Source of the DNA: Vicinamibacterales bacterium | GTDB taxonomy: Bacteria > Acidobacteriota > Vicinamibacteria > Vicinamibacterales > 2-12-FULL-66-21 | NCBI GenBank assembly: GCA_036258055.1 | Contig: DATAEK010000013.1 | Location: 1 to 41,564, forward strand | DNA: 41,564 bases | Direction: 5' to 3' | Shown: piece by piece, positions 1-41,564 of the stretch | Layout of the letters: each line of letters starts with the position of its first letter | How positions within the stretch are numbered: position 1 is the stretch's first letter | The notes under the pieces: generated by a model | Database searches by the model: none | Told to the model about the DNA's origin: nothing | The model's input: the letters and a program-made list of their open reading frames with translations, nothing else | Made by a program: the position numbers and the translations under genes

Positions 1-109
1 ATGAGCGGAACGCCGAGAATACTCGGGGAACCGATCAAGTAATTCCCTTTCCGAACAGGAGATGCAGAGATCAGGAGCCCAGAATGCTCCTGATCTCCTG
101 ACCTCCTGC

Positions 110-871
110 TCAATGGGTCAAACCGTAGATCACGTAGTTGACGCCCAGCTTGTACGCCTCGTTCGATGCGTCGAACGGGAAGATCCCCTGGCCCGACCAC
201 TCCCAATACTCCGGGACGTCGTTGTCGTAGTTGGCGACGACCATCAGTCGCTTTGATGGATCGTTGTCCTCGAAGAGTCCGTAATAACTCGGACGAATGC
301 CGGACATCGGATGCACAATCGCGTCGATGTCGTTGATCCGAAAGAACGAATCGAAGATGCGCTGCGTGTGGTCGAGCTTGACGAACCGGGCTTCCGGGAG
401 CACACGGCGCATCTGTGCTTCGAAGTGGCTCCACTGTTGTGCACCGTCGAAGTCTTCGAACACGGCGAAGCCGCCCTTCAACAGGTAGGCACGAAACGAC
501 TCCGCTTCACGATCGGTGAGATTCCAGAAGCCGGGCTCCCACATGAACGCGATGGGGTAGTTGAACAGCTCGGGATCGTCGAGCGTGAGAACCAGGCTGG
601 CGTCAGCGCGGATGTCGAGGGCCGTCAGCTCTCTGAGGATCAGCGACAGGTGTTGTTCGGCGCGAGGATAGTCGTGATTCCAGGCCGAGCTGAAGCCCCC
701 GCGCCGGAACGAACCGCCGTCTGACGTCCACCGCAGCCGTACAAACGTGAAACGGCCGTCGTAGCTGAGATCGGTCCGATGCGGCTGGCCGAGCGCATCG
801 AACTGCGCGGTTGCCGCCATGGCCGCGCTGAACACGACGGCGAGAGCGATGTCCAGCCATCGACGACGCAC
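110..871 (-). CDS. DUF4159 domain-containing secreted protein
   Basis: 253-aa ORF with an N-terminal signal-like hydrophobic stretch (LDIALAVVFSAAMAATAQ). Overall sequence resembles the DUF4159 family as recalled; no catalytic motif recognised. Confidence 0.5.
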   Translation of the reverse strand: MRRRWLDIALAVVFSAAMAATAQFDALGQPHRTDLSYDGRFTFVRLRWTSDGGSFRRGGFSSAWNHDYPRAEQHLSLILRELTALDIRADASLVLTLDDPELFNYPIAFMWEPGFWNLTDREAESFRAYLLKGGFAVFEDFDGAQQWSHFEAQMRRVLPEARFVKLDHTQRIFDSFFRINDIDAIVHPMSGIRPSYYGLFEDNDPSKRLMVVANYDNDVPEYWEWSGQGIFPFDASNEAYKLGVNYVIYGLTH

Positions 872-878
872 GCGGCCA

Positions 879-1235
879 TTATCCTAGATTCTCTTTGATC
901 CGCGCCTTCACCAGTTTTCGCACGAGCGCCGCTGGCAGTGGGTGGTCTGGCTGAAAACGAATCGTTCCCTTGCTGGTGTCGTAGCCAGCGAGCTCGTTCT
1001 TGAAGGTTTGGACCGTCGTCGAGCTCAGGAGATAGAACGCACAGTGATTTCGCGTGGCACCGAAGCCGACCAGCATTCCGTTCTGGCGGAACGTGGGGAT
1101 CTGGTAGCTGATGCACTCTGTGGCCTTCGGCGCGGCCGCGTGAATTGTCTGTCGAAGCTTCTCGAGTGCGGCTCGCTTATCGTCGTCTCGCACGCGAGCG
1201 AGGTACTCGTCGATGGTCGTCGGCTTCGTGCCCAT
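879..1235 (-). CDS. DUF1801 (YdhG-like) domain protein
   Basis: 118-aa ORF with a typical DUF1801 N-terminus (TIDEYLARV...KRAALEKLR). Tightly spaced upstream of the DUF4159 gene on the same strand. Confidence 0.5.
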   Translation of the reverse strand: MGTKPTTIDEYLARVRDDDKRAALEKLRQTIHAAAPKATECISYQIPTFRQNGMLVGFGATRNHCAFYLLSSTTVQTFKNELAGYDTSKGTIRFQPDHPLPAALVRKLVKARIKENLG

Positions 1236-1282
1236 GGTGGTGTGGTCCAGCAGATTACGACGCAGCAGGATCCGCCACGGGA

Positions 1283-2215
1283 TCAGGCCGTCGAGCCCGG
1301 CTGACGACCGACGGCTTTCATCGCCAGCGCGATCATCGACCCGACGTCCGCGACGTTGGCCGGCAGGACGAGCGTGTTGCTCTCCTTGGCGAGCTCGCCG
1401 AACTGTCCGATGTACTGCTCGGCCACGCGGAGCTGCACGGCCTCGTAGCCGCCCGGCAGTTTGATCGCTTCCGCCACGCGGCGGATGCCTTCGGCCGTCG
1501 CAGTCGCAACCGCCATGATGGCCGAGGCCTGACCTTCCGCCTCGTTGATCTGCTGCTGCTTGCGCGCCTCGGACTGCTTGATGACTTCCTGCTTCGATCC
1601 TTCCGCCGTGTTGATGACCGCGTCGCGGGCGCCTTCCGACGTCAGGATGACGGCGCGCTTCTCGCGCTCGGCCCGCATCTGCTTTTCCATCGCAGCGAGG
1701 ACGTCGTGTGGCGGCGTGATGTTCTTGATCTCGTAGCGCAGCACTTTCACGCCCCAGGCCTCGGTGGCCTTGTCCAGTTCGCTCACGACCGCGGTGTTGA
1801 TGTGCACCCGCTCTTCGAACGTCTTGTCCAGATCGATCTTCCCCACCTCGCTCCGAAGTGTCGTCTGTGCGAGTTGGCTGATGGCGAACATATAGTCGGT
1901 GATGCCGTACGAGGCCCGCTCCGGATTCAGAACCTTGAGGTACAACACACCGTCGACGCCGACCTGCACGTTGTCGCGCGTGATGCAGACCTGCGCCGGG
2001 ATGTCGACGGCTATTTCTTTGAGCGAGTGCCGATAGCGGATAGTGTCCACGAACGGCAGCAGGATATGGAACCCGGCGCCCAGGGTGTTCGAGTAGCGGC
2101 CCAGCCGCTCGACGACGTAGGCGCTCTGCTGGGGGACGACAATGGCGGTCTTCGCGATGACAAGAATCACGAGCCCGAGGAAGATCAACGCGATCATCAA
2201 CAGCACGGGGTCCAT
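1283..2215 (-). CDS. SPFH/Band-7 (stomatin-like, QmcA/YbbK-type) membrane protein
   Basis: 310 aa. N-terminal TM helix followed by an SPFH core (VPQQSAYVVERLGRY...DIPAQ...TRDNV) and a coiled-coil rich in E/K/Q/A. Start overlaps the nfeD stop (ATGA at 2215). Confidence 0.85.
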   Translation of the reverse strand: MDPVLLMIALIFLGLVILVIAKTAIVVPQQSAYVVERLGRYSNTLGAGFHILLPFVDTIRYRHSLKEIAVDIPAQVCITRDNVQVGVDGVLYLKVLNPERASYGITDYMFAISQLAQTTLRSEVGKIDLDKTFEERVHINTAVVSELDKATEAWGVKVLRYEIKNITPPHDVLAAMEKQMRAEREKRAVILTSEGARDAVINTAEGSKQEVIKQSEARKQQQINEAEGQASAIMAVATATAEGIRRVAEAIKLPGGYEAVQLRVAEQYIGQFGELAKESNTLVLPANVADVGSMIALAMKAVGRQPGSTA

Positions 2216-2679
2216 CAGTGGGCTCCTTCGGGCTCGAGAAAGATCATCAGACGATCCACGCGTACGACGCGGCAGCGCTGTCCGCGCGTGATGGTCACAG
2301 CCGCGTTGTTGCGGGCGGACCAGACGGTGCCGCGCAGCTCCGCGCGGCCGACTTCACCAGCGGGAATGTCGTCGATCGGCACCGCAGTGTCGTTGAGCAG
2401 CGAATCGACGTCGGGCGCCGGCGTATCGAGCTTCATCCATCGCAGCAGCGGATTCCTGAAGAGGAGCAGCGATCCAATCGACAGCACCGCGAAGAGCAAC
2501 AGCTGCACCCATGCTGGGCCGGCGAGATTGACGAGCCGCAGGAGGCCGATCGTGATCGCGGCCACGCCGAAAAAAATGACGTAAAAGCCGCCCGCCGACG
2601 CCAGTTCGAGCGTGATCAGGATGAGCCCGAGCGCCAGCCACTGCCACCAGTGCAGGATCATGAGGGGAGGCGGCGCCAT
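2215..2679 (-). CDS. NfeD-family membrane protein (stomatin operon partner)
   Basis: 154 aa with 3 N-terminal TM helices and a C-terminal OB-like beta domain (GEVGRAELRGTVWSARN...). Classic nfeD-stomatin gene pair with a 1-nt overlap. Confidence 0.8.
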   Translation of the reverse strand: MAPPPLMILHWWQWLALGLILITLELASAGGFYVIFFGVAAITIGLLRLVNLAGPAWVQLLLFAVLSIGSLLLFRNPLLRWMKLDTPAPDVDSLLNDTAVPIDDIPAGEVGRAELRGTVWSARNNAAVTITRGQRCRVVRVDRLMIFLEPEGAH

Positions 2680-2728
2680 TGTAGCCCAAGCGCCCGCGGC
2701 TGCAGGACCAGAGTCACGTCGCGTCCGG

Positions 2729-2748
2729 CTTCAGCCGGACCCGCGGTC
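2729..2748. repeat. Short palindromic hairpin element GTCCGGC-TTCA-GCCGGAC, copy 1 of 3 related copies
   Basis: Perfect 7-bp stem with a 4-nt loop read directly from the sequence. A ~35-bp related sequence recurs at 29195-29232 and a similar hairpin at 30644-30663, all at 3' ends of genes. Confidence 0.5.
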
Positions 2749-2761
2749 CGCATGAAGGACG

Positions 2762-3412
2762 CTACTTACCCACTTCCACTCCCACCGGGCAGCTCACGCC
2801 CGTTCCACCAAGGCCGCAGTAGCCGTCCGGGTTCTTCGCCAGGTACTGCTGGTGGTAGTCCTCGGCGTAGTAGAACTCCGGCGCGGGAAGGATCTCAGTC
2901 GTGATCTTGCCGTAGCCGCGCCTGGACAGCTGTTCCTGGAAAACTTCGCGCGTTCGTTCCGCCGCCGCGCGCTGTTCGTCGTCGAAGTAGTAAATCCCCG
3001 AACGATACTGCGTGCCGAAATCGTTGCCCTGCCGCATGCCCTGCGTTGGATCGTGGTTTTCCCAGAACGTCTTCAGCAGAGAGTCGTAGGAAATCTTCGC
3101 GGGGTCGTAGACGACGAGCACGACCTCGTTGTGGCCGGTCATGCCCGTGCATACTTCGCGATACGTCGGGTTGGGCGTGAACCCCGCAGCGTAGCCGACC
3201 GCGGTCGTGAATACGCCAGGGAGCCCCCAGAACATTTTCTCTGCGCCCCAGAAACAGCCCATGCCGAAGATCGCCTGCTTCAGCCCGGCGCTGAACGGCC
3301 CTTCGAGCGGGGCGCCGTTGACGTAGTGCTGTGCCGGCACTTCCATACGCTCGGCGCGGCCCGGCAGAGCCTGATCCCTCACGGGCATCTTCATCTTCTT
3401 GTCGAGAAACAC
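2762..3412 (-). CDS. msrA: Peptide-methionine (S)-S-oxide reductase MsrA
   Basis: GCFWG active-site motif, plus the conserved FWENHDPTQ and [10 protein letters not shown] blocks. A GTG start at 3412 is preceded by a strong SD (AAGGGAGG, 6-nt spacer); the internal ATGs lack an SD. Confidence 0.9.
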
Positions 3413-3430
3413 ACTCGGCCTCCCTTCTTA

Positions 3431-3538
3431 TTGAGGATTGATGAGTGCTGATTGAGGATCGCTGGTTGTGGATTTCTGAATTGGGGATCCCAACAATCCA
3501 CAACCAGCGATCTTCAATCAGCCTTCATCAATCCTCAA
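3431..3538. repeat. Large near-perfect palindrome: 44-bp arms (41/44 matching) around a 20-bp central loop that is itself quasi-palindromic (TTGGGGATCCCAA)
   Basis: Left arm 3431-3474 is the reverse complement of right arm 3495-3538 with 3 mismatches. The region is conspicuously AT-richer than its surroundings. It lies between the stop of the GT-C gene and the start of msrA. Confidence 0.7.
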
Positions 3539-3547
3539 TCGACACCC

Positions 3548-5176
3548 TTATCGTCCCGTCGGGACGGGCAGGTCGTCAACGATCTTCAGCACCGCCGCCG
3601 ACAATGCGTCGCGGCTCCTGACCTGGAGCAGCACGGGCACGAGACTCCTGAGCGCCGGGTATTCACGGTCGGTGATTCGCGAGAGCGCGCCAGTGTCTCC
3701 ATCCCATCGCAAGACAATCACCGGCGCTCCTGTGTGCTGATCCTGCCATGTCTGCAGGATTCGGCGGGTATCGTCAACCCACTGATTGCGGCAGCAGTGG
3801 AGCAGCCACGGGGAAATCAGGAATACACGCGTGGTCAGATCGACCCTGGTGTAAGGCGGCTTCAGTGGAAACGGCATGGCCCATTCCCAGCTCAGCTTCG
3901 GTGCTCCGATGACGATCAGGCTCCCGGGCGGCGCCGACAGCGCCTCCGCACGAGTGTCGAGCAGCACCTTGCGCGACACTTTCGCCAGGGTGTTCCAGGT
4001 CGTGACCTCTTTGTAGAGCCCGGTGCTGTAGAAGATCACGACGGCTGACGCGACGGCAAGCACCGCCCGGCGCCGCGCCACGCCGATCGCGCCGGTCCAG
4101 GCCAGATCGAATACGACGCCGAGGACGATTGCCCACCCCGCGGACGCGAGATACACGTGGCGAGGCGATTCGTAACCGGCGACGGCAATCGGCAGCACGC
4201 CGATCGCCCACCACAAGGGACCGAAGAACAGCACCACGCGGGCGAGACGCCGCCGCTCGCCGGCGATGCGATGCCTCGCGAGCCACCAACCCAGCACGGT
4301 CGTCGCTGCGAGCACGCCCCAGGTGACCACCGCGCCGGCGTTCACGTTTCCGGTAACGACGCGCGCGAGGTGGCGCTCGATGAGCACGAAGAAGTAGTGC
4401 AGGCCCTCCGAGTTGAGTTGTCCTTCACGCGCCACCTGGCCGAAAAGCACGTAGCGGAGCCACATGTACGCCATCGTCATCAGCACGAACGGCACGTAGG
4501 GCCTGACCCAGCTCCAGGTCGGGCGCGCCGGCCGATTCGACAGCAGCACATCCCACGCCACAAGCGTCGCAACCATCGTGATCGTCGTTTGCTTGGTGAA
4601 AAGCGCGGCGAAAAACAGCGCGAGCGATCCAACGTACAACCGTGAATCGGTGGCGCCCTTCTCGCGCCACCTCGCGTATGCGACGAACGCGGCGATGTAG
4701 AACAGCGCCGGCATCGAGTCGACACGTCCCGTGATCCAGGCGACCGTCTCCGCCTGAACCGGCAACAGGACGAACACGGTCGCAGCAAAAACCGACGACG
4801 TGAGGCTGAGGCCGGCCAGCCATCGCGCCATCAGCAGCACGAGCAGCCCGGTGGCCGCGTGCAGCGCGACGTTCATGGCGTGGTGCAGGAACGGAGACGC
4901 CGCGCCGCCAAGTGCGGTGATCTGGTACGACACGGCCATGAACGGGCGCACCTCGTCGGCGATGTCGCCCCAGATCCGATCCGTCCACGGTGTGTAGAAC
5001 CAGCGCGGAAAATACGACGCCGGCTTGGACGCCAGGAGTTCGACGACCCCAAAGTCGTCGCGGACGAAGTAGTTGTTGAGCGTCGACGCGTACGGCAGGA
5101 GCGCCGCCAGGCAGACGACGAGCGCGGCCGCGAGCACTCGGCTGGACAGCGCGCCGCGGCGATCCATCGTGGTCAT
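3548..5176 (-). CDS. GT-C fold membrane glycosyltransferase (GT39/ArnT/PMT-like), polyprenyl-phosphate-sugar dependent
   Basis: About 543 aa from the ATG at 5176 (MTTMDRR). The longer ORF drawn to 5548 is rejected as read-through into the upstream gene. Many TM helices, an FVRDDFG acidic motif in the first loop, and a C-terminal soluble domain. Start overlaps the GT2 stop (ATGA). Confidence 0.5.
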   Translation of the reverse strand: MTTMDRRGALSSRVLAAALVVCLAALLPYASTLNNYFVRDDFGVVELLASKPASYFPRWFYTPWTDRIWGDIADEVRPFMAVSYQITALGGAASPFLHHAMNVALHAATGLLVLLMARWLAGLSLTSSVFAATVFVLLPVQAETVAWITGRVDSMPALFYIAAFVAYARWREKGATDSRLYVGSLALFFAALFTKQTTITMVATLVAWDVLLSNRPARPTWSWVRPYVPFVLMTMAYMWLRYVLFGQVAREGQLNSEGLHYFFVLIERHLARVVTGNVNAGAVVTWGVLAATTVLGWWLARHRIAGERRRLARVVLFFGPLWWAIGVLPIAVAGYESPRHVYLASAGWAIVLGVVFDLAWTGAIGVARRRAVLAVASAVVIFYSTGLYKEVTTWNTLAKVSRKVLLDTRAEALSAPPGSLIVIGAPKLSWEWAMPFPLKPPYTRVDLTTRVFLISPWLLHCCRNQWVDDTRRILQTWQDQHTGAPVIVLRWDGDTGALSRITDREYPALRSLVPVLLQVRSRDALSAAVLKIVDDLPVPTGR

Positions 5177-5874
5177 CCGAGGCGATACCTGAGGATGAGG
5201 GCGATCATCCTGAACCCGGTCGTCAACGTGCCCTTCAGGCTGCCGGTAATCTTCGACTCGCCGACGCGACCACGATAATTGACCGGCACCTCGATGATCT
5301 TCAGCTTTCGACGGAGGCCGAGGATCACCATCTCGGGCAGGAAATGCGAGCCGCCGACGGTGAGATCGCTGCGGATTCTTTCGAGCGGCGCGCGATGGAC
5401 CAGCCGCATCGTGCAGCCGCAATCGCTCAATGAGGGCCCGCCGTACAGAAACTGGATCAGCTTCGCGACCGTCCAGTTGCCAATCCGCAGGAACCACCCC
5501 ATGTTCGCCTGATCCCAGACGAGCTCGCGCGTGGTTCGCGTTCCGCACACCATGTCGAAGTCATCCGCGTAGGCCAGCAGCTTGTGGACGTCCCGTCCGA
5601 GGAACGTGCCGTCCGGTTCCGCCATGATGATGATGTCACCCGACGCATCCTGCAGGCCGCGGCGCAGCGCGTGCCCGTAGCCCTGCTGTGACTCGGACAC
5701 GACTCGCGCTGCCGTGGCCCGGGCTTCGACGGCGGTTCCGTCGTGCGAATTGTTGTCCACCACGAGCACCTCGTCCACGACGCCCGCGGCAAGAAAGTCC
5801 TCGACGGCGGCGCGGATGTACTTCTCCTCGTTGTAGGCGGGCAACACCACGCTGACGGTCTTCGAACCGTACAT
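5173..5874 (-). CDS. GT2 family glycosyltransferase (polyprenol-phosphate sugar synthase, DPM1/ArnC-like)
   Basis: 233 aa from the ATG at 5874. Motifs VSVVLPAYNEE, DNNSHDGT and EPDGT (DXD-like) with a C-terminal amphipathic/TM tail. The 421-aa ORF extending to 6438 overlaps the methyltransferase and is rejected. Confidence 0.8.
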   Translation of the reverse strand: MYGSKTVSVVLPAYNEEKYIRAAVEDFLAAGVVDEVLVVDNNSHDGTAVEARATAARVVSESQQGYGHALRRGLQDASGDIIIMAEPDGTFLGRDVHKLLAYADDFDMVCGTRTTRELVWDQANMGWFLRIGNWTVAKLIQFLYGGPSLSDCGCTMRLVHRAPLERIRSDLTVGGSHFLPEMVILGLRRKLKIIEVPVNYRGRVGESKITGSLKGTLTTGFRMIALILRYRLG

Positions 5875-5885
5875 GTCAGCTCGCG

Positions 5886-6554
5886 TCAGTCCTTCCGAGC
5901 GATCACGAGCATCTGGCCGGCGCGCGGTTTGATCGGAGAGTGCAGATACGCACGGACGAGCCACGGGGCAATCGGCCAGCGAGTCCCGCGCATCGAGTAG
6001 GGCAGAAAACGCGGCTCCACGCGATCGATTCGAAACCCACGCGACCGCAGCAGATTCGGCAGCGATACGTCGGTGAACACCGACCGATGCGTGTAGTCGT
6101 CGAAGTACTTCCGGTAAGCGTAGCGGAAGTTCGGTTGGATCACGAGCAGCCTGCCACCGCGTTTGAGCGCGGCCGCGACGCTGCCGACGAGCCCGGCGGC
6201 GGTGTCCGGGTCGAAGTGTTCGATCACGTTCGAGGCGAGCACCACGTCGAACGTGGCGGCGCCAAGCCGTCCGAGATCTCTCGACGCGTCGAGCTCCGTC
6301 GTTTCCACACCGCTCGCCGCATGCCCCCGGAACTCGGGCCAGGTGTCCACTGCGACGCGGCGCGCCGCGCGCACAGCATTGATCCAGCAGCAATAGCCTG
6401 CGCCGATCTCGAGCACGTGGCTTTGCGGGGGAATCCACTCCGACAGGTAATCCGCGATTACGCGCCAGACCACCGCGCGAGCGGGGTCCTCCGGCAGGTG
6501 CACCGCATGGTATCCGGTGCCGCGGACGTCACCCGCGGTCATGGCTGTTTCCAT
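5886..6554 (-). CDS. Class I SAM-dependent methyltransferase
   Basis: Motif I VLEIGAGYC and a post-I acidic residue, roughly 220 aa. The alternative ATG at 6542 would give an ATGA overlap with the epimerase stop. Confidence 0.7.
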   Translation of the reverse strand: METAMTAGDVRGTGYHAVHLPEDPARAVVWRVIADYLSEWIPPQSHVLEIGAGYCCWINAVRAARRVAVDTWPEFRGHAASGVETTELDASRDLGRLGAATFDVVLASNVIEHFDPDTAAGLVGSVAAALKRGGRLLVIQPNFRYAYRKYFDDYTHRSVFTDVSLPNLLRSRGFRIDRVEPRFLPYSMRGTRWPIAPWLVRAYLHSPIKPRAGQMLVIARKD

Positions 6555-7537
6555 GCTTCAGGCAGATTGCGCGTGATCTCGATCCCGTCGAAGGGTCGGG
6601 TGCTGCGCGCGCCCCGCTCCCGGACCCAGACGGCCATCTCGCGCAGGCCGTCCTCGAGTGGCGTCATCCGGCGATCACCAAACACGCGTCTGACCTTCTC
6701 GTGGCTCGAGTGCGCGTGAGCGACCTCGTGCCTCGCAGGAAGGTGCACGGCAGCGGGTCCGACATCCATCGCCTTCGCCACTGCACTCGCAAGCTCGTTC
6801 AGGGTGTAGGGTCTGTCTGCGCCGATGTTGAACACGTCATCCCACGCGGCCTCGACGTCGACCGCTTCCACAATCACCGGCGCCACGTCGTCGATGTAGC
6901 TGAACGCACGGGTTTGCGTGCCGTCGCCGAAGATCGTCATCGGCTTGTCCTGCAGAATCTGGTTCATGAAGATCCCGACGACGTTGCGGTAGCGGTCGCC
7001 GATGTTCTGCCGGGGCCCGAATACGTTGTGCGGGCGGAAGATCACGTACCTCAGGCCGAACATGTCGCGGCTCGCGCGCAGCTCCTGCTCGACGGCGTAC
7101 TTCGCGATGCCGTACGGATCCTCCGGTCGCGGCTGGGTCTCTTCCGTCATCGGCAGTTCAGGAGAACGACCGTACACCGCGATCGACGACGTGAAGACGA
7201 AGCACTTCACGCCGGTGTTGATCGACGCGTTGATCAGATTGACGCTGCCGATGACGTTGTTCATGTAGTTGAAACGCTTGATGAAGTGGCTCAGACCCTC
7301 CGCCGCGTAGGCCGCCAAGTGGTAGACGTAGTCGAAGCGCCCGCGCTCGAGCGTACGATCGACGAGAGCGGCGTCGGTGATGCTGCCCCGGACGAACGCC
7401 GCGGCCGGCGGGACGTTGTCCTCGAACCCGCCCGTCAGATCGTCGAGGACCGTCACGGAATGGCCGCGCGCGATGAGCGCGTCGGCCACGTGGGAGCCGA
7501 TGAAGCCCGCACCGCCGGTCACGAGGACGCGAGGCAT
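6539..7537 (-). CDS. NAD-dependent epimerase/dehydratase (SDR, UDP-sugar 4-epimerase/dehydratase family)
   Basis: VLVTGGAGFIGSH Rossmann motif and a YxxxK catalytic dyad (PYGIAKYAVE). First gene of the epimerase-MTase-GT2-GT-C operon. Confidence 0.85.
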   Translation of the reverse strand: MPRVLVTGGAGFIGSHVADALIARGHSVTVLDDLTGGFEDNVPPAAAFVRGSITDAALVDRTLERGRFDYVYHLAAYAAEGLSHFIKRFNYMNNVIGSVNLINASINTGVKCFVFTSSIAVYGRSPELPMTEETQPRPEDPYGIAKYAVEQELRASRDMFGLRYVIFRPHNVFGPRQNIGDRYRNVVGIFMNQILQDKPMTIFGDGTQTRAFSYIDDVAPVIVEAVDVEAAWDDVFNIGADRPYTLNELASAVAKAMDVGPAAVHLPARHEVAHAHSSHEKVRRVFGDRRMTPLEDGLREMAVWVRERGARSTRPFDGIEITRNLPEAWKQP

Positions 7538-7632
7538 TTATAAGAGCGTCTCCTCGAGCTGTTCAGCGGCGCGCTCCGTTGTCGCGCGCCGAAACATTGG
7601 CTCGAACGCGACTCGCCCAAAATCTGTTGGAA

Positions 7633-8724
7633 TCAATTCCCCTGGCTCCAGATGATGATGAGGAACACGATGATCGCGAGCAGTACCAGCAGCATGATCT
7701 TCCACACGCTCTTCGGATAGTCGCCCGCCATTCGGCCGGTGTACCCGTTCACGACGACCTGGTACAGCTTCTGCCCGAAGTTGTACGTCAAGAGCCACAC
7801 CGGCACGAGGATGTGCTTGAACGTCTGACCTGAGAAGACCGGATGGATCTGCAGGTTTCGATACGTGTCGCCCGGCACCTGACCGGCAGCCATCTGCTCC
7901 AAGGCGCCCGTCATCGCCGCGCGCGATCGCTCCGCGGCCTCGAACAGCACCACCTGATAGTGCTCGACGACGAACCCTGACAGGTAGGCCGTCTGATACG
8001 GTACGAGTTCCGTGGTCGGAAACGGCTCGACTTGCGTCAACAGCGCAGTCGACACGCCCTGCGTACCGGGGATCGGCTGGTCGTCGAAGAAGTGCTGCAC
8101 CTCGCCCGACGCTGGTTCCCAGCGCGTGTGCCGGACCTGCCGCGTGCGCGTCTGCCCACCCTCGCGATAGGTCTCGGTGGTGTAGTAGTAGTGTCCGGCC
8201 TCGGCCTCCCACGGGCACACCGCCTGTGCATCGAACGTCCAGTACGGAATGTAGATGCCGTGGACACGATCGACGAGCGCGCGGGTCTTGAGCGCGCCCG
8301 GGGCAAGCCATTTGCTGGCGTACCATCGTCGAATCTGCTCGCGGACCTGCGCTTCCGTGACCTTGAAGGCCAGCAGGCTCTGCGGGCGGATTGGGGCCTT
8401 GATTTCCTTGTAGTCGACCAGCGCCGGCGATCCGCAGAACTCGCAGTTCTGGCCGACGCGTTCGGGGTCGAAGACCGAGACGGCCTTGCAGCTCTGGCAC
8501 TGGACCGTGCGTTTCTCGGTCAGCCATCCGCGCTCGTCGTCGGGCAGCTCGCGGAGCGCCTTCGCGAGATCGAGCTCCTGAATCGCGCCGGTCGTCGCGT
8601 CGACCGTAAAGGGCGTGGAGCTGCCGCAGAACGGGCAGATCAGCAGCTGCTTTGCGGGGTTCCACTCAGCCTGCGCGCCGCACGCGGCGCAGGGGTACTT
8701 GTCGAGCGCTGAGATGTCGGGCAT
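7633..8724 (-). CDS. Zinc-ribbon membrane-anchored protein (two CxxC...CxxC ribbons, central domain of unknown function, C-terminal TM helix)
   Basis: N-terminal CAACG...CPFCG and CQSC...CEFCG motifs and a C-terminal hydrophobic anchor (IMLLVLLAIIVFLIIIW). Lies 30 bp downstream of, and co-oriented with, the SPFH-HTH gene. Confidence 0.55.
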   Translation of the reverse strand: MPDISALDKYPCAACGAQAEWNPAKQLLICPFCGSSTPFTVDATTGAIQELDLAKALRELPDDERGWLTEKRTVQCQSCKAVSVFDPERVGQNCEFCGSPALVDYKEIKAPIRPQSLLAFKVTEAQVREQIRRWYASKWLAPGALKTRALVDRVHGIYIPYWTFDAQAVCPWEAEAGHYYYTTETYREGGQTRTRQVRHTRWEPASGEVQHFFDDQPIPGTQGVSTALLTQVEPFPTTELVPYQTAYLSGFVVEHYQVVLFEAAERSRAAMTGALEQMAAGQVPGDTYRNLQIHPVFSGQTFKHILVPVWLLTYNFGQKLYQVVVNGYTGRMAGDYPKSVWKIMLLVLLAIIVFLIIIWSQGN

Positions 8725-8753
8725 GCGGCGTCAGCGGGGGACCGGGGCCGCGC

Positions 8754-9800
8754 TCACTTCGCCAGGTACTCGTCGAGCGAGGCCCGCCTGACGCGGTACG
8801 AGGTTCCGATCTTCTTCGCCGCGAGCTCTCCGGATTCGATGATCGTCATCACGTCGGACTCGGGCACCCCCAGCGCTTTCGCGACATCCGCCGGTGACAG
8901 CAGATCTGGCAGCGTGACCGCCGCCGAGGCCGCCGACGCCGCGGCTGCGCCGGGCATCCCCTGCTGCTGCATGATCTGCTGGGCGATCGACAGGCCGACA
9001 GCCAGCTCGGTCGCGGCGCCGCCCGAGCCTCCGCCCTTCTCCATTCCCTGGGCCATTTGGAACTTCACGTAGTCGTTCAGATTGCCCACGGCCGCCATGC
9101 TCGATCGTTTGTCGATCGCCGTCTCCACTTCGGGTGGCACCGAAACGTTCTCGACGATGAAGCTGGCGACCTCGAGACCGTACTTCGCGAGCACCACCGG
9201 GTTGATGATCGGCAGCAGCGCCTCGCCAAGCTCGGTGTAGCGGCTTGCGACGTCGAACACCGGGATGTGGGCGGACGCGAGCGCGTCGGCGAAGATGCTG
9301 ACGATGCGCGAGCGCATCGTGTCGGCGAACTCGTCGAGGCGGAAGTTCTGATCGGAGCCCGCGACTTCCTTCAGGAACAGCTTCGGTTCCTTGATATGGA
9401 AGTCGTAGGTGCCAAACGCGCGCACGCGCACGATCCCGAGATCGTTGTCCCGCACCATGATCGGGTTGGCGGTCCCCCACTTGTTCCCCGTGAACAGCCG
9501 GGTGTTGAGGTAGTAGACGTCCGCCTTGAAGGGCGAGTTGAAGCCGTACTTCCAGGACTTCAGCTTGGTGAGGACCGGGATGTTGTCGGTCGTCAGCGTG
9601 TGTTTGCCGGGACCGAACGTGTCGCCGAACTCGCCGAGGTAGATGAACTGGACCTGCTGCGATTCGCGCACGATCAGCTGCGCGCCGTTCTTGATCGCCT
9701 TGTCGTCGTCCGGGTAGCGAAAAGAGAGCGTGTCGCGCGAGTCGTCGGTCCACTCGATGACGTCGATCAGCTCGCCCTTGATGAAATCCATCAGACCCAT
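8754..9800 (-). CDS. SPFH-superfamily protein of the COG4260 type (YdjI-like) with a C-terminal excisionase/MerR-type helix-turn-helix
   Basis: The N-terminal ~250 aa match the COG4260/SPFH family as recalled (MGLMDFIKGELIDVIEW..., YYLNTR, FRVRAFGTYDF). The C-terminus (ADVAKALGVPESDVMTIIESGELAAKKIGTSYRVRRASLDEYL) fits the excisionase-family HTH consensus. Confidence 0.7.
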   Translation of the reverse strand: MGLMDFIKGELIDVIEWTDDSRDTLSFRYPDDDKAIKNGAQLIVRESQQVQFIYLGEFGDTFGPGKHTLTTDNIPVLTKLKSWKYGFNSPFKADVYYLNTRLFTGNKWGTANPIMVRDNDLGIVRVRAFGTYDFHIKEPKLFLKEVAGSDQNFRLDEFADTMRSRIVSIFADALASAHIPVFDVASRYTELGEALLPIINPVVLAKYGLEVASFIVENVSVPPEVETAIDKRSSMAAVGNLNDYVKFQMAQGMEKGGGSGGAATELAVGLSIAQQIMQQQGMPGAAAASAASAAVTLPDLLSPADVAKALGVPESDVMTIIESGELAAKKIGTSYRVRRASLDEYLAK

Positions 9801-9878
9801 CGGCGTTCCCTCTCCAGAAATTCTGATACTGTACCGCGCGGGCGTGAAATCAGCTCAGCGTATTGTAGTCTCTCGCCG

Positions 9879-10598
9879 ATGCCTGACGCTTCTTCTTTGC
9901 ACTGCCCGAACTGCGGGGCGGCCGCTGACCCTGAGGCGCCGCGGTGCCCGTACTGCCACGCGAGCCTCGCCACTGTCAGCTGTCCATCGTGCTTTGAGCA
10001 GATATTCGACGGGGCCCTCTACTGTCCGAAGTGCGGGGCCCGGCGCGAGCGGACTGAGAACGAGGAGGCGCCGGTCTTCTGTCCCGGGTGCGCGAGCCCG
10101 ATGCGTCGGGTGGACGTCGGCGCGACGCCCCTGCTCGAATGCGCGACCTGCGACGGCGTCTGGGTCGATGCGGACGTCTTCGAGCGTCTGTGCGCAGATC
10201 AGGAGAGCCGGGCGGCGGTCCTCCATCAGCTCGAGCCACGGAGCCGGACATCGTCACAAGGCAACGTCCGCTACCGGAAATGCGTGCGCTGCGGGAAGAT
10301 GATGAACCGCGTGAACTTCGGCCGGTTGTCAGGCACGGTCGTGGACGTGTGCCGCGGCCACGGGACGTTCCTGGATGGCGGAGAGCTTCACCAGATTGCG
10401 GCGTTCATCCAGGCCGGCGGTCTCGAGCGCGCCCGTCAGCGGTCAATCGACGATCTGCGCGAGGAAGAACACCGGCTTCGAGACCTGGAAGCCCGCCAGG
10501 CACGACACGCGGCGGACTCTCACGGCGAGATCCTGCACCGGAGCACCTGGAACACCTCTGACCTGCTGGATCTACTGCAACGGCTGCGACGGTCGTGA
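9879..10598 (+). CDS. Multi-zinc-ribbon protein (N-terminal double zinc ribbon plus two zf-TFIIB-type domains)
   Basis: ATG at 9879, in frame within the longer ORF beginning at 9057. CPNCG...CPYC, CPSC...CPKCG, then two repeats of C-P/V-x-C-x-x-x-M...C-x-x-C/H-G-x-W/F-L/V-D-x-x-E-L characteristic of zf-TFIIB (PF13453)-like domains. Divergent from the SPFH-HTH gene. Confidence 0.6.
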   Translation: MPDASSLHCPNCGAAADPEAPRCPYCHASLATVSCPSCFEQIFDGALYCPKCGARRERTENEEAPVFCPGCASPMRRVDVGATPLLECATCDGVWVDADVFERLCADQESRAAVLHQLEPRSRTSSQGNVRYRKCVRCGKMMNRVNFGRLSGTVVDVCRGHGTFLDGGELHQIAAFIQAGGLERARQRSIDDLREEEHRLRDLEARQARHAADSHGEILHRSTWNTSDLLDLLQRLRRS

Positions 10599-10658
10599 TT
10601 GAATCTGTCCGGCTGACGCCGTACGACACATCCGACCGAACGTGTTGTGCGGATCCCG

Positions 10659-10901
10659 CTACTGGCCGGGCGGCGTGTACTGCAGCGCCTTCTTGACTGC
10701 GGCATCCACCTCCTGCGGAGTCACGAGCACCGTCGTGGAAACGCGGACGGCTCCGGACGCGTTGGCCGCTAGCGCCAGAGCGCTCACGCTTGCGAGGTCG
10801 GGAGAATCGATGATCGTATACACGTCGTGCTCCCCGAGCGCGAAGTAGAAGGCGTCGAGCTTCGCCCCGACACTCTTCAATACTGTCTCGAGCGCCGCCA
10901 C
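10659..10901 (-). CDS. GYD domain protein
   Basis: 80-aa ORF whose size and composition (AFYFALGEHDVYTIIDSPD...) resemble GYD-family proteins as recalled. Confidence 0.4.
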   Translation of the reverse strand: MAALETVLKSVGAKLDAFYFALGEHDVYTIIDSPDLASVSALALAANASGAVRVSTTVLVTPQEVDAAVKKALQYTPPGQ

Positions 10902-10973
10902 TCGCTTGCTCCCGCCGCCAGGATCGAAGGGTAAGACCAGAGTGGGGGCTCGAACATCTAACCCTTAAGCGCC

Positions 10974-12371
10974 ATGAAGCCGGCGATGCCCGTTCTGTGC
11001 GTGCTCCTCACCGTCACGACCACCGCAGCCTGGCCGGCTGCCGGTGAGGACCCGGGGACGACGACGCGCCCGCGCGCCGCTTCTGCGCCGCGAGTTCGCG
11101 AAGTCCGGTTCGAGGGGGATCCTGCGCTCGAACCCGACACGCTGAAGAAGGTGCTGAAGGAGCTCGAGATCCGGCGCGTGATTCCCGGCATCTGGACGCG
11201 ACGGCCGCGGTACGAGGCTCGCGCCGTCGAAGCGGATCTCGTGCGGCTCCGCTCGTTCTATGTCTCGCATGGCTACTTCGACGCGCGGGTCGGCCTCGGC
11301 GGCGTAACAGTCGATCGAGGCGAGGCGATCCTGACACTCGAGGTGCAGTCGGGCCTCAAGTACTCGGTGCGCCGCGTCGAGATCGATGGGATCGACGGTG
11401 AGCACGTGAAAACAGCGAGTGACTCGAGCGGTGAATTCCCCGCTGACGCGCTCTGCGCGTGCCTTCTCGATGCCAGACGAATCGCTGAATCACGCGGCCG
11501 GCTTGATTTCGCGGCGGAACTGGAGGTCTCGCACACCGATGCCTCGGCGCCGTCCGATACCAGCAGGACGTGGGTGGACGTCACCGCCCGCGTGCCGACG
11601 GGATCCGCGTATATGGTCGGCCGTATCAACTTCACGGGCCACCACCGGGTCAGCGAATCCACACTGCGCCGGGCGATGGTTCTGCAGGAGCGCTCGCTGT
11701 TCGATGTCGGAAAGCTCCGGCGCAGCCTCGCAAGACTGAATCGGTCCGGCTTGTTCGAGCCGCTCACGCTGCATGACGTCGAGGTCCGGAGGAATCCCGA
11801 CACGCTCACCGCCGATCTGACGATCGCCGTCCGCGAGCAGCTTGGCAGGAGGTGGTTGGTGTCCGGCCCGCTTGGACCTGCGGCCTTCGGCGGATCGCTG
11901 CAGGCCGCCATCTCGTCACGCCTGCCCCCGTGGGGCCGCGGTCTCTTCGAAGCCTCGACGTATTACCTGACGTTCAGTCTGATAGGGTTTTCGGCTCCGC
12001 TGGTCCGTCTGCTGCCGATTGGTGTACGACCCACTCCGCCAGCGTTGCTCGTCCTGGAGCGCCCCTACCTTCCGGGTCAGGCGCTGTTCTCAGGCTTCGC
12101 GCTCTCGCCGCAGCTTTCCGCGCGCACACTGCTGGCGGACTACGGGCTGACACATCTCGATTCCGCAATGCGGGCGGCGCTGTTCGGAGAACCGCCTGAC
12201 TCCTCGAGCCTGCTGATTCCGATATTGGGGCCTCACTCGAGCGGGGTCGCCGGCGGATCAGAAGAGGCCCGGCTCCTCATGTGCAATCCGCCGCCGCCGC
12301 GCCACCCGCGGCTGCGACGTGGAGCCGCGATCGCGGTCGATCAGGCGCTCCGCGCGTTTCGCCCTTTTTGA
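10974..12371 (+). CDS. POTRA-domain protein (BamA/FtsQ-like POTRA repeats, no full beta-barrel)
   Basis: Signal peptide, then POTRA-like repeats (VREVRFEGDPALEPDTLKKVLKEL; YSVRRVEIDGIDG; YMVGRINFTGHHRVSESTLRRAMVLQERSLFD). Only ~160 aa follow the last repeat, too short for a 16-strand barrel. Confidence 0.5.
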   Translation: MKPAMPVLCVLLTVTTTAAWPAAGEDPGTTTRPRAASAPRVREVRFEGDPALEPDTLKKVLKELEIRRVIPGIWTRRPRYEARAVEADLVRLRSFYVSHGYFDARVGLGGVTVDRGEAILTLEVQSGLKYSVRRVEIDGIDGEHVKTASDSSGEFPADALCACLLDARRIAESRGRLDFAAELEVSHTDASAPSDTSRTWVDVTARVPTGSAYMVGRINFTGHHRVSESTLRRAMVLQERSLFDVGKLRRSLARLNRSGLFEPLTLHDVEVRRNPDTLTADLTIAVREQLGRRWLVSGPLGPAAFGGSLQAAISSRLPPWGRGLFEASTYYLTFSLIGFSAPLVRLLPIGVRPTPPALLVLERPYLPGQALFSGFALSPQLSARTLLADYGLTHLDSAMRAALFGEPPDSSSLLIPILGPHSSGVAGGSEEARLLMCNPPPPRHPRLRRGAAIAVDQALRAFRPF

Positions 12372-12378
12372 GGTCAAC

Positions 12379-12798
12379 CTACGCGGAAGGCTCGAACTTC
12401 AGCGCAACGCCATTGATGCAGTAGCGCAGGCCGGTGGGCGGCGGACCGTCCGGGAACACGTGCCCGAGATGTCCTCCGCACCGGCTGCAGTGAACCTCGG
12501 TGCGCGTCATGAAGAAGCTCCGATCGGTCGTCGTCCCGAGCGCACCGTCAAGCGGCGAGAAAAAGCTCGGCCATCCTGTGCCGCTCTCGAACTTCTTATC
12601 CGCGATGAAAAGCGGCTGCCCGCACGCAACGCACGCAAACGTGCCGGGACGATGTTCGTTCAGCAGCGCGCATGACCCCGGACGTTCCGTGCCGTGGCCG
12701 CGCATCACGTCGTACTGCTCGGGTGTCAGGATTTTCCGCCACTCTTCTTCCGATTTCACGACCTCGAACTGGGTTGCCTTGTCCGTCATGCCAGTCAA
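12379..12798 (-). CDS. msrB: Peptide-methionine (R)-S-oxide reductase MsrB
   Basis: Two CxxC zinc motifs (CVACG / CSRCGGHLGHVF) and the catalytic RYCINGVAL motif, in 139 aa. Confidence 0.9.
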   Translation of the reverse strand: MTGMTDKATQFEVVKSEEEWRKILTPEQYDVMRGHGTERPGSCALLNEHRPGTFACVACGQPLFIADKKFESGTGWPSFFSPLDGALGTTTDRSFFMTRTEVHCSRCGGHLGHVFPDGPPPTGLRYCINGVALKFEPSA

Positions 12799-12826
12799 AA
12801 CCCCTCGTGTCTAACCGTTGTTCCCG

Positions 12827-13633
12827 CTATTTCTCGGTCGTCTGCTTGGCGATTTCGAGCACGTCGGCGGCCGGCAGGATCACTGGCAGCAGGCCGAGCG
12901 CTTCGGTGCCGCCCATGAGGGCCATCATGCTGGACCGGCCGGCATCGATCTGCCGGAGCGTCAGGAGGCCAATGACCTTGCCGCTGAGCGTGAACGCGGG
13001 CGTCCCCATGCTGGCGCTGGTGCTCCCCAGGACGAAGAACGTCCGTGGCTTCTCGATGATCGCGCCGATCTCCTGAATCGATGCGCCGGCGGCCCACCCG
13101 CCGACGCGCCCGAGCCGCGAGAGCACGAGCACTTCATCGAGCAGTGCTGGTTTCGCGGCGTCGGCGAGATTGATCGCGACGAGCGGCGTCGACGGCGTCG
13201 TCGTCGGACTGATGAAGGCCAGGTCGAGATCTTCGTCGCGCAGCGTGATCTTCGCGGGCAGCTCCCGGCCGTCGGACAGGCGGATTTTCAGGTCCGTCGG
13301 CTCGCTCGTCACTTCCATCTTGTTCTCGCCGGTGCCGCCGGCGCCCATCATCCGGTTGATCATCGCGCCCGGGTTCAGCGCACCCAGCGACAACACGGTC
13401 AGACCGGACGGATCGATCACCGTGCCGACGGTGTCGACCGAGTCGTCGGAGGACTGCATCTCGCGGCCGCCAACAGCCATGCGCGTCTTCAACACCACCC
13501 GGACGTTGACGACCGCAGCCTGCCATTTCTTGACGATGTCGCGTGCAGCCGTGCGCGAGGCATCCTGATCCGCGGACGGACGAACCACCATGACGAGCGC
13601 GAGCGCGACGACTGCGAGCGAGCGAAAAGCCAT
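12827..13633 (-). CDS. Secreted trypsin-fold (S1C/HtrA-like) protein, apparently lacking the catalytic His (possible pseudo-protease)
   Basis: Start at the ATG at 13633, preceded by SD GAGGA with an 8-nt spacer. Signal peptide, then the HtrA-like beta-barrel pattern (VVNVRV..., DLDLAFI) but with no His in the expected TNxHV position. Sits immediately downstream of htrA. Confidence 0.4.
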   Translation of the reverse strand: MAFRSLAVVALALVMVVRPSADQDASRTAARDIVKKWQAAVVNVRVVLKTRMAVGGREMQSSDDSVDTVGTVIDPSGLTVLSLGALNPGAMINRMMGAGGTGENKMEVTSEPTDLKIRLSDGRELPAKITLRDEDLDLAFISPTTTPSTPLVAINLADAAKPALLDEVLVLSRLGRVGGWAAGASIQEIGAIIEKPRTFFVLGSTSASMGTPAFTLSGKVIGLLTLRQIDAGRSSMMALMGGTEALGLLPVILPAADVLEIAKQTTEK

Positions 13634-13644
13634 ACTGCGGTTCC

Positions 13645-15672
13645 TCATTCCTGTTGTTTCCAACCAGCCTGCATCTCGACGAAGAAGGTGCGAATGCCCC
13701 GCTTCACTCTGAACACGACGGTCGGCGGGTGTGCGGCGGCGATCTTCGTCATCTTCGCCTGAACGGCCGCAACATCCTGCACCGCCTCACCGTCTACCGC
13801 CAGCAGCAAATCGCCGACGGCCAGATGCGCCAGAGCGGCCCATCCGCCTTCGCGTACCGCGTCGACGAGCACCCCCGACTGATCGGGGTCGATCCCTTCT
13901 TCGAGGCGATCCGCGGCGGCGATGTCGCGGACCCGGAACTCGAAGTTGGGATCTTCGTACTTCTTCATCTCGCGCGGCAGCCGCGGAGAGGTTTCGAGCG
14001 CAACCTTGATCTTCTGCGGCGTCTTGCCGCGGATAATCGACAGCTCGACGTTCGTCCCGGTTTTGTATTGGCGGATCATGGTCGCGAACAGGTCCGCGTC
14101 GGACGGCTGCGACGCCTGCACGGGATCGCCATCCACGGCCGTGATGATGTCGCCGACTTGCAGGCCTGCCTTCGCTGCCGAGCCAGGCAGCACGCGCGTG
14201 ACCCTGACCCCGGAAGTGTCGGACAGCCCGAGCTTGTCGGCAAGTTCACGCGTCAGCACCTGCACGGAAATCGGGATCCACGCCTTCCGCGCCTCGAGAC
14301 CCGGATCTTCCAACCCCGGCCGTCCGATCTCGACGACGGTCAGCAGACGCTCGCCGGAGCGTTCGAACGAGACGAGCGCGTCAGCGTGACTGTTTCCGTT
14401 CTGGACGAGGTGGTCGAGCGCTGAGGTCAACCCTTCGAGCGTCTTCACCGGCGTGTCATCGACGCCGACGATGATGTCGTCTTCGCGCAGCGCGGGCTTG
14501 GCATCGTCCGCCGGGCCGCCGGACCGGACGCCGCGGACGCGCACGCCGTCGCGGGTCTTCCGATTGAGCTCCTTCGACGACCAGGCCGTCAGGTTCGATC
14601 CCGTGATGCCGAGCGTCGCAAGCTCGTGGATGGGCGCTTCGACGCTCTCGCGTTCAACCGGCGTGACCGTCAGCGTTTGCTCGACGCCGTTGCGGACCAC
14701 GGTTGCCGTCACGGGCTGTCGGAGCGGGAGCCGCATCACCATCTGGTTGAAGAGCGGGACCTCCTCGGCGAACCGGACGGTCACGTCGTGCGAACCGATC
14801 GACAGGAGGACGTCTCCGGACGCGAAGCCGGCTTTCTCGGCCGGCGACCCTTCGATCGTGCCGCCGACGAGACCGCCCTTCTCTCCTTTGTACGATTTCA
14901 GGAGTGGCTGCACCTCGAGTCCGATCCAACTGCGCTTGACGCGACCGTCCTTGATGATCGCCTCGGCTACCTCCCGAGCGAGGTCGGCAGGAATCGCACC
15001 CGCAAGGCCCAGGCTGATCTCGTTGACGCCCACGATCTCGCCTTGCATGTTCACGAGCGGACCGCCGGAGTTCCCTCCGAAGATCGGTGCGTCGTGGCCA
15101 ATCCAGCGGACGATCGAGCCGACGTCTTCTCCGTCGAGCGTCATGCGGTTGAAGGGCCAGAACATGCCGGGCATGATCATCTCGGTGTTGCTGACGATCC
15201 CCATCGTGACCGACTGCGAAAGGGCAAGCGGACTGCCGAGCGCGAGGACACGCTCACCCACTTTGAGCTTGCTCACGTCACCAAAGTGTGCCGCAGGGAA
15301 CGTCCGCGGGCTCGATGGCCGCAGCTTGAGGATCGCGATGTCCGACAGCGGATCGGTTCCGACGAGATCGGCGGGGACTTCCTCACGGCTCGCGAGGGTG
15401 CAGAAGATCGCCCGCGTCCGCCCGGCCACGTGATGATTCGTGAGGACGTGTCCCTCCGGCGTGATGATGGTGCCGCTGCCCGCTGCCTCGCGTTTGAGCT
15501 CGCGCCCTTCCTGCTGGTCCACCATCACCACGTGAATCCGGACGAGGGAGGGAGCAACCTTGGAGAGCGCGGCATCGACCGCGGCGGTCTGGCCGGGCGC
15601 CGTTCCCGGCTGCCCCGCCGCCACCACACCCACCGACAAGAGAATGAAAAGGACGGACGCTCTGACGTGCAT
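13645..15672 (-). CDS. HtrA/DegP-family periplasmic serine endoprotease with multiple PDZ domains
   Basis: Signal peptide and catalytic triad motifs (TNHHVAG, DIAILKL, GGNSGGPLVN), followed by about three PDZ-like domains (GLEVQPL..., GVRVRGV..., GVRVTRVLPGSAAKAGLQVGDII). Confidence 0.85.
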   Translation of the reverse strand: MHVRASVLFILLSVGVVAAGQPGTAPGQTAAVDAALSKVAPSLVRIHVVMVDQQEGRELKREAAGSGTIITPEGHVLTNHHVAGRTRAIFCTLASREEVPADLVGTDPLSDIAILKLRPSSPRTFPAAHFGDVSKLKVGERVLALGSPLALSQSVTMGIVSNTEMIMPGMFWPFNRMTLDGEDVGSIVRWIGHDAPIFGGNSGGPLVNMQGEIVGVNEISLGLAGAIPADLAREVAEAIIKDGRVKRSWIGLEVQPLLKSYKGEKGGLVGGTIEGSPAEKAGFASGDVLLSIGSHDVTVRFAEEVPLFNQMVMRLPLRQPVTATVVRNGVEQTLTVTPVERESVEAPIHELATLGITGSNLTAWSSKELNRKTRDGVRVRGVRSGGPADDAKPALREDDIIVGVDDTPVKTLEGLTSALDHLVQNGNSHADALVSFERSGERLLTVVEIGRPGLEDPGLEARKAWIPISVQVLTRELADKLGLSDTSGVRVTRVLPGSAAKAGLQVGDIITAVDGDPVQASQPSDADLFATMIRQYKTGTNVELSIIRGKTPQKIKVALETSPRLPREMKKYEDPNFEFRVRDIAAADRLEEGIDPDQSGVLVDAVREGGWAALAHLAVGDLLLAVDGEAVQDVAAVQAKMTKIAAAHPPTVVFRVKRGIRTFFVEMQAGWKQQE

Positions 15673-15681
15673 CCAACGATC

Positions 15682-16545
15682 TTACTGCAAGGTCTCGGAG
15701 AGGAACTCGTCGAGGAGGCGTCCGGCGACCTCACCTCGGTAGTGTGCGGTCGATCGCATGTCGTCGATCGGCGCGATATCGGAGGCGAGCGCCGCTCGGA
15801 CCGCCGGGACCGAGACGTCGCCAAGTGCGCGGCCTTCGAGTGCGCGCTCGGCATTCCGGGCGCGAATGACGGCGGGCGCGACGCTTCCAAAAGCGAGGCG
15901 GATCTGATGGATCGTGCCGTCGGTGACGTCGGCTGCGGCAGCGAAACAGACCTTCGAAATCGCCTGTGCGCGCCTGGTGCCCACTTTGCGGTAGGACTCG
16001 ATCCAGTTGCTCCGGCCACGCGGCAGCCGCACGGCGCGAATCAGCTCAGTCGGACCGAGATCCATCTTCTTGTATCCGGTGTGGAACCGATCGTAGGGAA
16101 CAGCCCGGGAGCCCGATGACGAAATCAGCTCGATCTCGGCGTCGTAGGCGAGGAGTGCGGGCGGCGTGTCGGCAGCGGGTGACGCATTCGCGATGTTGCC
16201 GCCGATCGTGCCCCGATTCTGGGTCGCGATCCCGCCTGTTTCGCGCGCGGCTTCGCAAAGGAGCGGAAACTCCGTCTGCAAGAGCGGATGCCGGAGCACC
16301 TCGGAGTAAGTGGTCAGCGCACCGACGGTGACGGTGTTGGCGTCAACGGTGATGCCGCGAAGATCGTCGAGATGCCACAGGCTGATGAACCGCTTGTCGG
16401 TCAGCTTCCCCGCTTCCAGGAGCACCATCAGATCGGTGCCGCCGGCGAACGGATGCCACACGCCGGGCTCGCGTGCGAGCAGCTCGAGTACCCCGGCGAG
16501 CGTCGCCGGGGCACGTAGGTCGAACGCGGGGAGGTACGCTCTCAT
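15682..16545 (-). CDS. Xanthine dehydrogenase-family FAD-binding subunit (CoxM/XdhB-like)
   Basis: FAD-binding PCMH motifs (PFAGGTDLMV, GTIGGNIANASPAAD) and the CO dehydrogenase flavoprotein C-terminal pattern. Confidence 0.8.
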   Translation of the reverse strand: MRAYLPAFDLRAPATLAGVLELLAREPGVWHPFAGGTDLMVLLEAGKLTDKRFISLWHLDDLRGITVDANTVTVGALTTYSEVLRHPLLQTEFPLLCEAARETGGIATQNRGTIGGNIANASPAADTPPALLAYDAEIELISSSGSRAVPYDRFHTGYKKMDLGPTELIRAVRLPRGRSNWIESYRKVGTRRAQAISKVCFAAAADVTDGTIHQIRLAFGSVAPAVIRARNAERALEGRALGDVSVPAVRAALASDIAPIDDMRSTAHYRGEVAGRLLDEFLSETLQ

Positions 16546-16547
16546 TT

Positions 16548-16748
16548 TTCAGTTTGCCGCGGGGCCCCACCCCCGCATCCTCAGTGCGCGTGTGGCCCCA
16601 CCCCCACGCGCGGCGCTCGGCGACTGCGCGCCTCGCGCCGGCCGCAGGCGCTCTGCCAGCGCTCGTCCTTCAGCGCGTCTGGGGTCCCACCCCCAGCTCG
16701 CGCGTTCGCGCTCACTGCGGCTCAAAGCTGTTTGCTCGCGCCGCGGGG
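16548..16748. repeat. ~200-bp non-coding repeat element, copy A, containing three GGGGYCCCACCCCC boxes
   Basis: About 90% identical to the reverse complement of 35972-36182 when aligned by eye (for example tcagtttgccgcggggccccacccccgcatcctcagtgcgcgt and ggctcaaagctgtttgctcgcgccgc). Lies between the S and M subunit genes of the molybdo-enzyme operon. Confidence 0.8.
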
Positions 16749-16763
16749 TTGGGGCGACGGCGT

Positions 16764-17246
16764 TCATTTGACAGGCAATTCGACCGCCGCCTGCAGGACG
16801 GCGTCGAAGATCCGCATGTAGCCCGTGCATCGGCACAGGTTGCCCGCGAGCGCGACCCTGACATCCGCCTCGGTTGGTTCGGGGTTGTTCGCGAGCAGGT
16901 TCACCGCGGCGAGCACCATGCCGGGGGTGCAGATGCCGCACTGAGCGCCGCCGTGCGCGATGAACGACTGCTGGACCGCGTGCAGCACGTCGCCGCCGGC
17001 CACACCTTCGATCGTCGTGATCGCGACGCCCTGCGCGTGCAGGAGCGGCACGAGACAACTGTTGACGAGCTGTCCGTCGATCAGCACCGAACAGGCGCCG
17101 CATTCACCTTCGCCGCAGCCTTCTTTTGTGCCGGTGAGGCGGAGGTCGTGACGAAGCACGTCGAGAAGGCGGGCCATCGGGTGCCCTTCGATCGTCGTGT
17201 CCGTGCCGTTGACGCGGCAGCGGATGGTGATCGTCGGGTCAGCCAT
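16764..17246 (-). CDS. (2Fe-2S)-binding small subunit of xanthine dehydrogenase-family enzyme (CoxS-like)
   Basis: Both [2Fe-2S] cysteine clusters are present (CGEGECGAC and CGICTPG...CRCTGY). The 8-nt start overlaps the end of the large subunit gene. Confidence 0.85.
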
Positions 17247-19461
17247 GCGCGGCCTCTGAGAGTGCCATCAGCGTTTCGGGTGTCAGCGGCAGCGTCGTTG
17301 GATTGAGTCCGGTGGCGTGCGCGACGGCGTTGAAGATCGCCGGCGCCGCGCCATCCATCGGCAGCTCGCCGATACCTTTCGCACCCGCAGGTCCGTACGG
17401 GTACGGCCGCTCCTCGAACGCCACACGAATCGGCGGGAGATCCATCGACGTGGGCATGATGTAGTTCGTCATCTGGCCGTTGATCATCCGCCCTTCGCGC
17501 CAGACGACCTGCTCGTACAGGGCCCAGCCGATCCCCTGCGCGACGCCCCCTTCGATCTGACCGATCGCCAGCACGGGGTTGATCACTTTGCCGACTTCCT
17601 GGACTGCGACGAAGTCATCCACCCGCGTCTCGAACGTGATCGCGTCGACGGTGACCTCCGCGACATACACCGCCCAGGCGTAGGTGCCGTAGGCATCTCC
17701 CTGGTACTTCTGATCGTCCCATCGACGCCCGGGCGGCGGCTGATAGCGAGCGGTCGCCTTGAGCGGCCCGACAGTCGCGATGTAGTCGCGGCACGCAGAC
17801 TGAAACTCGTCGCTCGAGTAGGCAGCACCGATGAGTCCCGCGTCGACGAGCGTGCGGCGGAGCCCGATCGCTGCTGTCTCGACGAGCTTGCCGACGACCA
17901 TGCAGGTCCGCGATGCGACTGTCGGTCCGCTGTTGGGCACGAGCGACGTATCGGGCTGGACGACGTCGATGGCGTCATGAGGGAGGGCGAGAGCGTCCCC
18001 GGCAATCTGCGCGAAGATGGTGTTGGTCCCCTGACCGATCTCCGTCGCCGAGGTCAGGACCCTGATGCGGCCGTCAGGCACCGCTTCCACCGCCACCACC
18101 GAGGCGAGGTGATCTTCACCCGATCCGGTGAAGCCAGCGCCGTGCATGAACGCCGCAAAGCCGATCCCGCGTTTGGATCGCGACCGTCGATTAGCCTCCG
18201 AGAATTGCTTCCGTTTGGCCGAGTAGCCGGACATCTCGAGAGCACGATCGAGCAGACCGGACATGTCCACGGGTTCGTCGATGACCTGTCCAACGGCGGT
18301 GGTCTGGCCGCGTTGAATGAAGTTGCGGCGGCGAAACTCTTCGGGTGTGAGTCCGACGGTCGCCGACACGCGATCCATTTGCCGCTCGAGCGCGAAGATG
18401 CTCTGCGGAGCGCCGAAGCCTCGGAACGCGCCATGCGGCGGCGCATTGGTGGCAACGGCGCGGCCGCGGATTCTGACGTTGGGGCAAGAGTACGGTCCCG
18501 CCGCGTGAATCGTTCCTCGGGAGAGGACGACCGGTGAGAGCGTGCAGTACGCGCCGCCGTCGATCACAAAGTCGATGTCCATCGCGAGGAGGCGCCCCTC
18601 CGCATCGACGGCCGTTCGATGCCGGGTCCGCGACGGATGGCGCTTCGTCGTCGCGACCATGTCCTCCCCGCGGTCGTAAATCAGCTTCACCGGCCGGTGC
18701 GCCTTCCACGCGAGCAGCGCCGCGTGACCGGCGATCACGGACGGGTATTCTTCCTTCCCACCGAACCCGCCGCCGGTTTCCGTCTGGACGATGCGGATCT
18801 TGTCTGCCGGAATGCCGAAGAGCACCGCCAGCGCCGTGTGGATGTAGTACGGGCACTGCATCGAGCCCCACACGGTGACGCCGTCGATCGGATCACCAGT
18901 GGCGATCATTCCATTCGGCTCGATGTAGAGCTGCTCCTGCGCACCCGTTTCGTACACGCCTTCCACGATGTGCGCCGCGGAGGCCATCGCCGTATCCACG
19001 TCGCCGCGCTGGACCAGATAGCGCTTGAACACGTTGTCGGCACCCCAGATCACATCACGCGCCGCGAGCGAATCATCGATCGTGAGCACGGGTGGCTCCG
19101 GATTGACGTCAATCGTGACGTGACGGCGCGCTTCCTCGAGCAGGAAGCGATCGGGATGCGCCAGCAGCACCACGGGTTCTTCGGGGTGATTGACCCGGCC
19201 GTCAGCGAGATACGGCTGATCGCGCTCGATGAGGGCGACGCAGTTGACGCCCGGGATGTCACCCGCAGTGACAATCGTGAACTCATCCCACGGAATGCCA
19301 GGCCCGTACTTGACGTCGCGGATCACGCCGCGCGCGACGGGGCTTCGAACCGTCGTGCCATACAACATCCCGGGCACGACCAGGTCGTCCACGTAACGCG
19401 CCTGACCCGTGACCTTGGCGCGTCCTTCACGGCGGTAGACGGGGGAACCAATGGAGGGCAT
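17239..19461 (-). CDS. Xanthine dehydrogenase-family molybdopterin-binding large subunit (aldehyde oxidase/XDH a/b hammerhead + MoCo domains); not a bona fide CO dehydrogenase
   Basis: 740 aa containing the GAFRGFGAPQ motif typical of XDH-family hydroxylases. Neither the AYXCSFR (form I) nor the AYRGAGR (form II) CODH active-site loop was found. Confidence 0.85.
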   Translation of the reverse strand: MPSIGSPVYRREGRAKVTGQARYVDDLVVPGMLYGTTVRSPVARGVIRDVKYGPGIPWDEFTIVTAGDIPGVNCVALIERDQPYLADGRVNHPEEPVVLLAHPDRFLLEEARRHVTIDVNPEPPVLTIDDSLAARDVIWGADNVFKRYLVQRGDVDTAMASAAHIVEGVYETGAQEQLYIEPNGMIATGDPIDGVTVWGSMQCPYYIHTALAVLFGIPADKIRIVQTETGGGFGGKEEYPSVIAGHAALLAWKAHRPVKLIYDRGEDMVATTKRHPSRTRHRTAVDAEGRLLAMDIDFVIDGGAYCTLSPVVLSRGTIHAAGPYSCPNVRIRGRAVATNAPPHGAFRGFGAPQSIFALERQMDRVSATVGLTPEEFRRRNFIQRGQTTAVGQVIDEPVDMSGLLDRALEMSGYSAKRKQFSEANRRSRSKRGIGFAAFMHGAGFTGSGEDHLASVVAVEAVPDGRIRVLTSATEIGQGTNTIFAQIAGDALALPHDAIDVVQPDTSLVPNSGPTVASRTCMVVGKLVETAAIGLRRTLVDAGLIGAAYSSDEFQSACRDYIATVGPLKATARYQPPPGRRWDDQKYQGDAYGTYAWAVYVAEVTVDAITFETRVDDFVAVQEVGKVINPVLAIGQIEGGVAQGIGWALYEQVVWREGRMINGQMTNYIMPTSMDLPPIRVAFEERPYPYGPAGAKGIGELPMDGAAPAIFNAVAHATGLNPTTLPLTPETLMALSEAAHG

Positions 19462-19483
19462 CGAGGGGCGATTATGACATCTG

Positions 19484-19562
19484 TCCGTGCCTGAGGTGCC
19501 TGGGTGCCTAAGGAGCCAGAGTGCCTCGGTGCGAAGGTGCCAAGGGCGCGAGGGTGCGCGCG
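19484..19562. repeat. Octamer-period tandem repeat tract (GGTGCNNN)n, copy 1
   Basis: gtgcctga/ggtgcctg/ggtgccta/aggagcca/gagtgcct/cggtgcga/aggtgcca/agggcgcg/agggtgcg. A second tract with the same unit lies at 41343-41408. It sits between the coxL-like start and the MEDS gene stop. Confidence 0.7.
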
Positions 19563-19563
19563 T

Positions 19564-20235
19564 TCAGATCTTGAGGCGCGCGTGGCGCAGCTCGGTAATC
19601 TTCCATTCAACCTTGTGCGGCTGCGCTGGTCTGCGCATGGCGATCCCGGGCGCTCTATAAAACGGATTCAACCGGTGATGTCCTTCGAGCAGAACGGATG
19701 AATGCGTCGTCAGTGCATGATCGAGCTGATGCGCGGGCACACGCCGGCGATCGTACTGGCACATCCCGGCGGCAGGAACCGACCGAAAGCGCTGATTCAG
19801 AAGTGCTTCGTACTCCACCAGCTGGGTTGATCCCGGGGGTCCCTCGACCAGCCACGACATGTCGCCACACGTGCGCAGGCCCAGGAATCCGCGATTCAAG
19901 GCCGATTCCACGGACTTGTTGAGGACACCGAGCACGCGGTCGGTATCAAAGCATCCATTGACCACGTACGTGTCGGCATGCGTCCTTTCGACCAGCGCCC
20001 CGTGACTGATCATTCGCTCGACGTCGATGCCGGCCGCGGTCAGAGCAGCGCGCAATTGTTCAAGCGCTGTCGGCGAGCGAGCACAGTAGACACATCGTTC
20101 GCCGCGACGCAATCCATCCGCCAGGTACTCGCTTGCCATGGCCCGCTGCTCTTCTTCGCTTTCGTACAACGCACAAACATGTTGATGCTGCCGGAAACGA
20201 TTCGACATCCCGCCATGCTGGGCGTGCGTCTCCAT
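19564..20235 (-). CDS. MEDS-domain protein (DcmR-like putative sensor domain)
   Basis: 223 aa. The N-terminal HVCALYESEEE block and overall pattern resemble the MEDS family as recalled. No DNA-binding or kinase domain is attached. Confidence 0.4.
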   Translation of the reverse strand: METHAQHGGMSNRFRQHQHVCALYESEEEQRAMASEYLADGLRRGERCVYCARSPTALEQLRAALTAAGIDVERMISHGALVERTHADTYVVNGCFDTDRVLGVLNKSVESALNRGFLGLRTCGDMSWLVEGPPGSTQLVEYEALLNQRFRSVPAAGMCQYDRRRVPAHQLDHALTTHSSVLLEGHHRLNPFYRAPGIAMRRPAQPHKVEWKITELRHARLKI

Positions 20236-20587
20236 GATTCCGTTGCCTCCGACGACCGGAAAGGAATTGGTCGAACCTGTCTACTACGACTGATAGTAGT
20301 CGTGTTGCCGAGTCAGTGCCAGCCGAATTCGCGCCTGCCACCGGAGCATCCAGGGGTTCGAGGGCATGGCATGGCAAATGGTGTATTTCGAAACCCACGT
20401 CCGAGAAATGGGCCGACTCGGGAGCTGTTTGGGCGTGCAGCTATCAGCTCGAGCCGATGGATCGAAGACGAACGAAGTTCGAGGAGTCAATGCAGCGGAT
20501 CGGAGGAAAAGGCAAAAGACGCCGCTGGAGCGCGAACGCCCCCAGCGGGGCGACGGCTGACCGCGAGAAGAGTTGCGGTTCGCGACG

Positions 20588-21457
20588 CTATGAACCACCG
20601 CCGAACGTGTTGCAGGCGTTCACGTCGCCGCTCTCGAGGCCGCGACGGAACCAGGTGACACGCTGTTCGGAGGATCCGTGCGTGAATCGATCGGGAGCCA
20701 CGCGCCCGGAGGACATGCGCTGCAGGCGATCGTCGCCGATGGATGCCGCCGCGTTGAGGCCCTCCTCGACGTCGCCGCGCTCGAGCTCGACCTTGCCCTG
20801 CACCGCGCGGCCGGACGCGGCCGCGTAGTGACCCCAGACGCCGGCGAAGCAATCCGCTTGCAGCTCGAGACGAACTGAGAGCGCGTTCTGTTGATCGGGT
20901 CGCGCAGATTGCGCGCGACGTACCTGCTCTTCGACCCCCAGCAGTCGCTGCACGTGATGACCCAGCTCGTGCGCGAGCACGTATGCCTGAGCAAAGTCGC
21001 CTGGCGCGCCAAGCTTGCTCTTGAGCTCGTCGAAGAATCCAAGATCAAGGTAGATCCGTTGATCGCCCGGACAGTAGAACGGGCCGGTGGCCGATTGCGC
21101 GAAACCGCACGCCGACTGGATCGCGTCGCGGAAGAGCACCGCGTGCGTGTCCTGGTACCGCGATCCCAGGACCTGCCGCCACGTCGCCTGGGCGTCGGTG
21201 AGGACAGCGTCGACCATGTCGACCATCCGCTCTTCACCAGGTGTTGCCGTCACGTTGCCCGAGGTCCCGACGGATGCCGACGGCGGCATGCTGCCGCCGT
21301 CAGTGCCGAGAAGGCTGAGAAAATCCACGCCGGTCGCCCAGCTCAGGACCAGCACGACGAGGAGCGCACCGATGCCCAGGCCGCCGGCGCGCATGCCCAT
21401 CCCCGACTGTCCCCGCATGTCCTCGATGTTGCCGCGATCGCCAGGCGTCCATTTCAT
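20588..21457 (-). CDS. YpfJ-family neutral zinc metallopeptidase (membrane-anchored)
   Basis: ATG at 21457 preceded by a strong SD (GGAGGAGGAG). N-terminal MKWTPGDRGNIEDMRG, a TM helix, and an HELGHH zinc motif, with FYCP and LELQADCFAGVW blocks typical of YpfJ proteins. Confidence 0.75.
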   Translation of the reverse strand: MKWTPGDRGNIEDMRGQSGMGMRAGGLGIGALLVVLVLSWATGVDFLSLLGTDGGSMPPSASVGTSGNVTATPGEERMVDMVDAVLTDAQATWRQVLGSRYQDTHAVLFRDAIQSACGFAQSATGPFYCPGDQRIYLDLGFFDELKSKLGAPGDFAQAYVLAHELGHHVQRLLGVEEQVRRAQSARPDQQNALSVRLELQADCFAGVWGHYAAASGRAVQGKVELERGDVEEGLNAAASIGDDRLQRMSSGRVAPDRFTHGSSEQRVTWFRRGLESGDVNACNTFGGGS

Positions 21458-21689
21458 GGCTAGCTCCTCCTCCTGGACCGGGGGGACTTCGTCCCCCGGA
21501 CCCCCTTTCGGCATCGCTCGCGGGGCCCCGTCGCCCCGCTCCCGCCTCCGCTGCGCTACGGAGGCTCGCCGAAGTGCCTGCGGTGCGAAGGCGGCCGCTC
21601 CGGCGGGGCGCGCCTGTGGCGCGCCTTGCCCTCATGCGGCCCGGCCAAACGGTACACAATTCTCGTTCCGAGCCGCATGACGGGTCAAT

Positions 21690-23168
21690 CTACTCCACCC
21701 GAATGGTGCGCCATTTACCCTGATGGAATCGCGCGGCGGACAGGACGCAGCGCGTGAGGTGGCCGAGCAGGATCGCTGTCCAGACCGTCTGCGGCTGAAG
21801 CCGTCCCATTGCTTGCATCGTGAACAGGATCCCGAGCGGCACGACAATCTGCGACGCGAGGGTGATGTAGAGCGGGCTTCGAGTGTCTCCGGTTCCCTGG
21901 AGCCCACCCGTGTAGGTCAGCGCGACGGTAATGAAGAGTCCTGACAGGCTGAGGAAACGAAGCAGCTGCGTGCCCAGTGCGACGACGGTGGGATCCTTCA
22001 GGCCGAAGATCGCGAGCAGATACTCAGGGACGATCAGGAACATCGCGCCGACAGTGGCCGCGACACAGAGACCGAACCGCGCGGCGATGTGCACGCCGCG
22101 CATGGCCCGCTCGGGTTTGCCCGCGCCGAGATTCTGGCCGGCGACGGCAGCCGCCGCACCCATGAGACCGACCGACGTCCAGGTGATCAGCGAGAAGAGC
22201 TCGGTGTAGCCCACCGCGTACGCGGCTTGCGCCTCCGCGCTGTGCTCGAGCGAACCGATGAACCGCAGGAGCAGCACGCCCGCGACGTTCATCGCCACAC
22301 CCTGAATCCCCGCAGGCAGGCCGAACCGGAACAGTGACCGGATGATCGTCCAGTCGGGCCGCCAGGCCATGCCCTTCGAGAAGTGCACGACGAGACGGCC
22401 GCGGAAGATCATCCACAGCGCGACCAAGGAGACGATGGTGCTCGCCGTAACCGTGCCGATTGCCGCACCGCGCGTGCCGAACCTCGGGATCGGTCCCCAA
22501 CCCGGAATGAGGATCACGTTGAAGCACATGTTGAGGATCGTCATCCAGATCCCGAGCCGCAGCGGCGTCCGCGCATCGCCGGCCGCACGCAGTGCGCCGC
22601 CGAGCATGAAGAAGAGCAGCATCCCGAGACTGAAGACGAACATCGTTCGCAGAAACGGGAGCGCTTCGGCACGGACGGCGGGTGTGGCGTGCACGAGCTC
22701 GAGCAGCCTCGGCGCCAGTACGTAACCAAGCGGTGCGAGGATGCCGACCGCAAGTACGACCGCCGTCAGGAACGCCTGATAGACCGTGCGGTTGACCTTC
22801 TCCGGCTGGTTGGCCCCCGCGAAACGCGCGACCAGGACACCCATTCCGGTGAAGAGCGAGCTGATGAAGACGATGACGACCAGAAAGATCTGCCAGCTCA
22901 CGCCGATGGCCGCATTGGCGGTGAAGCCGACGTAGTGGCCGACCATCGCGTGATCGATGATCCCCTGCAGTCCGCCAATGGCGTTCTGAAGGACCGTGGG
23001 CCACGCGATCTTCCAGACGGCGCGTGCGATCGGTCCCTCGACGATCGATCGATCCAGACGGCGGGCCGCGGCGCCGGACGCAGCCGCCGTCGCGGCAGGC
23101 GGAATGATCGTTCCCGCGGCTGGCGATGGATCCGCAGCGGGGGATATGGCTGCCGACGACTCGCTCAT
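21690..23168 (-). CDS. MATE-family efflux transporter
   Basis: About 492 aa from the ATG at 23168 (SD AAGGA). 12 predicted TM segments and a MATE-like N-terminus (IARAVWKIAWPTVLQNAIGGLQGIIDHAMVGH). The long 5' extension of the ORF to 23687 overlaps the VOC gene and is rejected. ATGA overlap with the VOC gene stop. Confidence 0.8.
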   Translation of the reverse strand: MSESSAAISPAADPSPAAGTIIPPAATAAASGAAARRLDRSIVEGPIARAVWKIAWPTVLQNAIGGLQGIIDHAMVGHYVGFTANAAIGVSWQIFLVVIVFISSLFTGMGVLVARFAGANQPEKVNRTVYQAFLTAVVLAVGILAPLGYVLAPRLLELVHATPAVRAEALPFLRTMFVFSLGMLLFFMLGGALRAAGDARTPLRLGIWMTILNMCFNVILIPGWGPIPRFGTRGAAIGTVTASTIVSLVALWMIFRGRLVVHFSKGMAWRPDWTIIRSLFRFGLPAGIQGVAMNVAGVLLLRFIGSLEHSAEAQAAYAVGYTELFSLITWTSVGLMGAAAAVAGQNLGAGKPERAMRGVHIAARFGLCVAATVGAMFLIVPEYLLAIFGLKDPTVVALGTQLLRFLSLSGLFITVALTYTGGLQGTGDTRSPLYITLASQIVVPLGILFTMQAMGRLQPQTVWTAILLGHLTRCVLSAARFHQGKWRTIRVE

Positions 23169-24091
23169 CGCAAATCCTTGAGGATGCGCCGCACGTCGGC
23201 ATGAGCGAGGACGACAGCTGGCTGGCGCTGCAGCGCTTCGAAGTAGCGGCGCGCGAACCCGTCGCCGGTCTCCGACGCGGTGAGGAGACGCTCGACCTGT
23301 TCCACGAGCGTTTGCGCATCGGCGGATGTGGCGGGTGCGTCCTGTTCGACGGCCTGATCGATCCGGACGATCAACTCCGAGAGCGCGTGCAGCCAGGCGA
23401 ACCAGGGATCGTTGATCACCAGCTGCAGCAGGCCCGCATTCGATCCGACGCGCCCTCGGTCCATCTCGTACGCCGCGCGCGCATCGTCGAGCAGCACCTT
23501 GTGCAGGTGGAGCAGCCGGCCCCTGAGCGCCCGCAGGCGCTCGCGCTCGGTCTCGGTCATCAGCGCGTAGGCTGGGACGGCCGTTGCAGAAGCTTCGGCC
23601 GGCACTGACGACGCTGCAGCACGGAGCGCATCCAGATCGAGCCGCACCGTCCCCATGTTGAGCGAACCATTCGCACTCCGCGGCCACTCGTCACGCGGAC
23701 GGTCGACGTACAGCTCGAGGCCGTTCTGGTCCGGATCGCGCAGATAGAGCGCTTCGCTGACGCCGTGATCGCTCGCTCCGTCGAGCTGGATCCCCGCGCT
23801 GTCCAATCGCAGCAACGCGTCAGCAAGGGCCGCGCGGTTCGGATAGCGGACTGCGAAGTGGTAGAGACCTGTCGTGCCCGGTGGCGGCGGCGACCCACCC
23901 TGGCTTTCCCAGGTGTTCAGTCCGATGTGATGGTGGTAGCCGCCGGCACTGAGAAAGGCCGCCGAGTTACCCATCCGCTGCATGACCTCGAAGCCCAGCA
24001 CGCCCGAGTAGAACGCGATCGCCCGGTCGAGGTCGGCGACCTTGAGATGCACGTGGCCGATATCCACGTGCGAATCGAGCGGCTTCTGCAT
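23165..24091 (-). CDS. VOC-family (glyoxalase/bleomycin-resistance/dioxygenase fold) protein fused to a C-terminal domain of unknown function
   Basis: The N-terminal ~135 aa carry VOC motifs (HVHLKVADLDRAIAFYSGVLGFEV, HHHIGL, LYLRDPDQNGLELY). The remaining ~170 aa have no recognisable domain. Confidence 0.6.
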   Translation of the reverse strand: MQKPLDSHVDIGHVHLKVADLDRAIAFYSGVLGFEVMQRMGNSAAFLSAGGYHHHIGLNTWESQGGSPPPPGTTGLYHFAVRYPNRAALADALLRLDSAGIQLDGASDHGVSEALYLRDPDQNGLELYVDRPRDEWPRSANGSLNMGTVRLDLDALRAAASSVPAEASATAVPAYALMTETERERLRALRGRLLHLHKVLLDDARAAYEMDRGRVGSNAGLLQLVINDPWFAWLHALSELIVRIDQAVEQDAPATSADAQTLVEQVERLLTASETGDGFARRYFEALQRQPAVVLAHADVRRILKDLR

Positions 24092-24188
24092 AGGCCATCA
24101 TCGCGCACGTTGTAGGGTGGAGATCAAGCGCACCTGCCGGCCTGCGAATGGTGGCGGTTTTGCAACCGCAATCCCCCGGGAGGGAAAG

Positions 24189-24743
24189 GTGGCTGAAGTC
24201 CTCGCGCAGTTCACGGATCCGTTAGTTGGGGAGGATGGCGCGATCTATCTCGCACGCGTCTGCGGCGTGCTCGCGTCCGACGGTTTGTGGCAGGGCTGGA
24301 TCGAGTTCGAACCGGTCGATGGCGGACCAACGCTGCGCTCCGGTCGCGAGACGACGCAACCGAATAGGCAGGACGCACTCTATTGGGCCAGCGGCCTCAC
24401 GCACGTGTACCTCGAAGGAGCGCTGCGACGAGCCTTGAAGCCGCTCGTCAGGCCGATTGAACCGGAGACACCCGTACCGGCGTTCGACGGTCCCGCACCC
24501 GACATCACGCTTCCGCCTCCGGTCGAAAGCGTGCTCAATCCATTCTCGGTCTACCGCAAGGGCGAGGCAGTCCTGCGCGCTCAACTGTCTGCGCTTTCCG
24601 CCTGGCACCTCGTGAATATCCTTCGAGCCTACAACTTGACCGATGTAGACAGCGCCACTTTGAACCACCTCGAAGATCGCGTGCTCGTTGAGATGATCAT
24701 CGCGGCCGTACGGGCGGAGGAGTCGTCGCGATTGCTTCGCTGA
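24189..24743 (+). CDS. Hypothetical protein
   Basis: 184 aa from an in-frame GTG at 24189, preceded by a strong SD (GGGAGGGAAAGG). No recognisable domain. The longer ATG-initiated ORF from 24042 overlaps the VOC gene's 5' end on the other strand. Confidence 0.35.
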   Translation: MAEVLAQFTDPLVGEDGAIYLARVCGVLASDGLWQGWIEFEPVDGGPTLRSGRETTQPNRQDALYWASGLTHVYLEGALRRALKPLVRPIEPETPVPAFDGPAPDITLPPPVESVLNPFSVYRKGEAVLRAQLSALSAWHLVNILRAYNLTDVDSATLNHLEDRVLVEMIIAAVRAEESSRLLR

Positions 24744-24777
24744 GGCCGCGCCATTCAGGGCCGTTCGCGGGAAGCTC

Positions 24778-25155
24778 CTACTCGTGCGAGGACTTGAACA
24801 GCAGCCTGCGAACCTCGCTGACGATCACGCCAGGGTCGCAGGGCTTCGCGAGAAAGACGTCGCAGCCGGCGCTCGCCGCTTCGGCTCGATCGGCGGGTAG
24901 AACGCACCCGGAAACCGCGACGATGGGAATGGTGCGGAGGCTGGGATCGGCGCGAATGCGGCGGGCCACTTCCCACCCGTTCATGCCGGGCAGCTGCAGG
25001 TCCAGGACGATGATGTCGGGTGGAGAGGCGGAGGCGAGCGCGTACAGCTCCTCCGCGCTACCGGCCGTCACTGCGGCGAGTCCACAGGCGCCAAGGTACT
25101 CCGCATAGCCCTCGCGCGTATCTTCGTGGTCGTCCACGATGATGCACAACGCCAT
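24778..25155 (-). CDS. Stand-alone response regulator receiver (CheY-like) protein
   Basis: 125 aa. The acidic pocket (IIVDDHED), the phospho-acceptor Asp in IIVLDLQLPGMNG, and a conserved C-terminal Lys (FLAKP) are all present. No output domain. Confidence 0.8.
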   Translation of the reverse strand: MALCIIVDDHEDTREGYAEYLGACGLAAVTAGSAEELYALASASPPDIIVLDLQLPGMNGWEVARRIRADPSLRTIPIVAVSGCVLPADRAEAASAGCDVFLAKPCDPGVIVSEVRRLLFKSSHE

Positions 25156-25465
25156 AGGTTAGCTCCGCAGAAACCCCAACCTTGTGCCCGTTATTCCCGC
25201 GCGTCCTCCCTTTTAGACACGCGATCGCGGGTTTTAGTTACTTGCCGGTGAACATGGTATCGGCGCAAAGCGTCGCTGGCGCGATGGATCGCGCCCGTCG
25301 CGCCGGGAGTGCAGGCCTGAAGCGAGTCCAGGCCTGTCGGCCTGTGCCGGATACGATCACCAGGAGCAGCGGGAAGGCGGTCGCCGCGGCACCTGCCGCG
25401 GCGTCTCCTCCAGCCAACCAAATCGTGCGGTGACCGCTGAACGGGCTGGGCGCCCGTGACGTGAA

Positions 25466-25813
25466 CTACGACGCCGTCGCCAACTTGACCTTCGCGCGCT
25501 CGGTTTCGAGGCGCCCGCGGAAGATCGCCCCTTCAGCCATGCCGACACGCGGCGCGGACATTTCTCCTTCGACCTCGGCGTTGTTGCGCAGCTCGATGCG
25601 CTCCTCCGCCACCAGGCTGCCCTTGAGGGTCCCGGACACGACGATGGCGCGCGCGACGATGTCCGCTGCGAGCTCCGCGCATCCCTCGACGATGACCAGG
25701 TGACCTTCGACATTGATCGTGCCCTCGATGTGGCCGGCGATGACCACGTCTTCCTTCGCGCTGAACTCGCCTTTGATCCGAATCGACGCCCCGAGCTGAG
25801 CCTTCTGTTCCAT
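25466..25813 (-). CDS. Bactofilin (DUF583 beta-helical cytoskeletal protein)
   Basis: ATG at 25813 preceded by SD GGGGAGG. About 115 aa of repetitive beta-helix pattern (IKGEFSAKEDVVIAGHIEGTINVEGHLVIVEGCAELAADIVARAIVVSGTLKGSL). The N-terminal extension in the ORF track is rejected. Confidence 0.7.
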   Translation of the reverse strand: MEQKAQLGASIRIKGEFSAKEDVVIAGHIEGTINVEGHLVIVEGCAELAADIVARAIVVSGTLKGSLVAEERIELRNNAEVEGEMSAPRVGMAEGAIFRGRLETERAKVKLATAS

Positions 25814-26039
25814 GCTGTGGCCTCCCCGACGACAGACAGATGCGCAGCGCATCTCGCAAGTCCCATTCCCGATGACGAAGCTGACAAGTTCACTCCGGAA
25901 ATTGCGCGACTTCACCCGGCTCCAGGAATCGGCGGTAAAAGGCGTGCAACTCCGCCCTGACGATTTCGTGGCTGGATCTCACGTCTGTAATCAACCTCGT
26001 CGCGGCGATATACTCTCGCCGTTCCGGAAGGATTTGGTC

Positions 26040-26870
26040 ATGCGCAGACTGCCCGCCGCCGCGCTCGCCGCGTTCGTCTCAGTTGCCGTGTGCGCGGTTG
26101 TGGCGCAGCAGCCTGCTCCGCCGCCGTCACAGACGACGGCGATTCCCTCAGACGCGGAGATCGAGCAGTTCCTCCGAACGGCGAAGGTCGTCAAGACGCG
26201 AGGGACGTCCAAGGGCATCACTGGATCGCTGCGCGCGACGCTCAGCGACGGCACGCGTACACACGACGCGCAGATCCAGAGGATCGACGAGCGCAAAGCG
26301 CAGTTCGAGGCTGGCAGTGCCACGGAGTTCAACTTCCGCGACAGCTGGGAGTACAACGTTGCGGCCTACCGCCTCGATCGCATGATCGGCCTGAACCTCG
26401 TACCGGTCAGCATCGCCCGGCGCTATGACCTGAAGCAGGCCGCGTTCACCTGGTGGATCGATGACGTGATGATGGACGAGGGGAAGCGGCTGAGCGACAA
26501 AATCCAGCCGCCGCGCCCGCAGGAGTGGAACGAGTACATGCAGCTCGTTCGCGTCTTCGATCAGCTCATTTACAACATGGATCGCAACACCGGCAACCTG
26601 CTCATCACCAAGGACTGGCATGTCTGGGCGATCGATCACACGCGCGCGTTCCGGACACATCCGACGCTGAAAACGCCCGCCAACGTCACTCGCTGCGACC
26701 GCCAGATGCTCGAGCGGATGAAAGAGCTCACCAAAGAGTCGCTGAAGAAGGAGCTGGGCGAGTACCTCACCGACTTCGAAATCGCGGGAGTCCTCGCACG
26801 TCGCGACCTGATCGTCGGGATCATCGAAAAGACAGGACCAGCAGGCGTCTTCGATCGCCGCGCTCGCTGA
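26040..26870 (+). CDS. Secreted protein with PI3K/PI4K-like atypical kinase catalytic-loop signature
   Basis: ATG at 26040 with SD GGAAGGA. Signal peptide present. YNMDRNTGNLLITKDWHVWAIDHTRAF aligns with the PI3/PI4-kinase catalytic loop and DFG-like loop (GDRHNDNIM...HIDFGH) at identical spacing, but with H replaced by N in the DRH triad. Confidence 0.35.
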   Translation: MRRLPAAALAAFVSVAVCAVVAQQPAPPPSQTTAIPSDAEIEQFLRTAKVVKTRGTSKGITGSLRATLSDGTRTHDAQIQRIDERKAQFEAGSATEFNFRDSWEYNVAAYRLDRMIGLNLVPVSIARRYDLKQAAFTWWIDDVMMDEGKRLSDKIQPPRPQEWNEYMQLVRVFDQLIYNMDRNTGNLLITKDWHVWAIDHTRAFRTHPTLKTPANVTRCDRQMLERMKELTKESLKKELGEYLTDFEIAGVLARRDLIVGIIEKTGPAGVFDRRAR

Positions 26871-26891
26871 CCTGTCAACGGAGCTTCCACC

Positions 26892-29177
26892 GTGTCCACC
26901 TTCGTTCGTACTGCCCTTCTGCTCGCCGTCAGCCTCGTTACCGTCGCCTGGCAAGCGGTTCAACTCGTTGACCTGTCACAGCGCGCGCTTGGACGGATGG
27001 ATGGCGAGGTCACCGTGCCGGGCCTGCGAGGGGACGTGCGGGTCCTGCGCGATCGTTGGGGCATCCCGCATATCTACGCGGCCTCGGCGGACGATCTGTT
27101 CTTCGCGCAAGGGTATGTGGCCGCACAGGATCGCCTCTGGCAGATGGAGATCTGGCGTCGCACCGGCGAAGGGCGGCTCGCCGAGATTCTCGGGCCGCAA
27201 GCCGTCGGCCGCGATCGCGTGGCCCGCCTGCTCAAGTATCGCGGCCCGATGGACCAGACGGAGCTCGCGAGTTATCACCCCGAGGGCCGCCGGTTGTTGA
27301 CCGCGTTCATGAACGGCGTCAATGCCTTCATTTCGACGCACGCGGACAACCTGCCGGTTGAATTCCTGTTGACCGGCGTCAAGCCCCAGCCGTGGACCCT
27401 CGAAACGCTGACGCTTCGACAGGTCACCTTCGGCGATGCCACGAGCGAACTGCAGCTCGCGCGAAGTGTCGCGGCGCTTGGCGCGGAGGAAGCCAACCGG
27501 CGGCGCAACCCCGATCCCTGGGACGCACTGCAGGTGCCTGCCGGACTCGACGTGTCGGCAATCACCGAGGAAGTCGTCGCGGCGACACGCGCGGAAACCG
27601 GGCGACTCCCTGTTCCGGAGATTCTGCCGACGTATCGATCGCTCGCCGCGAGGGCCATCGATCAGCGTTCGTCCATGACAGAGCGCGCGACGGCCGACCC
27701 CGAGGCAGTCTTCGAGCCCGGCAGCAACAACTGGGTCGTCAGCGGATCCATGTCCACGACCGGGAAGCCCGTCGTTGCCAACGATCCGCACCGCGAGGTC
27801 ACGCTTCCGTCACTGCGCTACATCTTTCACCTCATCGCACCCGGATGGAATGTGATCGGCGCGTCCGAGCCGCCGTTTGTCGGCATCGCGGTCGGCCACA
27901 ACGATCGGGTGGCATGGGGGCTCACGATCGTCGGAACGGACCAGCACGACGTCTACGTCGAGGAGATCAATCCGGCCGATGCAAATCAGGTTCGATGGCG
28001 AGGCGGTTGGGAACCCTTACGCATCGTCCGCGAACAAATTGCGGTGAAGGGCCAGGCGCCCCAGAGTGTCGAGCTGAAGTTCAGCCGTCACGGTCCGATC
28101 TTCTACGAGGACCGGGCCCGGCACCGCGCCTACGCCTTGCGGTCAGCGCTGCTCGAGCCGGGAACAGGCGCATATCTCGCGGGGCTGCGCCTAAGCCAGG
28201 CTCGCGACTGCCGGCAGTTCCTCGACTCTGCGATGTACTGGAAGTCGCCGTCGGAGAACCTGATTTGCGGTGACGTAGATGGCAACATCTCGTGGCAGGC
28301 CTCAGCGCTGACGCCAACGCGCAAGGGATGGGTCGGCCGGCTGCCGGTCCCGGGCGGCGGTGACTTCGAGTGGCAGGGCTTCCGGCAGGATCTGCCGCGG
28401 GAGATCAACCCGGATCGCGGATTCATCGCCACGGCCAATCACAACATCCAGCCCAAGGGCTACGCGCCGCCGATCATGTTCAAGAACGCGGATGTGCGGT
28501 TCGAAAGGATCACGCGACTGTTGCAGTTGCTGACGCCGGGGCGCAAGTACTCGCTGGAGGATCATCAGCGGATGCAGCACGACGCCTTCTCTCTGCGCGC
28601 CGCGGCGGACCTGCCGCGCTTCAAAGGCTGGACGGCGTCGGATCCCGACGTCGAACGGGGGCGGGCGATGCTCGCGAACTGGGACGGCGTGTATCAGCGC
28701 GACAGTGCGGCGGCGGCGCTGTATGAAACGTGGCGCCAGGTTACCGGACGTCGCGCTACCGATGACACGGCGAGCACAACAGACGGCCAAGCGAGTCCAG
28801 AGGACAGCTTGAGCCAGGCGGTCACACGGTTGAGGGGTAGCCAGGGACGCGATTGGAGCGCGTGGCGTTGGGGACGCATGCACACGCGAACGTTCCCTCA
28901 TCCGTTCGTGCGCGCGTTCGATCTTCCCACCGTCGAGCGTGCGGGCGGCGCGGGAACCGTCGCCGCCGACGGTGCGACGTATCGCGAGATTCTCGACGTG
29001 TCGAACTGGGATAACTCGCTCGGCTCGAACGTTCCGGGCCAATCGGGGCAACCCGGGAGTCCGTACTACGGCAATCTCCTGCCACTCTGGACGGACAACA
29101 AGTACTTCCCGCTCGCATTCTCGAAAGCGGCGGTCGATGGAAACGCCGAGCATCGGCTCACGCTGAAGAGTCGGTAG
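26892..29177 (+). CDS. Penicillin acylase family protein (Ntn-hydrolase, S45; family includes AHL acylases)
   Basis: 761 aa with a signal peptide. The conserved N-terminal blocks RDRWGIPHIYA, DLFFAQGYVAAQDRLWQME and NGVNAF, plus the SNNW nucleophile region (GSNNWVVSG), are all present. The start is a GTG at 26892. Confidence 0.85.
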   Translation: MSTFVRTALLLAVSLVTVAWQAVQLVDLSQRALGRMDGEVTVPGLRGDVRVLRDRWGIPHIYAASADDLFFAQGYVAAQDRLWQMEIWRRTGEGRLAEILGPQAVGRDRVARLLKYRGPMDQTELASYHPEGRRLLTAFMNGVNAFISTHADNLPVEFLLTGVKPQPWTLETLTLRQVTFGDATSELQLARSVAALGAEEANRRRNPDPWDALQVPAGLDVSAITEEVVAATRAETGRLPVPEILPTYRSLAARAIDQRSSMTERATADPEAVFEPGSNNWVVSGSMSTTGKPVVANDPHREVTLPSLRYIFHLIAPGWNVIGASEPPFVGIAVGHNDRVAWGLTIVGTDQHDVYVEEINPADANQVRWRGGWEPLRIVREQIAVKGQAPQSVELKFSRHGPIFYEDRARHRAYALRSALLEPGTGAYLAGLRLSQARDCRQFLDSAMYWKSPSENLICGDVDGNISWQASALTPTRKGWVGRLPVPGGGDFEWQGFRQDLPREINPDRGFIATANHNIQPKGYAPPIMFKNADVRFERITRLLQLLTPGRKYSLEDHQRMQHDAFSLRAAADLPRFKGWTASDPDVERGRAMLANWDGVYQRDSAAAALYETWRQVTGRRATDDTASTTDGQASPEDSLSQAVTRLRGSQGRDWSAWRWGRMHTRTFPHPFVRAFDLPTVERAGGAGTVAADGATYREILDVSNWDNSLGSNVPGQSGQPGSPYYGNLLPLWTDNKYFPLAFSKAAVDGNAEHRLTLKSR

Positions 29178-29194
29178 GAAGTCGGCAGTCGCGG

Positions 29195-29232
29195 TCACGT
29201 AGCGTTCGGCTTCAGCCGGACCGCGCCTTTCG
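29195..29232. repeat. Copy 2 of the GTCACGTNGCGTYCGGCTTCAGCCGGACC repeat/hairpin element
   Basis: Shares gtcacgt.gcgt.cggcttcagccggacc with 2717-2753. Lies immediately 3' of the acylase gene. Confidence 0.5.
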
Positions 29233-29269
29233 GACCGGTTGTTGCTTCTTTCGGCGCAGGAGGCAACAC

Positions 29270-29689
29270 ATGCCGGAGCAAGAAACGTTGAGGCGGGCTC
29301 GACAGGACAAGCGTGAGGGAAAATCTCCGTCCACGCAGGCTGGTGAATTCGTCCACGAGGAGATCGAACACATCCGTGAGGGCAAGCACGGTGCGCGCTC
29401 GACGAAGCAGGCCATCGCGATCGGGTTGTCGAAGGCGCGGCGAGCGGGAGTCAAGCTCCCTCCACCGGCCAAGGGACAGTCCTCGGCGGCCACGAGAAGG
29501 CGAGCGGCACAGGATCTGCGCGCCGGGCACTCGGGATCTCACAAGACGTCGTCACGCCGATCGCGAGCGACCATGAAGGCGCTGAAACGTGAGGGACATG
29601 GCGCAGCGTCACACTCGGCGCTCAGCCGTCAGGCTCGCACCGCCGCGCGGAAGCGGAGCACCACTCGCCGATCGATGAAGAAGCGCTAG
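29270..29689 (+). CDS. Small conserved basic protein (resembles DUF6496-type proteins as recalled)
   Basis: 139 aa. SD AGGAGG 7 nt upstream of the ATG. A highly basic Arg/Lys-rich C-terminal half with a conserved-looking N-terminus (GEFVHEEIEHIREGKHGARSTKQAIAIGLSKARRAGV). Confidence 0.4.
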   Translation: MPEQETLRRARQDKREGKSPSTQAGEFVHEEIEHIREGKHGARSTKQAIAIGLSKARRAGVKLPPPAKGQSSAATRRRAAQDLRAGHSGSHKTSSRRSRATMKALKREGHGAASHSALSRQARTAARKRSTTRRSMKKR

Positions 29690-29717
29690 CGAAGACCAGT
29701 CCGCTTGCGCCTCGGCG

Positions 29718-30620
29718 ATGCGCACGCGCACAATGCGGCGCATGACATTCCCGCTGCGCTCGCACGCCACGATCGCCATCGCCCTTCTGCTGACAGTGGG
29801 CGTCGTTCAGCCAGGCTCACGGATACGGGCGCAGACGTCCGAGAAGCCGCCGGTCTACGACGCGTTTGCCATCCGCTTCGGCATCCTGCCGGCGTTAGCG
29901 GTGTCCGGGCTGGTGGCCGGCACCGAGGCCGGACGCAGGCTCGACATCCCGGTCATGGTCTGGCTGCTCAAGGGTTCGAACGGGCGCAACGTGCTCGTGG
30001 ACTCCGGCTTCTACCGGCAGAAATTCGTCGAACGGTGGAAGGTCCGCGACTTCAGATCGCCTGCCGATGCGGTCGCCGCCGCGGGAGTACGGCCGGACGA
30101 GATTACCGACATCATCATCAGCCATGCGCACTGGGACCACGTCGACGGCGCGGATCTCTTCCCAAAGGCCACGATCTGGATCCAGCGCGACGAGTATCAG
30201 TACTACACCGGAGAAGCGTGGCATGCGCGCAACACGCACGGCGGGATCGACGACGAGGATATGGTGGCGCTGCTGAAGATCAACACGCAGGGGCGGCTGC
30301 GCTTCGTGAACGGCGACGATCAGGAACCGATTCCCGGCATCCGCTGCTACACGGGCGGCCGTCACACGTTTGCGTCGCAGTATGCGTCGGTGAAGCTGGC
30401 GGCGGGAACCGCGGTGTTCACGAGCGACAACGTCTACCTGTACGAGAACTTAGAGAAGCACGTGCCGATTGCCCAAACGTTCGACGCGGCGAGCAACCTG
30501 AAAGCCCAGGATCGGATCAGGTCGCTCGCCACGCAGCCCGCGCTCATCGTGCCCGGCCACGATCCAGCGGTGTTCGAACGGTTCACCAGGGTCGCGGACG
30601 GGATCGTGCACATCCCGTAG
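29718..30620 (+). CDS. Secreted MBL-fold metallo-hydrolase (N-acyl-homoserine-lactonase-like)
   Basis: Signal peptide. HAHWDH (HxHxDH) zinc motif plus downstream His/Asp (CYTGGRHTF, VPGHD). Size and motif spacing resemble AiiA/AidC-type lactonases. The exact start is uncertain (ATGs at 29718, 29733 and 29742). Confidence 0.7.
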   Translation: MRTRTMRRMTFPLRSHATIAIALLLTVGVVQPGSRIRAQTSEKPPVYDAFAIRFGILPALAVSGLVAGTEAGRRLDIPVMVWLLKGSNGRNVLVDSGFYRQKFVERWKVRDFRSPADAVAAAGVRPDEITDIIISHAHWDHVDGADLFPKATIWIQRDEYQYYTGEAWHARNTHGGIDDEDMVALLKINTQGRLRFVNGDDQEPIPGIRCYTGGRHTFASQYASVKLAAGTAVFTSDNVYLYENLEKHVPIAQTFDAASNLKAQDRIRSLATQPALIVPGHDPAVFERFTRVADGIVHIP

Positions 30621-30643
30621 AGTCTGCCGTCAGGCGGACCTAC

Positions 30644-30663
30644 GCGTCCGGCTAAATCCGGAC
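30644..30663. repeat. Hairpin GTCCGG-CTAAAT-CCGGAC between convergent genes (related to the 2729 and 29210 elements)
   Basis: Perfect 6-bp stem read from the sequence. It lies between the MBL gene stop (30620) and the flotillin stop (30678), and could act as a bidirectional terminator. Confidence 0.45.
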
Positions 30664-30677
30664 ACGACAACAGGGTG

Positions 30678-32492
30678 TTACGTCCGCGGTTCCGCATCCT
30701 TCTGCGGACCCGCCAGCATCTTCGCGATCATCGCGTTCACCAGCCCGCCACCGCCATCGCCGCTGACGGAGATCTCGGGCACGAGCTTCACGCGGTTCTC
30801 GCCCAGAATCGTCGCGAGCTGGATCGCGGTGTAGCCGGTACCACCCACAGCGTCGATACCGAGCTTGTAGGCCTCAGCCTTCGCCGCACCCACCGCACGA
30901 ACCGCGGCGGCTTCCGCCTCACCGTTCACGCGAACGGCCGCGGCCTGGCCCTCCGCCCTGAGCCGCAGCGCGTTGCCTTCACCGCGCGCCGATTCCGCCG
31001 TCGCCAGCGCGTTCTGCTGCGAAATCCGCACGGCCTGCTCGGACCGCACGACGTCGGCCTGCAGGTTGGCCACGGCCGTCTCACGCTCGAGCGCCTGACG
31101 CTTCACCTGCGCCTCACGCTGAACGTCGTAGGTGAGCTCGAGCTCCTGCGCGATCTTGCGGTCCGTCTGCGTCTTCATCAGCTCCGCCGGCGGCGCGATG
31201 TCGCCGATCAGCGTATCGATGCACTCGACGTCGTAAGACTCGATCGCCTTCTTGATGTTCTCGAATGCCTCTGTTTGCCGCTCCGACCGCGCGGTCAGGA
31301 ACTCCAACACCGTGACCTGCTGCGCCGAGTTGCGGAAGTAGTTGCCGACGGTCGGCTGCAGCACGTGATCGACGAGGTTCTGCATCGAGCCCACCCGCGA
31401 GATCACCCGCGGCGCGTTCTTCATACCGATGTGGATGATCTGCGACACGTCCATGCTGAACGAGAAGCCGTCCTTCGACCGCACGAGGATCGACGACAGC
31501 CGTTCATCGTAGTGATGCGCCTCGGTCCGCTGCGCCCAGTTCAGCACGATGTTGGTCGTCGGCACGAGCTCGACCTTCATGACGCGGGTGTTGACCGGAT
31601 GCTTACCGGGCAGGAGCGGCTCCACCCACACACCCTTGCGCCCGCGCTCCACGAGGTCACCATGCGTGAACGATTCGCCGGACACGTCGAGGTGCTCGCG
31701 TCCGACGTAGCTGACGACGACGCCTACGTAACCGATGGGGATCTCGGTCAGCGGCACCGGCTCGACTCGCACGAACCACGGGTTGAGGTTCCACGATCCC
31801 GACAACAAGACGTCCTCCTGCAGACCGCGGCAGCCCGAGGCCTCGATGAACGCCTGCCCGCGCTGGAAACTCTCGTGACCCTCGATGCTCGGGCCCGCGA
31901 GATCACCAGACGCGATCGGACGGCCGTCCAGCACCGTGACGATGCCGACGCGATCCGTGGGCATCTGATACACCTCCAGATCCTCTTCCGTCATGCCGTG
32001 CTCCTCGGCGGTTGCGGCCGTGACGATCTCGAAGAGCGACGGATTGATGCGGTAGGTACCCGCCGTCAGGAACGCGAGCTGTCGGCCCCGTTCCCCCCCG
32101 TCGCGCAGGAACGCCTCGGCATCCTGAAAGTTGTCGCACGCGACCTGACGTCCGAGCACACGCTCCGGCGGAATCGCCGCGCCGTCGGCGGCGACAACGA
32201 GCGCAATCTGCCCCGGCTCGACCACGACCACCGGTACCTTCACGATCCGATACCGCCCGCGCCAGTACCCGAAATGCCACCCGGGCGGCAGCATCCGCGC
32301 CTGGTAGCCCGCCTCTCCATTGACGGCGATGATCCGTCCCGACGCGAGCGGCGGACCGAACCGTTTCACGACCAGCCCCGATTGGTCCGCACGAATGATC
32401 CACATCCCCCACAGCGAAACGACCAGCGCGAGCGCCACGAGCGCGCCGATCGAGACCACGAGTAACCCACCCTCCAGGAGCGACATCGGCAT
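30678..32492 (-). CDS. Flotillin-family SPFH protein (long, YqiK/FloT-like)
   Basis: About 605 aa from the ATG at 32492 (MPMSLLEGG...). N-terminal TM helix, an SPFH core, and a very long Ala/Glu/Gln-rich coiled-coil C-terminal half (EA-repeat region) typical of flotillins. Confidence 0.8.
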   Translation of the reverse strand: MPMSLLEGGLLVVSIGALVALALVVSLWGMWIIRADQSGLVVKRFGPPLASGRIIAVNGEAGYQARMLPPGWHFGYWRGRYRIVKVPVVVVEPGQIALVVAADGAAIPPERVLGRQVACDNFQDAEAFLRDGGERGRQLAFLTAGTYRINPSLFEIVTAATAEEHGMTEEDLEVYQMPTDRVGIVTVLDGRPIASGDLAGPSIEGHESFQRGQAFIEASGCRGLQEDVLLSGSWNLNPWFVRVEPVPLTEIPIGYVGVVVSYVGREHLDVSGESFTHGDLVERGRKGVWVEPLLPGKHPVNTRVMKVELVPTTNIVLNWAQRTEAHHYDERLSSILVRSKDGFSFSMDVSQIIHIGMKNAPRVISRVGSMQNLVDHVLQPTVGNYFRNSAQQVTVLEFLTARSERQTEAFENIKKAIESYDVECIDTLIGDIAPPAELMKTQTDRKIAQELELTYDVQREAQVKRQALERETAVANLQADVVRSEQAVRISQQNALATAESARGEGNALRLRAEGQAAAVRVNGEAEAAAVRAVGAAKAEAYKLGIDAVGGTGYTAIQLATILGENRVKLVPEISVSGDGGGGLVNAMIAKMLAGPQKDAEPRT

Positions 32493-32660
32493 CTGCCTTT
32501 CTATGAAGGCCGCCCGGCTCTCGCACCGGCCTCCGGCGGCCGTTGGGGTGGTCGTGCATGGGCTGGACCAGCCAGATTGCTGAGAAAACGGCGCCATTTC
32601 GGCAACGACTGCGCTCTACCGTCATTTCATTCATGTTCGGGCGGTGATACATTCACGATC

Positions 32661-33998
32661 ATGGCAACGGTGGACTGGTCAGGCTTCCCGGCTCCGCCCC
32701 GGGTGAGATCGGGACTGCGCGAGCGTGGAATCGACATCGTCGTGCGTCGCGGGGTTTCAGACGGGCACGGGGCCATGGTGATCGGCTCGCGGGACGCGCG
32801 CCGGCCGCCGCGCGGACCGAGCGGCCGGCCGTGGATCTGGGCGTCGCTAGCCTCCATCCCGGATCGCCTCGCGACCGATGCGGTCATCCGCGGCGCGTAC
32901 GACGTCGTCTCTCTGAAAGGTGCGGAGGCGATTGGCACGCTCGCACAGCGAATCGGCGAGCTGCTGACGCAGGAACCGGATCCGCCGCACGCGAATACGC
33001 TGGTCACCGTCAGTGAGCGATCGCGCCGCATCATCGGCCAGGTCGCACGCGTGGCCGCCACGTCGATGCCAGTCCTGCTCACCGGGGAGACCGGCACGGG
33101 CAAGGAGGTCATGGCCCGGTTGATCCACACCTGGTCGTCGCGGCGAGACAAACGCTTCGTCCCGATCAACTGCGCGGCGATTCCGAACGAGCTCATGGAA
33201 GCGGAGCTCTTCGGCTACGCGCGCGGCGCCTTCTCTGGAGCCGTCCAGCGTTACGACGGCCAGCTGATGGCCGCCGAAGGCGGCACGGTCTTCCTCGACG
33301 AGATCGACGACACGCCGCTCGAGACGCAGATCAAACTGCTGCGGGTCCTCGAAGATCGCGTGGTCAGCAGACTGGGCGAGAACGTGTGGCACGAAGTGGA
33401 CTTCCGGATCCTCGCGGCGACCAATCGCGATCTGCGGCCGCTCGTCGACTCCGGCGCGTTCGGCATGGATCTCTACGAGCGACTGGCGATCGTCACCATC
33501 AGCCTGCCACCGCTGCGGGAGCGGATCGAGGATCTCGAACCGCTCTCGCGGTTCTTCATGGCGAGATTCGCACGTGAGCAGGGCCGCGCGCCGGTCGAAG
33601 CCATTCGCGCGGACGCCCTGCGGATGCTCAAGGCGTATTCATGGCCCGGCAACATCCGCGAGCTCCGAAACGTCATCTACGAGACGCTGGTCTACAAGCG
33701 GGCGGGGAACGAGATCATCCTGTCCGACCTGCCGCGTCGCGTGTTGCGTGCGGCAGCGAGCGCGCGGCTACGGGCGGTTGTGGACGCCGGACGCCTCGCC
33801 GAACGCATCGGCACCGGAGCGATGAACCTGCGCGACGAGGTCGCCGCGCTCGAGCGGGCCGCGCTGGAGGAAGCGCTGAAACGCACCGGAGGCAACGCCG
33901 CCCAGGCGGCGCGGCTTCTCGGAGCCGTCGGACGCGGTAGTTCGAAGGATCCCGGCGGGACAGTCCGCGCAATGATGCGCAGACTCGGACCGGCGTGA
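32661..33998 (+). CDS. Sigma-54-dependent transcriptional activator (bEBP, Fis-type HTH) with a degenerate N-terminal receiver-like domain
   Basis: AAA+ motifs are present: Walker A GETGTGKE, ESELFGY-like EAELFGYARGAFSGA (a GAFSGA variant of GAFTGA), Walker B TVFLDEID, and the arginine-finger region. A C-terminal Fis-type HTH (GNAAQAARLLG) follows. The N-terminal ~110 aa lack the receiver acidic pocket (IDIVVRRG). Confidence 0.85.
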   Translation: MATVDWSGFPAPPRVRSGLRERGIDIVVRRGVSDGHGAMVIGSRDARRPPRGPSGRPWIWASLASIPDRLATDAVIRGAYDVVSLKGAEAIGTLAQRIGELLTQEPDPPHANTLVTVSERSRRIIGQVARVAATSMPVLLTGETGTGKEVMARLIHTWSSRRDKRFVPINCAAIPNELMEAELFGYARGAFSGAVQRYDGQLMAAEGGTVFLDEIDDTPLETQIKLLRVLEDRVVSRLGENVWHEVDFRILAATNRDLRPLVDSGAFGMDLYERLAIVTISLPPLRERIEDLEPLSRFFMARFAREQGRAPVEAIRADALRMLKAYSWPGNIRELRNVIYETLVYKRAGNEIILSDLPRRVLRAAASARLRAVVDAGRLAERIGTGAMNLRDEVAALERAALEEALKRTGGNAAQAARLLGAVGRGSSKDPGGTVRAMMRRLGPA

Positions 33999-34054
33999 CG
34001 AACGCGGGGACGAGTGGCATCGGCCAGCTGGGCAGGCCGTGAGACACTACCTAG

Positions 34055-35950
34055 ATGACCCATTCGATCTCCGTCGGCATATTCAGCGTGGCCGCCGCGT
34101 GCGCATTCGCGGTGGTGCTGTCGGCAACGATCCAGCAGGAGCGCGATCGGGCCAAGATCCCGGACAAGTACAAATGGGATCTCACCAAGATCTATCCGAC
34201 GGACGACGCGTGGCGGCAGGCGAAGGAGAAGATCAAGACCGAGATTCCGAAGGTGCGCGAGTTCAAGGGCACGCTTGGCACCTCGGCGGCGCGTCTGGCC
34301 GACGCCCTCGACCTCGGCAACGAGCTGTCGAAAGAGCTCTCGCGGGCTTACGTCTACGCGAGCATGACGTCCGATCAGGACACGCGCGTCAGCACGTATC
34401 GGGGCATGCAGCAGGAGATGATCCAGATTGCCGCCTCACTCGGGGCCGAGACGGCGTTCCTCGAGCCTGAAGTCCTGAAAATCGAACCGGCGGTCATCGA
34501 CCGATTCATCGCGCAGGAGCCGCGCCTCAAGGTTTACACGGTCTACCTCAAGGACATCCAGCGCCGGCGTCCGCACACCCTCAGCGACGCAGAAGAGAAG
34601 CTGCTGGCGAGTTCTGCGGTGATGGCGAGCGGCCCGTCGAACATCTACGGCATCTTCTCCGACGCCGATTTTCCGTATCCGTCCGTGACGCTCAGCGACG
34701 GCAAGACGGCGAAACTCGACAGCGCGGCATTCAGCGTTCTTCGCGGCGTCCCGAATCGTGACGATCGTCAGAAGGTGATGTCGACGTTCTTCAACACGCT
34801 CGGCGCGTACGCGGGGACATTCGGCGCCACGATGAACGCGCAGGTGCAGTCCGACGTGTTCTACGCCCACGCGCGCAAGTACGGCAGCGCGCTCGAGTCT
34901 TCACTCGACGGCGCCAACATCCCGACCACCGTCTACATGCACCTCATCGACGGCGTGAACCGGAATCTGCCGGCGTTCCATCGGTATCTGAAGCTGCGGC
35001 AGTCGATGATGAAACTGCCGGAGCTGCACTACTACGATCTCTATGCGCCGCTCGTGAGCTCGGTGAACCTGGCGTATTCCGCTGAGGACGCCGAGAAACA
35101 CGTCATGACGGCACTGGCGCCGCTCGGTCCCGACTACGCGGCCGCAGCCAAGCGCGCCTTCTCGGAGCGCTGGATCGATTTCTACCCGAACGACGGCAAG
35201 CGCTCCGGCGCCTACTCGAATGGCGGCGCCTACGACGTCCATCCGTTCATGCTGCTGAACTACAACGGCAAGTACACTGACGTCAGCACCGTGGCGCACG
35301 AGCTCGGCCACACGATGCACAGCTACTACTCGAACAAGACGCAGCCGTACGCGACCGCGAACTACCCGATCTTCGTGGCCGAAGTGGCGTCGACCTTCAA
35401 CGAGGCGCTGCTCATCGATTACATGCTGAAGACGATTACCGACCCGGAAACCAAGCTGTCGCTCCTCGGCGACTACCTCGAAAGCATCAAGGGAACGGTG
35501 TTCCGCCAGACGCAGTTCGCGGAGTTCGAGCTGCGGGTTCACGAGATGGCGGAAAAGGGAGAGCCCATCACGGGCGAGACGCTCGACAAGCTGTACGCGG
35601 AGATCACCAGGAAGTACTACGGCCACGACAAGGGTGTCTGCACGGTCGACGACTACGTCGCGCACGAGTGGGCCTTCATCCCGCACTTCTACCGTAATTT
35701 CTACGTCTTCCAGTACGCGACCTCCTTCACCGCCTCGTCGGCGCTCTCCGAAAAGGTCAAGGCCGGCGATCCCGCGGCGACGAAGCGGTATCTGACATTT
35801 CTGTCATCCGGCGGCTCCAAGTACCCCATCGACCTCCTCAAGGACGCCGGCGTGGACATGACCACCGACGAGCCGCTTGAACTGACGGTCAAGAAGATGA
35901 ACCGCGTCATGGACGAAATGGAGAAGCTGATCGCGACACGAAAGAATTGA
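34055..35950 (+). CDS. pepF: Oligoendopeptidase F (M3B family), secreted
   Basis: 631 aa with a signal peptide and a HELGHTMH zinc-binding motif. Length and conserved blocks (YxxMQQE, FRQTQFAEFE) fit the M3B/PepF family. Confidence 0.85.
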   Translation: MTHSISVGIFSVAAACAFAVVLSATIQQERDRAKIPDKYKWDLTKIYPTDDAWRQAKEKIKTEIPKVREFKGTLGTSAARLADALDLGNELSKELSRAYVYASMTSDQDTRVSTYRGMQQEMIQIAASLGAETAFLEPEVLKIEPAVIDRFIAQEPRLKVYTVYLKDIQRRRPHTLSDAEEKLLASSAVMASGPSNIYGIFSDADFPYPSVTLSDGKTAKLDSAAFSVLRGVPNRDDRQKVMSTFFNTLGAYAGTFGATMNAQVQSDVFYAHARKYGSALESSLDGANIPTTVYMHLIDGVNRNLPAFHRYLKLRQSMMKLPELHYYDLYAPLVSSVNLAYSAEDAEKHVMTALAPLGPDYAAAAKRAFSERWIDFYPNDGKRSGAYSNGGAYDVHPFMLLNYNGKYTDVSTVAHELGHTMHSYYSNKTQPYATANYPIFVAEVASTFNEALLIDYMLKTITDPETKLSLLGDYLESIKGTVFRQTQFAEFELRVHEMAEKGEPITGETLDKLYAEITRKYYGHDKGVCTVDDYVAHEWAFIPHFYRNFYVFQYATSFTASSALSEKVKAGDPAATKRYLTFLSSGGSKYPIDLLKDAGVDMTTDEPLELTVKKMNRVMDEMEKLIATRKN

Positions 35951-35971
35951 GGCCGGGGGCCCCTCGTTTCT

Positions 35972-36182
35972 AGCCAGCGGCGCGAGCGAACAGCCTTGAG
36001 CCGCGGCGAGCGCGCAGGCGCGAGCTGCCCTGTTTGGGGGTGGGCCCCAGACAGTCTGAGAAGAAGAGCAGTCAAAGCGCCTGCGGCCGGCGCGAGGCTC
36101 GCAGTCGCCGGGCGCCGCGCGTGGGGGTGGGGCCCTACGCGCACTAAGGATGCGGGGGTGGGGCCCGCAGCAAACTGAGAAA
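35972..36182. repeat. ~200-bp non-coding repeat element, copy B (inverted relative to copy A at 16548-16748)
   Basis: The reverse complement aligns with copy A along its whole length (three GGGGGTGGGGCCC boxes: gtttgggggtgggcccc, gcgtgggggtggggccc, gcgggggtggggccc). Intergenic, between the pepF stop and the next gene. Confidence 0.8.
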
Positions 36183-36265
36183 TGCCGACGGGGCACCCCG
36201 GCTTGCGGACTCGATCGCTATATTGCGGAGCCGGAACTCGGTTACACTGTAGGCTCCTGACAGTC

Positions 36266-37351
36266 ATGAGGCGGACGGTCCTGCCGGCAGTCGCAGCGCT
36301 CCTGTTCGTGTCCCTGACGACCCCCGTCCGGGCGCAGACCCCCAGAACCTCGGCGATCACGACGCCGCCGTTCGAGTCGTTTCTCGAACAGCTCCGGCAG
36401 CAGGCAGGGATTCCGGGCCTGTCCGCGGCCATCGTGCAGAATGGCGAGATCGTCTGGGAGCGCGGTTTCGGCTTCCAGAATCAGGAGCTCCGGGCGCGGG
36501 CAACGCCCGACACGCCGTATCCGATTGGGGACCTGAGCGAGACCATCGCGGCGACCCTCCTCCTGCAATGCGTCGAGCAACGCATCCTGGATCTCGATGT
36601 GTCCGCCCGCCGCTACGGCCTGTCGATGCCGGAGGCGGATGCCACGCTGCGCAACGTTCTGAGCCACACATCGGCCGGGACTCCGGGCGACATCTTCCGC
36701 TACGACCCCGATCGCTTCGCGCAACTGGGAACGGCCGTCGAGTTCTGTGCGCCGCAGCCGTACAGGAAGAGTGTTGCGCATCGCATCCTCGATCGCCTCG
36801 CGATGAAGGACTCGGTCCCCGGGCGCGACATCCAGGGTCTGCAGAACACGCCGGACGGACTCTTCGACGCGGCGGCGCTCGAACGATACGCGCGCGTCCT
36901 CGAGCGGATCGCGGTACCGTACAAGTTGGACAAGAAGGGCCGCAGCGTCCGTTCCGACACGCCGATCGACGATCACCTCACCGCGTCGACCGGCGTCATC
37001 TCCACCGTGCGCGACCTCGCGCGGTTCGATGCCGCGCTGGACTCGACGGTGCTCCTCAACGACGACACGGTGGCGATGGCGTGGTCGAACGCCGTGACGC
37101 GCGATCGGACGACGGCGCTGCCGATGGGCCTCGGCTGGTTCGTGCAGCGCTATGGCGCCGACCCGGTGGTCTGGCACTTCGGCCTCGTGCCAAACGCCTA
37201 CTCGTCGCTCATCATCAAGCTCCCGGCCCGTCACCTGACGCTCGTTCTGCTCGCGAACAGCGACGGGCTGACCGCGCCATTCCAGATGCCTCAGGGGGAA
37301 GTCACGCGTTCGCTCTTCGCGGCGCTGTTCCTCCGCATGTTCGCCGGGTGA
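36266..37351 (+). CDS. Beta-lactamase-fold (class C/esterase-like) secreted protein, catalytic SxxK apparently not conserved
   Basis: Signal peptide and a beta-lactamase-family N-terminal block (GIPGLSAAIVQNGEIVWERGFG...YPIGDLSETIAATLL). In the position expected for G-S-x-S-K the sequence reads G-D-L-S-E, i.e. Ser->Asp and Lys->Glu. Confidence 0.55.
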   Translation: MRRTVLPAVAALLFVSLTTPVRAQTPRTSAITTPPFESFLEQLRQQAGIPGLSAAIVQNGEIVWERGFGFQNQELRARATPDTPYPIGDLSETIAATLLLQCVEQRILDLDVSARRYGLSMPEADATLRNVLSHTSAGTPGDIFRYDPDRFAQLGTAVEFCAPQPYRKSVAHRILDRLAMKDSVPGRDIQGLQNTPDGLFDAAALERYARVLERIAVPYKLDKKGRSVRSDTPIDDHLTASTGVISTVRDLARFDAALDSTVLLNDDTVAMAWSNAVTRDRTTALPMGLGWFVQRYGADPVVWHFGLVPNAYSSLIIKLPARHLTLVLLANSDGLTAPFQMPQGEVTRSLFAALFLRMFAG

Positions 37352-37361
37352 GGTCCCCTCG

Positions 37362-37976
37362 GTGGTGACCTGGCGCGCTTCGCTGGCCCTCTGCAGCCTG
37401 TTCATTCTGCTGTTCGGCGCGCCCGCGCGAGCCGAGTGGCAGTTCGCGCCCTTCATCGGCTTCACGTTCGGCGGCGACACCACCTTGCTGGACCTCGACG
37501 CCGGTGCAGACAAGAACCATTGGAACTTCGGCGGCACCGCGACGCTCCTCGGCAAAGGCCCGATCGGTGTCGAAGGTCTCTTCTCCTACACGCCTGGATT
37601 CTTCGAATCGGACGAGGCGGTCGCGCCGCCAAACACGTCACTCGTGACATCGAGTCACGTCTACGCGTTGATGGGCAACATCGTCCTCACCACGCCGGCG
37701 AGATGGAGCGAATACGGACTTCGGCCGTACGTCTCTGGCGGTGTCGGCCTGCTGCACGCCAGTCAGAGGCAGACGCAGAATGTGTTCCCGATCAGCAGCA
37801 ATCTCTTCGGATTCGACGTGGGCGGCGGCGCGGTCGGGTTCATCACGAATCGCACGGGCTTGCGGTTCGATCTCCGGTACTACAGCACCTTGCGCCGGGA
37901 CGAAGAAGCGTTCGCGTTCGGGCGCGTTCGACTCAGTTATTGGAATGCAGGCGTCGGTGTCGTCCTGAGGTATTGA
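37362..37976 (+). CDS. Outer-membrane beta-barrel protein (OmpA-like TM domain / OmpW-like)
   Basis: GTG start 11 nt after the upstream stop. Signal peptide. Alternating hydrophobic beta-strand pattern with Gly/aromatic girdle residues and a C-terminal aromatic (VGVVLRY). Confidence 0.45.
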   Translation: MVTWRASLALCSLFILLFGAPARAEWQFAPFIGFTFGGDTTLLDLDAGADKNHWNFGGTATLLGKGPIGVEGLFSYTPGFFESDEAVAPPNTSLVTSSHVYALMGNIVLTTPARWSEYGLRPYVSGGVGLLHASQRQTQNVFPISSNLFGFDVGGGAVGFITNRTGLRFDLRYYSTLRRDEEAFAFGRVRLSYWNAGVGVVLRY

Positions 37977-38022
37977 GCGCTGACGGGACGGAGGTTGTCA
38001 CGTCCTCCGTCCCTCACCGCAG

Positions 38023-38463
38023 CTACGGGCACACGCTGGCGATCATCCTCACCGACTTCACGCCGAGGTACGGCAGACCCTTCAGATCGCCCTTCACCTC
38101 AGACTTGCTTTCGGTCTTCGCTTTGTCTCCGTCTCCGACCTTGCTCTCGTTTTTCGTCTCGACCTTGATCTTCCCTTTGCCCTGATCGGCGGCCTTGCCG
38201 GTCACTTCGACCCGGTGGCCGACGTGCTTGTCGAGATCGTCGTCGTCTGCGGCAAGGAGGTAACTCCCGAGCGCACCGTCCTTGTTCGCGACGTTCGTCA
38301 ACATCAGTTCCCCGTCATTGCCGCGCTGAACGCAGCCCGTGACGGTGATGGTCTTACCGTCTTCCACGGACACTTTGGTCTGTGTCTTCTTCTCGAGATC
38401 CTGCGCGCTGGCAATCCCCAGCGCGAGGCACATAGCGCCTGCGAAACAGCCGAGCTTCTTCAT
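38023..38463 (-). CDS. Small secreted Lys/Asp-rich hypothetical protein
   Basis: ATG at 38463 preceded by a strong SD (GGAGGAGGG). Signal peptide MKKLGCFAGAMCLALGIASA. A low-complexity K/D/E/G-rich mature region; no known domain. Confidence 0.4.
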   Translation of the reverse strand: MKKLGCFAGAMCLALGIASAQDLEKKTQTKVSVEDGKTITVTGCVQRGNDGELMLTNVANKDGALGSYLLAADDDDLDKHVGHRVEVTGKAADQGKGKIKVETKNESKVGDGDKAKTESKSEVKGDLKGLPYLGVKSVRMIASVCP

Positions 38464-38526
38464 TCCTGCGCCCTCCTCCGCCCGATCAATGCAGCACACG
38501 GGCCAAGACGAGTGGAACGCAGAGCT

Positions 38527-39624
38527 TCAGCGTCGAGCTTGTTGTTTTCCCGCGAGCTGAGGAAGAGCTGCCGGTGGGGGTTCTCCACTCTCGAGACGCT
38601 CACGCAAACCAATGAGGATCCCTGGCGCCTCGTTCCGCAGTCGCCGCTGCAGAATCGATCGCACGAGACCGCCGAAGAATCCCCCGACGACGTCCACGTC
38701 CGAGCGATTGAGGTAGGTCAAGTATCGTTTCGACGGGCCATCGCGGACAATGGCCGTGATGCCGAGCGACGCGTCCATGTAATGTGTGGCGAAGATCTGC
38801 TTGCTCGCAATGACGACCTCGGGTAGTCCTTCACGATCGGGACGCACGATGCTGACCTGAGTGGCGGAGATGACCGTCTTGCGAGAGAACAGCTCCTTCG
38901 ACCAGTAGATGAACGACTCGATCGCGGGCGACTGCGAGGGGGGACGCCGGAGGTGATCGGCGAGTTGCGGAAGCTGCCGCGTCAGGAAATCGCTGCGCTG
39001 CAGGATGCCGGCGAAGGCATGCGCCGGCGAGTGCGCTGCCGACACGTCGCGCACCTCCGCAAAGCCATCGTGACCCTTTTCACCGTAGGTCTTGATGCGC
39101 TCGAAGACGATTTGACGGAACGCACGTTCAACCGCGGGCTTCCAGGCCGTACCGTGCTGTTGAATGACCGCCTGCAGACTTTCGATCTCGACGGCGGTCA
39201 GCTTGAGCGCGCACTTACCCGGCCGGCAGTTTCTGATGTCGTCGAGGTCGCCGGATTCGACGGTCAGGCTGTCGAAATCCTCGAGGCGGATGGGCGCCGA
39301 GACGCGACGGATCGCGAGCACGTACGAAGTCTTCTTCAGCGCTTCGATGCGCCGGATCCAGGCCACCAATCGATCCCCCCCGACATTCACCGGCACCGCC
39401 GCGAACACCGCGACGTCGTGTTCCTGCGCCGGCACGACTCGCGCGATGTTGCCGCCGCTGTCGAGACGCTTGCGCTCTTCGGCAGTGAGGGAAACCGCGG
39501 GTTCGAAAAACGCGAAGGGATCCGTGACCCGAGCGTGCAGCAGTGTGGCCTGGATCACCAGCAAGGCAAACAGGCCGCTCCGCATCGCCAGCCAAGATAC
39601 CTTAAGAAGCGGGTGACGGCCCAT
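38527..39624 (-). CDS. Secreted hypothetical protein
   Basis: About 365 aa from the ATG at 39624, or from 39585 with a clean signal peptide (MRSGLFALLVIQATLLHA). The 574-aa ORF extending to 40251 overlaps the neighbouring gene and is rejected. No recognised domain. Confidence 0.4.
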   Translation of the reverse strand: MGRHPLLKVSWLAMRSGLFALLVIQATLLHARVTDPFAFFEPAVSLTAEERKRLDSGGNIARVVPAQEHDVAVFAAVPVNVGGDRLVAWIRRIEALKKTSYVLAIRRVSAPIRLEDFDSLTVESGDLDDIRNCRPGKCALKLTAVEIESLQAVIQQHGTAWKPAVERAFRQIVFERIKTYGEKGHDGFAEVRDVSAAHSPAHAFAGILQRSDFLTRQLPQLADHLRRPPSQSPAIESFIYWSKELFSRKTVISATQVSIVRPDREGLPEVVIASKQIFATHYMDASLGITAIVRDGPSKRYLTYLNRSDVDVVGGFFGGLVRSILQRRLRNEAPGILIGLRERLESGEPPPAALPQLAGKQQARR

Positions 39625-39632
39625 GGCAACGG

Positions 39633-40697
39633 TTATTTGAGACGCCAGCTCAGCGCCGTCGCGGCGAGGATCCGATACGAGTACTCGTAGTAGTTCTCGA
39701 TGCGATGGAAACGCGCGGAGGCGGCGAGGATGACACCGGGAACAACCTTGAACGTGCGGGTCAGACCGACTTCGGCGTAGTCGCGTACGCCGCCGTATCG
39801 CGTGCCGTCGCGGCGGAGGGAGTGGTAGTTGCGGTCTCCCTCTTCCGTCACGAAGTCGTCCCCTCGCCACACGATAAGATGACCCCGGAAGCCGCTGTAC
39901 TCGACGGCTCCGCGCGCGAGAAACGCCGCGCCTCTCTGGGTCCTCGACGGCCGGCTGCGATCGGGCACGAATCGCGCGGCGAGACCGAACGCCTCGAGCG
40001 TCGTGATGACGCGGGCCCGCTCCTCGAAACGGATGCCGGCGGCACCGCTGAAGCTGTCCGCGACCGGGCCTGACGAGAAGAGCTGTCCACCCTGGTGGAC
40101 GATGAACAACTGGATCGGCAGCGTGAGATGCGATCCCAGCTTGAGGTCCCCGTTCATGCCCGCGTCGAACCGCTCGCGATGTTCCGGTGTGTTGACCTTC
40201 TGCCAGTCGAGCCAGATCTCGTGGCGCAGACGATTGCCTGAAAACGTCCACGCGAATCCCGCCTCGTAGGGGCGATCGAACGAGAGCGTCTCGCGCTGGA
40301 GCGGTGGCAGGAGGGCGTGGGGACCGTCGAGGTCAGGACCGCCGAGCGTGCCGGCTCGCGAAGGCGGCAGCGTCCCGAACACGAATCGCGATCGGTGGCC
40401 GCGAATCGTCAGCGCCACGATCGGCCTCACGAGCTCGAAGGCATCGTCGGATCCGAAGCGCTGATTGGCGAACACGCCGAGCTCGAGGGTGGCGCGATCG
40501 GCGATCGATGCCTCGACGCTGACGCGTGGCGCGGCGCCGAAGATTGTCTCCCCCTCACGAAACGGGTTGCGGAACTCGGTGTTGTCGCCGTAGAACAGGA
40601 TGTCGGTCCGGAGCGCCACATGATCTTGCGCCCGTATTTCCGTACTTCCGACGATTGCGATGAGAGCTGCGAGCAGCACGCCGGCGCGGCGACGCAT
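39633..40697 (-). CDS. Secreted/outer-membrane hypothetical protein (possible beta-barrel)
   Basis: 354 aa with a signal peptide (MRRRAGVLLAALIAIVGSTEIRAQD). Alternating beta-strand-like segments and a C-terminal aromatic-containing strand (ATALSWRLK). Confidence 0.4.
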   Translation of the reverse strand: MRRRAGVLLAALIAIVGSTEIRAQDHVALRTDILFYGDNTEFRNPFREGETIFGAAPRVSVEASIADRATLELGVFANQRFGSDDAFELVRPIVALTIRGHRSRFVFGTLPPSRAGTLGGPDLDGPHALLPPLQRETLSFDRPYEAGFAWTFSGNRLRHEIWLDWQKVNTPEHRERFDAGMNGDLKLGSHLTLPIQLFIVHQGGQLFSSGPVADSFSGAAGIRFEERARVITTLEAFGLAARFVPDRSRPSRTQRGAAFLARGAVEYSGFRGHLIVWRGDDFVTEEGDRNYHSLRRDGTRYGGVRDYAEVGLTRTFKVVPGVILAASARFHRIENYYEYSYRILAATALSWRLK

Positions 40698-41331
40698 GTG
40701 CCTAACGATATCGCACCGCCATTGCGCGGTCCTTCCACGCGTCGCGCTTCTTGCGGTGCTGGGGGTGAGTGTCTTCAGCTCGGTCGCGTCCGCTCAGGCG
40801 ACGACAACGCAGACACAGACTGCTCCGCCGTCGACGTCAGACGATCCGTTCGCCCGGCACGCCTGGCGCTTCGAGATCGATTCCGAAATTGCCAGCGAAG
40901 CGTGGAACTACAACGGATCGCGTGAAGAGATCTATGGCCTCGAGGCGGGCTTCGCCTACGGTCTTCACCGGGGCCTGATGCTCAGGACGACGTTTCCCGT
41001 TCGCTACATCTCGCAACGGGGGATTGACGCGCTTCAACTCAGCGCCACGTTCGGCTTCCGGGGGCGCGTCGTCGGGTCCGCCCGCGCCGCGCTGTTCTGG
41101 CAGTTCGACCTCGGCGTGTCATTCGCCGATACGCTGGCGCCCCGGCGCGGCACGAGATTCAACTACCTGGCGCTCGGCAGCGTCGGCGGAACATTCCGGC
41201 TTCGAGGCGATATCTACGGCGTGACCGCGCTCCGGCTGCTCCATCTCTCGAACGCCAGCCTCGCCGGCCCGAACAGAAATCCTGACATCGAAGCCATCGG
41301 TATCCAGGTCGGGGTGGGGTGGGGGTTCTAG
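40696..41331 (+). CDS. PagL-like lipid A 3-O-deacylase / acyloxyacyl hydrolase family outer-membrane protein
   Basis: Signal peptide followed by a small beta-barrel-like protein ending in a PagL-type catalytic motif (LHLSNASLAGPNRNPDIEAIGIQVGVGWGF, i.e. H-x-S-N). Its start codon overlaps the divergent gene's start by 2 nt. Confidence 0.5.
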   Translation: MCLTISHRHCAVLPRVALLAVLGVSVFSSVASAQATTTQTQTAPPSTSDDPFARHAWRFEIDSEIASEAWNYNGSREEIYGLEAGFAYGLHRGLMLRTTFPVRYISQRGIDALQLSATFGFRGRVVGSARAALFWQFDLGVSFADTLAPRRGTRFNYLALGSVGGTFRLRGDIYGVTALRLLHLSNASLAGPNRNPDIEAIGIQVGVGWGF

Positions 41332-41342
41332 CACCTCTTGTC

Positions 41343-41408
41343 GGTGCCTGGGTGCCTGGGTGCCAAGGGTGCGAGGGTGCGAAGGTGCTCGAGGTGCAAG
41401 GGTGCCTA
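41343..41408. repeat. Octamer-period tandem repeat tract (GGGTGCNN)n, copy 2
   Basis: tcggtgcc/tgggtgcc/tgggtgcc/aagggtgc/gagggtgc/gaaggtgc/tcgaggtgc/aagggtgc. Four GGG runs separated by 5-6 nt loops. Intergenic, between convergent genes. Confidence 0.7.
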
Positions 41409-41414
41409 AAAGGA

Positions 41415-41564
41415 TCACCCCTTGCCCTTCCTCGCCTTGAGATCCTGTTTGAATCCCTCCCTGACCTTGAACCCGTTCTTCTCTGCCAGCTTGACCTCGC
41501 GCTCGGCTTCGTCGAACCGGCCGGTCAGCATGCAGACGACGGCGAGGTTGTTGTGGACTTCACC
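41415..41564 (-). CDS. TPR-repeat protein, C-terminal fragment (gene continues beyond the window end)
   Basis: The reverse-strand translation ends ...GEVHNNLAVVCMLTGRFDEAEREVKLAEKNGFKVREGFKQDLKARKGKG*, a canonical TPR helix pair. The 5' part lies outside the window. Confidence 0.5.
   Translation of the reverse strand, partial: GEVHNNLAVVCMLTGRFDEAEREVKLAEKNGFKVREGFKQDLKARKGKG

Follow-up and report, generated by a model that had tools for sequence, protein, structure and literature searches.

Results

Genes and signals around the palindrome

The window, by which we mean the whole stretch of Vicinamibacterales DNA analysed here (41,564 nucleotides), contains an inverted repeat of about 110 bp in the spacer between a glycosylation operon and msrA, and it is the sole inverted repeat of such size within these 41.5 kb. 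The neighbouring genes all lie on the - strand. Upstream in the direction of transcription, a run of genes for an epimerase, a methyltransferase and a GT2 glycosyltransferase is closed by the gene for a polytopic membrane protein of 542 amino acids (3548-5176, - strand), which has no Pfam hit and ends in a TAA stop codon at 3550-3548; the GT2 gene was observed in identical JGI and Logan contigs. On the other side of the spacer lies msrA (2762-3412, - strand; PF01625, E = 1e-64), with its GTG start codon at 3412-3410 and a Shine-Dalgarno sequence, GGGAGG, at 3424-3419. The assignment of the GTG is backed by an N-terminus, (M/V)FLDKK, that is conserved in two relatives (L003 and L004). An NfeD/SPFH pair follows msrA in transcription order.

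Read on the - strand, the element begins 8 nt past the TAA stop codon of the membrane-protein gene and ends 5 nt before the Shine-Dalgarno sequence and 17 nt before the GTG, close to where a first-pass annotation of this DNA had placed these two signals. The 8-nt spacer that separates the stop codon from the element, GGGTGTCG (3540-3547, - strand), may, judging by its letters, be a decayed unit of a GGTGCC octamer array that is known from the relative L005.

A scan of positions 2500-4500 returned zero terminator-like and zero sigma-70-like promoter sites, and U-tracts or T-runs are absent on either side of the stem, the sequence after it being AAGAAGGGAGG. Comparison with Rfam 15 gave just sub-threshold, generic hairpin (miRNA-precursor) matches around the element and none at or above the gathering score in the whole window. 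A tRNA search of the window found none, there is no transposase or integrase among its approximately 30 Pfam-annotated genes, and the window also has no RAYT gene.

The palindrome is present in two further independent assemblies, L001 (ENA) and L002 (Logan), and the two flanking genes are likewise 135 nt apart in a JGI contig, which shows that the palindrome is real and no assembly artefact. Two adjacent bases are changed in one arm of the L001 copy, and the other arm carries no compensating change. The contigs with the palindrome derive from farmland soil samples, and, judging by homologues of its membrane protein, the organism belongs to the Vicinamibacterales (Acidobacteriota).

Anatomy and folding of the palindrome

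The left arm (3430-3474) and the right arm (3495-3539), each of 45 nt, flank a centre of 20 nt (3475-3494), no strand being assigned to any of the three. The right arm is the reverse complement of the left with 3 mismatches, so that 42 of the 45 positions (93%) are complementary. The first-pass annotation, which had described a near-perfect palindrome with 44-bp arms (41/44 complementary) in DNA richer in AT than its surroundings, was essentially right on both counts: the GC content of the element is 0.445, against 0.648 for the window and 0.6-0.7 for the flanks. Its placement of a GATC at the axis holds approximately, the GATC at 3486-3489 actually being 3 nt away from the axis of the outer arms (3484.5). 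The centre also contains a mini-palindrome, GGGATCCC, at 3484-3491.

Both arms are arrays of degenerate tandem heptamers of the form ATTGnnG, with 6-8 units each. The left arm comprises six full units and the start of a seventh (ATTGAGG ATTGATG AGTGCTG ATTGAGG ATCGCTG GTTGTGG ATT), and the right arm, read on the - strand, runs ATTGAGG ATTGATG AAGGCTG ATTGAAG ATCGCTG GTTGTGG ATT. The left (5') arm is G-rich, with 17 G and 3 C; the units reach GG at most, and a single GGGG is located in the centre. Shifted against itself by one, two or three units (lags 7, 14 and 21), the arm gives autocorrelation peaks of 0.63, 0.71 and 0.75 (shuffle p < 1e-4), the probability that the lag-7 value is reached at any lag from 3 to 12 being 5e-5 in the shuffle test, and TRF reports a period of 14 for the element. 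Neither the tandem-heptamer anatomy nor membership of a lineage-wide class had been noticed in the first-pass annotation.

The units within an arm are 61-67% identical while the arms are 93% complementary to each other, which argues that the inverted duplication is younger than the divergence of the units, or else that the arms have been kept in step. On its left side the centre holds one additional unit, TCTGAAT, and the arms are therefore unequal near the loop by roughly one unit-length indel.

Folded as RNA, the - strand reaches -82.7 kcal/mol (z = -11.2) and the + strand -79.4 kcal/mol (z = -12.9), and folding as DNA gives -48.9 kcal/mol (z = -14.5); every shuffle was less stable in each of the three cases. 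The folds place a 5-nt bulge and a 3-nt loop in the centre. Folding of both strands had been suggested as a check on the palindrome, and it bears the palindrome out.

The termini lack the marks of two element types. For a MITE with a target-site duplication, the + strand flanks, CCCTTCTT to the left of the element and CGACACCC to its right, share no direct repeat. For a REP or REPIN tag, which would be GTAG or CGTC (PMC3733652), the termini are ATTGAGG/CCTCAAT and the - strand flanks are GTCG and AAGA.

A strong stem-loop that stands right after a stop codon is what would recommend the palindrome as the canonical Rho-independent terminator of the glycosylation operon. The stem, however, is 45 bp long and AT-rich (44% GC) rather than short and GC-rich, it is followed by AAGAAGGGAGG in place of a U-run, and the scan had no terminator-like site to offer. 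We give this reading almost no credence, and the remark in the first-pass annotation that the stem is far larger than an ordinary intrinsic terminator stands.

The orthologous site in relatives

Three relatives with the same gene order, in which the flanking membrane protein is 80-82% identical, have quite different sequences at this site. In L004 the site is empty, with a spacer of just 28 nt; the spacer of L003, 112 nt long and unrelated, contains small hairpins; and L005 has an octamer array of the GGTGCC type, GGTGCCAGG, straight after the stop codon. The first-pass annotation had proposed looking for the element in relatives at this locus, and in these three, with their other or empty spacers, it is missing.

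Among 21 syntenic Vicinamibacterales genomes, obtained through alignment of the membrane protein, the spacer varies in length from 28 to 589 nt, and empty alleles are found in L004 and L046. A long hairpin, defined as an ungapped stem of at least 18 bp with at least 80% of positions paired, is present in this spacer in 9 of the 21, against a baseline of 15% for tandem spacers (binomial p = 0.002, uncorrected for phylogeny). The unit from which the hairpin arms are built differs in almost every lineage among these nine genomes. The arms consist of GGCTCAG units in L014 and L015, of GGTTCAR in L017, of CGAGCGC in L006 and of GACGAAG-type units in L011, and the last type also forms the outer layers of nested hairpins in L012 and L063; further units occur besides these. 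Some hairpins at the site thus sit one inside another. L010 has inverted GGCTCAG arrays in this spacer that fall under the long-hairpin threshold. The best-supported reading of the site is that the palindrome is a lineage-specific and recent gain in the spacer and no conserved regulatory site.

These comparisons bear on a role as a specific DNA site, whether for recombination or for a regulator of msrA that would recognise an operator or a cruciform; a recombination site, a protein-binding site and a cruciform-forming regulatory element had all been entertained in the first-pass annotation. A long palindrome immediately upstream of msrA would suit such a role, as would the abundance of a TTGAGGAT-like motif, with 5 occurrences in the element and 13 in the window where 4.1 are expected. 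The excess of the ATTGAGGAT motif in the window arises, however, because the element itself supplies copies, and the repetition of the motif is the heptamer array and nothing more. The relatives that retain the gene order hold other content in place of the element, hairpins of the same kind follow unrelated genes, and no promoter-like sites were found. We therefore regard a specific DNA site as very unlikely.

A lineage-wide class of short-repeat arrays

In a survey of 1.14 Mb of DNA from about 60 Vicinamibacterales genomes, the commonest tandem-repeat period is 7, with 145 arrays of at least 2.8 copies, 100 of which lie in the approximately 11% of the DNA that is non-coding. Period 8 comes second among the non-triplet periods. 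Heptamer arrays occur at a density of about 1 per 8 kb, the 7/8-mer arrays of the survey are made from 90 distinct units, and 20 of 45 pairs of neighbouring arrays are inverted pairs of one shared unit. Spacer statistics rest on gene calls from a crude GC3-based caller; by these calls, a 7/8-mer array is present in 19-28% of spacers of at least 40 nt, irrespective of the orientation of the flanking genes, and the arms of 42 of 70 long spacer hairpins have a periodicity of 7 or 8 nt. TTCAGCA arrays in relatives resemble the TAACTGA arrays of 5'-UTRs.

The window holds further members of this class. A hairpin of CAGGAGAT octamers (53-111, no strand assigned), with 26-nt arms that are 81% complementary, immediately follows the stop codon of a DUF4159 gene (110-871, - strand). 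A direct, unpaired array of GGTGCCWG 8-9-mers lies at 19487-19558 (+ strand), and a direct array of GGTGCCWG octamers at 41343-41407 (+ strand) comes after the stop codon of a + strand open reading frame (40660-41331). The palindrome upstream of msrA belongs, as one copy among others, to a fast-changing, lineage-wide class of short-repeat hairpin elements that fill many spacers.

Dispersal of the repeat units

The ATTGnnG array recurs at unrelated loci in two metagenome-assembled genomes, as a partial hairpin in L016 and as direct arrays in L021, where the unit run ATTGnnG ATTGnnG AGTGCnG ATTGnnG matches that of the palindrome. Metagenomes were scanned with the query ATTGNNG x4. The scan was flooded by contig-end matches to (ATTGGGG)n, mostly from two JGI sample groups; these look like ciliate-type telomeres, unrelated to the element, and were set aside. 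About 27 contigs, mostly high-GC, remained as usable matches. At least 12 high-GC metagenome contigs have a hairpin whose G-rich 5' arm is an ATTGnnG array. Several of these hairpins lie 1-5 nt from a stop codon, and in L107 a hairpin of the family is found within an operon, between gcvH and gcvP. The metagenome hairpins vary in the number of units, in their order and in the loop.

The exact sequence has no second copy in the 41.5-kb window or in 1.1 Mb of DNA from relatives. An arm 21-mer, GARGATCGCTGGTTGTGGATT, gave 0 matches in the metagenomes, a result with little bearing on copy number, since the collection lacks even the source population. The first-pass annotation had advised a search of the genome with the arm for further copies; in the window, the relatives and the metagenomes, further copies were looked for and none was found.

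At three unrelated loci, and in several genomes, hairpins of GGCTCAR units agree both in having four units to each arm and in their non-repeat inner stem, CAAGAYCTTCGAG. Because this inner stem is common to them and the units recur at unrelated loci, slippage alone is insufficient, and the data hint at a copy-and-paste mode of spread for at least the GGCTCAR family.

Could the palindrome, then, be a non-autonomous mobile element of the MITE or REPIN type, mobilised in trans by a transposase encoded elsewhere, with the heptamer arrays as its terminal inverted repeats? The site is polymorphic for presence and absence and holds different families in different genomes, nested hairpins exist, and ATTGnnG hairpins are carried by many unrelated contigs. 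The inner stem common to the GGCTCAR hairpins at three loci would fit as well, and REP termini likewise often abut or supply stop codons (PMC3733652). Set against this, a second copy was found neither in the window, nor in the 1.1 Mb from relatives, nor in the 21-mer scan of the metagenomes; a target-site duplication is lacking, as is a GTAG or CGTC tag; the ATTGnnG hairpins are unlike one another in unit number, order and loop; the window has no transposase; and the same units often form direct, unpaired arrays. We consider mobilisation of this kind improbable. Where the first-pass annotation had offered a MITE or a foldback element, the foldback fits, but a MITE finds no support in this copy, which has no target-site duplication, no second copy in the DNA searched and no transposase in the window.

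Placement, polarity and tests for selection

Only 5% of divergent spacers contain a long hairpin, against 15% of tandem and 18% of convergent spacers (Fisher p = 0.0014), and the hairpins lie at median distances of 13.5 nt from the upstream stop codon and 63.5 nt from the next start. This placement, after stops and scarce between divergent genes, is REP-like. The 10 nt that follow a hairpin contain 1.8 T on average and no T-run, and the hairpins of the class are therefore not canonical terminators. In tandem spacers the mismatches on the sense strand have no asymmetry, with 42 of the G.U type and 45 of the A.C type, and direct arrays have no strand bias relative to transcription (25:20). Balanced mismatches and unbiased direct arrays give no sign of RNA-level selection on pairing.

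A clear bias is seen in the order of the arms. Of 40 periodic hairpins, 35 open with the G-rich arm (p = 1.4e-6), whatever the direction of transcription, and non-periodic hairpins have no such bias (15:10). The palindrome of the window obeys the rule, as do all the ATTGnnG hairpins. Since an arrangement X...rc(X) is identical on both strands, the polarity is independent of the direction of transcription, and it points to the mechanism that generates the foldbacks, or to a constraint acting in both directions.

Much of this evidence meets in the question of whether the palindrome is a selected RNA stem-loop that terminates, insulates or stabilises the operon transcript ahead of msrA, the structure being what matters and the sequence being free to turn over. 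Such selection would agree with the presence of a hairpin here in 9 of 21 syntenic genomes against the 15% baseline, and with the way in which hairpins hug stop codons and avoid divergent spacers; it would also agree with arms that are 93% complementary though built of units merely 61-67% alike, and it has a functional precedent in REP elements. It sits poorly with the lack of a U-tract after the element or the class, with sense-strand G.U pairs that are not in excess (42 vs 45 A.C), with empty alleles in close relatives, with a hairpin of the same family inside the gcvH-gcvP operon of L107 and with the 2-nt change in L001, which the opposite arm does not compensate. A selected stem-loop is in our view unlikely. 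The balanced mismatches, the empty alleles of L004 and L046 and the uncompensated L001 change suggest that the pairing is under no strong selection, and the element may be without any function.

Discussion

At the locus itself the outcome is deflating, in that the palindrome is no conserved msrA switch. We consider it moderately probable that it is an extragenic heptamer-repeat foldback that arose at the DNA level and whose effects on transcripts are REP-like at most. We propose a model where arrays of 7-nt units would arise and change through replication slippage, and would turn palindromic, and remain so, via intrastrand template switching or the copying of whole foldback units. Slippage combined with template switching or foldback copying would account for the gap between unit identity and arm complementarity, for the unit-length indel near the loop and for the G-rich-first polarity.

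Transcribed together with the - strand genes, such a foldback would separate the operon from msrA by a very stable stem-loop of some 45-50 bp. The hairpin could then act as a barrier to 3' exonucleases and so protect the upstream message, in the manner of REP elements, and it could serve as a partial, context-dependent attenuator or processing site ahead of msrA. By analogy with REPs, an effect of this type on the upstream message and msrA would be the most likely one. The first-pass annotation had suggested that the element insulates the operon from msrA, and by the same analogy this is plausible in a generic, REP-like sense only.

A bolder possibility is that a dedicated, sequence-specific system, akin to REP/RAYT but with another building principle, writes or spreads polar foldbacks immediately behind stop codons in Vicinamibacterales and in other high-GC soil bacteria that carry ATTGnnG hairpins. 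The system would have an enzyme or binding factor of its own, and its elements, built from heptamers with five conserved and two variable positions and with the G-rich arm first, would form a genome-wide layer at 3' ends; the genome would hold many copies, among them the palindrome of the window. We think this quite improbable and offer it as speculation.

Beyond this one locus, the class is more interesting than the palindrome, and its G-rich-first polarity merits a dedicated study. Vicinamibacterales are abundant in soil and have very few cultured members. The fast turnover of the elements, their polarity and their preference for 3' ends together make them a comparative system for questions of origin and effect. 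The alternatives for the origin are testable, namely slippage with template switching against copy-and-paste, and the effect in question would be a REP-like tuning of neighbouring genes. On the practical side, such elements will mislead predictors of terminators, small RNAs and MITEs in metagenome-assembled genomes.

Heptamer repeats have been known since 2007 to be over-represented in bacterial genomes, going by work that is cited in two later papers (PMC4692102, PMC4679880). Our literature search found no paper that ties Acidobacteria to heptamer repeats, REPINs or such RAYT-associated repeats, and one paper mentions in passing that Acidobacteria have Y1 transposases with terminal inverted repeats on either side (TIRYTs).

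In their placement, the elements described here resemble the REP, BIME and REPIN sequences of Enterobacteria and Pseudomonas, which are extragenic hairpins that come after stop codons in tandem and convergent spacers, vary in presence by strain and can take positions internal to operons. A REPIN, moreover, is a hairpin of about 100 nt made from two inverted units. As for effects on transcripts, REP325 of Escherichia coli was shown to stabilise the mRNA upstream of it and also to terminate transcription in part, with the help of Rho (bioRxiv 10.64898/2026.03.23.713779). REPs, however, are tagged units (GTAG or CGTC) of 20-40 nt that exist in hundreds of near-identical copies and are linked to a RAYT gene, whereas the palindrome has no tag, is present in one copy in 41.5 kb, lies in a window with no RAYT gene and has arms that are internally repetitive heptamer arrays.

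A second comparison is with the TAACTGA heptamers, direct repeats in the intergenic regions of marine Beggiatoaceae and cyanobacteria (MacGregor 2015, PMC4679880). They too are a single heptamer dispersed as short intergenic arrays with no evident mechanism of mobility. The TAACTGA repeats are almost always direct, oriented and placed just upstream of start codons, with one inverted case reported, whereas the palindrome is an inverted pair behind a stop codon.

The most extensive likeness is to the GGGAATC-type heptameric repeats of Xanthomonas campestris and X. axonopodis, which form approximately 186 arrays per genome (PMC4692102). Among these are 70-75 convergent inverted pairs of heptamer arrays that are potential stem-loops and that vary between close relatives (PMC4692102), and divergent genes have fewer of the repeats between them (Rehm et al. 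2015, PMC4692102). The elements of Vicinamibacterales are likewise made of 7-nt tandem units, often heterogeneous, with conserved and variable positions; they are intergenic, in genomes of about 65% GC; they include close arrays on opposite strands that converge, with the G-rich one first, and are capable of forming stem-loops; they are fewer between divergent than between convergent genes; and they vary in length and sequence at the same locus among close relatives. The heptamer repeats of Nostoc and Calothrix (GGGGATT, STRR) are related to the Xanthomonas kind.

Differences in composition and abundance set the two groups apart. The unit at the present locus, ATTGnnG, is AT-rich and has no tracts of three or more G, so that the G-quadruplex proposed for Xanthomonas is not an option here. 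Vicinamibacterales, which belong to a different phylum, have about 90 units with no single dominant one. Their density of about 1 heptamer array per 8 kb is also higher than that of Xanthomonas, with its 186 arrays in a genome of about 5 Mb. The inverted GGGAATC heptamer arrays of Xanthomonas are nonetheless the closest precedent for the palindrome, which shares their defining features except the capacity to form a G-quadruplex.

Polarity and nesting of the hairpins

Hairpins built from heptamer or octamer arrays have a preferred polarity in Vicinamibacterales. Across 65 loci (the relatives' loci L003-L066 and the window), the G-rich arm came first in 35 of 40 such hairpins (p = 1.4e-6); non-periodic hairpins from the same 65 loci showed no bias towards the G-rich arm first. 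Some hairpins are nested, with as many as three layers in which the arms of one unit family enclose those of a different one (L029 and L066, 1466-1601; L012, about 11630-12030); this nesting suggests that hairpins grow, or receive insertions, at their centres.

Repeat units at other loci

The window itself carries further repeats of this kind. At 53-111, a hairpin of CAGGAGAT octamers, with 26-nt arms that are 81% complementary, lies immediately downstream of the stop codon of a DUF4159 gene (110-871, minus strand). The same octamer unit was also seen behind the membrane-protein gene in the relative L036. Direct arrays of the 8-9-mer GGTGCCWG occur at two window loci 22 kb apart (19487-19558 and 41343-41407). 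This unit occupies the msrA site, the spacer between the membrane-protein gene and msrA, in the relative L005 (2146-2177), and is present as an inverted pair in L020 (7344-7486). The window's own 8 nt between stop codon and palindrome, GGGTGTCG, may be a decayed GGTGCCWG unit.

Repeats of the ATTG type were also found in contigs from the metagenome scan (L086-L205). In one of these, L107, an (ATTGCGG)5 hairpin (3830-3940) begins 4 nt past the gcvH stop codon and lies just ahead of gcvP, placing an ATTGnnG-family foldback inside a normally co-transcribed operon. Many short contigs, for the most part belonging to two JGI sample groups, carry (ATTGGGG)n runs at both ends in opposite orientation; these resemble ciliate-type telomeres and were set aside as unrelated to the palindrome.

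Arrays and leaders upstream of genes

TTCAGCA heptamers form arrays of 6-7 copies in four relatives (L012, 1701-1793; L014, 1889-1930; L052, 1782-1830; L064, 5952-5999), in each case before the Shine-Dalgarno sequence of one orthologous gene, whose product has the N-terminus MGLMDFIKGELID. A TATAAT box lies just upstream in L012, L014 and L052. The array is in a 5'-UTR position, conserved from genome to genome. The window orthologue encodes Band_7_1 and HTH_17 domains, and only a remnant of the array is found there (9800-9870).

Just upstream of msrA, many Vicinamibacterales (L011, L012, L013, L014, L045, L050, L063 and L064) share a conserved leader, GCGTCCAAACTGTGGGAnACTGAG, about 25 nt long and absent from the window's clade. 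The msrA start is immediately preceded by a TCTATACT box in L017 and L046, and this box may point to a leaderless transcript. The window's msrB (SelR) gene (12379-12798), on the same strand as msrA and 9 kb away, adjoins two trypsin/PDZ protease genes, an ordinary chromosomal context.

An apparent dispersed hairpin family

GGCTCAR hairpins recur in the relatives L014 (4195-4310 and 11620-11735), L012 (2855-2965 and 4225-4355), L011 (7015-7130), L050 (7005-7120), L052 (2885-3005 and 4095-4205) and L015 (11505-11630). They lie at three unrelated loci and have four units per arm in common. In most copies the inner stem, which is not made of repeats, is also shared (GCAAGAYCTTCGAG ... CTCGAAGGTCTTGC); several copies begin right at a TAG stop codon. 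These hairpins look like a dispersed family akin to REPINs, the inverted-pair hairpin elements of REP type.

Follow-up and report, generated by a model that had tools for sequence, protein, structure and literature searches.

The gene pair analyzed here is a widespread, PspA-less relative of the SamI/SamG pair of Bacillus subtilis, in which the zinc-finger tail of the SPFH protein has been swapped for an atypical helix-turn-helix (HTH). It lies on a 41,564-nt stretch of a contig of a Vicinamibacterales bacterium (the whole stretch is referred to here as the window), and consists of a gene encoding an SPFH-HTH fusion protein and a gene encoding a tail-anchored partner with two zinc ribbons. The original prediction had described a three-gene module that included a divergent zinc-ribbon gene as well; the conserved unit is two genes (SPFH-HTH plus anchor), not three.

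Three open reading frames occupy the locus, with the positions and domains originally described: the SPFH-HTH gene (8754..9800, minus strand; 348 aa), a YdjI/SamI-type Band_7_1 gene by Pfam and BLASTP; the anchor gene (7633..8724, minus strand; 363 aa), recognized by BLASTP, hhalign and AF2; and the divergent gene for a soluble multi-Zn-ribbon protein (9879..10598, plus strand; 239 aa), whose start is an internal ATG of a longer mechanical ORF. All three are real genes, as protein-level conservation of each across many genomes shows. A spacer of 29 nt (8725..8753, minus strand) without a terminator-like site separates the SPFH-HTH gene from the anchor gene, and in orthologous loci this spacer measures roughly 0 to 300 nt, with a single case of 652 nt (approximate values). 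The spacer between the SPFH-HTH and divergent genes is 78 nt long (9801-9878).

The claimed fusion of an SPFH domain to an HTH stands, and both parts are detected by profile searches above their cut-offs. Pfam Band_7_1 (PF13421) matches residues 27-236 (9093..9722, minus strand; E 4.3e-80, 268.7 bits vs a cut-off of 24), a span also supported by alignment, and HTH_17 (PF12728) matches residues 300-348 (8757..8903, minus strand; E 3.6e-11, 43.6 bits vs a cut-off of 27); the NCBIfam model ‘excise’ (TIGR01764) also exceeds its cut-off (2.6e-9). When the Band_7_1 domain is divided into 30-residue blocks, 79 orthologues agree with the window residue at a mean identity of 81-94% in each block. In the alignment, residues 237-299 (8904..9092, minus strand) form a post-SPFH helix, a Gly-rich loop, a Q/A-rich helix and an Ala/Pro-rich tether that varies in both length and sequence (57% identity for block 271-300 in the same orthologues); this layout of helix, loop and tether is common to YdjI and to the GYF-type and SHOCT-type relatives. 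[quoted passage not shown] It also lacks a TM-like hydropathy segment (the maximum KD19, 1.54, falls inside the SPFH domain), and is soluble, with no membrane anchor of its own. The AF2 model of the full protein, built on a shallow alignment of 84-91% identity, is unreliable (pLDDT 44.5) and unusable outside the head. The fusion is highly recurrent, with more than 8000 clusters at 90% identity and at least 549 matching stretches in a species-representative genome collection; NCBI already has a name for it, and a literature search for SPFH combined with HTH or excisionase returned no papers.

The partner was correctly anticipated to be a Zn-ribbon protein with a C-terminal transmembrane anchor. 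Four CxxC pairs make up two 4-Cys ribbons, for which Pfam gives sub-threshold matches only: ribbon 1 (C12, C15, C30 and C33; 8626..8691, minus strand), in which C30 and C33 are invariant and C12 and C15 are kept in at least 90% of 75 anchor homologues, and ribbon 2 (C76, C79, C94 and C97; 8434..8499, minus strand), invariant in all 75. A core domain follows (residues about 110-335; 7720..8397, minus strand), without a Pfam model, which contains long beta-hairpins and weakly resembles PepSY/YpeB/NTF2-like folds. The protein ends in a single hydrophobic helix, also present in the AF2 model (residues 340-362; 7639..7707, minus strand; KD19 = 3.17, followed by three residues); the hydrophobic run stops at W359, and only an N lies beyond residue 362. 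The body of the anchor (both ribbons and the beta-rich core) faces the cytoplasm entirely, suspended from this helix. The AF2 model has a pLDDT of 93, and Foldseek found no significant match to it in the PDB; a likeness to pore toxins (E > 0.07, TM about 0.1) reflected long hairpins only and was rejected. The family is large (6831 representatives at 50% clustering), its core lacks a Pfam model or a solved structural relative, and a look-up of cluster names for distant homologues yielded almost none.

For direct comparison, the authentic B. subtilis pspA-ydjGHI locus was obtained by means of a primer-derived 24-mer. The originally proposed resemblance to this neighborhood is borne out by homology. 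The anchor matches YdjG over 320 aa (BLASTP, 1e-34) and over 317 columns (hhalign, probability 100%, E 1.4e-49), and by these alignments is a full-length YdjG/SamG homologue. The SPFH part is 30% identical to YdjI over 270 aa (BLASTP, E 5e-34), which marks it as a YdjI/SamI homologue, and the alignment stops where the C-terminal modules start: HTH_17 in the window protein, Zn_ribbon_3 plus DZR (the C-terminal zinc finger of SamI) in YdjI. Both systems encode together a soluble SPFH protein of the Band_7_1 type, which carries a low-complexity tether, and a partner built from a pair of Zn ribbons, a YpeB-like core and one TM helix. They differ in gene order (SPFH then anchor in the window; G-H-I in B. 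subtilis) and in that no PspA or TPM-domain YdjH was found near the window pair. The predicted lack of PspA agrees with local searches: neither PspA nor TPM/YdjH was found by Pfam among the ten flanking genes, and tblastn with B. subtilis PspA and YdjH, a search of low sensitivity, had no match either in the window or among 80 related loci; copies may lie elsewhere in the genome.

The two genes travel jointly across at least nine phyla. Of 77 informative loci, about 73 have the anchor gene directly downstream of SPFH-HTH; such loci occur in Acidobacteriota, Verrucomicrobiota, Gemmatimonadota and Betaproteobacteria, and one is on a plasmid of a cultured Comamonas. In Haloferula the pair alone is common with the window, while the flanking genes differ. 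Anchor matches in a plasmid collection have a Band_7_1 gene directly upstream in 12 of 12 cases, and for four of ten sampled distant representatives of the anchor family an SPFH gene is either the neighbor or the fusion partner. In a natural fusion, P0360, a single polypeptide contains the SPFH domain and the YdjG-like protein. Soil Acidobacteriota have the HTH version in abundance; it is unusually conserved (about 70% identity across phyla) and present in the cultured Comamonas odontotermitis and Haloferula luteola.

By contrast, the divergent gene (DZR, 4.6e-10, and two stretches of Zn_ribbon_TFIIB PF13453, 4.2e-11, by Pfam) is a lineage-specific neighbor and not a component of this conserved core. 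Of the neighborhood originally proposed, co-location of the SPFH-HTH and anchor genes held across genomes, and co-location of the divergent gene did not extend beyond one Vicinamibacterales clade. Even there it is missing from about 10 loci, having been lost about 10 times while SPFH, anchor and msrB remain, and it is absent beside all of the verrucomicrobial, gemmatimonadotal, proteobacterial and other acidobacterial pairs. Its family is also smaller (1356 clusters only) and faster evolving, with 58-65% identity in relatives whose SPFH proteins are 84-92% identical. We therefore regard as improbable a true three-gene module, in which the divergent protein is a functional partner that, for example, makes up in trans for the Zn ribbons that the SPFH tail has lost and is co-regulated through the 78-bp region; the divergent arrangement is nonetheless retained in about 35 loci, including the lineage of L068 and L070, where the SPFH-HTH gene has no adjacent anchor, and, with the SPFH -10 box 12 nt away from the ATG of the divergent gene, the two promoters must overlap.

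That -10-like hexamer, TACAAT (9862..9867, minus strand), is located 67 nt upstream of the SPFH start codon and belongs to a conserved TAnAAT motif (consensus cTAGAATA), found between -110 and -25 in 45 of 78 loci vs 3% in shuffles. No conserved -35 element or palindrome was seen upstream of the SPFH gene in the 78 loci, and a sigma-70 consensus scan gave no full promoter and a single, irrelevant terminator-like match. An autoregulatory operator was considered and rejected: the -10 box is the only element conserved in the 78 upstream regions, and positions 9700-10000 of the window hold no meaningful repeats. The pair appears to be an operon driven by a housekeeping-type -10 promoter, which is not demonstrably ECF/sigma-W as for PspA-SamGHI.

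Related cassettes show that the module at the end of the tether is exchangeable. Paired SPFH proteins carry HTH_17 in the window and Comamonas, GYF_2 in Paracoccus, Vibrio, Tsukamurella and two further loci (L085 and L086), SHOCT in another (L084), and Zn ribbons in B. subtilis, Enterococcus (whose locus retains TPM) and a Fusobacteriota locus (L081). Pairs of a YdjG-like anchor with a Band_7_1-GYF_2, -SHOCT or -ZnR protein, themselves uncharacterized, have the same two-gene cassette and the same plan of SPFH domain, tether and small head, and differ from the window by the head module; plasmid matches from Vibrio, Paracoccus, Pseudorhodobacter and Gemmatirosa share 44-47% identity with the window protein in the SPFH domain. 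Because Zn ribbons, GYF_2 and SHOCT occupy exactly that position in relatives, we interpret the HTH as an interchangeable head that serves as an adaptor or an output.

The head itself is an excisionase-type winged HTH by Pfam, TIGR01764 and AF2, with a beta-alpha-alpha-beta-beta-alpha topology (pLDDT 72-86), an acidic helix 2 and a basic wing. Helix 2 of such HTHs is normally the recognition helix; here it reads PESDVMTIIESGE and has a charge of -4, the wing has a charge of +5, and the net charge of the whole domain is 0 (from -2 to +1 across the 79 orthologues). Within the head family E18 is nearly invariant and D20 invariant, and the basic wing KKIG..YR.+R is conserved. While phmmer with the head found no matches in the PDB, a profile search returned a sole match (E 0.0085), the excisionase Gp37 of mycobacteriophage Pukovnik (Xis; PDB 4j2n), which the head resembles in HMM membership, fold and basic wing. 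The corresponding helix of Gp37 reads STKTVRNYIAAGK, compared with an acidic and hydrophobic helix (SExDVMxIIESG) in the head family, and the aligned Gp37 stretch counts to a net charge of +4 compared with 0. The head accordingly lacks the basic or polar recognition helix and positively charged domain of the excisionase class, and, unlike excisionases, it is fused to a scaffold protein without an integrase or att context. The original description of a textbook DNA-binding HTH is therefore too strong: HMM thresholds are passed, yet the recognition helix is conserved as acidic. Canonical DNA binding is doubtful, because of the acidic recognition helix, the zero net charge and the lack of a conserved upstream operator; with helix 2 conserved as acidic and no net charge on the domain, the likeliest target of the head is a protein or some other non-canonical ligand, and not an operator.

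The head may still bind DNA, as the thresholds of curated DNA-binding families are passed and the basic wing is kept. On this basis the protein could be a membrane-sequestered transcription factor or nucleoid tether, a working DNA-binding HTH that the anchor and the SPFH oligomer keep at the membrane until membrane stress releases or re-orients it, with direct transcriptional output from the scaffold as a one-protein analogue of PspA-PspF or HAAS-PadR logic. The predicted wHTH fold would fit such a role, as would the global transcriptional changes that follow loss of SamI in B. subtilis (bioRxiv 10.64898/2026.02.06.704340), and in envelope-stress systems HTH modules have repeatedly been joined to sub-membrane domains, as in DUF2089 (ZnR-HTH-SHOCT) and HAAS-PadR (PMC11237479); the Zn ribbons at the head position of YdjI could bind nucleic acid too. 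We consider this alternative unlikely, if worth retaining, given the features of helix 2 described above and its lack of basic or aromatic readers, the absence of any palindrome or repeat conserved upstream in the 78 loci, and the fact that GYF_2 and SHOCT, which take the head position in relatives, are not DNA readers.

A toxin-control or defense-like module had also been suggested for the locus. An anti-phage defense system, a toxin-antitoxin cassette or a mobile-element remnant with a fused excisionase might explain the JGI label ‘excisionase family DNA binding protein’, a domain-level match to PHROG 66 (excisionase; 2.7e-6), the movement of the pair between phyla and its presence on a Comamonas plasmid, and the adjacency of some distant YdjG-like genes to nSTAND/WD40, methyltransferase or SLFN_AlbA_2 genes. 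Within Vicinamibacterales, however, the SPFH-HTH gene is syntenic and its tree largely vertical, the flanks are housekeeping genes (glycosyltransferase, epimerase, msrB and HtrA-type, by Pfam of ten neighboring genes), and no toxin or nuclease domain is found. The window is even in base composition, Rfam and tRNA scans of it are empty, and none of the ten Pfam-scanned neighbors within about 6 kb is an integrase or phage-like gene. The defense or toxin-antitoxin reading was rejected, as PADLOC (best E-values 0.0086-0.065) and PHROGs gave domain-level noise only; this whole group of explanations is largely refuted and highly improbable.

The explanation we favor, and judge probable, is a self-contained two-gene sub-membrane scaffold of the SamI/SamG type with an interchangeable, probably non-canonical HTH head. 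SPFH-family proteins probably assemble as oligomers beneath the membrane, and in its SPFH fold and likely assembly the window protein resembles classical cages (HflK/C, QmcA, FloA/FloT); unlike them it lacks an intrinsic TM segment or hairpin as well as a long coiled-coil or flotillin domain, and its membrane link comes from a separate tail-anchored protein. In B. subtilis, YdjG and YdjH are needed for membrane localization of the soluble YdjI (PMC8581546), and SamI restrains SamGH signaling (bioRxiv 10.64898/2026.02.06.704340). By analogy with these genetics, the tail-anchored protein would recruit the oligomeric SPFH protein to the inner membrane face, and the recruited complex may organize or restrain a membrane-stress function, the pair working without an adjacent PspA or TPM/YdjH. 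The scaffold would display, in many copies, a wHTH of about 50 residues on a low-complexity tether of roughly 60 residues. Against the favored explanation, YdjI interacted with YdjH, and not demonstrably with YdjG, in B. subtilis two-hybrid assays (PMC8581546), and YdjH/TPM is absent here, which makes recruitment by the anchor alone an inference. It also counts against it that L068 and L070 have an SPFH-HTH gene with no anchor next to it, and that six of the ten distant YdjG-like genes sampled have no SPFH neighbor.

The SPFH-YdjG pair is the evolutionarily mobile core of the Sam system, and PspA and the TPM protein seem to be extras that this core can do without. SamGHI has only recently been tied to stress signaling in Bacillus; because the HTH version exists in cultured bacteria, the role of the head and recruitment by the anchor are directly testable. 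As a tentative and rather doubtful proposal, an SPFH oligomer kept under the membrane by the YdjG-like anchor might present many wHTHs, which would either bind DNA directly with the basic wing or take hold of a partner bound to DNA. Membrane state would in this way be relayed to transcription or nucleoid positioning with no need for a kinase, sigma factor or PspF-like ATPase. If true, such display would be a previously undescribed signaling route for SPFH scaffolds, in thousands of soil bacteria.

The three open reading frames of the original prediction are borne out at their positions: a gene for a 348-aa SPFH protein (8754-9800, minus strand), a gene for a 363-aa zinc-ribbon protein (7633-8724, minus strand; hereafter the anchor) and a divergent gene for a 239-aa multi-ribbon protein (9879-10598, plus strand), with spacers of 29 nt and 78 nt. 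HMM searches (Pfam and NCBIfam) detect both the SPFH fold and the C-terminal helix-turn-helix (the head) foreseen for the 348-aa protein, with matches to Pfam Band_7_1 (4.3e-80, residues 27-236) and HTH_17 (3.6e-11, residues 300-348) and to the NCBIfam excisionase-domain model. For the divergent protein, Pfam recognises a double zinc ribbon along with two ribbons of the PF13453 type. The anchor has four CxxC pairs and one hydrophobic helix, at its very C-terminus; its ribbons give sub-threshold Pfam matches only, and residues ~110-335 give no Pfam match.

The genes flanking the module encode glycosyltransferase, methyltransferase, epimerase, GYD, POTRA, MsrB and HtrA-like proteins. The 80-aa GYD-domain ORF (10659-10901, minus strand) aligns with its 91-position Pfam model from position 25 to 91 only, and may have its real start elsewhere or be a truncated gene; the 465-aa ORF at 10974-12371 (plus strand) carries POTRA repeats, with no beta-barrel family detected at E <= 1e-5. 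Next to the module, the stretch 12379-15672 (minus strand) encodes MsrB and a pair of trypsin-like proteases, of which one has PDZ domains, plausibly in an envelope or protein quality-control role; the msrB adjacency is kept only within the close Vicinamibacterales clade. The window, placed by close relatives in Vicinamibacterales (Acidobacteriota), is even in base composition, tRNA and Rfam scans of it returned no match, and a reading of the module as a defence system, toxin-antitoxin system or mobile element, which finds little support, is highly improbable.

As predicted, the fusion of SPFH and HTH domains is recurrent: more than 8000 clusters at 90% identity match it, with the same domains in all 120 of those listed, and relatives are encoded by at least 549 stretches in data with one genome per species. 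The parts come from known families, and automatic annotation already has a name for the fusion (NCBI: "SPFH and helix-turn-helix domain-containing protein"). Among 80 loci fetched for neighbourhood comparison, in which the anchor was sought by tblastn, its gene lies directly downstream of the SPFH-HTH gene in ~73 of the 77 whose contig reaches far enough, including loci from Haloferula (Verrucomicrobiota), a Gemmatimonadota MAG and a betaproteobacterial MAG. Haloferula luteola has the pair alone in common with the window, placed there between a transporter gene and trmD.

Adjacency of the divergent gene is confined to one clade in a neighbour-joining tree of the SPFH proteins, and ~10 loci inside that clade are without it, with the SPFH, anchor and msrB genes still present. 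The gene belongs to a small family of 1356 clusters, and its product is only 58-65% identical in relatives with an SPFH protein 84-92% identical; two loci (L068 and L070) keep the divergent gene with no adjacent anchor. Because the divergent gene is clade-limited and lost, and the anchor is coupled broadly, the conserved module is the pair and not the triplet; a genuine three-gene module is poorly supported and improbable. The SPFH half stands out for its unusual conservation: per 30-residue block, 79 sequences agree with the window protein at 81-94% on average. Verrucomicrobiota and Betaproteobacteria have ~70% identity, and a 373-kb Comamonas plasmid carries a copy with 61%. Such conservation suggests that the two-gene cassette spread horizontally.

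The likeness to the Bacillus pspA-ydjGHI operon, pointed out in the original prediction, is confirmed by homology to YdjG and YdjI (also called SamG and SamI). A 24-mer from a published ydjG cloning primer (PMC8581546) was used to retrieve a B. subtilis-type contig that carries pspA-ydjG-ydjH-ydjI, and the YdjG termini agree with the primers. The anchor matches YdjG by BLASTP (1e-34, 23% identity over 320 residues), and a profile of its family (75 diverse homologues) aligns with YdjG at an hhalign probability of 100% (E 1.4e-49, 317 columns). The SPFH protein is 30% identical to YdjI (5e-34) in an alignment running from the N-terminus to just beyond the SPFH domain, ending where the tails diverge. 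Different from the B. subtilis operon, which has genes for PspA and a TPM (YdjH-type) protein, the window pair has neither nearby, as judged by Pfam searches of ten flanking genes and a low-sensitivity tblastn search of the window and 80 related loci. The AlphaFold model of the anchor is confident (pLDDT 93, pTM 0.88) and has a pair of ribbons, a pair of helices, very long beta-hairpins and, at its end, a TM helix. Since that TM helix sits right at the C-terminal end and cysteine ribbons require a cytoplasmic setting, we infer that the anchor body faces the cytoplasm entirely.

An exhaustive phmmer search places 6831 representatives (50% clustering) in the anchor family, some of them matching over the full length at as little as 30% identity. 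Ten distant representatives were inspected for their neighbourhoods, and six have no SPFH neighbour. Directly upstream of the anchor there is a Band_7_1 gene whose tail is a Zn ribbon in a Fusobacteriota locus (L081) and GYF_2 in L085 and L086; the L084 representative is a natural fusion of SPFH and anchor in its own right (P0360; SPFH 15-203, anchor 218-559), with a Band_7_1-SHOCT gene close by (the most frequent fusion partner of SHOCT is PF13421; PMC3581485). In a plasmid and chromid collection, a Band_7_1 gene is immediately upstream in 12 of 12 anchor matches: Comamonas odontotermitis WLL (WP_224153175 and WP_224153207; HTH_17 head, partner annotated "TFIIB-type zinc ribbon-containing protein"), Paracoccus (five), Pseudorhodobacter, Vibrio (three), Tsukamurella, and Enterococcus gallinarum (double zinc ribbon head, a TPM gene after the pair, no PspA). 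The representatives scanned from Paracoccus ferrooxidans, Vibrio coralliilyticus and Tsukamurella have a GYF_2 head. Alignment of the SPFH proteins (A2) reveals a common plan of SPFH domain, conserved helix, Gly-rich loop, Q/M/A-rich helix and variable Ala/Pro tether, with a small module at the end that varies from lineage to lineage; HTH_17 is therefore one among several interchangeable heads.

Some distant YdjG-like genes of the wider family (L091 3501-4688 and L089 3501-4616) have no SPFH partner; their neighbours are an nSTAND1-WD40 NTPase gene, with an N6_Mtase/Eco57I-type gene ~1.5 kb beyond, or an SLFN_AlbA_2 gene, contexts reminiscent of conflict systems. On plasmid pFER4 of Paracoccus ferrooxidans (L094 2719-7437), the Band_7_1-GYF_2 and anchor pair directly follows two same-strand genes, for a TelA-like 'toxic anion resistance protein' and DUF2927, possibly as one larger stress operon.

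The description of the head as a textbook DNA-binding HTH is not supported. For DNA binding, the head passes two curated models (Pfam HTH_17, NCBIfam excisionase), its AlphaFold topology is that of a winged helix (beta-alpha-alpha-beta-beta-alpha; pLDDT 72-86, the remainder being poor and the whole protein 44.5), and its wing, KKIG..YR.+R, is conserved and basic (charge +5). On the other side, helix 2, which normally does the recognition, is PESDVMTIIESGE, with a charge of -4, where the closest solved relative, mycobacteriophage Pukovnik excisionase Gp37, has STKTVRNYIAAGK; within helix 2 of the SPFH-HTH family D20 is invariant and E18 nearly so, and the head as a whole has a net charge of 0 in the window protein, the range in 79 orthologues being -2 to +1. 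Upstream of the operon no conserved palindrome or repeat was found across 78 loci, which counts against an operator; the sole conserved element is a -10-like cTAGAATA (45 of 78 loci, versus 3% in shuffles), represented in the window by TACAAT at 9862-9867. Canonical operator reading by the head is thus unlikely. The main rival, in which a membrane-sequestered transcription factor or nucleoid tether uses the HTH, draws on the same fold and basic wing, faces the same acidic helix, and appears rather doubtful.

The TACAAT box lies 12 nt from the ATG of the divergent gene (9862-9881), so the upstream half of the promoter lies within the coding sequence of the divergent gene, and overlap of the two transcription units is unavoidable; the start codons of the SPFH and divergent genes have a common context, CGCCGATG. 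Differing short tandem repeats are present in five loci (L003, L012, L025, L067 and L074) downstream of the -10 box and ahead of the SPFH start codon, within the last 160 nt before that codon (locus coordinates ~5840-6000), with ACTTCAA-like, AAAAGGG, GAACCCGC and CCCCAAG units among the examples; the corresponding stretch of the window has no tandem repeats.

In B. subtilis, the membrane proteins YdjG and YdjH are needed for soluble YdjI/SamI to reach the membrane, and YdjI/SamI in turn recruits PspA (PMC8581546). SamI assembles into higher oligomers. It keeps SamGH signalling in check, and without it cells show chronic stress-like transcription (bioRxiv 10.64898/2026.02.06.704340). Because of the homology, the cross-phylum coupling and the natural fusion, we hypothesize that the tail-anchored YdjG homologue would bind the SPFH protein and recruit its putative oligomer to the inner membrane face, where the tethered heads may act, through ligands of their own, as multivalent adaptor or output modules; caveats for this proposal are that two-hybrid analysis in Bacillus linked YdjI to YdjH, not to YdjG (PMC8581546), and that neither a TPM nor a PspA gene was found near the window pair. 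We found no paper on an SPFH-HTH protein, nor one on SPFH-YdjG pairs that lack PspA. The family is both abundant and extremely well conserved, its head is oddly acidic, and cultured hosts exist for testing; the SamGHI system is reframed around a two-gene core.

Follow-up and report, generated by a model that had tools for sequence, protein, structure and literature searches.

A large, apparently undescribed family of REP/BIME-like mosaic hairpin repeats, probably from uncultured Vicinamibacterales

In E. coli, Pseudomonas and Stenotrophomonas, REP and BIME elements consist of short, G+C-rich imperfect palindromes, one part of which is conserved while the stem varies but stays complementary. 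They are extragenic, often situated between co-directional, co-transcribed genes, reach high copy numbers, and join other short motifs in mosaics; arrangements include singles, tandems and inverted pairs. The repeats reported here share the palindrome form, the extragenic position and the arrangements, including the short stem-loop palindrome of 20-40 nt and its mosaic combination with other motifs; high copy number and co-transcription are probable for them. The described REP super-families conserve a GTAG or CGTC tetranucleotide at one palindrome end (Di Nocera 2013, PMC3733652), whereas the present family carries neither terminal tag and conserves the inner stem with its loop (GGGG-CCCCAC-CCCC). 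The mosaics of the window (the entire stretch of DNA analysed, 41,564 nucleotides) differ further in their length of ~220 nt, their three same-orientation boxes, co-oriented with transcription, and their A-rich tail with an AUG; no RAYT was found in ~0.6 Mb of fragmentary contigs plus the window. Among REPIN-RAYT systems (Bertels and Rainey 2011) the inverted doublets have a counterpart in our commonest sub-type, about 190 nt apart, but at ~190 nt the arm of such a doublet much exceeds that of a REPIN. The window copies do not form doublets: their three boxes point the same way, and the inverted fourth box in copy A is decayed. A single-copy RAYT flanked by repeats was not seen in the ~0.6 Mb of fragmentary contigs.

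Co-transcribed MITEs, such as Correia/NEMIS of Neisseria and ERIC/IRU of enterobacteria, resemble the family in their non-autonomous size of 100-250 bp and in their gain and loss between close relatives, and the family may share their inverted ends, target duplication and RNA hairpins within mRNAs. The ends of the present elements are, in contrast, fuzzy and modular, and their internal tandem hairpins share an invariant core; we know of no parent insertion sequence with the family's ends. The MIRUs of Mycobacterium tuberculosis, reportedly described by Supply et al. in 1997, are tandem arrays of 46-101-bp units and not hairpin-based. They are likewise gene-oriented elements in intercistronic operon spacers with stop and start codons at their ends (here AAATGA at both ends of copy A, and UGA or UAAUAA before AUG), but the elements here are hairpin-based and conserve no reading frame among copies (an ORF is present in A and absent in B).

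IS200/IS605-derived palindrome-associated elements and TIRYT TIR repeats resemble the family in having sub-terminal hairpins, directly oriented on one strand, whose foot is separated by a constant distance from a short conserved sequence (CATT / AATG, at both ends). TIRYT tyrosine transposase genes with their own repeat families have been reported in Acidobacteria (Di Nocera et al. 2013, PMC3733652). The core found here does not match the TIR motif GGGGWSAS (PMC3733652), and neither ~0.6 Mb of related contigs nor the window yielded a Y1 transposase. Integron attC sites were rejected as a candidate: the ends GGCAAAC / GTTTGCC and AACAAAC / GTTTGTT do not fit the consensus RYYYAAC / GTTRRRY, and the neighbouring genes are partners in an operon rather than cassettes.

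Two composite repeats in the window

The window contains two composite repeats, A and B, which a preliminary description had presented as reverse complements, roughly 90% identical over ~200 bp, with three boxes each. Both statements hold. A repeat search of the window yields arms at 16562-16663 and 36065-36166 (102 nt ungapped, 91% complementary), the gapped alignment stretches the similarity to ~205 nt with indels of 1, 1 and 8 nt, and nhmmer aligns A with B at E = 1e-31. The motif GGGGYCCCACCCCC with up to two mismatches has exactly six matches, three on the plus strand in A and three on the minus strand in B; chance expectation is 0.89 +/- 0.94, and six are reached in 0 of 100 shuffles. 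A and B are thus beyond chance both as a repeat and as a set of boxes. The third box of B lacks one C (GGGGCCCACCCCC). Full copies number only two in the 41.6-kb window; a borderline decayed box at 21512-21547 may be a third copy. The terminal direct repeat GTTTGC...CGCGGGG that had been noted in A is present at 16551-16563 and 16730-16748. What had been taken for a single 200-bp unit is instead a mosaic of hairpin modules, and the inversion, real within the window, simply follows from how the neighbouring genes are oriented, both copies having one polarity relative to transcription.

Copy A occupies the entire spacer between a coxS-like gene (stop 16764-16766) and a coxM-like gene (start 16543-16545), and the same coxS-coxM spacer occurs in four metagenome contigs (L001-L004). 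Its parts are as follows.

16546..16763, minus strand (mRNA sense): copy A, composite repeat (sequence, ORFs, Pfam of flanking genes, A/B alignment)
16542..16556, minus strand: A-rich tail and start codon, sense GCAAACUGAAAAAUGA (sequence; tail also in relatives)
16559..16576, minus strand: hairpin 1, core 16561-16574, closest to the coxM start, GC + GGGG, loop, CCCC + GC (covariance model R1, 25.4 bits, E 5e-4)
16586..16611, minus strand: hairpin 2, core 16592-16605, stem GCGCGTG/CACGCGC (R1 34.0 bits, E 4e-6)
16624..16651, minus strand: central GC-rich palindrome, sense AGCGCCUGCGGCCGGCGCGAGGCGC (sequence, relatives)
16672..16704, minus strand: hairpin 3, core 16681-16694, GGGGTCCCACCCCC (RNA fold -21.9 kcal/mol, z -4.4; R1 24.3 bits)
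16743..16755, minus strand: degenerate fourth box in opposite orientation, GCGGGGTTGGGGC (inverted repeat search)
16764..16774, minus strand: second copy of the flanking direct repeat, TCATTTGACAG (9/11 identical; overlaps the coxS stop codon)

The core of hairpin 2 carries a C-to-A change (CCAC), with CCCC intact in the strain contig L003. The fourth box is 92% complementary to 16564-16576 and forms, with hairpin 1, the 13-nt inverted ends of A. Outside them, TCATTTTTCAG (16542-16552) recurs as TCATTTGACAG, an 11-nt flanking direct repeat that may be a target-site duplication. The tail places an in-frame UGA 6 nt ahead of the coxM AUG. In three relatives (L204, L136 and L191) the motif of the central palindrome begins immediately at the stop codon that ends the upstream gene.

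Copy B is located in a 315-nt spacer between the M3 oligopeptidase gene pepF (34055-35950) and a beta-lactamase-family gene, and its homology with A is limited to about 35972-36184. Its parts, and the decayed box, are listed below.

About 35951-36184, plus strand (mRNA sense): copy B, composite repeat (A/B alignment, nhmmer, Pfam of flanking genes)
35952..35963, plus strand: outer inverted repeat, GCCGGGGGCCCC, with its partner GGGCACCCCGGC at 36191-36202 (12 nt, 83%)
36030..36054, plus strand: hairpin 3, CUGUUUGGGG GUGGG CCCCAGACAG, its stem lengthened by an 8-nt insertion relative to A (R1 18.2 bits)
36117..36142, plus strand: hairpin 2, GCGCGUGGGGGUGGGGCCCUACGCGC (R1 38.1 bits, E 3e-7; predicted fold)
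36152..36184, plus strand: hairpin 1, core 36154-36167, and tail GCAAACUGAGAAAUG (box scan, relatives)
21512..21547, minus strand: possible third, decayed box, GAGCGGGGCGACGGGGCCCCGCGAGCG (R1 17.1 bits, E 0.059, borderline)

In the predicted fold of B the outer arms close the whole element (z -3.3). The AUG at 36182 belongs to the repeat, and the beta-lactamase-family gene probably starts at 36266; the leader ahead of 36266 is conserved also in relatives without the repeat. No clear target duplication was found at copy B, and the empty B spacers of relatives are too diverged to align with the window flanks. The decayed box directly adjoins the ATG of the gene at 20588-21514.

Neither copy encodes a protein, as had been stated from the outset: no A/B indel has a length divisible by three, and the single frame open across A (72 codons) has no Pfam match, so that a protein-coding reading is rejected. 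Translation of the element as a small ORF coupling both cistrons, as proposed for mycobacterial MIRUs, is very unlikely as well. The frame of A does run open from an ATG overlapping the coxS stop (AAATGA) to the TGA 6 nt before the coxM ATG, a 9-nt insertion in L004 preserves it, and the coxS frame of the relative L245 continues through the element to TAATAA just ahead of an ATG. By our own estimate, however, an open frame of 72 codons has a chance probability of ~0.3 at this G+C; the indels break the frame, which is absent in B, and the predicted peptide is without Pfam match.

The hairpin module and its family

The defining module is a hairpin of ~30 nt with an outer stem of 2-6 bp that varies by copy yet remains complementary (GCGT, TCGC, GGGC, CCAT and others), an invariant inner stem GGGG/CCCC and a 6-nt loop, GUGGGG on the 'sense' strand and CCCCAC on the opposite strand. 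Each window composite, ~220 nt long, combines three such hairpins, a GC palindrome at its centre (AGCGCCUGCGGCC...) and an A-rich tail that terminates in ...GCAAACUGARAAAUG. That the boxes form hairpins, as first proposed from the letters of the two copies, is borne out by strong covariation: over 138 distinct boxes, 90.6% of cells are paired (73.6% in shuffles), and double-sided changes amount to 232 against 78 +/- 12 in shuffles (0 of 500 reach the observed value) and 30-91 on a sliding partner column. Six of the ten pairs in the 34-nt hairpin alignment covary. Predicted folds of single hairpins reach -18 to -22 kcal/mol. Copy A as a whole is predicted to fold no better than its shuffles (z -1.8 and -0.4). 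Neighbouring hairpins can mispair because their cores are identical. The stems are nearly all Watson-Crick, and G-U pairs are not in excess on the sense strand (10 vs 8). Such a lack is more readily expected under selection at the DNA level, or under very strict pairing, than for a typical structured RNA; the test reveals no asymmetry and hence does not show which strand or molecule is under selection.

The two copies have numerous relatives. A pattern scan of metagenome contigs matches at least 120 soil contigs, 87 of which, among the matches listed, hold bona fide hairpins. These 87 loci contain 215 boxes in ~406 kb, intergenic and beside many unrelated genes, the densest locus having 9 boxes in 13.7 kb; all such counts refer to metagenome loci, not to copies in a single genome. 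The preliminary description had named just two copies without relatives as the outcome that would speak for a simple segmental duplication, and the opposite was found. Such a duplication, or a set of intrinsic transcription terminators, is extremely improbable: the window has just two full copies and the hairpins are G+C-rich, but dozens of unrelated loci bear the family, and copies lie within operons, including coxSM and ribosomal-protein clusters. Nor is there a U-run after the hairpins on either strand, and a promoter/terminator scan finds nothing inside the element.

A profile built from the commonest sub-type, a sister of the window type, recovers both window copies (E 2.5e-13 and 2.3e-10). 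This sub-type forms REPIN-like inverted doublets, three of them in the 13.7 kb of L150, with arms of ~190 nt that contain two hairpins each and could fold as one long hairpin. Its singles are orientation-neutral, and its doublets are intergenic whatever the orientation of the genes. Other relatives carry alternative 5' modules, namely a CCGGAGG hairpin, a hairpin with a GAGCGAAGCGAG loop or a AGCGCCTGCGGC palindrome, and tails are optional.

Rfam has nothing at gathering score in the window, and permissive searches return only chance-level matches (E <=10 on both copies; E <=1 on five element-rich loci). Literature searches on the box sequence and on REPs in Acidobacteria/Vicinamibacteria found no matching family. 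The first impression of an undescribed family is thereby upheld, and A and B are members of a large, apparently undescribed, REP/BIME-like mosaic hairpin repeat family. The loose pattern CCCCACCCCCN{15,30}CCCCACCCCC matches at least 120 loci in named genomes, all of them chance among the matches listed and mostly actinomycete C-rich tracts. A scan of viral contigs gives three matches, all unrelated to the element. Tetranucleotide usage of the family-bearing contigs correlates with that of the window at r 0.90-0.96, but comparison of this usage with named loci does not discriminate. The one taxonomic hint comes from a homologue, 63% identical, that is assigned to Vicinamibacterales. The family is probably lineage-restricted, its host probably an uncultured soil bacterium of ~65% G+C in the Vicinamibacterales (Acidobacteriota).

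Orientation, insertion and loss in operon spacers

Each window copy has co-directional genes on both sides and its G-rich strand in mRNA sense. Window-type singles (without the type-I tail) are sense in 28 cases and antisense in two (p 9e-7), and in 9/18 such singles a called start codon follows 10-29 nt past the last hairpin, gene calls at metagenome loci being those of a crude GC3-based caller. The window sub-type is therefore nearly always co-oriented with its neighbour genes, and its last hairpin often lies 10-30 nt ahead of a real start codon. Sense-oriented copies occur within ribosomal-protein operons. Genes downstream of the elements are unrelated to one another and include coxM, a serine hydrolase gene, rplK, rplA, rplJ, an asnB-like gene and ABC transporter genes.

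This diversity makes a dedicated cis-regulatory RNA, i.e. a riboswitch or protein-binding leader controlling the downstream gene, unlikely. Sense orientation, proximity to start codons, the invariant loop and the covarying stems would all suit such an RNA, but Rfam holds no matching family, G-U asymmetry is absent, and the sister sub-type has the same hairpin both ways round and in inverted doublets. Still less probable is an array of double-stranded DNA sites, with the palindromic core GGGGCCCC, for a nucleoid-associated or regulatory protein. Such an array would account for three boxes per copy and an invariant core, and has an analogy in the E. coli BIMEs, which bind IHF and gyrase (established knowledge; PMC2817692). 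A duplex site, however, needs no within-strand complementarity of its flanks, which covary strongly here, and the 28:2 strand polarity relative to transcription is not expected of a symmetric duplex site.

Comparison of orthologous sites shows that the composites arise when intergenic spacers gain an insertion. The orthologous pepF/bla spacers of L251 (89% aa) and L252 (85% aa) lack copy B and measure 73 nt and 98 nt, respectively, as against a window spacer of 315 nt. At site A the element is lacking in L246 (66% aa), where coxS and coxM overlap at ATGA, and present in L245, an 84% relative. At rplK-rplA and nusG-rplK, some relatives have an occupied spacer and others a spacer filled by different repeats; the rplK-rplA set displays compensatory changes in its stems. 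Together with the covariation and the many contexts of the relatives, such gain and loss supports the REP/MITE-like dispersed element initially suggested for A and B.

Between the window and L245, hairpin 2, hairpin 1 and the tail of site A are ~91% identical, compared with 60-64% at third codon positions of the flanking genes. The 5' half of the L245 element is deleted, and old copies have decayed cores (CCAC in the window, GTCGGG and GGAGCC in L245). Deletion and decay would suit selfish MITE or REPIN relics without host function, which spread by transposition and then degrade, an explanation that we regard as possible, though doubtful. The inverted ends and flanking direct repeat of A, the outer inverted repeats of B, the symmetric Watson-Crick stems, and the orientation-neutral singles and inverted doublets of the commonest sub-type point in the same direction. 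Under this explanation the orientation bias would reflect harm done by antisense insertion in operons, where, for example, C-rich mRNA loops could load Rho, and the similarity at site A could stem from gene conversion by other copies, not from function. Against relics without function stand the excess of that similarity over third codon positions, the tail that is repeatedly positioned 10-30 nt ahead of real start codons with the 5' motif at stop codons, and the sense-oriented copies in ribosomal-protein operons.

Mobility, possible use to the host and significance

We favour, with a probability of roughly 0.65, a large, lineage-restricted family of mosaic extragenic hairpins, in kind like REP/BIME, that is moved in trans and is maybe co-opted as an intercistronic leader. 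The DNA would be mobilised by an enzyme recognising the invariant hairpin core, for which a single-strand HUH/Y1 transposase of RAYT/TnpA type is the obvious candidate. No transposase lies beside the elements in ~0.6 Mb of fragmentary related contigs or in the window, no ORF of the loci contains an HUH...Y motif, and genes flanked by inverted elements lack resemblance to transposases; because no transposase was found, the mobilising mechanism is one that we purely infer.

Once inside an operon, the element would be co-transcribed with it. Its very stable hairpins may block exonucleases, and the tail would bring stop codons right ahead of an unstructured A-rich start region, so that the downstream gene would still be translated. 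If the element were useful to its host in this manner, the orientation bias and the conservation at orthologous sites would be explained. In a more specific and tentative version, to which we give limited credence, the window-type element would act as a mobile 'intercistronic cassette', inserted at stop/start junctions of operons, including ribosomal-protein operons, and kept by selection as the leader of the downstream gene. Stop codon(s), strong insulating hairpins and an A-rich start region that needs no Shine-Dalgarno sequence would all be supplied by the cassette itself. The tail AUG of copy B, probably not the start of its gene, counts against a leader. The four G-runs of two adjacent boxes (G5-U-G4 ... 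G5-U-G4) could, furthermore, permit a switch between hairpins and a G-quadruplex.

In practical terms, covariance model R1 and the core GGGGGTGGGGCCCC are a ready marker for binning and strain typing. The repeats inflate ORF calls, as in L245, where the coxS call extends 41 codons into the repeat. The family also offers a test case for the entry of REP-like DNA into operon leaders, one sub-type being orientation-neutral and doublet-forming and its sister strictly sense and abutting start codons. Should the functional reading be true, high-G+C hosts would have in the element a compact 'insulator plus start region' of natural origin. Vicinamibacteria-like Acidobacteria rank with the most abundant bacteria of soil, yet are nearly uncultured and, to our knowledge, unexplored with respect to their non-coding DNA; a very abundant hairpin repeat family is now shown in what are probably such bacteria.

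Hairpin anatomy and location of the two copies

In a repeat search the window has a single long pair of inverted sequences, at 16562-16663 and 36065-36166 (102 nt, 91% complementary). Gapped alignment widens the similarity of its members, copy A and copy B, to ~205 nt, interrupted by three indels (1, 1 and 8 nt), and copy-versus-copy nhmmer gives E = 1e-31, which bears out the reverse-complement pair of ~200 bp in the preliminary description. The motif GGGGYCCCACCCCC, with up to two mismatches, has six matches, three on the plus strand in copy A, three on the minus strand in copy B and none outside the copies; shuffles yield a mean of 0.89, and 0 of 100 reach six. The three boxes per copy and the terminal direct repeat of copy A, both described before, are thus present in the sequence. 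The far end of copy A carries a decayed box in inverted orientation. A covariance model built from relatives (R1) recovers all six boxes, five in full length and hairpin 1 of copy B partially.

Location of the copies and their flanking genes
16546-16763: copy A, the entire 218-nt spacer from the [2Fe-2S] subunit gene to the FAD subunit gene of a molybdenum hydroxylase operon
15682-16545, minus strand: FAD subunit gene, molybdenum hydroxylase
16764-17246, minus strand: [2Fe-2S] subunit gene, molybdenum hydroxylase
17239-19461: large-subunit gene, molybdenum hydroxylase
~35951-36184: copy B, in the 315-nt spacer from the M3 oligopeptidase gene to a beta-lactamase-family serine hydrolase gene
34055-35950, plus strand: M3 oligopeptidase gene
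36266: position equivalent to the serine hydrolase gene start in JGI gene calls of identical contigs

Because the genes around copy A and those around copy B lie on opposite strands, the two inverted copies are oriented alike with respect to transcription, and the G-rich box version GGGGGUGGGGCCCC, whose strand is termed sense here, would be in the mRNA. Each box folds into a hairpin whose 6-nt loop (sense GUGGGG) is closed by GGGG-CCCC pairing, the stem being lengthened by the flanking bases. Both copies read, in sense 5' to 3', as a weakly conserved 5' part, hairpin 3, a GC palindrome (AGCGCCUGCGGCCGGCGCGAGGCGC), hairpin 2, a 9-nt linker, hairpin 1 and an A-rich tail, GCAAACUGA(A/G)AAAUG. 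In copy A the FAD subunit gene starts at the tail AUG, with an in-frame UGA 6 nt upstream; in copy B the tail AUG (36182) is part of the repeat. Lone hairpins are highly stable in the predicted fold (e.g. -21.9 kcal/mol, z -4.4). The predicted RNA fold of the whole of copy A is no better than shuffles; neighbouring hairpins can cross-pair because their cores are identical. The A/B indels disrupt all reading frames and the single open frame across copy A has no Pfam match, in agreement with the non-coding nature proposed earlier.

A degenerate box, GAGCGGGGCGACGGGGCCCCGCGAGCG, lies at 21512-21547 on the minus strand, touching the ATG of the gene at 20588-21514; its R1 score is borderline (17.1 bits, E 0.059), and a third copy may have decayed here. 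The adjacent 21548-21600 contains GGCCGC...CGCAGGC, which recalls the central motif of the copies.

The window holds further repeats. A 45-nt inverted repeat (3430-3539, 93% complementary) of TTGAGGAT-like 7-8-mers is intergenic, between msrA (2762-3412) and an ORF at 3548-5548; such units also fill the rplK-rplA spacer of contig L132, so the lineage has a second repeat family. Arrays of 8-mers (GGTGCCTG / GGTGCGAA / GGTGCCAA) occur at 19495-19565 and 41318-41413, one of them directly upstream of the large molybdenum-hydroxylase subunit gene start (19461), and the nusG-rplK spacers of L133 and L221 contain analogous 7-mer arrays (CTTCCAG) that fold into long hairpins. A third repeat, GTCACGTCGCGTCCGGCTTCAGCCGGACC, with the hairpin CCGGC-TTCA-GCCGG, is located at gene 3' ends (2713-2741, 29194-29222, 30612-30640) and may be terminator-like; similar GGCC-TTCA-GGCC hairpins are found in the nusG-rplK spacer of L136. 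An inverted repeat GAACAGGAGATGCAGAGATCAGGAGC / GCTCCTGATCTCCTGACCTCCTGCTC (53-111, 81%) adjoins the 3' end of a DUF4159 gene (110-871, minus strand), next to its stop codon. Synteny of 26892-30620 differs between lineages: penicillin amidase and metallo-beta-lactamase-fold genes adjoin the serine hydrolase in 66% relatives (L253-L255), and are separated from it in the window by a ~5-kb block (Band_7 gene, sigma-54 activator, M3 peptidase).

Relatives, covariation and sub-types

A two-box pattern scan of metagenome contigs yielded at least 120 loci, and among the 120 matches listed 87 loci have boxes with at least four extra complementary pairs (215 boxes in ~406 kb). The dispersed REP/MITE-like element suspected from the window alone is therefore real: it belongs to a family of extragenic hairpin repeats, mosaic in structure, that is large and restricted to one lineage. 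All these contigs come from soil or rhizosphere and share the tetranucleotide usage of the window (r ~0.90-0.96); one homologue labelled Vicinamibacterales, 63% identical, suggests placement of the family in that order.

Six outer stem positions covary strongly among 138 distinct boxes. Paired cells amount to 90.6% against 73.6% in shuffles, and double-sided changes to 232 against 78 +/- 12 (observed value matched in 0 of 500), with 30-91 in a control in which the partner column was slid. Invariance of the core among these pattern-found boxes is uninformative, because the search pattern fixed it. Copies located by protein homology have a core almost intact yet decaying (GTCGGG and GGAGCC in L245), and copy A has CCAC where the strain contig L003 has CCCC. 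Non-Watson-Crick pairs are scarce and symmetric (10 G-U on the sense, 8 on the other strand), so that the pairing constraint looks alike on both strands.

The commonest sub-type, type I, consists of two abutting hairpins with a box spacing of 13-14 nt, an upstream module of which there are at least two alternatives, and a downstream tail ...AAACUAAUAAAUGCUGAYCCAG... It occurs as singles and as inverted doublets ~190 nt apart, three of the latter within 13.7 kb of L150. The type I profile matches both window copies (E 2.5e-13 and 2.3e-10), the common module being hairpin 2, hairpin 1 and tail. Copies A and B fall in another group, type II, in which the boxes are spaced more widely and a AGCGCCUGCGGC motif is present. 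At the borders of modules the short sequence (A)AUGCUGA is found repeatedly. The window accordingly contains two type II composites, sense-oriented, between co-directional genes.

Gain, loss and turnover at intergenic sites

The spacer orthologous to that of copy B measures 73 nt in L251 and 98 nt in L252 and has no box (hydrolase 89% and 85% identical, respectively); copy B is either a recent gain or readily lost. Only the 30 nt before the hydrolase start, ACTCGGTTACACTGTAGGCTCCTGACAGTC (36236-36265), are kept in these repeat-less relatives (~2970-3000; 85-89% protein identity), the remainder of the spacer not being alignable. This stretch, which has a TACACT -10-like hexamer, is probably the promoter/leader of the hydrolase gene itself.

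Copy A is older than copy B. A shorter element, without the hairpin-3 half, occupies its site (site A) in L245 (FAD subunit 84% identical), and the site is empty in L246 (66% identity), where there is no spacer and the genes overlap at ATGA. The flanks of copy A form a direct repeat, TCATTTTTCAG / TCATTTGACAG (CUGUCAAAUGA / CUGAAAAAUGA in sense), 9 of 11 positions being identical. It could have arisen by doubling of the ATGA junction and is suggestive of a target duplication, although it lies partly within the family tail consensus and the match is by our estimate only borderline beyond chance.

In L245 the gene call for the [2Fe-2S] subunit (1662-2267) has 41 codons too many, 201 aa in place of 160. 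Its stop codon was lost in a deletion, and the frame therefore crosses the repeat to a TAATAA just before the ATG of the next gene, which illustrates how such repeats distort gene calls.

The rplK-rplA spacer holds a family element in five contigs and other repeats in two, a pattern that is reversed in the nusG-rplK spacer, and a type II copy of L136 spans from the rplA TAG stop to 27 nt before rplJ. Elements of the family are hence gained and lost at intergenic sites. Each examined intercistronic spacer of nusG-rplK-rplA-rplJ in L136 (~2600-4100), L133, L190, L221 and L222 contains a hairpin repeat, the repeat family differing between relatives; intergenic repeats thus turn over fast, ribosomal-protein operons included.

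An enzyme reading the invariant hairpin core would mobilise the elements in trans. REPs and IS200/IS605 ends are recognised by single-strand HUH/Y1 transposases, which makes such an enzyme the natural guess. Acidobacterial tyrosine transposases reported to have repeat families of their own (PMC3733652) point the same way. A search of the related loci by context and HUH...Y motif, and of the window, found no HUH/Y1-type transposase gene.

Orientation, constraint and possible host use

Orientation was counted on de-duplicated copies with a crude GC3-based gene caller. Neither doublet members (24 sense, 28 antisense) nor type I singles (9:14) are biased, whereas singles without the type I tail, i.e. 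window-like copies, are sense in 28 cases and antisense in 2 (p 9e-7). The main rival to host use takes the elements as selfish relics and this bias as mere removal of harmful antisense insertions. Symmetric, Watson-Crick stems and the decayed 5' half in L245 favour it, but the placement of the elements from stop to start codon favours some host use: a start codon follows the last hairpin by 10-29 nt in 9 of 18 window-like copies with a called downstream gene (e.g. an asnB-like gene (MCGI...), rplK and an ABC ATPase), and in three independent loci the 5' motif starts where the upstream gene ends, at its stop codon.

Conservation at site A likewise speaks for some host use. Hairpin 2, hairpin 1 and tail are ~91% identical between the window and L245, against 60-64% at third codon positions in the genes on either side. 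The comparison is of this single pair, and it is free of ascertainment bias since protein homology led to L245. As an alternative, gene conversion from other copies may maintain the similarity. In rplK-rplA spacers the identity of the elements, with cores masked, is 66-89%, compared with 50-82% for third positions, and their stems show compensatory change (e.g. GCATG/CATGC to CCATG/CATGG). Selfish origin and host use are not mutually exclusive.

The family has no match in Rfam, and we found no description in the literature searched of the box sequence or of such repeats in Acidobacteria/Vicinamibacteria, as the preliminary description had anticipated. It represents new REP/BIME-like repeats, REP/BIME being closest in kind, and REPINs closest for the sister sub-type type I, whose inverted doublets look like oversized ones. 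In contrast to REP/BIME, the GTAG/CGTC tag is absent and inner stem and loop are conserved instead, the mosaics are much longer and carry an A-rich tail, and the window-type group is strictly polar. Mycobacterial MIRUs are alike in intercistronic position, gene orientation and stop/start codons at the ends, but the present family is hairpin-based and does not conserve a reading frame. Integron attC sites, terminators, riboswitches and simple duplication do not fit and were rejected.

Inside operons the element would be co-transcribed, and its hairpins could serve in the mRNA as insulators or as barriers to exonucleases. With its stop codons followed by an unstructured A-rich stretch and its AUG, the tail would allow the downstream cistron to start; window genes mostly have no strong Shine-Dalgarno sequences. 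That window-type elements form a functionally distinct intercistronic cassette is a doubtful reading, with roughly one chance in four, and if true it would be considerably more interesting than a REP/BIME-like repeat alone.

Follow-up and report, generated by a model that had tools for sequence, protein, structure and literature searches.

Genomic context of the two arrays

Two arrays of short tandem repeats, both non-coding and each of 8-9 units, were confirmed at both positions pointed out by an earlier note on this DNA, in a stretch of 41,564 nucleotides from a Vicinamibacterales bacterium which is hereafter called the window. The window is a soil-metagenome contig. The genes and features that bear on the two arrays are listed below.

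17239-19461, minus strand: molybdopterin-enzyme (Mo-enzyme) large subunit gene, xanthine dehydrogenase / CO dehydrogenase family (PF02738, PF20256, PF01315)
19486-19560, G-rich on the plus strand: tract 1 array, 9 units, each a (G)GTGC core and a variable spacer of 3-4 nt
19564-20235, minus strand: MEDS-domain gene (PF14417, E 7.5e-44)
40696-41331, plus strand: PagL-like outer-membrane lipid A deacylase gene (start at 40696 as per assembly records)
41331-41397, plus strand: predicted fold-back hairpin in tract 2 RNA (-43.5 kcal/mol, z -2.5, MFE frequency 0.38)
41343-41408, plus strand: tract 2 array (allele A), 8 units with perfect GGTGC cores
41415-41564, minus strand: TPR-like gene, 3' end only as the window end cuts the gene (stop codon 41415-41417)

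Tract 1 lies between the MEDS gene and the Mo-enzyme gene, begins 6 nt past the MEDS stop codon and leaves 25 nt to the ATG of the Mo-enzyme gene. As both flanking genes are on the minus strand, it reads (GCACCNNN)n on the transcribed strand. Tract 2 occupies most of the 83-nt gap between the convergent PagL-like and TPR-like genes, with the PagL-like stop codon 11 nt before it and the TPR-like stop codon 9 nt from its last unit. Among named proteins, the one closest to the PagL-like protein comes from a Vicinamibacterales MAG and is only 50% identical, so that on this evidence the window is placed in that order indirectly. The earlier note, made by a model from the letters, had described octamer-period tracts centred on GGTGC at two intergenic sites, the first next to the MEDS and Mo-enzyme genes and the second between convergent genes; the tracts are real and mutually related, and their gene context is as described there.

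Sequence design of the arrays

The units of the two arrays, divided into core and spacer, are as follows.

Tract 1, units 1-3: cGTGC-CTGA, GGTGC-CTG, GGTGC-CTAA
Tract 1, units 4-6: GGAGC-CAGA, GTGC-CTC, GGTGC-GAA
Tract 1, units 7-9: GGTGC-CAAG, GGCGC-GAG, GGTGC-GCG
Tract 2, spacers in order: CTG, CTG, CAAG, GAG, GAA, TCGA, AAG, CTA

A period of 8-9, and also of 17, was returned for both tracts by Tandem Repeats Finder. Matches to the pattern GGTGCN{3,4}GGTGC number 10 in the window, where dinucleotide shuffles give an expectation of 0.19 (0/100 shuffles reach 10). Nine of the ten matches fall inside the two tracts, and neither strand of the whole window has another run of at least three GTGC units spaced 7-10 nt apart. 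The cores depart from the common form at 0/40 positions in tract 2 and 4/45 in tract 1, whereas the spacers do so at 11/24 and 13/27 respectively, a difference with Fisher p values of 3e-6 (tract 2) and 3e-4 (tract 1) that are optimistic because the unit boundaries were drawn after viewing the data. The C/G ratio of the C-rich strand is 1.67 in tract 1 and 2.46 in tract 2. Both tracts are solo and not paired, the exception being one inverted unit at 41331-41335.

The G-quadruplex potential of both tracts was scored. The canonical motif credited to the second tract is present in allele A of tract 2 (G3-N5-G3-N6-G3-N5-G3 at 41350-41377) and is the only canonical one in the window, none being found in tract 1 or in the two other tract 2 alleles, B and C, that are described below. 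G4Hunter maxima were 0.80 for tract 1, 1.04 for tract 2, 0.88 for allele B and 0.68 for allele C, with a cut-off of about 1.2 in a 25-nt window. Many of the related arrays have GG runs only, and the part that is conserved among them is GTGC and not the G runs.

Variation between strains and at orthologous sites

Tract 1 was identical on five further contigs (six in all), a test of little power since these contigs are 99.9% identical throughout. Tract 2 was found as three alleles on the window and six further contigs, all of which encode an identical PagL-like protein.

Allele A (window, L179): 8 units, gene gap 83 nt
Allele B (L181, L182): 7 GTGCCARG units, gene gap 62 nt
Allele C (L177, L178, L180): 6 units, gene gap 54 nt

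A comparison of L181 (allele B) with L177 (allele C) over 1620 nt shows two substitutions and a difference of one 8-nt unit, and slipped-strand mispairing yields one-unit changes of this kind. The suggestion that the tracts are VNTR-like is thus borne out at tract 2, with 8, 7 and 6 units between strains, and finds no counterpart at tract 1, which is invariant on its six contigs. Between allele A and alleles B and C nearly every spacer differs, and a recombination boundary lies at tract 2, the contigs differing by 0.1-0.3% to its left and by 13.6% (20/147 nt) to its right; the array has therefore been retained in a clearly diverged lineage with its core and phase kept and its spacers changed. 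The position of this breakpoint at tract 2 raised the idea of a Chi-like recombination hot spot, but a single event does not allow it to be assessed. The end of a mobile element was considered as well, as the left flanks of the two tracts are alike (TCTGTCC at tract 1, TCTTGTCG at tract 2), yet alleles B and C are without that flank, and the likeness is accordingly attributed to chance.

At more distant orthologous sites the arrays come and go. Downstream of a PagL ortholog with 79% protein identity (L183) the sequence reads TAA-agtcccag-(GGTGCCAG)n and the contig ends inside the array, while next to an ortholog with 76% identity (L184) there is no array and the two genes are 9 nt apart. In L124, the only syntenic relative with a MEDS ortholog (82%), the place of tract 1 is taken by (CCAACGC)n, and L262, which is syntenic but without the MEDS gene, has no array upstream of the Mo-enzyme gene. 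Being present, absent or replaced by an array of another core at orthologous sites, the arrays are dispensable and turn over quickly; dispensability follows also from L184, which has neither array nor hairpin.

Related arrays in Acidobacteriota and other taxa

One genome per species was scanned for the exact pattern of four GGTGC cores at 8-9 nt spacing, and at least 118 loci match, many of them similar to the window tracts. The matches listed are of two kinds. One consists of perfect 8-mer microsatellites, which are found for the most part in actinomycetes and have no relation to the window tracts, and the other of degenerate arrays of 4-30 units with a GGTGC core and spacers such as CAG, CAA, CAC, GAG, GAC, GAA and CTG. 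The degenerate arrays occur in 19/25 of the Acidobacteriota loci as compared to 15/93 of the loci from other taxa among the matches listed (odds ratio 16, p 3e-8), and their Acidobacteriota carriers in that set are chiefly Vicinamibacterales, with Solibacteraceae as well. Several Acidobacteriota loci hold 3-6 arrays per 8 kb. The same 4-unit pattern gave 76 matches in viral contigs, mostly perfect microsatellites and none bearing on the window, and a literature search on GGTGC repeats in Acidobacteria and on tandem repeats in Vicinamibacter returned nothing relevant.

As the GGTGC scan itself selects for GGTGC, loci fetched through their proteins were also examined. GGTGC-core arrays were present there too, on L183 and, with a period of 7, on the MEDS-homolog contigs L139, L153 and L156, along with arrays of other cores on MEDS-homolog contigs (CCAACGC, GGTTCA/GAACC, CTGCCCA and AGGGATC). 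A stretch of 20.6 kb from a named Vicinamibacterales MAG (L261), fetched through its PagL homolog and carrying official gene calls, has four intergenic arrays against two in the 41.5 kb of the window, all of the same constant-core design and with cores other than GGTGC.

L261, at the orthologous convergent site: GGATCC/GGGTCC array, period 7
L261: GCGGAT plus 3-4 nt, 18 units
L261, inverted pair: CAGTCGN and GACTGNC (cores AGTCG/CGACT)

The shared architecture is a constant core with a spacer that varies in sequence and length, at a period of 7-10 nt. Since it recurs with other cores in L261 and in further protein-fetched loci, it is general in the lineage and GGTGC is one core among several.

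Placement, orientation and inverted pairs

By heuristic, GC3-based gene calls, all arrays of the Acidobacteriota loci lie between open reading frames, often directly after stop codons. The apparent overlaps are with 5' extensions of reading frames, in which an in-frame start sits just past the array, or with the last few codons. The genes on either side of an array may be convergent, tandem or divergent, and both orientations of the array are found. For arrays with a gene end no more than 60 nt away, the G-rich strand corresponds to the sense strand of that gene in 17 cases versus 5, or 14 versus 4 when counted by locus (binomial p about 0.02-0.03, with the same heuristic gene calls), and L261 adds three more G-rich-sense cases with official gene calls. 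Tract 1 is one of the less common antisense arrays, and the G-rich strand of tract 2 is the sense strand of the PagL-like gene and the antisense strand of the TPR gene.

Between convergent genes the arrays are often inverted pairs. The G-rich arm comes first on either strand in all eight pairs (L007, L023, L030, L035, L054, L066, L131 and L261), and the pairs give very stable predicted hairpins with z of -4 to -14. Array orientation was also compared with local GC skew as a proxy of replication direction at the loci with usable skew, where 7 were opposite and 3 the same, a difference that falls short of significance, with gene strand as a confounder.

Predicted RNA structure and transcript ends

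In RNA the unit GGUGCC can pair with itself through four G-C and two G.U pairs. The hairpin predicted for the plus-strand RNA of tract 2 is long and imperfect and begins at the PagL-like stop codon; its outer stem is a perfect 7-bp helix of GCACCUC (41331-41337) with GAGGUGC (41391-41397) and its inner stems are GGUGCC-type units paired via G-C and G.U. Taken alone, the tract 2 array has a z of -3.5 on the G-rich strand and +2.8 (2.76) on the C-rich strand, and the C-rich strand of the tract 1 array one of +0.83. With flanks, the minus-strand RNA has no excess of structure at either tract (tract 1 z 0.13, tract 2 z -0.77). The mean z of 24 solo arrays was -2.06 for the G-rich strand (p 8e-4) and +0.64 for the C-rich strand. 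The G-rich excess is carried by GGTGCC-type units, with GGTGCG-type arrays near 0, and alleles B and C with their flanks are on a par with shuffles in folding (z -1.3 and -0.3), their C-rich strands being unusually unstructured (z +2.2).

The terminator scan found no U-tract terminators near tracts 1 and 2. An intrinsic terminator joins a G+C-rich hairpin to a U-tract, and the predicted tract 2 hairpin is U-less and does not fit that form. The proposal that the tracts are terminator-associated stays plausible for tract 2 on account of the hairpin at the stop codon. The other convergent gene pairs with room between them (30621-30677 and 37977-38022) have plain U-less hairpins with z of -2.8 to -4.4, from which it follows that tract 2 occupies the usual gene-end hairpin site of this genome.

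A promoter scan around both tracts gave nothing relevant, with no promoter-like sites within 19000-20600. A search of the whole window against Rfam gave no match at gathering score. With E-value thresholds the surroundings of tract 1 gave two matches at chance level (E 0.7-0.9), and those of tract 2 gave none. Two further identities were considered and rejected. A mimic of Shine-Dalgarno or anti-Shine-Dalgarno sequences, suggested by GAGGUG which complements the 16S 3' end, would involve the spacer of few units, and the other cores are unrelated to it; for a sigma-54 promoter or NtrC half-site (TGGCAC, GCACC-N5-GGTGC) the spacings are, on inspection, wrong, and tract 2 lies between gene ends.

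Comparison with known repeat systems

The REP/BIME (REPIN) elements of enterobacteria and pseudomonads are single imperfect palindromes of 20-40 nt that have a GTAG head and depend on RAYT transposases for their mobility. They resemble the present arrays in being extragenic and dispersed, in lying at gene 3' ends and in convergent gaps in either orientation, and in often forming inverted doublets and hairpins, REPs being known to stabilise upstream mRNA. They differ in that the elements described here are tandem arrays of 8-nt units and not single palindromes, and thus do not fit the REP/REPIN form.

LSSRs, with units of 5-11 nt, are abundant in some genomes and have been ascribed to slippage (Mrazek, Guo and Shah 2007, via PMC4679880). 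As they are outlined in PMC4679880, they are like the present arrays in having head-to-tail units of 7-9 nt, mostly intergenic locations and polymorphic copy number, and in being plentiful in certain free-living lineages with large genomes but uncommon elsewhere. In contrast to the LSSRs outlined there, the window units have a constant 5-nt core beside 2-4 nt that vary in sequence and length, inverted pairs are frequent in the present family, and Acidobacteriota are not among the LSSR lineages listed in that account. The STRR repeats form hairpins, are located in the hupS-hupL gap and may make transcripts more stable (PMC2670836). The cyanobacterial STRRs, as sketched in PMC2670836 and in Vioque 1997 (via PMC7593598), are likewise dispersed intergenic tandem repeats of ~7 nt with within-operon sites and hairpins, and these sources offer transcript stability and termination as proposed functions and no proven one. 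STRRs are almost perfect heptamers of another phylum with other unit sequences, and no sequence relationship is implied. With LSSRs and STRRs the two tracts share a non-coding intergenic location, head-to-tail repetition of 5-11 nt units beyond chance length (9 and 8 units), recurrence at many loci of a genome or lineage and, at tract 2 though not on the six contigs of tract 1, a copy number that differs between strains; they lack the near-identical units of the STRR heptamers, their spacers differing at about half of the positions and being 3 or 4 nt long.

In design, the closest look-alikes are the class 1 sites of Geobacter metallireducens, paired tandem octanucleotides GTTGCTYN proposed as global-regulator sites (PMC2700814), and the analogy is one of appearance and not of mechanism. 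The octamers likewise have a constant 5' part, degenerate last positions and many intergenic copies per genome, are often set as opposite-strand pairs at variable distance, and have a GTTGC core resembling GGTGC. They differ in having four units per site as against 8-30 here, and opposite-strand pairing is common in the relatives (L007, L023, L030, L035, L054 and L066) while the window tracts are solo. In the colibactin island, a VNTR of octanucleotide units, (ACAGATAC)n, lies between clbR and clbB (PMC7364221, PMC8461471), and in the accounts given there it is similar in its 8-nt unit, its intergenic position and its variation in copy number between strains. It differs, in the same accounts, in being a single locus of perfect units in a promoter region and not a degenerate genome-wide family.

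Interpretation of the arrays

The arrays lie only between genes, recur across loci and genomes, gain and lose whole units, and turn over at orthologous sites. We therefore favour, with a probability of roughly 0.6, the reading that the two tracts belong to a dispersed family of degenerate short-period arrays which is the local counterpart of LSSR/STRR repeats in the intergenic spacers of Vicinamibacterales-type Acidobacteriota. The unit of such a family would consist of a constant core of 5-6 nt, here GGTGC(C), and a variable spacer of 2-4 nt, and the number of units would probably change through slipped-strand mispairing. The arrays would not be specific regulators of the neighbouring MEDS, Mo-enzyme and PagL genes. 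Against this reading stand the constant core beside varying spacers, for which slippage with uniform mutation fails to account, and the shuffle-like folding of alleles B and C with flanks and of the GGTGCG-type arrays.

More tentatively, and with the odds somewhat against it, folding predictions suggest that the usual effect of an array might be exerted at the level of the transcript, where one that is G-rich in sense may act as a gene-end hairpin, a terminator or a 3' stabiliser. In such an orientation, as with tract 2 after the PagL-like gene, the RNA would form a long, imperfect, U-less hairpin just past the stop codon, and the same transcript-end role has been put forward for the STRR and REP elements. 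With the strands reversed, as for tract 1 in the transcript running from the MEDS to the Mo-enzyme gene, the array would be a C-rich, unstructured and neutral spacer through which transcription runs on. The hairpin role is inapplicable to tract 1 owing to its minority orientation and to the z of 0.13 of its sense RNA.

Alternative explanations

A sequence-specific protein might use the arrays as binding platforms, with the GGTGC core as contact and the spacers as linkers, either on double-stranded DNA (a nucleoid-associated or ribbon-helix-helix protein, compare MetJ) or with single-stranded RNA or DNA laid round an oligomeric ring (compare TRAP). TRAP binds triplets spaced by 2-3 variable bases. 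A protein that reads short motifs predicts a fixed core beside spacers of changing sequence and length, as slippage alone does not, and the GGTGC core does recur with different spacers and at periods of 7, 8 and 9 in many genomes. The period is in itself a poor objection to protein binding, since MetJ binds tandem 8-bp boxes and the omega repressor 7-bp heptads; the earlier view that an operator array is unlikely, which leaned on the 8-nt period, is better founded on where the arrays lie and on their many cores. They sit between convergent gene ends where operators are unexpected, and a flexible period of 7-9 bp is awkward for cooperative binding of duplex DNA. Unrelated cores also coexist in one genome, namely GGATCC, GCGGAT and AGTCG in L261 and both CCAACGC and GGTGCCAG in the organism behind L124 and L183 (taken to be a single one, the contigs being from one sample at about 80% identity), and with several unrelated cores per genome many proteins would be needed. 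The proposal of the Geobacter metallireducens GTTGCTYN octamers as global-regulator sites (PMC2700814) speaks in favour of such platforms, which we nevertheless regard as unlikely here.

It is similarly improbable that the arrays are neutral, functionless by-products of slippage which accumulate where extra DNA is tolerated, their G-rich-sense bias arising from transcription-linked C-to-T mutation or from selection against a harmful orientation. Their presence, absence and replacement at orthologous sites, the one-unit indels between strains, the many cores, the strictly intergenic location and the occurrence in both orientations and in all gene arrangements are consistent with such an origin. 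Against it stand a core that is constant across arrays and genomes, the systematic order of the inverted pairs with the G-rich arm first in 8/8, a G-rich strand that folds better than shuffles, and the persistence of some array at the same site in lineages about 14-20% diverged.

The constant-core and variable-spacer design, the many core families and the invariable G-rich-arm-first order would also suit a more far-reaching and rather speculative scheme, to which we give a low probability. The arrays would here be made or spread by a dedicated mechanism, for which a non-autonomous mobile element ending in short recognition-site arrays or microhomology-guided repeat addition are candidates, and would serve as the main U-less bidirectional terminators of Vicinamibacteria, possibly read by an oligomeric single-strand-binding protein.

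The C-rich strand could be the active one if (GCACCNNN)n RNA loaded Rho, ending the TPR transcript and attenuating read-through from the MEDS to the Mo-enzyme gene. Rut-type sites are C-rich, G-poor and unstructured over ~70-80 nt; at the two tracts the C-strand C/G ratios are 1.67 and 2.46, with-flank z values are 0.13 and -0.77, and the C-rich strand alone is less structured than shuffles at tract 2 (z +2.8) and in alleles B and C (+2.2). Both tracts start 6-9 nt past a minus-strand stop codon with C-rich sense, and the unrelated L124 array at the orthologous MEDS site is also C-rich in sense (18 C vs 5 G). Yet the arrays of the family that lie by stop codons are mostly G-rich in sense (17 vs 5) and an 8-nt period is no known requirement of Rho, which makes this a highly improbable explanation.

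Least probable of all, with only the canonical motif in allele A and the varying unit number of tract 2 in its favour, is that the adjacent genes are controlled by the tracts, either as regulatory G-quadruplexes or as contingency loci subject to phase variation, as the earlier note had offered among its possibilities: all G4Hunter scores are under the usual threshold of 1.2, the outcome that the earlier note itself had named as refuting, the canonical motif is missing from tract 1 and from alleles B and C, many family members have GG runs only, and tract 2 lies between two stop codons, so that its unit number cannot switch a promoter or a reading frame, while tract 1 is invariant on six contigs with no promoter-like site nearby. 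Nothing indicates a G-quadruplex or phase-variation switch for the neighbouring Mo-enzyme and PagL genes.

Implications for the Vicinamibacteria

Vicinamibacteria abound in soil, yet hardly any molecular work has been done on them. The arrays are a candidate answer to the question of how genes end in a high-GC phylum, U-tract terminators not having been found in the window. They break short-read assemblies, as in the L183 contig which ends inside one, and are natural strain-typing markers for metagenomes. If the sampled density holds (2 in 41.5 kb of the window, 4 in 20.6 kb of L261), such arrays would shape most of the intergenic DNA of Vicinamibacteria.

Similar arrays built on different cores

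Arrays sharing the design of tracts 1 and 2, the two intergenic octamer arrays of the window with the core (G)GTGC, namely a constant core and a spacer variable in sequence and length with a period of 7-10 nt, were also identified with other cores on three of the compared contigs, L124, L131 and the Vicinamibacterales genome contig L261.

Positions and cores of the similar arrays
L124 1344-1377: core CCAACGC
L131 1100-1216 (L151 is the same): core GGTTCA/GAACC
L261 10682-10726: core GGATCC
L261 16166-16338: core GCGGAT; 4-5 subunits together form a higher-order repeat unit some 43 nt long
L261 18388-18663: core AGTCG/CGACT

Where arrays form inverted pairs, the G-rich arm preceded the C-rich arm in all eight pairs counted (on L007, L023, L030, L035, L054, L066, L131 and L261), on either strand, and the order with the C-rich arm first was not found among these eight.

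Surroundings of the two tracts

When window 41329-41417 is compared with L177, L178, L180, L181 and L182, tract 2 marks the position of a recombination boundary, a single event that would fit chance and a hot spot equally well; divergence is 0.1-0.3% over 1-4.7 kb to the left of the tract and 13.6% (20/147) to its right. The top G4Hunter score of the window, 2.20, was obtained at 41308-41328 (GGGGTGGGGTGGGGG) and exceeds the scores of both tracts; this stretch has only three G runs and forms part of the 3'-terminal codons of the PagL-like gene, encoding GVGWGF.

The partly syntenic relative L262 (1-10582) has the genes for the molybdopterin-enzyme, MatE, glyoxalase, response regulator, penicillin amidase, lipid A deacylase and PagL in common with the window; the genes for MEDS and the Zn-peptidase are missing from it. 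In L262 the MatE gene is followed after 13 nt by the molybdopterin-enzyme gene, and no array lies there.

Other repeats and hairpins of the window

The window contains two mutually inverted copies (16546-16763 and 35951-36181) of a dispersed element, intergenic and some 210 nt long. Three GGGCCCCACCCCC-like motifs occur in each copy, and the arms measure 102 nt (91% complementarity) and 67 nt (81%). In the molybdopterin-enzyme operon, one copy separates the genes for the FAD and Fe-S subunits; a third copy, at L180 2002-2113, matches window 16549-16662 at 94%.

A long intergenic hairpin flanked by two minus-strand genes has 45-nt arms, 93% complementary, around a 20-nt loop, and its predicted RNA fold reaches -78.6 kcal/mol (z -12). 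Both arms consist of GATTGAGGAT-like repeats (TRF period 14), the G-rich arm coming first. Three intergenic sites carry (C)GTCCGGCTTCAGCCGGAC(C), a dispersed hairpin motif of REP-like type, with identities of 93% and 72-83% between its copies.

Hairpins of the window
3430-3539: long intergenic hairpin
2713-2741, 29194-29222 and 30643-30666: REP-like motif

Contig differences and assembly breaks

The window and contig L001 are 99.9% identical apart from 121 nt (10685-10805) missing from L001. This segment, whose length is not divisible by three, falls within a putative 80-aa minus-strand ORF (10659-10901), and no direct repeat flanking it was evident.

Several contigs start or stop inside arrays of the same type (L183 at 1695-1721; also L019, L034, L073 and L224-L226), which indicates that such arrays break short-read assemblies.

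Follow-up and report, generated by a model that had tools for sequence, protein, structure and literature searches.

A kinase-like protein of Acidobacteriota related to secretory-pathway Fam20 kinases, with a predicted export signal and an atypical active site

Relationship to Fam20 and type II PI 4-kinases

The window (the whole 41.5-kb stretch of DNA analysed here) encodes a 276-aa kinase-like protein (Table 1). Among known proteins, the Fam20 kinases of the animal secretory pathway and the type II PI 4-kinases are closest to it. The protein represents a very large bacterial family with Fam20 homology, consistent signs of export, and a genomic tie to a secreted phosphatase and to NTT-HEAT proteins. 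As judged from alignments, its active site is atypical, with Gln80-Asn106 instead of the classical Lys-Glu pair. The homologous family is unnamed and comprises at least 3,500 clusters at 50% identity, and the close relatives with a taxonomic placement are almost all Acidobacteriota.

Table 1 Coordinates of the features in the window.
Feature	Position	Strand	Basis
Kinase-like protein gene, 276 aa	26040..26870	+	ORF; >3,600 homologues; model pLDDT 92.6
Predicted Sec signal peptide MRRLPAAALAAFVSVAVCAVVA, putative cleavage after VVA	26040..26105	+	Composition; pLDDT 50-56 for residues 1-20
Pro/Gln/Ala-rich linker QQPAPPPSQTTAIP	26106..26147	+	Length varies among homologues (alignment A1, 32 close relatives)
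Kinase N-lobe, residues 37-139	26148..26456	+	Model secondary structure; hhalign to FAM20B residues 87 onwards
G59-I-T61-G-S-L-R65 loop and strand, putative counterpart of Fam20 'GTQLK'	26214..26234	+	Conservation; hhalign
A77-Q-I-Q80 β-strand, putative counterpart of Fam20 'VVFK'	26268..26279	+	hhalign of the Lys-bearing sister clade
D101-S-W-E-Y-N106	26340..26357	+	PDB profile alignments; hhalign; conservation
Catalytic loop I-Y-N-M-D181-R-N183-T-G-N186	26568..26597	+	Aligned with Fam20 GN(M/A)DRHHYE
I-D199-H-T-R202-A-F204-R, start of a short activation segment	26631..26654	+	Aligned with Fam20 LDN(A/G)(K/R)(S/G)FG
C-terminal helical part of the C-lobe, C219-D-R...L-A-R254-R255-D	26694..26867	+	hhalign; model
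Penicillin-amidase family acylase with signal peptide	26892..29177	+	Pfam PF01804, E 1e-178

The AlphaFold (AF2) model built from a 110-sequence alignment (A2) had a pLDDT of 92.6 and a pTM of 0.86 (an earlier model from alignment A1, with its 32 close relatives, had a pLDDT of 54 and was unusable). A bilobal protein-kinase-like (PKL) fold is predicted, with a β-rich N-lobe and αC, a hinge, a helical C-lobe, and a cleft lined by the catalytic loop together with the metal-binding Asp. The modelled N-lobe consists of an N-terminal helix, five β-strands, the αC helix (residues 104-115), two more strands, and the hinge FTWW, and the C-lobe has helices at residues 221-228, 232-239, and 245-269. An earlier note on this DNA had suggested a possible atypical or pseudo-kinase and named the lack of a bilobal fold as the outcome that would tell against it; the model has that fold.

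The top 22 Foldseek matches in the PDB were all Fam20 structures (E 5e-8, query TM-score ~0.52-0.66), and the model also resembles PI4KII, HipA, CotH, and PI3K structures. The family profile matched the PDB sequences of FAM20A (E 1.1e-9), Fam20C (4e-5), and Fam20B (8e-5); the single-sequence search of the PDB gave nothing significant (Fam20B, E 1.4), and its matches to ribosomal protein eS10 were spurious. Profile-level homology to Fam20 spans the whole kinase core, with hhalign aligning both lobes over 229 columns of a full-length FAM20B alignment (Prob 96.7%, E 3.7e-10) and giving 92% for Fam20 C-lobe fragments alone.

The protein passes no curated family threshold in Pfam or NCBIfam, and neither collection was found to hold a model for the bacterial family. 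The best curated-HMM match was NCBIfam TIGR03843 (SCO1664 family), a largely actinobacterial family, with an E-value of 4.2e-14 over residues 106-258 and a score (52.5 bits) short of the cut-off for membership (172.4 bits). PI3_PI4_kinase (PF00454) was the best single-sequence Pfam match, at 22.4 bits against a threshold of 27.1 (E 1.3e-4) and over residues 172-238 only; sub-threshold matches to it occurred in 40 of 110 family members (best E 6e-6). The Fam20C model (PF06702) scored 14.5 bits against a gathering threshold of 26.8 (E 0.029) and was matched at E<=0.01 by only one of the 110 members, and a tandem-domain relative, P0130, scored above that threshold (29.4 bits). HipA_2 (PF20613) scored 17.4 bits against 27 and was weakly matched by 38 of the 110.

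These comparisons place the protein on the Fam20/type II PI4K/CtkA branch of the kinase superfamily. Fam20 (PF06702), which includes the protein kinase Fam20C, the xylosylkinase Fam20B, and the pseudokinase Fam20A, gave the best structural and profile matches. Fam20 kinases are exported by a signal peptide, as is predicted for the bacterial protein. Common to both are a G-T...basic residue element, an acidic residue ending the β3-αC loop (D101, corresponding to E306 or D152), the motifs (E/N)xAA(F/Y)xLDR(L/I)LG...VPP/VPV, FDxLIxNxDR, and (I/L)D(N/H)x(R/K)xF, and a C-terminal ALDRR/LARRD helix (QCC...ALDRRL of Fam20 against the C219-R255 segment of Table 1 in hhalign). Fam20 is metazoan with a core of at least 350 aa, whereas the acidobacterial protein is bacterial and has ~250 aa, without the two large Cys-rich insertions (hhalign) or the conserved disulfides of Fam20; disulfides of the Fam20 kinase core have been described (PMC5413348), and in a survey of kinase-like families, the FAM20 cluster is described as specific to eukaryotes or Metazoa (PMC9758233). 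The bacterial loop reads DRNxGN, with the canonical metal-binding Asn, in contrast to DRHHYE in Fam20, and Gln occupies the position of the Fam20 ion-pair Lys.

With the type II PI 4-kinases (PI4K2A/B) and PF00454, the protein shares the DR(H/N)xxN loop and an ID-x motif 18 residues on. Unlike PI4K2, it has Asn for the His of DRH, no Lys at the ATP site, and neither the palmitoylation insert nor the helical accessory domains, and PI4K2 is cytosolic and membrane-associated whereas the bacterial protein is predicted to be exported. CtkA (JHP940) of Helicobacter pylori (PDB 3akj) is only 11% identical, and our searches detected no sequence-level relationship to it; the title of the PDB entry calls it a pro-inflammatory H. 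pylori kinase. It comes from a host-associated pathogen, whereas the bacterial family is from soil Acidobacteriota. The SCO1664 family and HipA kinases are taken to be cytoplasmic, in contrast to the predicted export of the bacterial protein, and no HipB-like or HTH gene was found among the ten commonest neighbour families examined or beside the gene in the window. CotH spore-coat kinases, which act on spore-coat proteins in Bacillus, gave a much weaker match, and Pfam gave no CotH match.

Catalytic motif and nucleotide site

The motif YNMDRNTGNLLITKDWHVWAIDHTRAF (residues 178-204, nt 26571-26651) contains D181-x4-N186 and D181-x17-D199, that is, the DxxxxN and +18 spacing of PI3K DRHxxN...DFG under the numbering that we take to be that of p110. 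Conservation was counted over 243 aligned homologues, in which D181 and D199 were each kept in 241, N186 and R202 each in 240, and F204 in 242. The 'FG' of DFG is H-T in the 276-aa protein, and F occurs at position 200 in 39 of the homologues; the full D-N-N-D set was found in 228. The PI3/4K-like motif is not due to chance, given its conserved residues, the Pfam PI3_PI4_kinase match, and the high-confidence kinase-fold model. The earlier note's reading of a PI3/PI4-kinase catalytic loop and activation-loop start thus held up, with the three core residues ~99% conserved and the DRN and ID residues, the conservation of which it had wanted checked in orthologues, nearly invariant. Its His-to-Asn change in DRH is real (position 183 is Asn in 230 and His in six), though not the main oddity.

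By alignment with Fam20, D181 would be the catalytic-base Asp, N186 the metal-binding Asn, and D199 the DFG-equivalent metal-binding Asp; hhalign pairs D181 and D199 with FAM20B D289 and D309. We take Fam20C D458 to be its catalytic Asp. Fam20C D478 is the DFG-type Asp (PMC5413348), and roles have been established in Fam20 for the acidic E306/D152 residue, the catalytic-base Asp, and the DFG Asp (PMC5865150, PMC5413348).

The main oddity lies in the N-lobe, where the homologue alignment contains no invariant Lys. The two phosphate-binding Lys of Fam20 (Fam20C K271 and the ion-pair Lys, hydra K133) are both missing; the first has an approximate substitute in R65, with an offset of two positions (FAM20B K109 falls two residues ahead of R65 in hhalign), and Q80 stands at the second. 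G59 and T61 are kept in 240 and 232 of the 243 homologues, and R65 (Arg or Lys in 214) is better conserved than any other basic residue in the N-lobe; it is likely a phosphate ligand if it is equivalent to the Fam20 Lys as the alignment suggests.

Position 80, putatively that of the ion-pair/ATP-binding Lys, is Gln in 218 homologues including the 276-aa protein, Lys or Arg in 20, and His in three. It co-varies with position 106, which corresponds to the canonical αC Glu and is Asn here, in three states (Q-N, K/R-E/D, and H-Q). The Gln80 clade, which has a clade-specific His75, makes up the large majority of the sampled sequences, and its sister clade retains Lys/Arg and Glu/Asp at positions 80 and 106. 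A whole-family hhalign against FAM20B placed K86 opposite the Fam20 Lys after a 9-residue gap. We rejected K86 in favour of Q80 because the sister-clade AAFK80 aligns with FAM20B VVFK123, because the spacing to D101 agrees with the 21 residues of K192-E213 in C. elegans Fam20, and because positions 80 and 106 covary. From the alignment and the covariation, we propose that Q80 and N106 may be in contact. The wording 'atypical or pseudo-kinase' remains a fair description, since Q80 replaces the ATP-binding Lys and N106 the αC Glu; this natural Lys/Glu to Gln/Asn switch between clades offers a test case for the drift of kinases to pseudokinases or new chemistries.

In hhalign, N106 pairs with FAM20B E147 and D101 with FAM20B D142. 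D101 is kept in 242 of the 243 homologues and aligns with the Fam20-specific acidic residue (Fam20C E306, hydra Fam20 D152) that closes the Kβ3-Kα3 loop and is essential for activity (PMC5865150).

Predicted export

Judged by composition, the N-terminus (MRRLPAAALAAFVSVAVCAVVA followed by QQ) is organised into n-, h-, and c-regions like a Sec signal peptide, and 199 of 214 single-domain homologues of full length have a hydrophobic stretch at the N-terminus, suggesting that the kinase-like protein is exported. The following linker QQPAPPPSQTTAIP has no secondary structure in the model, in which the confidence climbs only from ~residue 30. The mature protein of ~254 aa would have a single Cys (C219) and no disulfide bonds. 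A lipoprotein was considered and rejected, as VAVC makes a poor lipobox and homologues do not conserve its Cys. Relatives fused to a Shelph-type phosphatase bear signal peptides, and one Hanks kinase architecture comprises a cytoplasmic kinase, a TM helix, TPR, and a Fam20-like domain.

Export is unusual for a bacterial kinase. The earlier note had gone further and called a signal peptide unusual for the kinase fold; the signal-like N-terminus stands, and the generalization does not, Fam20 kinases being secretory-pathway enzymes. Within this branch of the fold, signal peptides thus have a precedent in the nearest relatives. CtkA, too, is presumably secreted.

Phosphatase and transporter genes near family members

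At least six of 150 listed cluster representatives carry an N-terminal Metallophos domain, and the fused or adjoining phosphatase is a secreted Shelph-type PPP. A stand-alone phosphatase neighbour matched the Shewanella cold-active protein-tyrosine phosphatase (E 3e-44). Across 80 genome loci, a Shelph-like gene was found within 6 kb in 27, a TLC (PF03219)-HEAT, ATP/ADP-transporter-like gene in 19, and both in 16; most of these loci belong to relatives from Bryobacterales and Terriglobia, at 44-56% identity, so that the counts are not phylogenetically independent. The repeated fusions and neighbours hint at phosphorylation outside the cytoplasm. At least four different gene arrangements were seen among the partner loci, and in many the partners are convergent or divergent and not co-transcribed. 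At two fusion loci, the proteins of which are only ~41% identical, the TLC-HEAT gene follows the fusion gene at a distance of 75 nt in one and 3 nt in the other. Gln80-clade loci also have Shelph and TLC-HEAT neighbours, and the 41.5-kb window contains neither gene. What NTT-HEAT proteins do in free-living bacteria is acknowledged as an open question in the literature (PMC5381601).

Proposed function and alternatives

We give about even chances to the proposal that the protein is an exported metal-dependent phosphotransferase of the periplasm or envelope, with an envelope or secreted protein as the likeliest substrate class. After Sec export, it would act in the periplasm or cell envelope, where D181 would serve as catalytic base, N186 and D199 would hold a divalent metal and the nucleotide phosphates, and R65 and the Fam20-type acidic D101 would position the phosphates; Gln80-Asn106 would stand in for the classical Lys-Glu pair in this clade. 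An NTT/TLC-HEAT ATP/ADP exchanger would supply the nucleotide, and a Shelph-type PPP phosphatase would remove the mark. Here we infer export, catalytic activity, ATP use, a protein substrate, and the direction of NTT-HEAT transport.

If the proteins of the family are active, phosphosignalling or envelope modification in bacteria would gain a new compartment, secretory-pathway kinases might have a prokaryotic origin or analogue, and predictions for NTT-HEAT transport would become directly testable. More tentatively, the family may belong to a previously unrecognised Gram-negative extracytoplasmic phosphorylation system, in which NTT/TLC-HEAT would export ATP to the periplasm in exchange for ADP, a Fam20/PI4KII-like kinase would use it on envelope or secreted targets, and Shelph would reverse the reaction; the gene in the window would then be a Gln80-clade paralogue of the system kinase. 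Such a system would be a bacterial counterpart of the ATP import and Fam20C phosphorylation of the eukaryotic secretory pathway, and would explain what the NTT-HEAT proteins, widespread but uncharacterised, are for. The periplasm is, to our knowledge, generally regarded as without ATP, and we know of no general protein-kinase system there. In the literature, our coverage of which is incomplete, we found no account of a Fam20-like or periplasmic family of kinases in bacteria and no link between Shelph and a kinase, which leaves novelty unproven.

A rather unlikely alternative is an active extracytoplasmic kinase with a non-protein substrate, such as a sugar or lipid of the envelope or exopolysaccharide, by analogy with Fam20B (a xylose kinase), type II PI4K (a lipid kinase), or Kdo kinase. 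The Asp at D101 resembles Fam20B-type enzymes (hydra D152) and not Fam20C with its Glu, and weak matches to the NCBIfam Kdo kinase (E 1e-5) and the sub-threshold PI3_PI4_kinase matches point the same way. However, at R202 the protein has the Arg of Fam20C in place of the Lys that Fam20B needs to bind Gal-Xyl (the FAM20B K312R mutant is inactive; PMC5865150), the recurrent partner is a PPP phosphatase akin to protein-tyrosine phosphatase, which better fits a protein, and no recurrent glycosyltransferase, LPS, or EPS genes were found among the neighbour families examined.

Conservation of D181, N186, and D199 need not mean activity, because Fam20A lost activity despite persisting catalytic residues; a single Glu-to-Gln change at its D101-equivalent contributes to that loss (PMC5413348, PMC5865150). 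The protein could thus be a pseudokinase acting as a ligand sensor, a scaffold, or an allosteric partner, for example of a phosphatase or of a Lys-bearing paralogue, as Fam20A does on Fam20C, and we regard this as a minor possibility. It would account for Q80 and N106 where the sister clade has K/R80 and E/D106, for the domain at the extracellular sensor position of the Hanks kinases P0186 and P0199, and for the tandem paralogues (P0130, L028, L032, and L050), with Fam20A as a precedent that kept most catalytic residues. Yet D101, D181, N186, and D199 are each at least 99% conserved across the Gln80 clade, beyond the usual upkeep of a fold, and members of this majority clade, which retain the Shelph and TLC-HEAT neighbours, mostly occur as single copies in the examined loci, with no evident sign of an obligatory active partner.

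Use of the kinase fold for other nucleotide-dependent chemistry, such as AMPylation or another transfer, appears very improbable. SelO and SidJ are kinase-fold proteins with non-canonical active sites and other chemistry, and the correlated Lys-Glu to Gln-Asn change with the clade-specific His75 could alter the nucleotide pose while the metal ligands are retained; against this, nothing positive was found, the catalytic-base Asp, Asn, and DFG Asp are laid out as in ordinary phosphotransferases, and the phosphatase association suits phosphate transfer. Finally, a chance resemblance in a non-kinase, or an ORF that is no gene, is effectively refuted, since, even though every curated-family match is below threshold, there are thousands of conserved homologues, a high-confidence kinase-fold model with its structure matches, and Fam20 profile-profile homology.

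Gene start and neighbouring genes

The gene has an ATG start at 26040, a Shine-Dalgarno-like stretch (GGAAGGA) 7-13 nt 5' of it, and a stop codon at 26868-26870 (ORF translation). A longer ORF begins at 25812, and an exact-match database entry (P0001, 332 aa) also uses a longer start; the start at 25812 is probably not the true one, as the homologues begin at the MRR... position. A scan for promoters and terminators around the gene gave nothing informative.

Upstream, on the minus strand, are genes for a bactofilin and a receiver-domain protein, and the neighbour annotation agrees with the earlier placement of the gene between a bactofilin/CheY-like pair and an acylase gene. The acylase gene starts 21 nt downstream and is possibly co-transcribed with the kinase-like gene. 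A functional link to the acylase was considered and rejected, the adjacency being restricted to ~10 of 80 related loci, all from close Vicinamibacterales-type relatives, with the order inverted in two; by this comparison of gene order, it is lineage-level synteny only.

A widespread, unnamed family with a predicted kinase fold

The family of the kinase-like protein is real, widespread and unnamed. More than 3,600 homologues were present in a 90%-clustered collection, and those among the matches listed were unnamed or annotated as 'hypothetical protein' and carried no Pfam domain. A profile search of a 50%-clustered library returned 3,504 clusters at E ≤ 1e-3, of which 793 reached E ≤ 1e-30. 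The genome loci fetched around homologues (n = 80) were from Acidobacteriota MAGs in 78 cases (Vicinamibacterales, Bryobacterales, Terriglobia), with one each labelled Acidimicrobiia and Planctomycetota; Vicinamibacterales-type MAGs had the closest similarity and synteny to the window. Every Pfam and NCBIfam score of the protein was under its cut-off, including PI3_PI4_kinase (22.4 bits against 27.1), HipA_2 (17.4 against 27), Fam20C (14.5 against 26.8), TIGR03843 of the SCO1664 family (52.5 against 172) and Kdo kinase (24.5 against 142). The gene is an intact ORF of 276 codons, with a Shine-Dalgarno-like GGAAGGA 7-13 nt 5' of its ATG.

To predict the fold, an alignment of 32 close relatives gave a poor model (pLDDT 54), and the A2 family alignment (110 sequences, 32-87% identity) gave one with pLDDT 92.6 and pTM 0.86. 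The predicted fold is that of a bilobal kinase: an N-terminal helix, five β-strands, the αC helix (104-115), two strands and the hinge FTWW, followed by the αE helix (160-176), catalytic loop, two short strands, ID-H-T-R-A-F and C-terminal helices. The best 22 Foldseek matches in the PDB were all Fam20, animal secretory-pathway kinases (zebrafish Fam20C, hydra Fam20, human Fam20A and C. elegans Fam20; from E 5e-8, query TM-score ~0.52-0.66), and PI4K IIβ, PI4K IIα, HipA and Vps34 ranked after them. Structure comparison scores of the model were 19.3 for hydra Fam20 xylosylkinase, 18.6 for zebrafish Fam20C, 18.0 for PI4K IIα, 17.6 for C. elegans Fam20, 15.5 for H. pylori CtkA, 12.6 for actin-fragmin kinase, 12.5 for HipA-like, 11.4 for CotH, 10.8 for PI3Kα, 9.5 for Rio1 and 9.0 for PknB. 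The earlier note had named the lack of a kinase-like bilobal fold as grounds for dropping its reading; the model and its structure matches both point to such a fold.

Remote homology to Fam20

The A2 profile matched PDB sequences of FAM20A (E 1.1e-9), zebrafish Fam20C (4e-5), hydra Fam20B (8e-5) and human Fam20C (1e-4), and PI4K IIβ at only 0.09. By hhalign, the family aligned to C-terminal Fam20 fragments with 92% probability and to 20 full-length FAM20B sequences with 96.7% (E 3.7e-10, 229 columns, both lobes), where family residues 41-274 corresponded to FAM20B 87-403 with two long insertions in Fam20 only. Common motifs run along the entire core: G-(x)-T...basic residue, F-R-D-S...N/E-x-A-A-Y/F-x-L-D-R-L/I-L-G...V-P-V/P, F-D-x-L-I-x-N-x-D-R and I/L-D-H/N-x-R/K-x-F; C219 lies near the QCC of Fam20, and L-A-R-R-D aligns opposite its A-L-D-R-R-L. 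Unlike Fam20, the family is without the Fam20 disulfides and insertions, and the mature window protein has a single Cys. On these profile matches and motifs the family is remotely homologous to Fam20; by the Pfam cut-off it falls outside it. In a survey of kinase-like families the FAM20 cluster was described as eukaryote- or Metazoa-specific (PMC9758233).

Active-site residues

The catalytic residues are conserved almost throughout the family, and the earlier reading of Asn for His in the DRH triad holds at N183.

Conservation over 243 aligned homologues and Fam20 counterparts from sequence/profile alignments; residue roles are from PMC5865150 and PMC5413348
Residue	Count (/243)	Counterpart
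G59	240	
T61	232	
R65	Arg 193, Lys 21, Gln 17	
H75	217	
A77	235	
Q80	Gln 218, Lys or Arg 20, His 3	
D101	242	Fam20C E306, hydra D152; Gln in place of the E306-type acidic residue contributes to the Fam20A pseudokinase state
N106	Asn 218, Glu or Asp 21	C. elegans Fam20 E218, canonical αC Glu position
R127	241	
E147	228	
R150	234	
D181	241	catalytic-base Asp, hydra D299
R182	214	
N183	Asn 230, His 6	His of DRH, hydra H301 (xylose ligand)
N186	240	canonical metal-binding Asn; Fam20 instead has Glu, five residues past Asp (DRHHYE)
D199	241	DFG-type Asp, Fam20C D478
H200	His 196, Phe 39	
R202	240	Lys in Fam20B, Arg in Fam20C
F204	242	

In the whole-family hhalign, FAM20B K123 fell opposite the poorly conserved K86, past a 9-residue gap. 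The 19 members with Lys or Arg at position 80 aligned A-A-F-K80 directly on V-V-F-K123, again at 96.7%, and positions 80 and 106 co-varied over the 243 homologues in three states (Q-N, K/R-E/D and H-Q). From this alignment and covariation we conclude that the window protein carries Gln in place of the ion-pair/ATP-binding Lys and Asn in place of the αC Glu, and that a sister clade keeps the classical Lys-Glu pair. Residues 80 and 106 are likely in physical contact.

Predicted export

The signal peptide described earlier is again predicted, as Sec type, from the residue pattern of MRRLPAAALAAFVSVAVCAVVA (charge, hydrophobic core, small residues), which is followed by QQPAPPPSQ, a Pro/Gln-rich linker. 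A hydrophobic N-terminal stretch was found in 199 of 214 single-domain, Met-starting homologues, and phosphatase-fusion members begin with signal peptides. The homologue P0186 combines a Hanks kinase (15-259), a TM helix (589-607), TPR and a kinase-like domain (909-1153), a layout that would place the latter across the membrane from the cytoplasmic Hanks kinase. Multi-domain members agree with a putative extracytoplasmic site.

Partner genes in related loci

To find partners, neighbours in the 80 loci were clustered and then searched directly; counts are raw, with kinship included, and were obtained on relatives that share 39-56% identity with the window protein. Two partners recurred, a calcineurin-like phosphoesterase encoded at a distance of up to 6 kb in 27 of the 80 loci (usually directly 3' and convergent in mapped loci) and a TLC protein (PF03219, ATP/ADP transporter) in 19, with the phosphatase also in 16 of these. 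The phosphoesterase matched the Shewanella cold-active protein-tyrosine phosphatase (2z72, 1v73; E 3e-44) and PP5 weakly, and by this match is assigned as a Shelph-type PPP phosphatase. Six proteins (P0200, P0201, P0233, P0253, P0269, P0270) have a signal peptide and Shelph domain fused N-terminally to the kinase-like domain. The TLC proteins scored up to 70 bits with Pfam TLC (cut-off 21), most with a HEAT-repeat fusion and one with a cNMP-binding domain; NTT-HEAT(-cNBD) fusions of as yet unassigned function are common among free-living bacteria (PMC5381601).

Gene order differs among the loci with TLC genes. TLC-HEAT precedes the kinase co-directionally in L073 and L028 (a Vicinamibacteraceae MAG; gaps 3-34 nt), and follows it as TLC-HEAT-cNBD in L068; TLC genes are divergent in L064, L071, L074, L077 and L078. 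In L081 and L083, whose Shelph-kinase fusion proteins share only ~41% identity, TLC-HEAT starts 75 and 3 nt after the fusion gene; the fusion gene of a third such locus, L084, instead comes after a response-regulator/histidine-kinase gene pair. Loci of the Gln80/Asn106 type carry these partners too; a direct search of the 41.5-kb window found neither Shelph phosphatase nor TLC(-HEAT) genes.

Twelve loci (L026, L031, L032, L051, L052, L054, L062, L068, L074, L076, L077, L080) have Hanks-type Ser/Thr kinase genes close to the kinase-like gene, and P0186 and P0199 contain both domains. Tandem paralogues occur in three loci, and tandem domains within P0130; by analogy with Fam20C and Fam20A, such modules could possibly be active/inactive pairs.

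A putative exported phosphotransferase

We put at about even the chance that the protein is an exported metal-dependent phosphotransferase working through D181, N186 and D199, with R65 and D101 standing in for the classical Lys-Glu pair. It would take part in reversible phosphorylation, most simply of proteins, with the PPP phosphatase as counterpart, for which the fused or adjacent phosphatase argues. The extracytoplasmic compartment is usually regarded as ATP-free; the ATP/ADP-exchanger-like neighbour may be a nucleotide source there. This would resemble the supply of ATP to the lumen where Fam20C acts, an analogy only.

A pseudokinase, sensor or scaffold is a less probable reading, to which the Q80 and N106 substitutions, the placing of the domain as a sensor in Hanks kinases, and the precedent of Fam20A all point, but the catalytic residues are ~99% conserved. 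Other nucleotide-dependent chemistry is improbable, and chance can be excluded as the origin of the motif.

The fold and superfamily are already known. As far as can be told, what is new is the family itself, together with its putative extracytoplasmic setting in bacteria, its set of partners and the switch from Lys/Glu to Gln/Asn between clades; in the part of the literature covered, we found neither a bacterial Fam20-like exported kinase family nor a kinase/Shelph/NTT-HEAT module.

Gene neighbourhood in the window

The neighbourhood of the kinase-like gene gives no functional clue. Bactofilin, receiver-domain protein and acylase lie where the earlier note had put them. The acylase adjoins the gene in only ~10 close relatives, on the 5' side in two, and was set aside as synteny, not function.

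Coordinates of features in the window and in related loci
Feature	Sequence	Position	Strand	Remarks
MatE transporter	window	21690-23687	-	adjoins glyoxalase/VOC gene
Glyoxalase/VOC protein	window	23165-24091	-	domain at residues 10-126; conserved ~170-aa C-terminal extension without domain match
Conserved hypothetical, ~197 aa	window	24150-24743	+	syntenic in 12 related Acidobacteriota loci; no Pfam/NCBIfam match
Stand-alone receiver-domain protein	window	24778-25155	-	
Bactofilin	window	25466-25915	-	
Kinase-like gene	window	26040-26870	+	
Motif segment YNMDRNTGNLLITKDWHVWAIDHTRAF	window	26571-26651		residues 178-204
Penicillin-amidase family acylase	window	26892-29177	+	starts 21 nt 3' of kinase-like gene; signal peptide; Pfam E 1e-178; PvdQ model only 46 bits
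Small, very basic protein, 139 aa	window	29270-29689	+	DUF6496 match, E 2e-7; between acylase and MBL genes
Secreted MBL-fold protein	window	29718-30620	+	~0.5 kb 3' of acylase; AHL-lactonase matches sub-threshold (AiiA 68 bits against 375)
Tandem kinase-like paralogues	L028	1132-1995, 5836-6732		
Tandem kinase-like paralogues	L032	4323-5906, 5908-6849		
Tandem kinase-like paralogues	L050	5854-6885, 7998-8369		
Shelph fusion with two kinase-like domains (P0200)	L084	382-4750		overlaps end of response-regulator and PAS-histidine-kinase pair; thrombospondin-type-3 (calcium-binding) repeat protein next

The receiver-domain and bactofilin genes point away from the kinase-like gene and pair with it in only 4-8 related loci. 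The acylase and MBL-fold protein could be an acyl-homoserine-lactone-degrading pair.

What the first reader, a model, noticed from the sequence alone, without database searches (positions are those of the whole stretch)
26892..30620. Secreted Ntn-hydrolase (penicillin/AHL-acylase family) adjacent to a secreted MBL-fold lactonase-like hydrolase: possible quorum-quenching pair
The penicillin-acylase family includes the AHL acylases (PvdQ, AhlM, AiiD), and HxHxDH MBL-fold enzymes include the AHL lactonases (AiiA, AidC). Here both are encoded 540 bp apart on the same strand, both with signal peptides, and separated only by a small basic protein gene. Two mechanistically distinct acyl-homoserine-lactone-degrading activities side by side would be a notable signal-interference locus. 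A beta-lactam or other amide/lactone substrate is equally possible.
Basis: inference. Interest (0 to 1): 0.55.

Follow-up and report, generated by a model that had tools for sequence, protein, structure and literature searches.

The report
Exported acylase beside AiiA-like lactonase
A soil acidobacterium (order Vicinamibacterales) encodes an exported penicillin-acylase-family enzyme next to an exported zinc lactonase that resembles known quorum-signal-degrading lactonases, but the acylase is not of the signal-degrading type and the two genes are neighbours in only some related species, so this is an ordinary pair of hydrolase genes and not a dedicated signal-interference unit.

Summary
26892-29177 (+) encodes a full-length penicillin-amidase (S45 Ntn-hydrolase) precursor. 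29270-29689 (+) encodes a 139-aa basic DUF6496 protein. 29718-30620 (+) encodes an HxHxDH MBL-fold protein. Both hydrolases have signal-peptide-like N-termini.

The MBL protein belongs to the lactonase branch. Its closest solved relative is titled an AHL lactonase (8X78, Pseudomonas poae), followed by AiiA and GcL. All eight AiiA catalytic residues are invariant in 76 homologues. It falls far below every curated lactonase equivalog cut-off.

The acylase is closest to D-succinylase (441 bits, about 40% identity), then N176-type glutaryl-7-ACA acylase and penicillin G acylase. PvdQ scores 29 bits. It carries beta-Arg24 where PvdQ and MacQ have Phe and Trp.

Adjacency is lineage-specific. The lactonase follows the acylase in 5 of 19 Vicinamibacterales species loci and in 0 of 51 loci elsewhere. 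The lactonase orthologue more often sits beside purine-catabolism genes with no acylase. No luxI or luxR domain occurs in the window.

Public annotation already names close relatives "penicillin acylase family" and "N-acyl homoserine lactonase family". Low interest; no substrate has been tested.

The parts
26040..26870 (+). Exported kinase-fold protein (KINL). The ORF opens at 25812, but the likely start is Met at 26040. It ends 21 bp upstream of the acylase.
   Evidence: It gives only weak PI3_PI4_kinase and HipA_2 matches and a SCO1664-family match of 51 bits against a cut-off of 172. The DRNTGN and IDH motifs and a signal-peptide-like N-terminus are conserved in 9/9 homologues. It lies directly upstream of the acylase in 7 species loci and directly downstream in an eighth (L050).
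26892..29177 (+). Precursor of an S45 Ntn-hydrolase (penicillin-amidase family), 761 aa, from the D-succinylase-like clade.
   Evidence: PF01804 matches at E 1e-178 over its full length. The best PDB match is D-succinylase 7EBY/7EA4 at 441 bits, with about 40% identity. PvdQ scores 29 bits in the PDB search and 46.5 bits on its NCBIfam model against a cut-off of 950.
26892..26963 (+). Signal-peptide-like N-terminus of the acylase (MSTFVRTALLLAVSLVTVAWQA...). The end coordinate is approximate.
   Evidence: The 10-aa hydropathy maximum is 2.8 at residue 9. An equivalent segment is present in 114/120 homologues. No dedicated predictor was run.
27723..27725 (+). Codon of Ser278, the predicted N-terminal nucleophile exposed by self-cleavage at Gly277|Ser278 (EPG|SNNW).
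   Evidence: Ser278 aligns with beta-Ser1 of D-succinylase (S282) and of PGA, GCA and PvdQ chains that start at this residue. It is Ser in 69/70 homologues.
27786..27794 (+). Pro299-His300-Arg301, equivalent to beta-P22/H23/R24, which lines the acyl pocket.
   Evidence: D-succinylase (P303/H304/R305) and 4HSR have the same PHR motif. PvdQ has F24, MacQ has W24 and E. coli PGA has F24 (Table 1 of PMC11241749). Arg is found in 58/70 homologues.
29270..29689 (+). Small basic DUF6496 protein, 139 aa, with no signal peptide. It is probably unrelated to the two hydrolases.
   Evidence: DUF6496 scores 31.6 bits against a cut-off of 24. An AGGAGG Shine-Dalgarno precedes it, and it has 36 K+R. It is not found between the acylase and the MBL gene in any other locus; one partial copy lies downstream of the MBL gene in L087.
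29718..30620 (+). Exported di-zinc MBL-fold lactonase-like hydrolase, 300 aa, from the AiiA / GcL / P. poae-lactonase branch.
   Evidence: PF00753 matches. The best NCBIfam models are AiiA (67.7 bits), AttM, AhlS, 4-pyridoxolactonase and AidB, all far below their cut-offs. The top PDB match by sequence is 8X78 at 90 bits, then AiiA. The AF2 model has pLDDT 81.5. The Foldseek top hit is 8X78, titled 'N-Acyl Homoserine Lactone Lactonase from Pseudomonas poae', at TM 0.76-0.80.
30123..30140 (+). HAHWDH motif (H136, H138, D140, H141). The further ligands are H216 (30363), D237 (30426) and H281 (30558), plus Y240 (30435).
   Evidence: These residues align with AiiA H104, H106, D108, H109, H169, D191, H235 and Y194. 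All are invariant in 76/76 homologues.
30621..30677 (.). Convergent intergenic spacer between the MBL gene and the minus-strand SPFH gene. It contains two short hairpins: GTCTGCC-GTCA-GGCGGAC and GTCCGG-CTAAAT-CCGGAC.
   Evidence: The hairpins were read directly from the sequence. The consensus terminator scan did not call them.

Best explanation
Two separately acting exported hydrolases lie side by side because of lineage-specific gene order in Vicinamibacterales. They are not a dedicated two-enzyme system.

(1) The acylase is made as a precursor and exported by a Sec-type signal peptide. It cuts itself between Gly277 and Ser278 to give an alpha/beta heterodimer. Ser278's free amino group and hydroxyl then hydrolyse amide bonds, which is the standard S45 Ntn mechanism (inferred from family membership). 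Its pocket carries His300-Arg301, as in D-succinylase and N176-type glutaryl-7-ACA acylase. Its most likely substrates are therefore amides with short, polar or carboxylate-bearing acyl groups, such as N-succinyl- or glutaryl-type amino acids, peptides or beta-lactam-like compounds. They are unlikely to be long fatty-acyl homoserine lactones. Its probable role is periplasmic scavenging or detoxification (inferred).

(2) The MBL protein is an exported di-zinc lactonase of the AiiA/GcL/P. poae branch. A hydroxide bridging the two metals, which are held by H136/H138/H216 and D140/H141/H281 with D237 bridging, attacks the lactone carbonyl, and Tyr240 stabilises the intermediate as in AiiA (inferred by homology). 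Acyl-homoserine lactones are the best-supported candidate substrates, but other gamma/delta-lactones are possible.

(3) The DUF6496 gene between them is an unrelated cytoplasmic basic protein.
For: The family and residue evidence is listed under parts.

The acylase similarity ranking is D-succinylase 441 bits, then 4HSR at 158 (beta) + 101 (alpha), then PGA at about 160-167, then class I GCA at about 80, then PvdQ at 29.

The two genes occur independently of each other. The acylase occupies a fixed backbone position (MoCo-dehydrogenase < Zn-peptidase < MATE < glyoxalase < ... acylase >) in essentially all Vicinamibacterales-like species loci. The MBL gene follows it in only 5/19 of those loci and in 0/51 loci of other classes and phyla. 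Sister species differ: L007 has the MBL gene and L009 does not, and L101 has it and L006 does not. In the MBL-centred set, the acylase is upstream in 9-10 of about 72 loci. At least 27 loci instead place the orthologous MBL gene (70-79% identity) between an amidohydrolase / allantoicase-OHCU decarboxylase / Urate_ox_N block and a GFO_IDH_MocA oxidoreductase. All catalytic residues are invariant in both contexts.

The spacer gene varies: DUF6496 here, DUF1697 in L033, none in L007, L086, L098 and L101. No luxI or luxR domains occur in the window.
Against: No substrate has been tested for either enzyme. The Arg301 argument rests on one structural-alignment table, and two other D-succinylase pocket residues differ here (R350 to I346, Y352 to G348). 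S45 enzymes are promiscuous, and Kluyvera penicillin G acylase hydrolyses AHLs (PMC5474475). In several genomes the two genes are in tandem on one strand with gaps of only about 50-125 bp (L007, L086, L098, L101, L105, L116, L128), which fits co-transcription. The adjacency is spread over both sub-clades of the Vicinamibacterales acylase tree, so it may be ancestral and retained in some lineages. In the window no terminator or promoter was detected between the four same-strand genes, so an operon cannot be excluded.
Confidence: 0.55

Rival explanations
1. Both exported enzymes act on acyl-homoserine lactones, in parallel or in sequence. The lactonase opens the ring and the acylase then removes the acyl chain, which makes inactivation irreversible.
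For: The MBL protein sits in the AHL-lactonase branch with a complete AiiA catalytic set. Both proteins look exported. Tandem same-strand arrangements with short gaps occur in about 10 related contigs. An AiiA-like AHL lactonase, QlcA, has been recovered from DNA attributed to Acidobacteria (PMC3794736). Some PGA-type acylases hydrolyse AHLs (PMC5474475).
Against: The acylase is far from the AHL-acylase clade: PvdQ scores 29 bits in the PDB search and 46.5 against 950 on its NCBIfam model. It has Arg at beta-24 instead of the Phe/Trp of PvdQ/MacQ. Adjacency is absent in 14/19 related species and in 51/51 more distant loci. The lactonase orthologue is conserved without the acylase next to it. 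No luxI or luxR occurs in the 41.5-kb window.
Confidence: 0.15
2. Neither enzyme has a signalling role. Both are general periplasmic scavenging hydrolases of an oligotrophic soil bacterium. The MBL protein acts on non-AHL lactones, for example plant-, fungus- or sugar-derived lactones.
For: The MBL protein scores 5-8 times below every curated AHL-lactonase equivalog cut-off, and 4-pyridoxolactonase scores about as well as the AHL lactonases. Dihydrocoumarin-hydrolase and methyl-parathion-hydrolase relatives are also structural neighbours. In most lineages the MBL gene is followed by a GFO_IDH_MocA oxidoreductase, a family that produces sugar lactones. Neighbouring genes encode many exported peptidases and hydrolases.
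Against: The closest solved relatives are all labelled AHL or quorum-quenching lactonases. The GFO_IDH_MocA neighbour has no signal peptide while the MBL protein does, so the two would work in different compartments.
Confidence: 0.2
3. The locus is for beta-lactam or other antibiotic inactivation. The penicillin-acylase-family enzyme, the MBL protein, a PF00144 beta-lactamase-family protein, a MATE efflux pump and a glyoxalase/bleomycin-resistance-fold protein would together form a resistance neighbourhood.
For: These families are all in the window. MATE < glyoxalase < acylase > is a conserved order. The acylase is related to glutaryl-7-ACA and penicillin G acylases.
Against: The MBL protein is not a beta-lactamase-type MBL: subclass B3 scores 17 bits against a cut-off of 240, with matches limited to the HxHxDH motif, and its fold neighbours are lactonases. 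The PF00144 gene lies 5.5 kb away, beyond unrelated genes. The conserved order looks like vertically inherited backbone synteny that also includes housekeeping genes.
Confidence: 0.07

Closest known systems
D-succinylase (DSA) of Cupriavidus sp. P4-10-C, PDB 7EA4/7EBY (S45 Ntn-hydrolase acting on N-succinyl-D-amino acids)
   Same: It is the best solved relative of the acylase: 441 bits, alignment over residues 39-623 and 692-759, about 40% identity. It shares the G|SNNW nucleophile site and the beta-P22/H23/R24 (PHR) motif.
   Different: At 40% identity function cannot be transferred. The D-succinylase pocket residues beta-R350 and Y352 are Ile346 and Gly348 here, and the alpha-subunit pocket region cannot be aligned reliably. 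The precursor here is about 60 residues shorter.
AHL acylases of the aculeacin-A-acylase/PvdQ group (PvdQ, MacQ, AhlM, AiiD, QuiP)
   Same: They share the Pfam family (PF01804), the exported self-processing precursor and the Ser nucleophile.
   Different: Similarity is only marginal: PvdQ beta chain 29 bits, PvdQ equivalog model 46.5 against a cut-off of 950 over residues 264-422 only, and MacQ not among the 60 best PDB matches. Beta-24 is Arg here, where PvdQ has Phe and MacQ has Trp.
AHL lactonase from Pseudomonas poae (PDB 8X78) and AiiA of Bacillus thuringiensis (PDB 2A7M, 3DHA)
   Same: These are the best sequence matches (90 bits and about 45-50 bits) and fold matches (TM 0.76-0.80 and about 0.65-0.8) of the MBL protein. 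The HxHxDH motif, His169, Asp191, His235 and Tyr194 equivalents are all present.
   Different: Identity in the structural alignment is only about 24-25%. The protein is far below the AiiA equivalog cut-off (67.7 against 375). It has a signal peptide, whereas AiiA is cytoplasmic (my own knowledge). I found no paper documenting the activity of 8X78.
QlcA, an AiiA-like AHL lactonase from a soil metagenome clone attributed to Acidobacteria
   Same: It has the same enzyme class and a similar taxonomic attribution, and it has shown activity on C6-C10 HSL (PMC3794736).
Genomes carrying both AHL-lactonase and AHL-acylase homologues (Deinococcus radiodurans, Hyphomonas neptunium, Photorhabdus luminescens; Rhodococcus erythropolis W2)
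   Same: Both enzyme types co-occur in one organism (PMC3106361).
   Different: That survey listed Acidobacteria as lactonase-only (apart from one Solibacter usitatus sequence in its acylase tree) and did not report adjacency. Here the genes are adjacent, but the acylase is not of the AHL type.

Membership tests
S45 Ntn-hydrolase / penicillin amidase family (PF01804) | Full-length match to the family profile above the curated cut-off | tested here: met
   596.9 bits against a cut-off of 21.3, covering profile positions 1-674 of 675.
S45 Ntn-hydrolase / penicillin amidase family (PF01804) | Ser nucleophile at the start of the beta chain, preceded by Gly (self-cleavage site) | tested here: met
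   Gly277|Ser278 aligns with residue 1 of the PGA, GCA and PvdQ beta chains and with D-succinylase S282. It is Ser in 69/70 homologues. The cleavage itself was not observed.
AHL acylase (PvdQ / aculeacin-A-acylase group) | Match to the curated PvdQ equivalog model | tested here: not met
   NF051460 scores 46.5 bits against a cut-off of 950, and the match is partial.
AHL acylase (PvdQ / aculeacin-A-acylase group) | Closest similarity to characterised AHL acylases rather than to other S45 enzymes | tested here: not met
   PvdQ scores 29 bits, against 441 for D-succinylase, about 259 for 4HSR (alpha + beta) and about 165 for PGA.
AHL acylase (PvdQ / aculeacin-A-acylase group) | Hydrophobic residue at beta-24 lining a fatty-acyl pocket | tested here: not met
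   The residue here is Arg301. PvdQ has F24 and MacQ has W24 (PMC11241749 Table 1).
AHL acylase (any group) | Release of homoserine lactone from AHLs | not testable with these tools
   This needs an enzyme assay.
D-succinylase | Conservation of the active-site residues listed for 7EA4 | tested here: inconclusive
   S282, P303, H304, R305 and T349 are conserved. S337 becomes A, I338 becomes V, R350 becomes I and Y352 becomes G. Identity is about 40%.
AiiA-type (MBL-fold) AHL lactonase | HxHxDH motif plus His169, Asp191 and His235 metal ligands and Tyr194 | tested here: met
   H136, H138, D140, H141, H216, D237, H281 and Y240 are present. All are invariant in 76/76 homologues.
AiiA-type (MBL-fold) AHL lactonase | Nearest solved folds are AHL lactonases | tested here: met
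   Foldseek top hits are 8X78 (E 1.6e-21, TM 0.76/0.80), then GcL, AiiA, AaL, LrsL, AhlX, AiiB and AidC. The model has pLDDT 81.5.
AiiA-type (MBL-fold) AHL lactonase | Score above a curated equivalog cut-off (AiiA, AttM, AhlS, AidB, YtnP) | tested here: not met
   The scores are 67.7/375, 53.8/390, 50.7/475, 45.5/360 and 23.4/425. 4-Pyridoxolactonase scores 46.7/325.
AiiA-type (MBL-fold) AHL lactonase | Hydrolysis of the AHL lactone ring | not testable with these tools
   This needs an enzyme assay.
Subclass B3 metallo-beta-lactamase | Match to the curated B3 model | tested here: not met
   NF033105 scores 17 bits against a cut-off of 240, with only the HxHxDH stretch aligned.
Conserved two-gene module (operon) of acylase + lactonase | Adjacency conserved across relatives of either gene | tested here: not met
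   The MBL gene follows the acylase in 5/19 Vicinamibacterales species loci and 0/51 other loci. The acylase is upstream in 9-10 of about 72 MBL-centred loci.

The most novel reading that the evidence does not exclude
In a subset of Vicinamibacterales, an exported AiiA-like lactonase and an exported D-succinylase-like acylase form a co-transcribed tandem that destroys acyl-homoserine lactones in two steps. The lactonase opens the ring and the acylase then deacylates the acyl-homoserine. That product carries a free carboxylate, which the Arg301 pocket or the leaving-group site could recognise. This would make signal inactivation irreversible, because ring opening alone can reverse at acid pH.
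Probability: 0.08. Interest if true: 0.5.

Novelty: new member of a known kind. Interest (0 to 1): 0.2.

Why it matters
If the lactonase is active on AHLs, it would add exported quorum-quenching capacity to Vicinamibacterales, an abundant and almost uncultured group of soil Acidobacteriota, and it would be a candidate enzyme for biocontrol. The acylase belongs to a large uncharacterised clade (thousands of homologues in Acidobacteriota and Gemmatimonadota) whose only studied relative is an industrial D-succinylase, so its natural substrate is an open but modest question. As it stands, the locus does not change what is known. Close relatives of both genes already carry these family names in public annotation, and the pairing is not a conserved system.

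Tried and rejected
(1) Beta-lactamase reading of the MBL protein. I rejected it because B3 models match only the HxHxDH motif and the fold neighbours are lactonases.

(2) Conserved operon. I tested this with 72 acylase-centred and 80 MBL-centred loci and rejected it as a general feature.

(3) Separate acylase-linked MBL paralogue. The MBL tree shows that genomic context follows lineage. Identities are similar (70-80%) and the catalytic residues are invariant in both contexts. I therefore treat these as orthologues in different gene orders, although only NJ trees without support values were made.

(4) luxI/luxR search. I scanned 41 window ORFs against Pfam, the predicted gene set plus a few overlapping alternative ORFs, and found no Autoind_synth or Autoind_bind domain. 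The rest of the genome is not available.

(5) Promoter/terminator scan of 25400-31000. It gave nothing above the shuffled expectation, so it says nothing about operon structure.

(6) Rfam and tRNA scans of the window found nothing.

(7) Literature. There were no hits for '8X78' and no paper on the P. poae lactonase. Nothing links Vicinamibacter to quorum quenching beyond community surveys.

(8) Full phylogeny against characterised AHL acylases and lactonases. This was not possible because their sequences could not be imported. I used bit-score ranking against PDB chains and NCBIfam equivalog models instead.

(9) PDB sequence search for the kinase-like neighbour found no relative.

(10) Tat export of the MBL protein. 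I considered it because of the 'MRRMTF' sequence. The motif is not canonical and is not conserved in homologues, so Sec export is assumed.

Full report
**Observation**

The window is high-GC DNA (about 65%). Its proteins have their closest relatives in metagenome-assembled genomes of Vicinamibacterales, phylum Acidobacteriota.

- 26892-29177 (+), 761 aa, matches Pfam Penicil_amidase over the whole profile (E 1e-178).
- 29270-29689 (+), 139 aa, is strongly basic (36 K+R against 11 D+E) and has an AGGAGG ribosome-binding site. It matches DUF6496 just above the cut-off.
- 29718-30620 (+), 300 aa, matches Lactamase_B and carries HAHWDH at residues 136-141.

The acylase stop and the MBL start are 540 bp apart. 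Both hydrolases begin with a charged, then hydrophobic, then AxA-like segment. Such a segment recurs in 114/120 and 113/120 homologues although the N-termini are otherwise unconserved. Export is therefore well supported, although no dedicated predictor was available.

**The acylase**

Against all PDB chains the best match is D-succinylase of Cupriavidus sp. P4-10-C (7EBY/7EA4), at 441 bits over residues 39-623 and 692-759. Identity is about 40%.

The next matches are the N176-type glutaryl-7-ACA acylase 4HSR (158 bits for the beta chain, 101 for the alpha chain), penicillin G acylases (about 160-167), and class I glutaryl acylases (about 80). The AHL acylase PvdQ comes last at 29 bits. MacQ is not among the 60 matches listed. 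The NCBIfam PvdQ equivalog model scores 46.5 bits against a cut-off of 950 and covers only residues 264-422.

The self-cleavage site and nucleophile are present (EPG|S278NNW) and conserved in 69/70 homologues. Pro299-His300-Arg301 corresponds to beta-P22/H23/R24. In the structure-based active-site table of PMC11241749, only D-succinylase (R305) and 4HSR have Arg at beta-24. PvdQ has Phe, MacQ has Trp and E. coli PGA has Phe.

Both Arg-bearing enzymes act on dicarboxylic acyl groups (succinyl, glutaryl). I therefore infer a polar, carboxylate-accepting acyl pocket rather than a fatty-acyl tunnel. The inference is weak, because D-succinylase R350 and Y352 are Ile346 and Gly348 here. AHL acylases are known in four groups: AAC, PGA, PVA and AmiE. 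A Kluyvera penicillin G acylase hydrolyses AHLs (PMC5474475). Grouping away from PvdQ therefore lowers AHL activity as a possibility but does not exclude it.

**The MBL protein**

Its best curated-model matches are all lactonases: AiiA 67.7 bits, AttM 53.8, AhlS 50.7, 4-pyridoxolactonase 46.7 and AidB 45.5. Each is 5-9 times below its equivalog cut-off. Beta-lactamase B3 models match only the HxHxDH stretch.

By sequence, the best PDB relative is 8X78 (90 bits, E 1e-24), followed by AiiA, GcL, AaL, AhlX and AiiB. An AlphaFold2 model built on 29 homologues (pLDDT 81.5, pTM 0.80) finds 8X78 first by Foldseek (E 1.6e-21, TM 0.76/0.80). That entry is titled 'N-Acyl Homoserine Lactone Lactonase from Pseudomonas poae'. 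The next hits are GcL, AiiA, AaL, LrsL, AhlX, 4-pyridoxolactonase, methyl parathion hydrolase, AiiB and AidC. I found no paper on 8X78.

The residues that align with AiiA H104, H106, D108, H109, H169, D191, Y194 and H235 are H136, H138, D140, H141, H216, D237, Y240 and H281. All eight are invariant in 76/76 homologues. The protein is thus a member of the lactonase branch of the MBL superfamily, in a subfamily of its own. AHLs are the leading candidate substrates, but this is not proven. PGAP already names close relatives 'N-acyl homoserine lactonase family protein', and names the acylase relatives 'penicillin acylase family protein'. An AiiA-like AHL lactonase attributed to Acidobacteria, QlcA, has been shown to be active (PMC3794736).

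**Is it a pair?**

I fetched 72 loci around acylase relatives, one genome per species, and 80 metagenome loci around MBL relatives. I mapped the window's proteins onto them. I also called and clustered 1,209 ORFs to draw gene-order maps, with Pfam labels for the recurrent neighbours.

Vicinamibacterales share this backbone: MoCo-dehydrogenase < Zn-peptidase < MATE < glyoxalase < [orf233 >] [kinase-like >] acylase > [MBL >] ... M3 peptidase >.

- The acylase is at this position in essentially every species.
- The MBL gene follows it within 2 kb in 5 of 19 species with enough flank (L005, L007, L008, L033, L052). It follows in none of 51 loci from Blastocatellia, Thermoanaerobaculia, Gemmatimonadota and others.
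- Sister species differ in having the MBL gene at the site: L007 against L009, and L101 against L006.
- Among MBL-centred loci the acylase is upstream in 9-10 of about 72.
- At least 27 of those loci instead have the MBL orthologue between an amidohydrolase, an allantoicase/OHCU-decarboxylase fusion and a Urate_ox_N protein on one side and a GFO_IDH_MocA oxidoreductase, orf233 and the M3 peptidase on the other.
- In the MBL tree, context follows lineage.
- The gene between the two hydrolases is DUF6496 only in this window. It is DUF1697 in L033 and is absent in the tight tandems (gaps of about 50-125 bp) of L007, L086, L098, L101, L105, L116 and L128.

So the adjacency is real. It may be ancestral to part of the order, and it may be co-transcribed in some genomes. 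But each gene is kept without the other as neighbour, which argues against an obligate two-enzyme system.

None of the 41 window ORFs scanned (the predicted gene set plus a few overlapping alternative ORFs) has a LuxI or LuxR autoinducer domain. The window has no Rfam or tRNA hits. The simple promoter/terminator scan is uninformative.

**Mechanism and verdict**

The explanation I consider most likely (0.55) is two independently acting exported hydrolases.

- The first is a self-processing Ser278 Ntn amidase of the D-succinylase-like clade. It is probably aimed at short polar or carboxylated acyl amides.
- The second is a di-zinc AiiA-like lactonase that may well hydrolyse AHLs.
- An unrelated cytoplasmic DUF6496 gene lies between them.

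What is shown: the families, the residues, the similarity ranking, the predicted fold and the synteny statistics. What is inferred: export, self-cleavage, pocket polarity and substrates.

The acylase groups with D-succinylase, cephalosporin acylases and penicillin G acylases, but the MBL protein groups with lactonases. Close relatives of both genes already carry the correct family names in public annotation, and organisms with both enzyme types are known (PMC3106361). I therefore rate this as a new member of known kinds, with low interest (0.2). Enzyme assays on AHLs, ring-opened acyl-homoserines and succinyl/glutaryl amides would settle it.

Noticed in passing
window 26040-26870 (+) (ORF opens at 25812): An exported kinase-fold protein ends 21 bp upstream of the acylase. 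It gives only remote PI3/PI4-kinase, HipA-like and SCO1664-family matches and has no PDB sequence relative. DRNTGN and IDH catalytic-loop-like motifs and a signal-peptide-like N-terminus are conserved in all 9 homologues. It adjoins the acylase in 8 species loci (upstream in 7, downstream in L050), slightly more often than the MBL gene follows it (5/19). A kinase-like protein outside the cytoplasm is unusual.
   Followed up: partly
L075, L082, L095, L096, L104, L117 and about 20 other MBL-centred loci: In most related contigs the MBL orthologue lies beside a urate/allantoin catabolism block (Urate_ox_N, amidohydrolase, allantoicase fused to OHCU decarboxylase, DUF6986). It is followed on the same strand by a GFO_IDH_MocA oxidoreductase and the orf233 homologue. 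No acylase is present in these loci.
   Followed up: partly
window 24042-24743 (+): orf233 is a conserved protein with no Pfam match. It recurs as a hub of this neighbourhood: upstream of kinase-like/acylase in 7 species loci and about 1 kb downstream of the MBL gene in about 22 metagenome loci. Its true start is probably near residue 40.
   Followed up: no
window 1283-2679 (-), 8754-9800 (-), 30678-32597 (-): There are three SPFH/Band-7 genes within 41.5 kb. One is paired with NfeD, one is a Band_7_1 protein with a C-terminal HTH_17 domain, and one is a 639-aa SPFH protein convergent with the MBL gene.
   Followed up: no
window 36182-37976 (+): A PF00144 serine beta-lactamase-family protein is followed by an outer-membrane beta-barrel protein. 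This pair recurs in related loci (L003, L074).
   Followed up: no
window 21690-24091 (-): A MATE efflux ORF (the longest ORF overlaps the next gene, so the real start is further in) and a 308-aa glyoxalase/bleomycin-resistance-fold protein with an uncharacterised C-terminal half lie here. Both are conserved immediately upstream of, and divergent from, the acylase side of the backbone in nearly all Vicinamibacterales loci.
   Followed up: no
window 3548-5548 (-), 38527-40697 (-): Long ORFs (666 aa, and 574/354 aa) have coding-like GC3 but no Pfam match at E <= 0.001.
   Followed up: no
window 26955-26957: The closest database protein (P0001, JGI metagenome) differs from the window's acylase at residue 22 (Ala here, Pro there). 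The window therefore comes from a very close but not identical assembly.
   Followed up: no
P0007, P0021, P0024 (acylase homologues): Some homologues have a lipobox-like Cys at the end of the signal sequence (for example LAFAGCS, LVALTACA). This suggests lipoprotein anchoring in part of the family. The window's protein has no such Cys.
   Followed up: no
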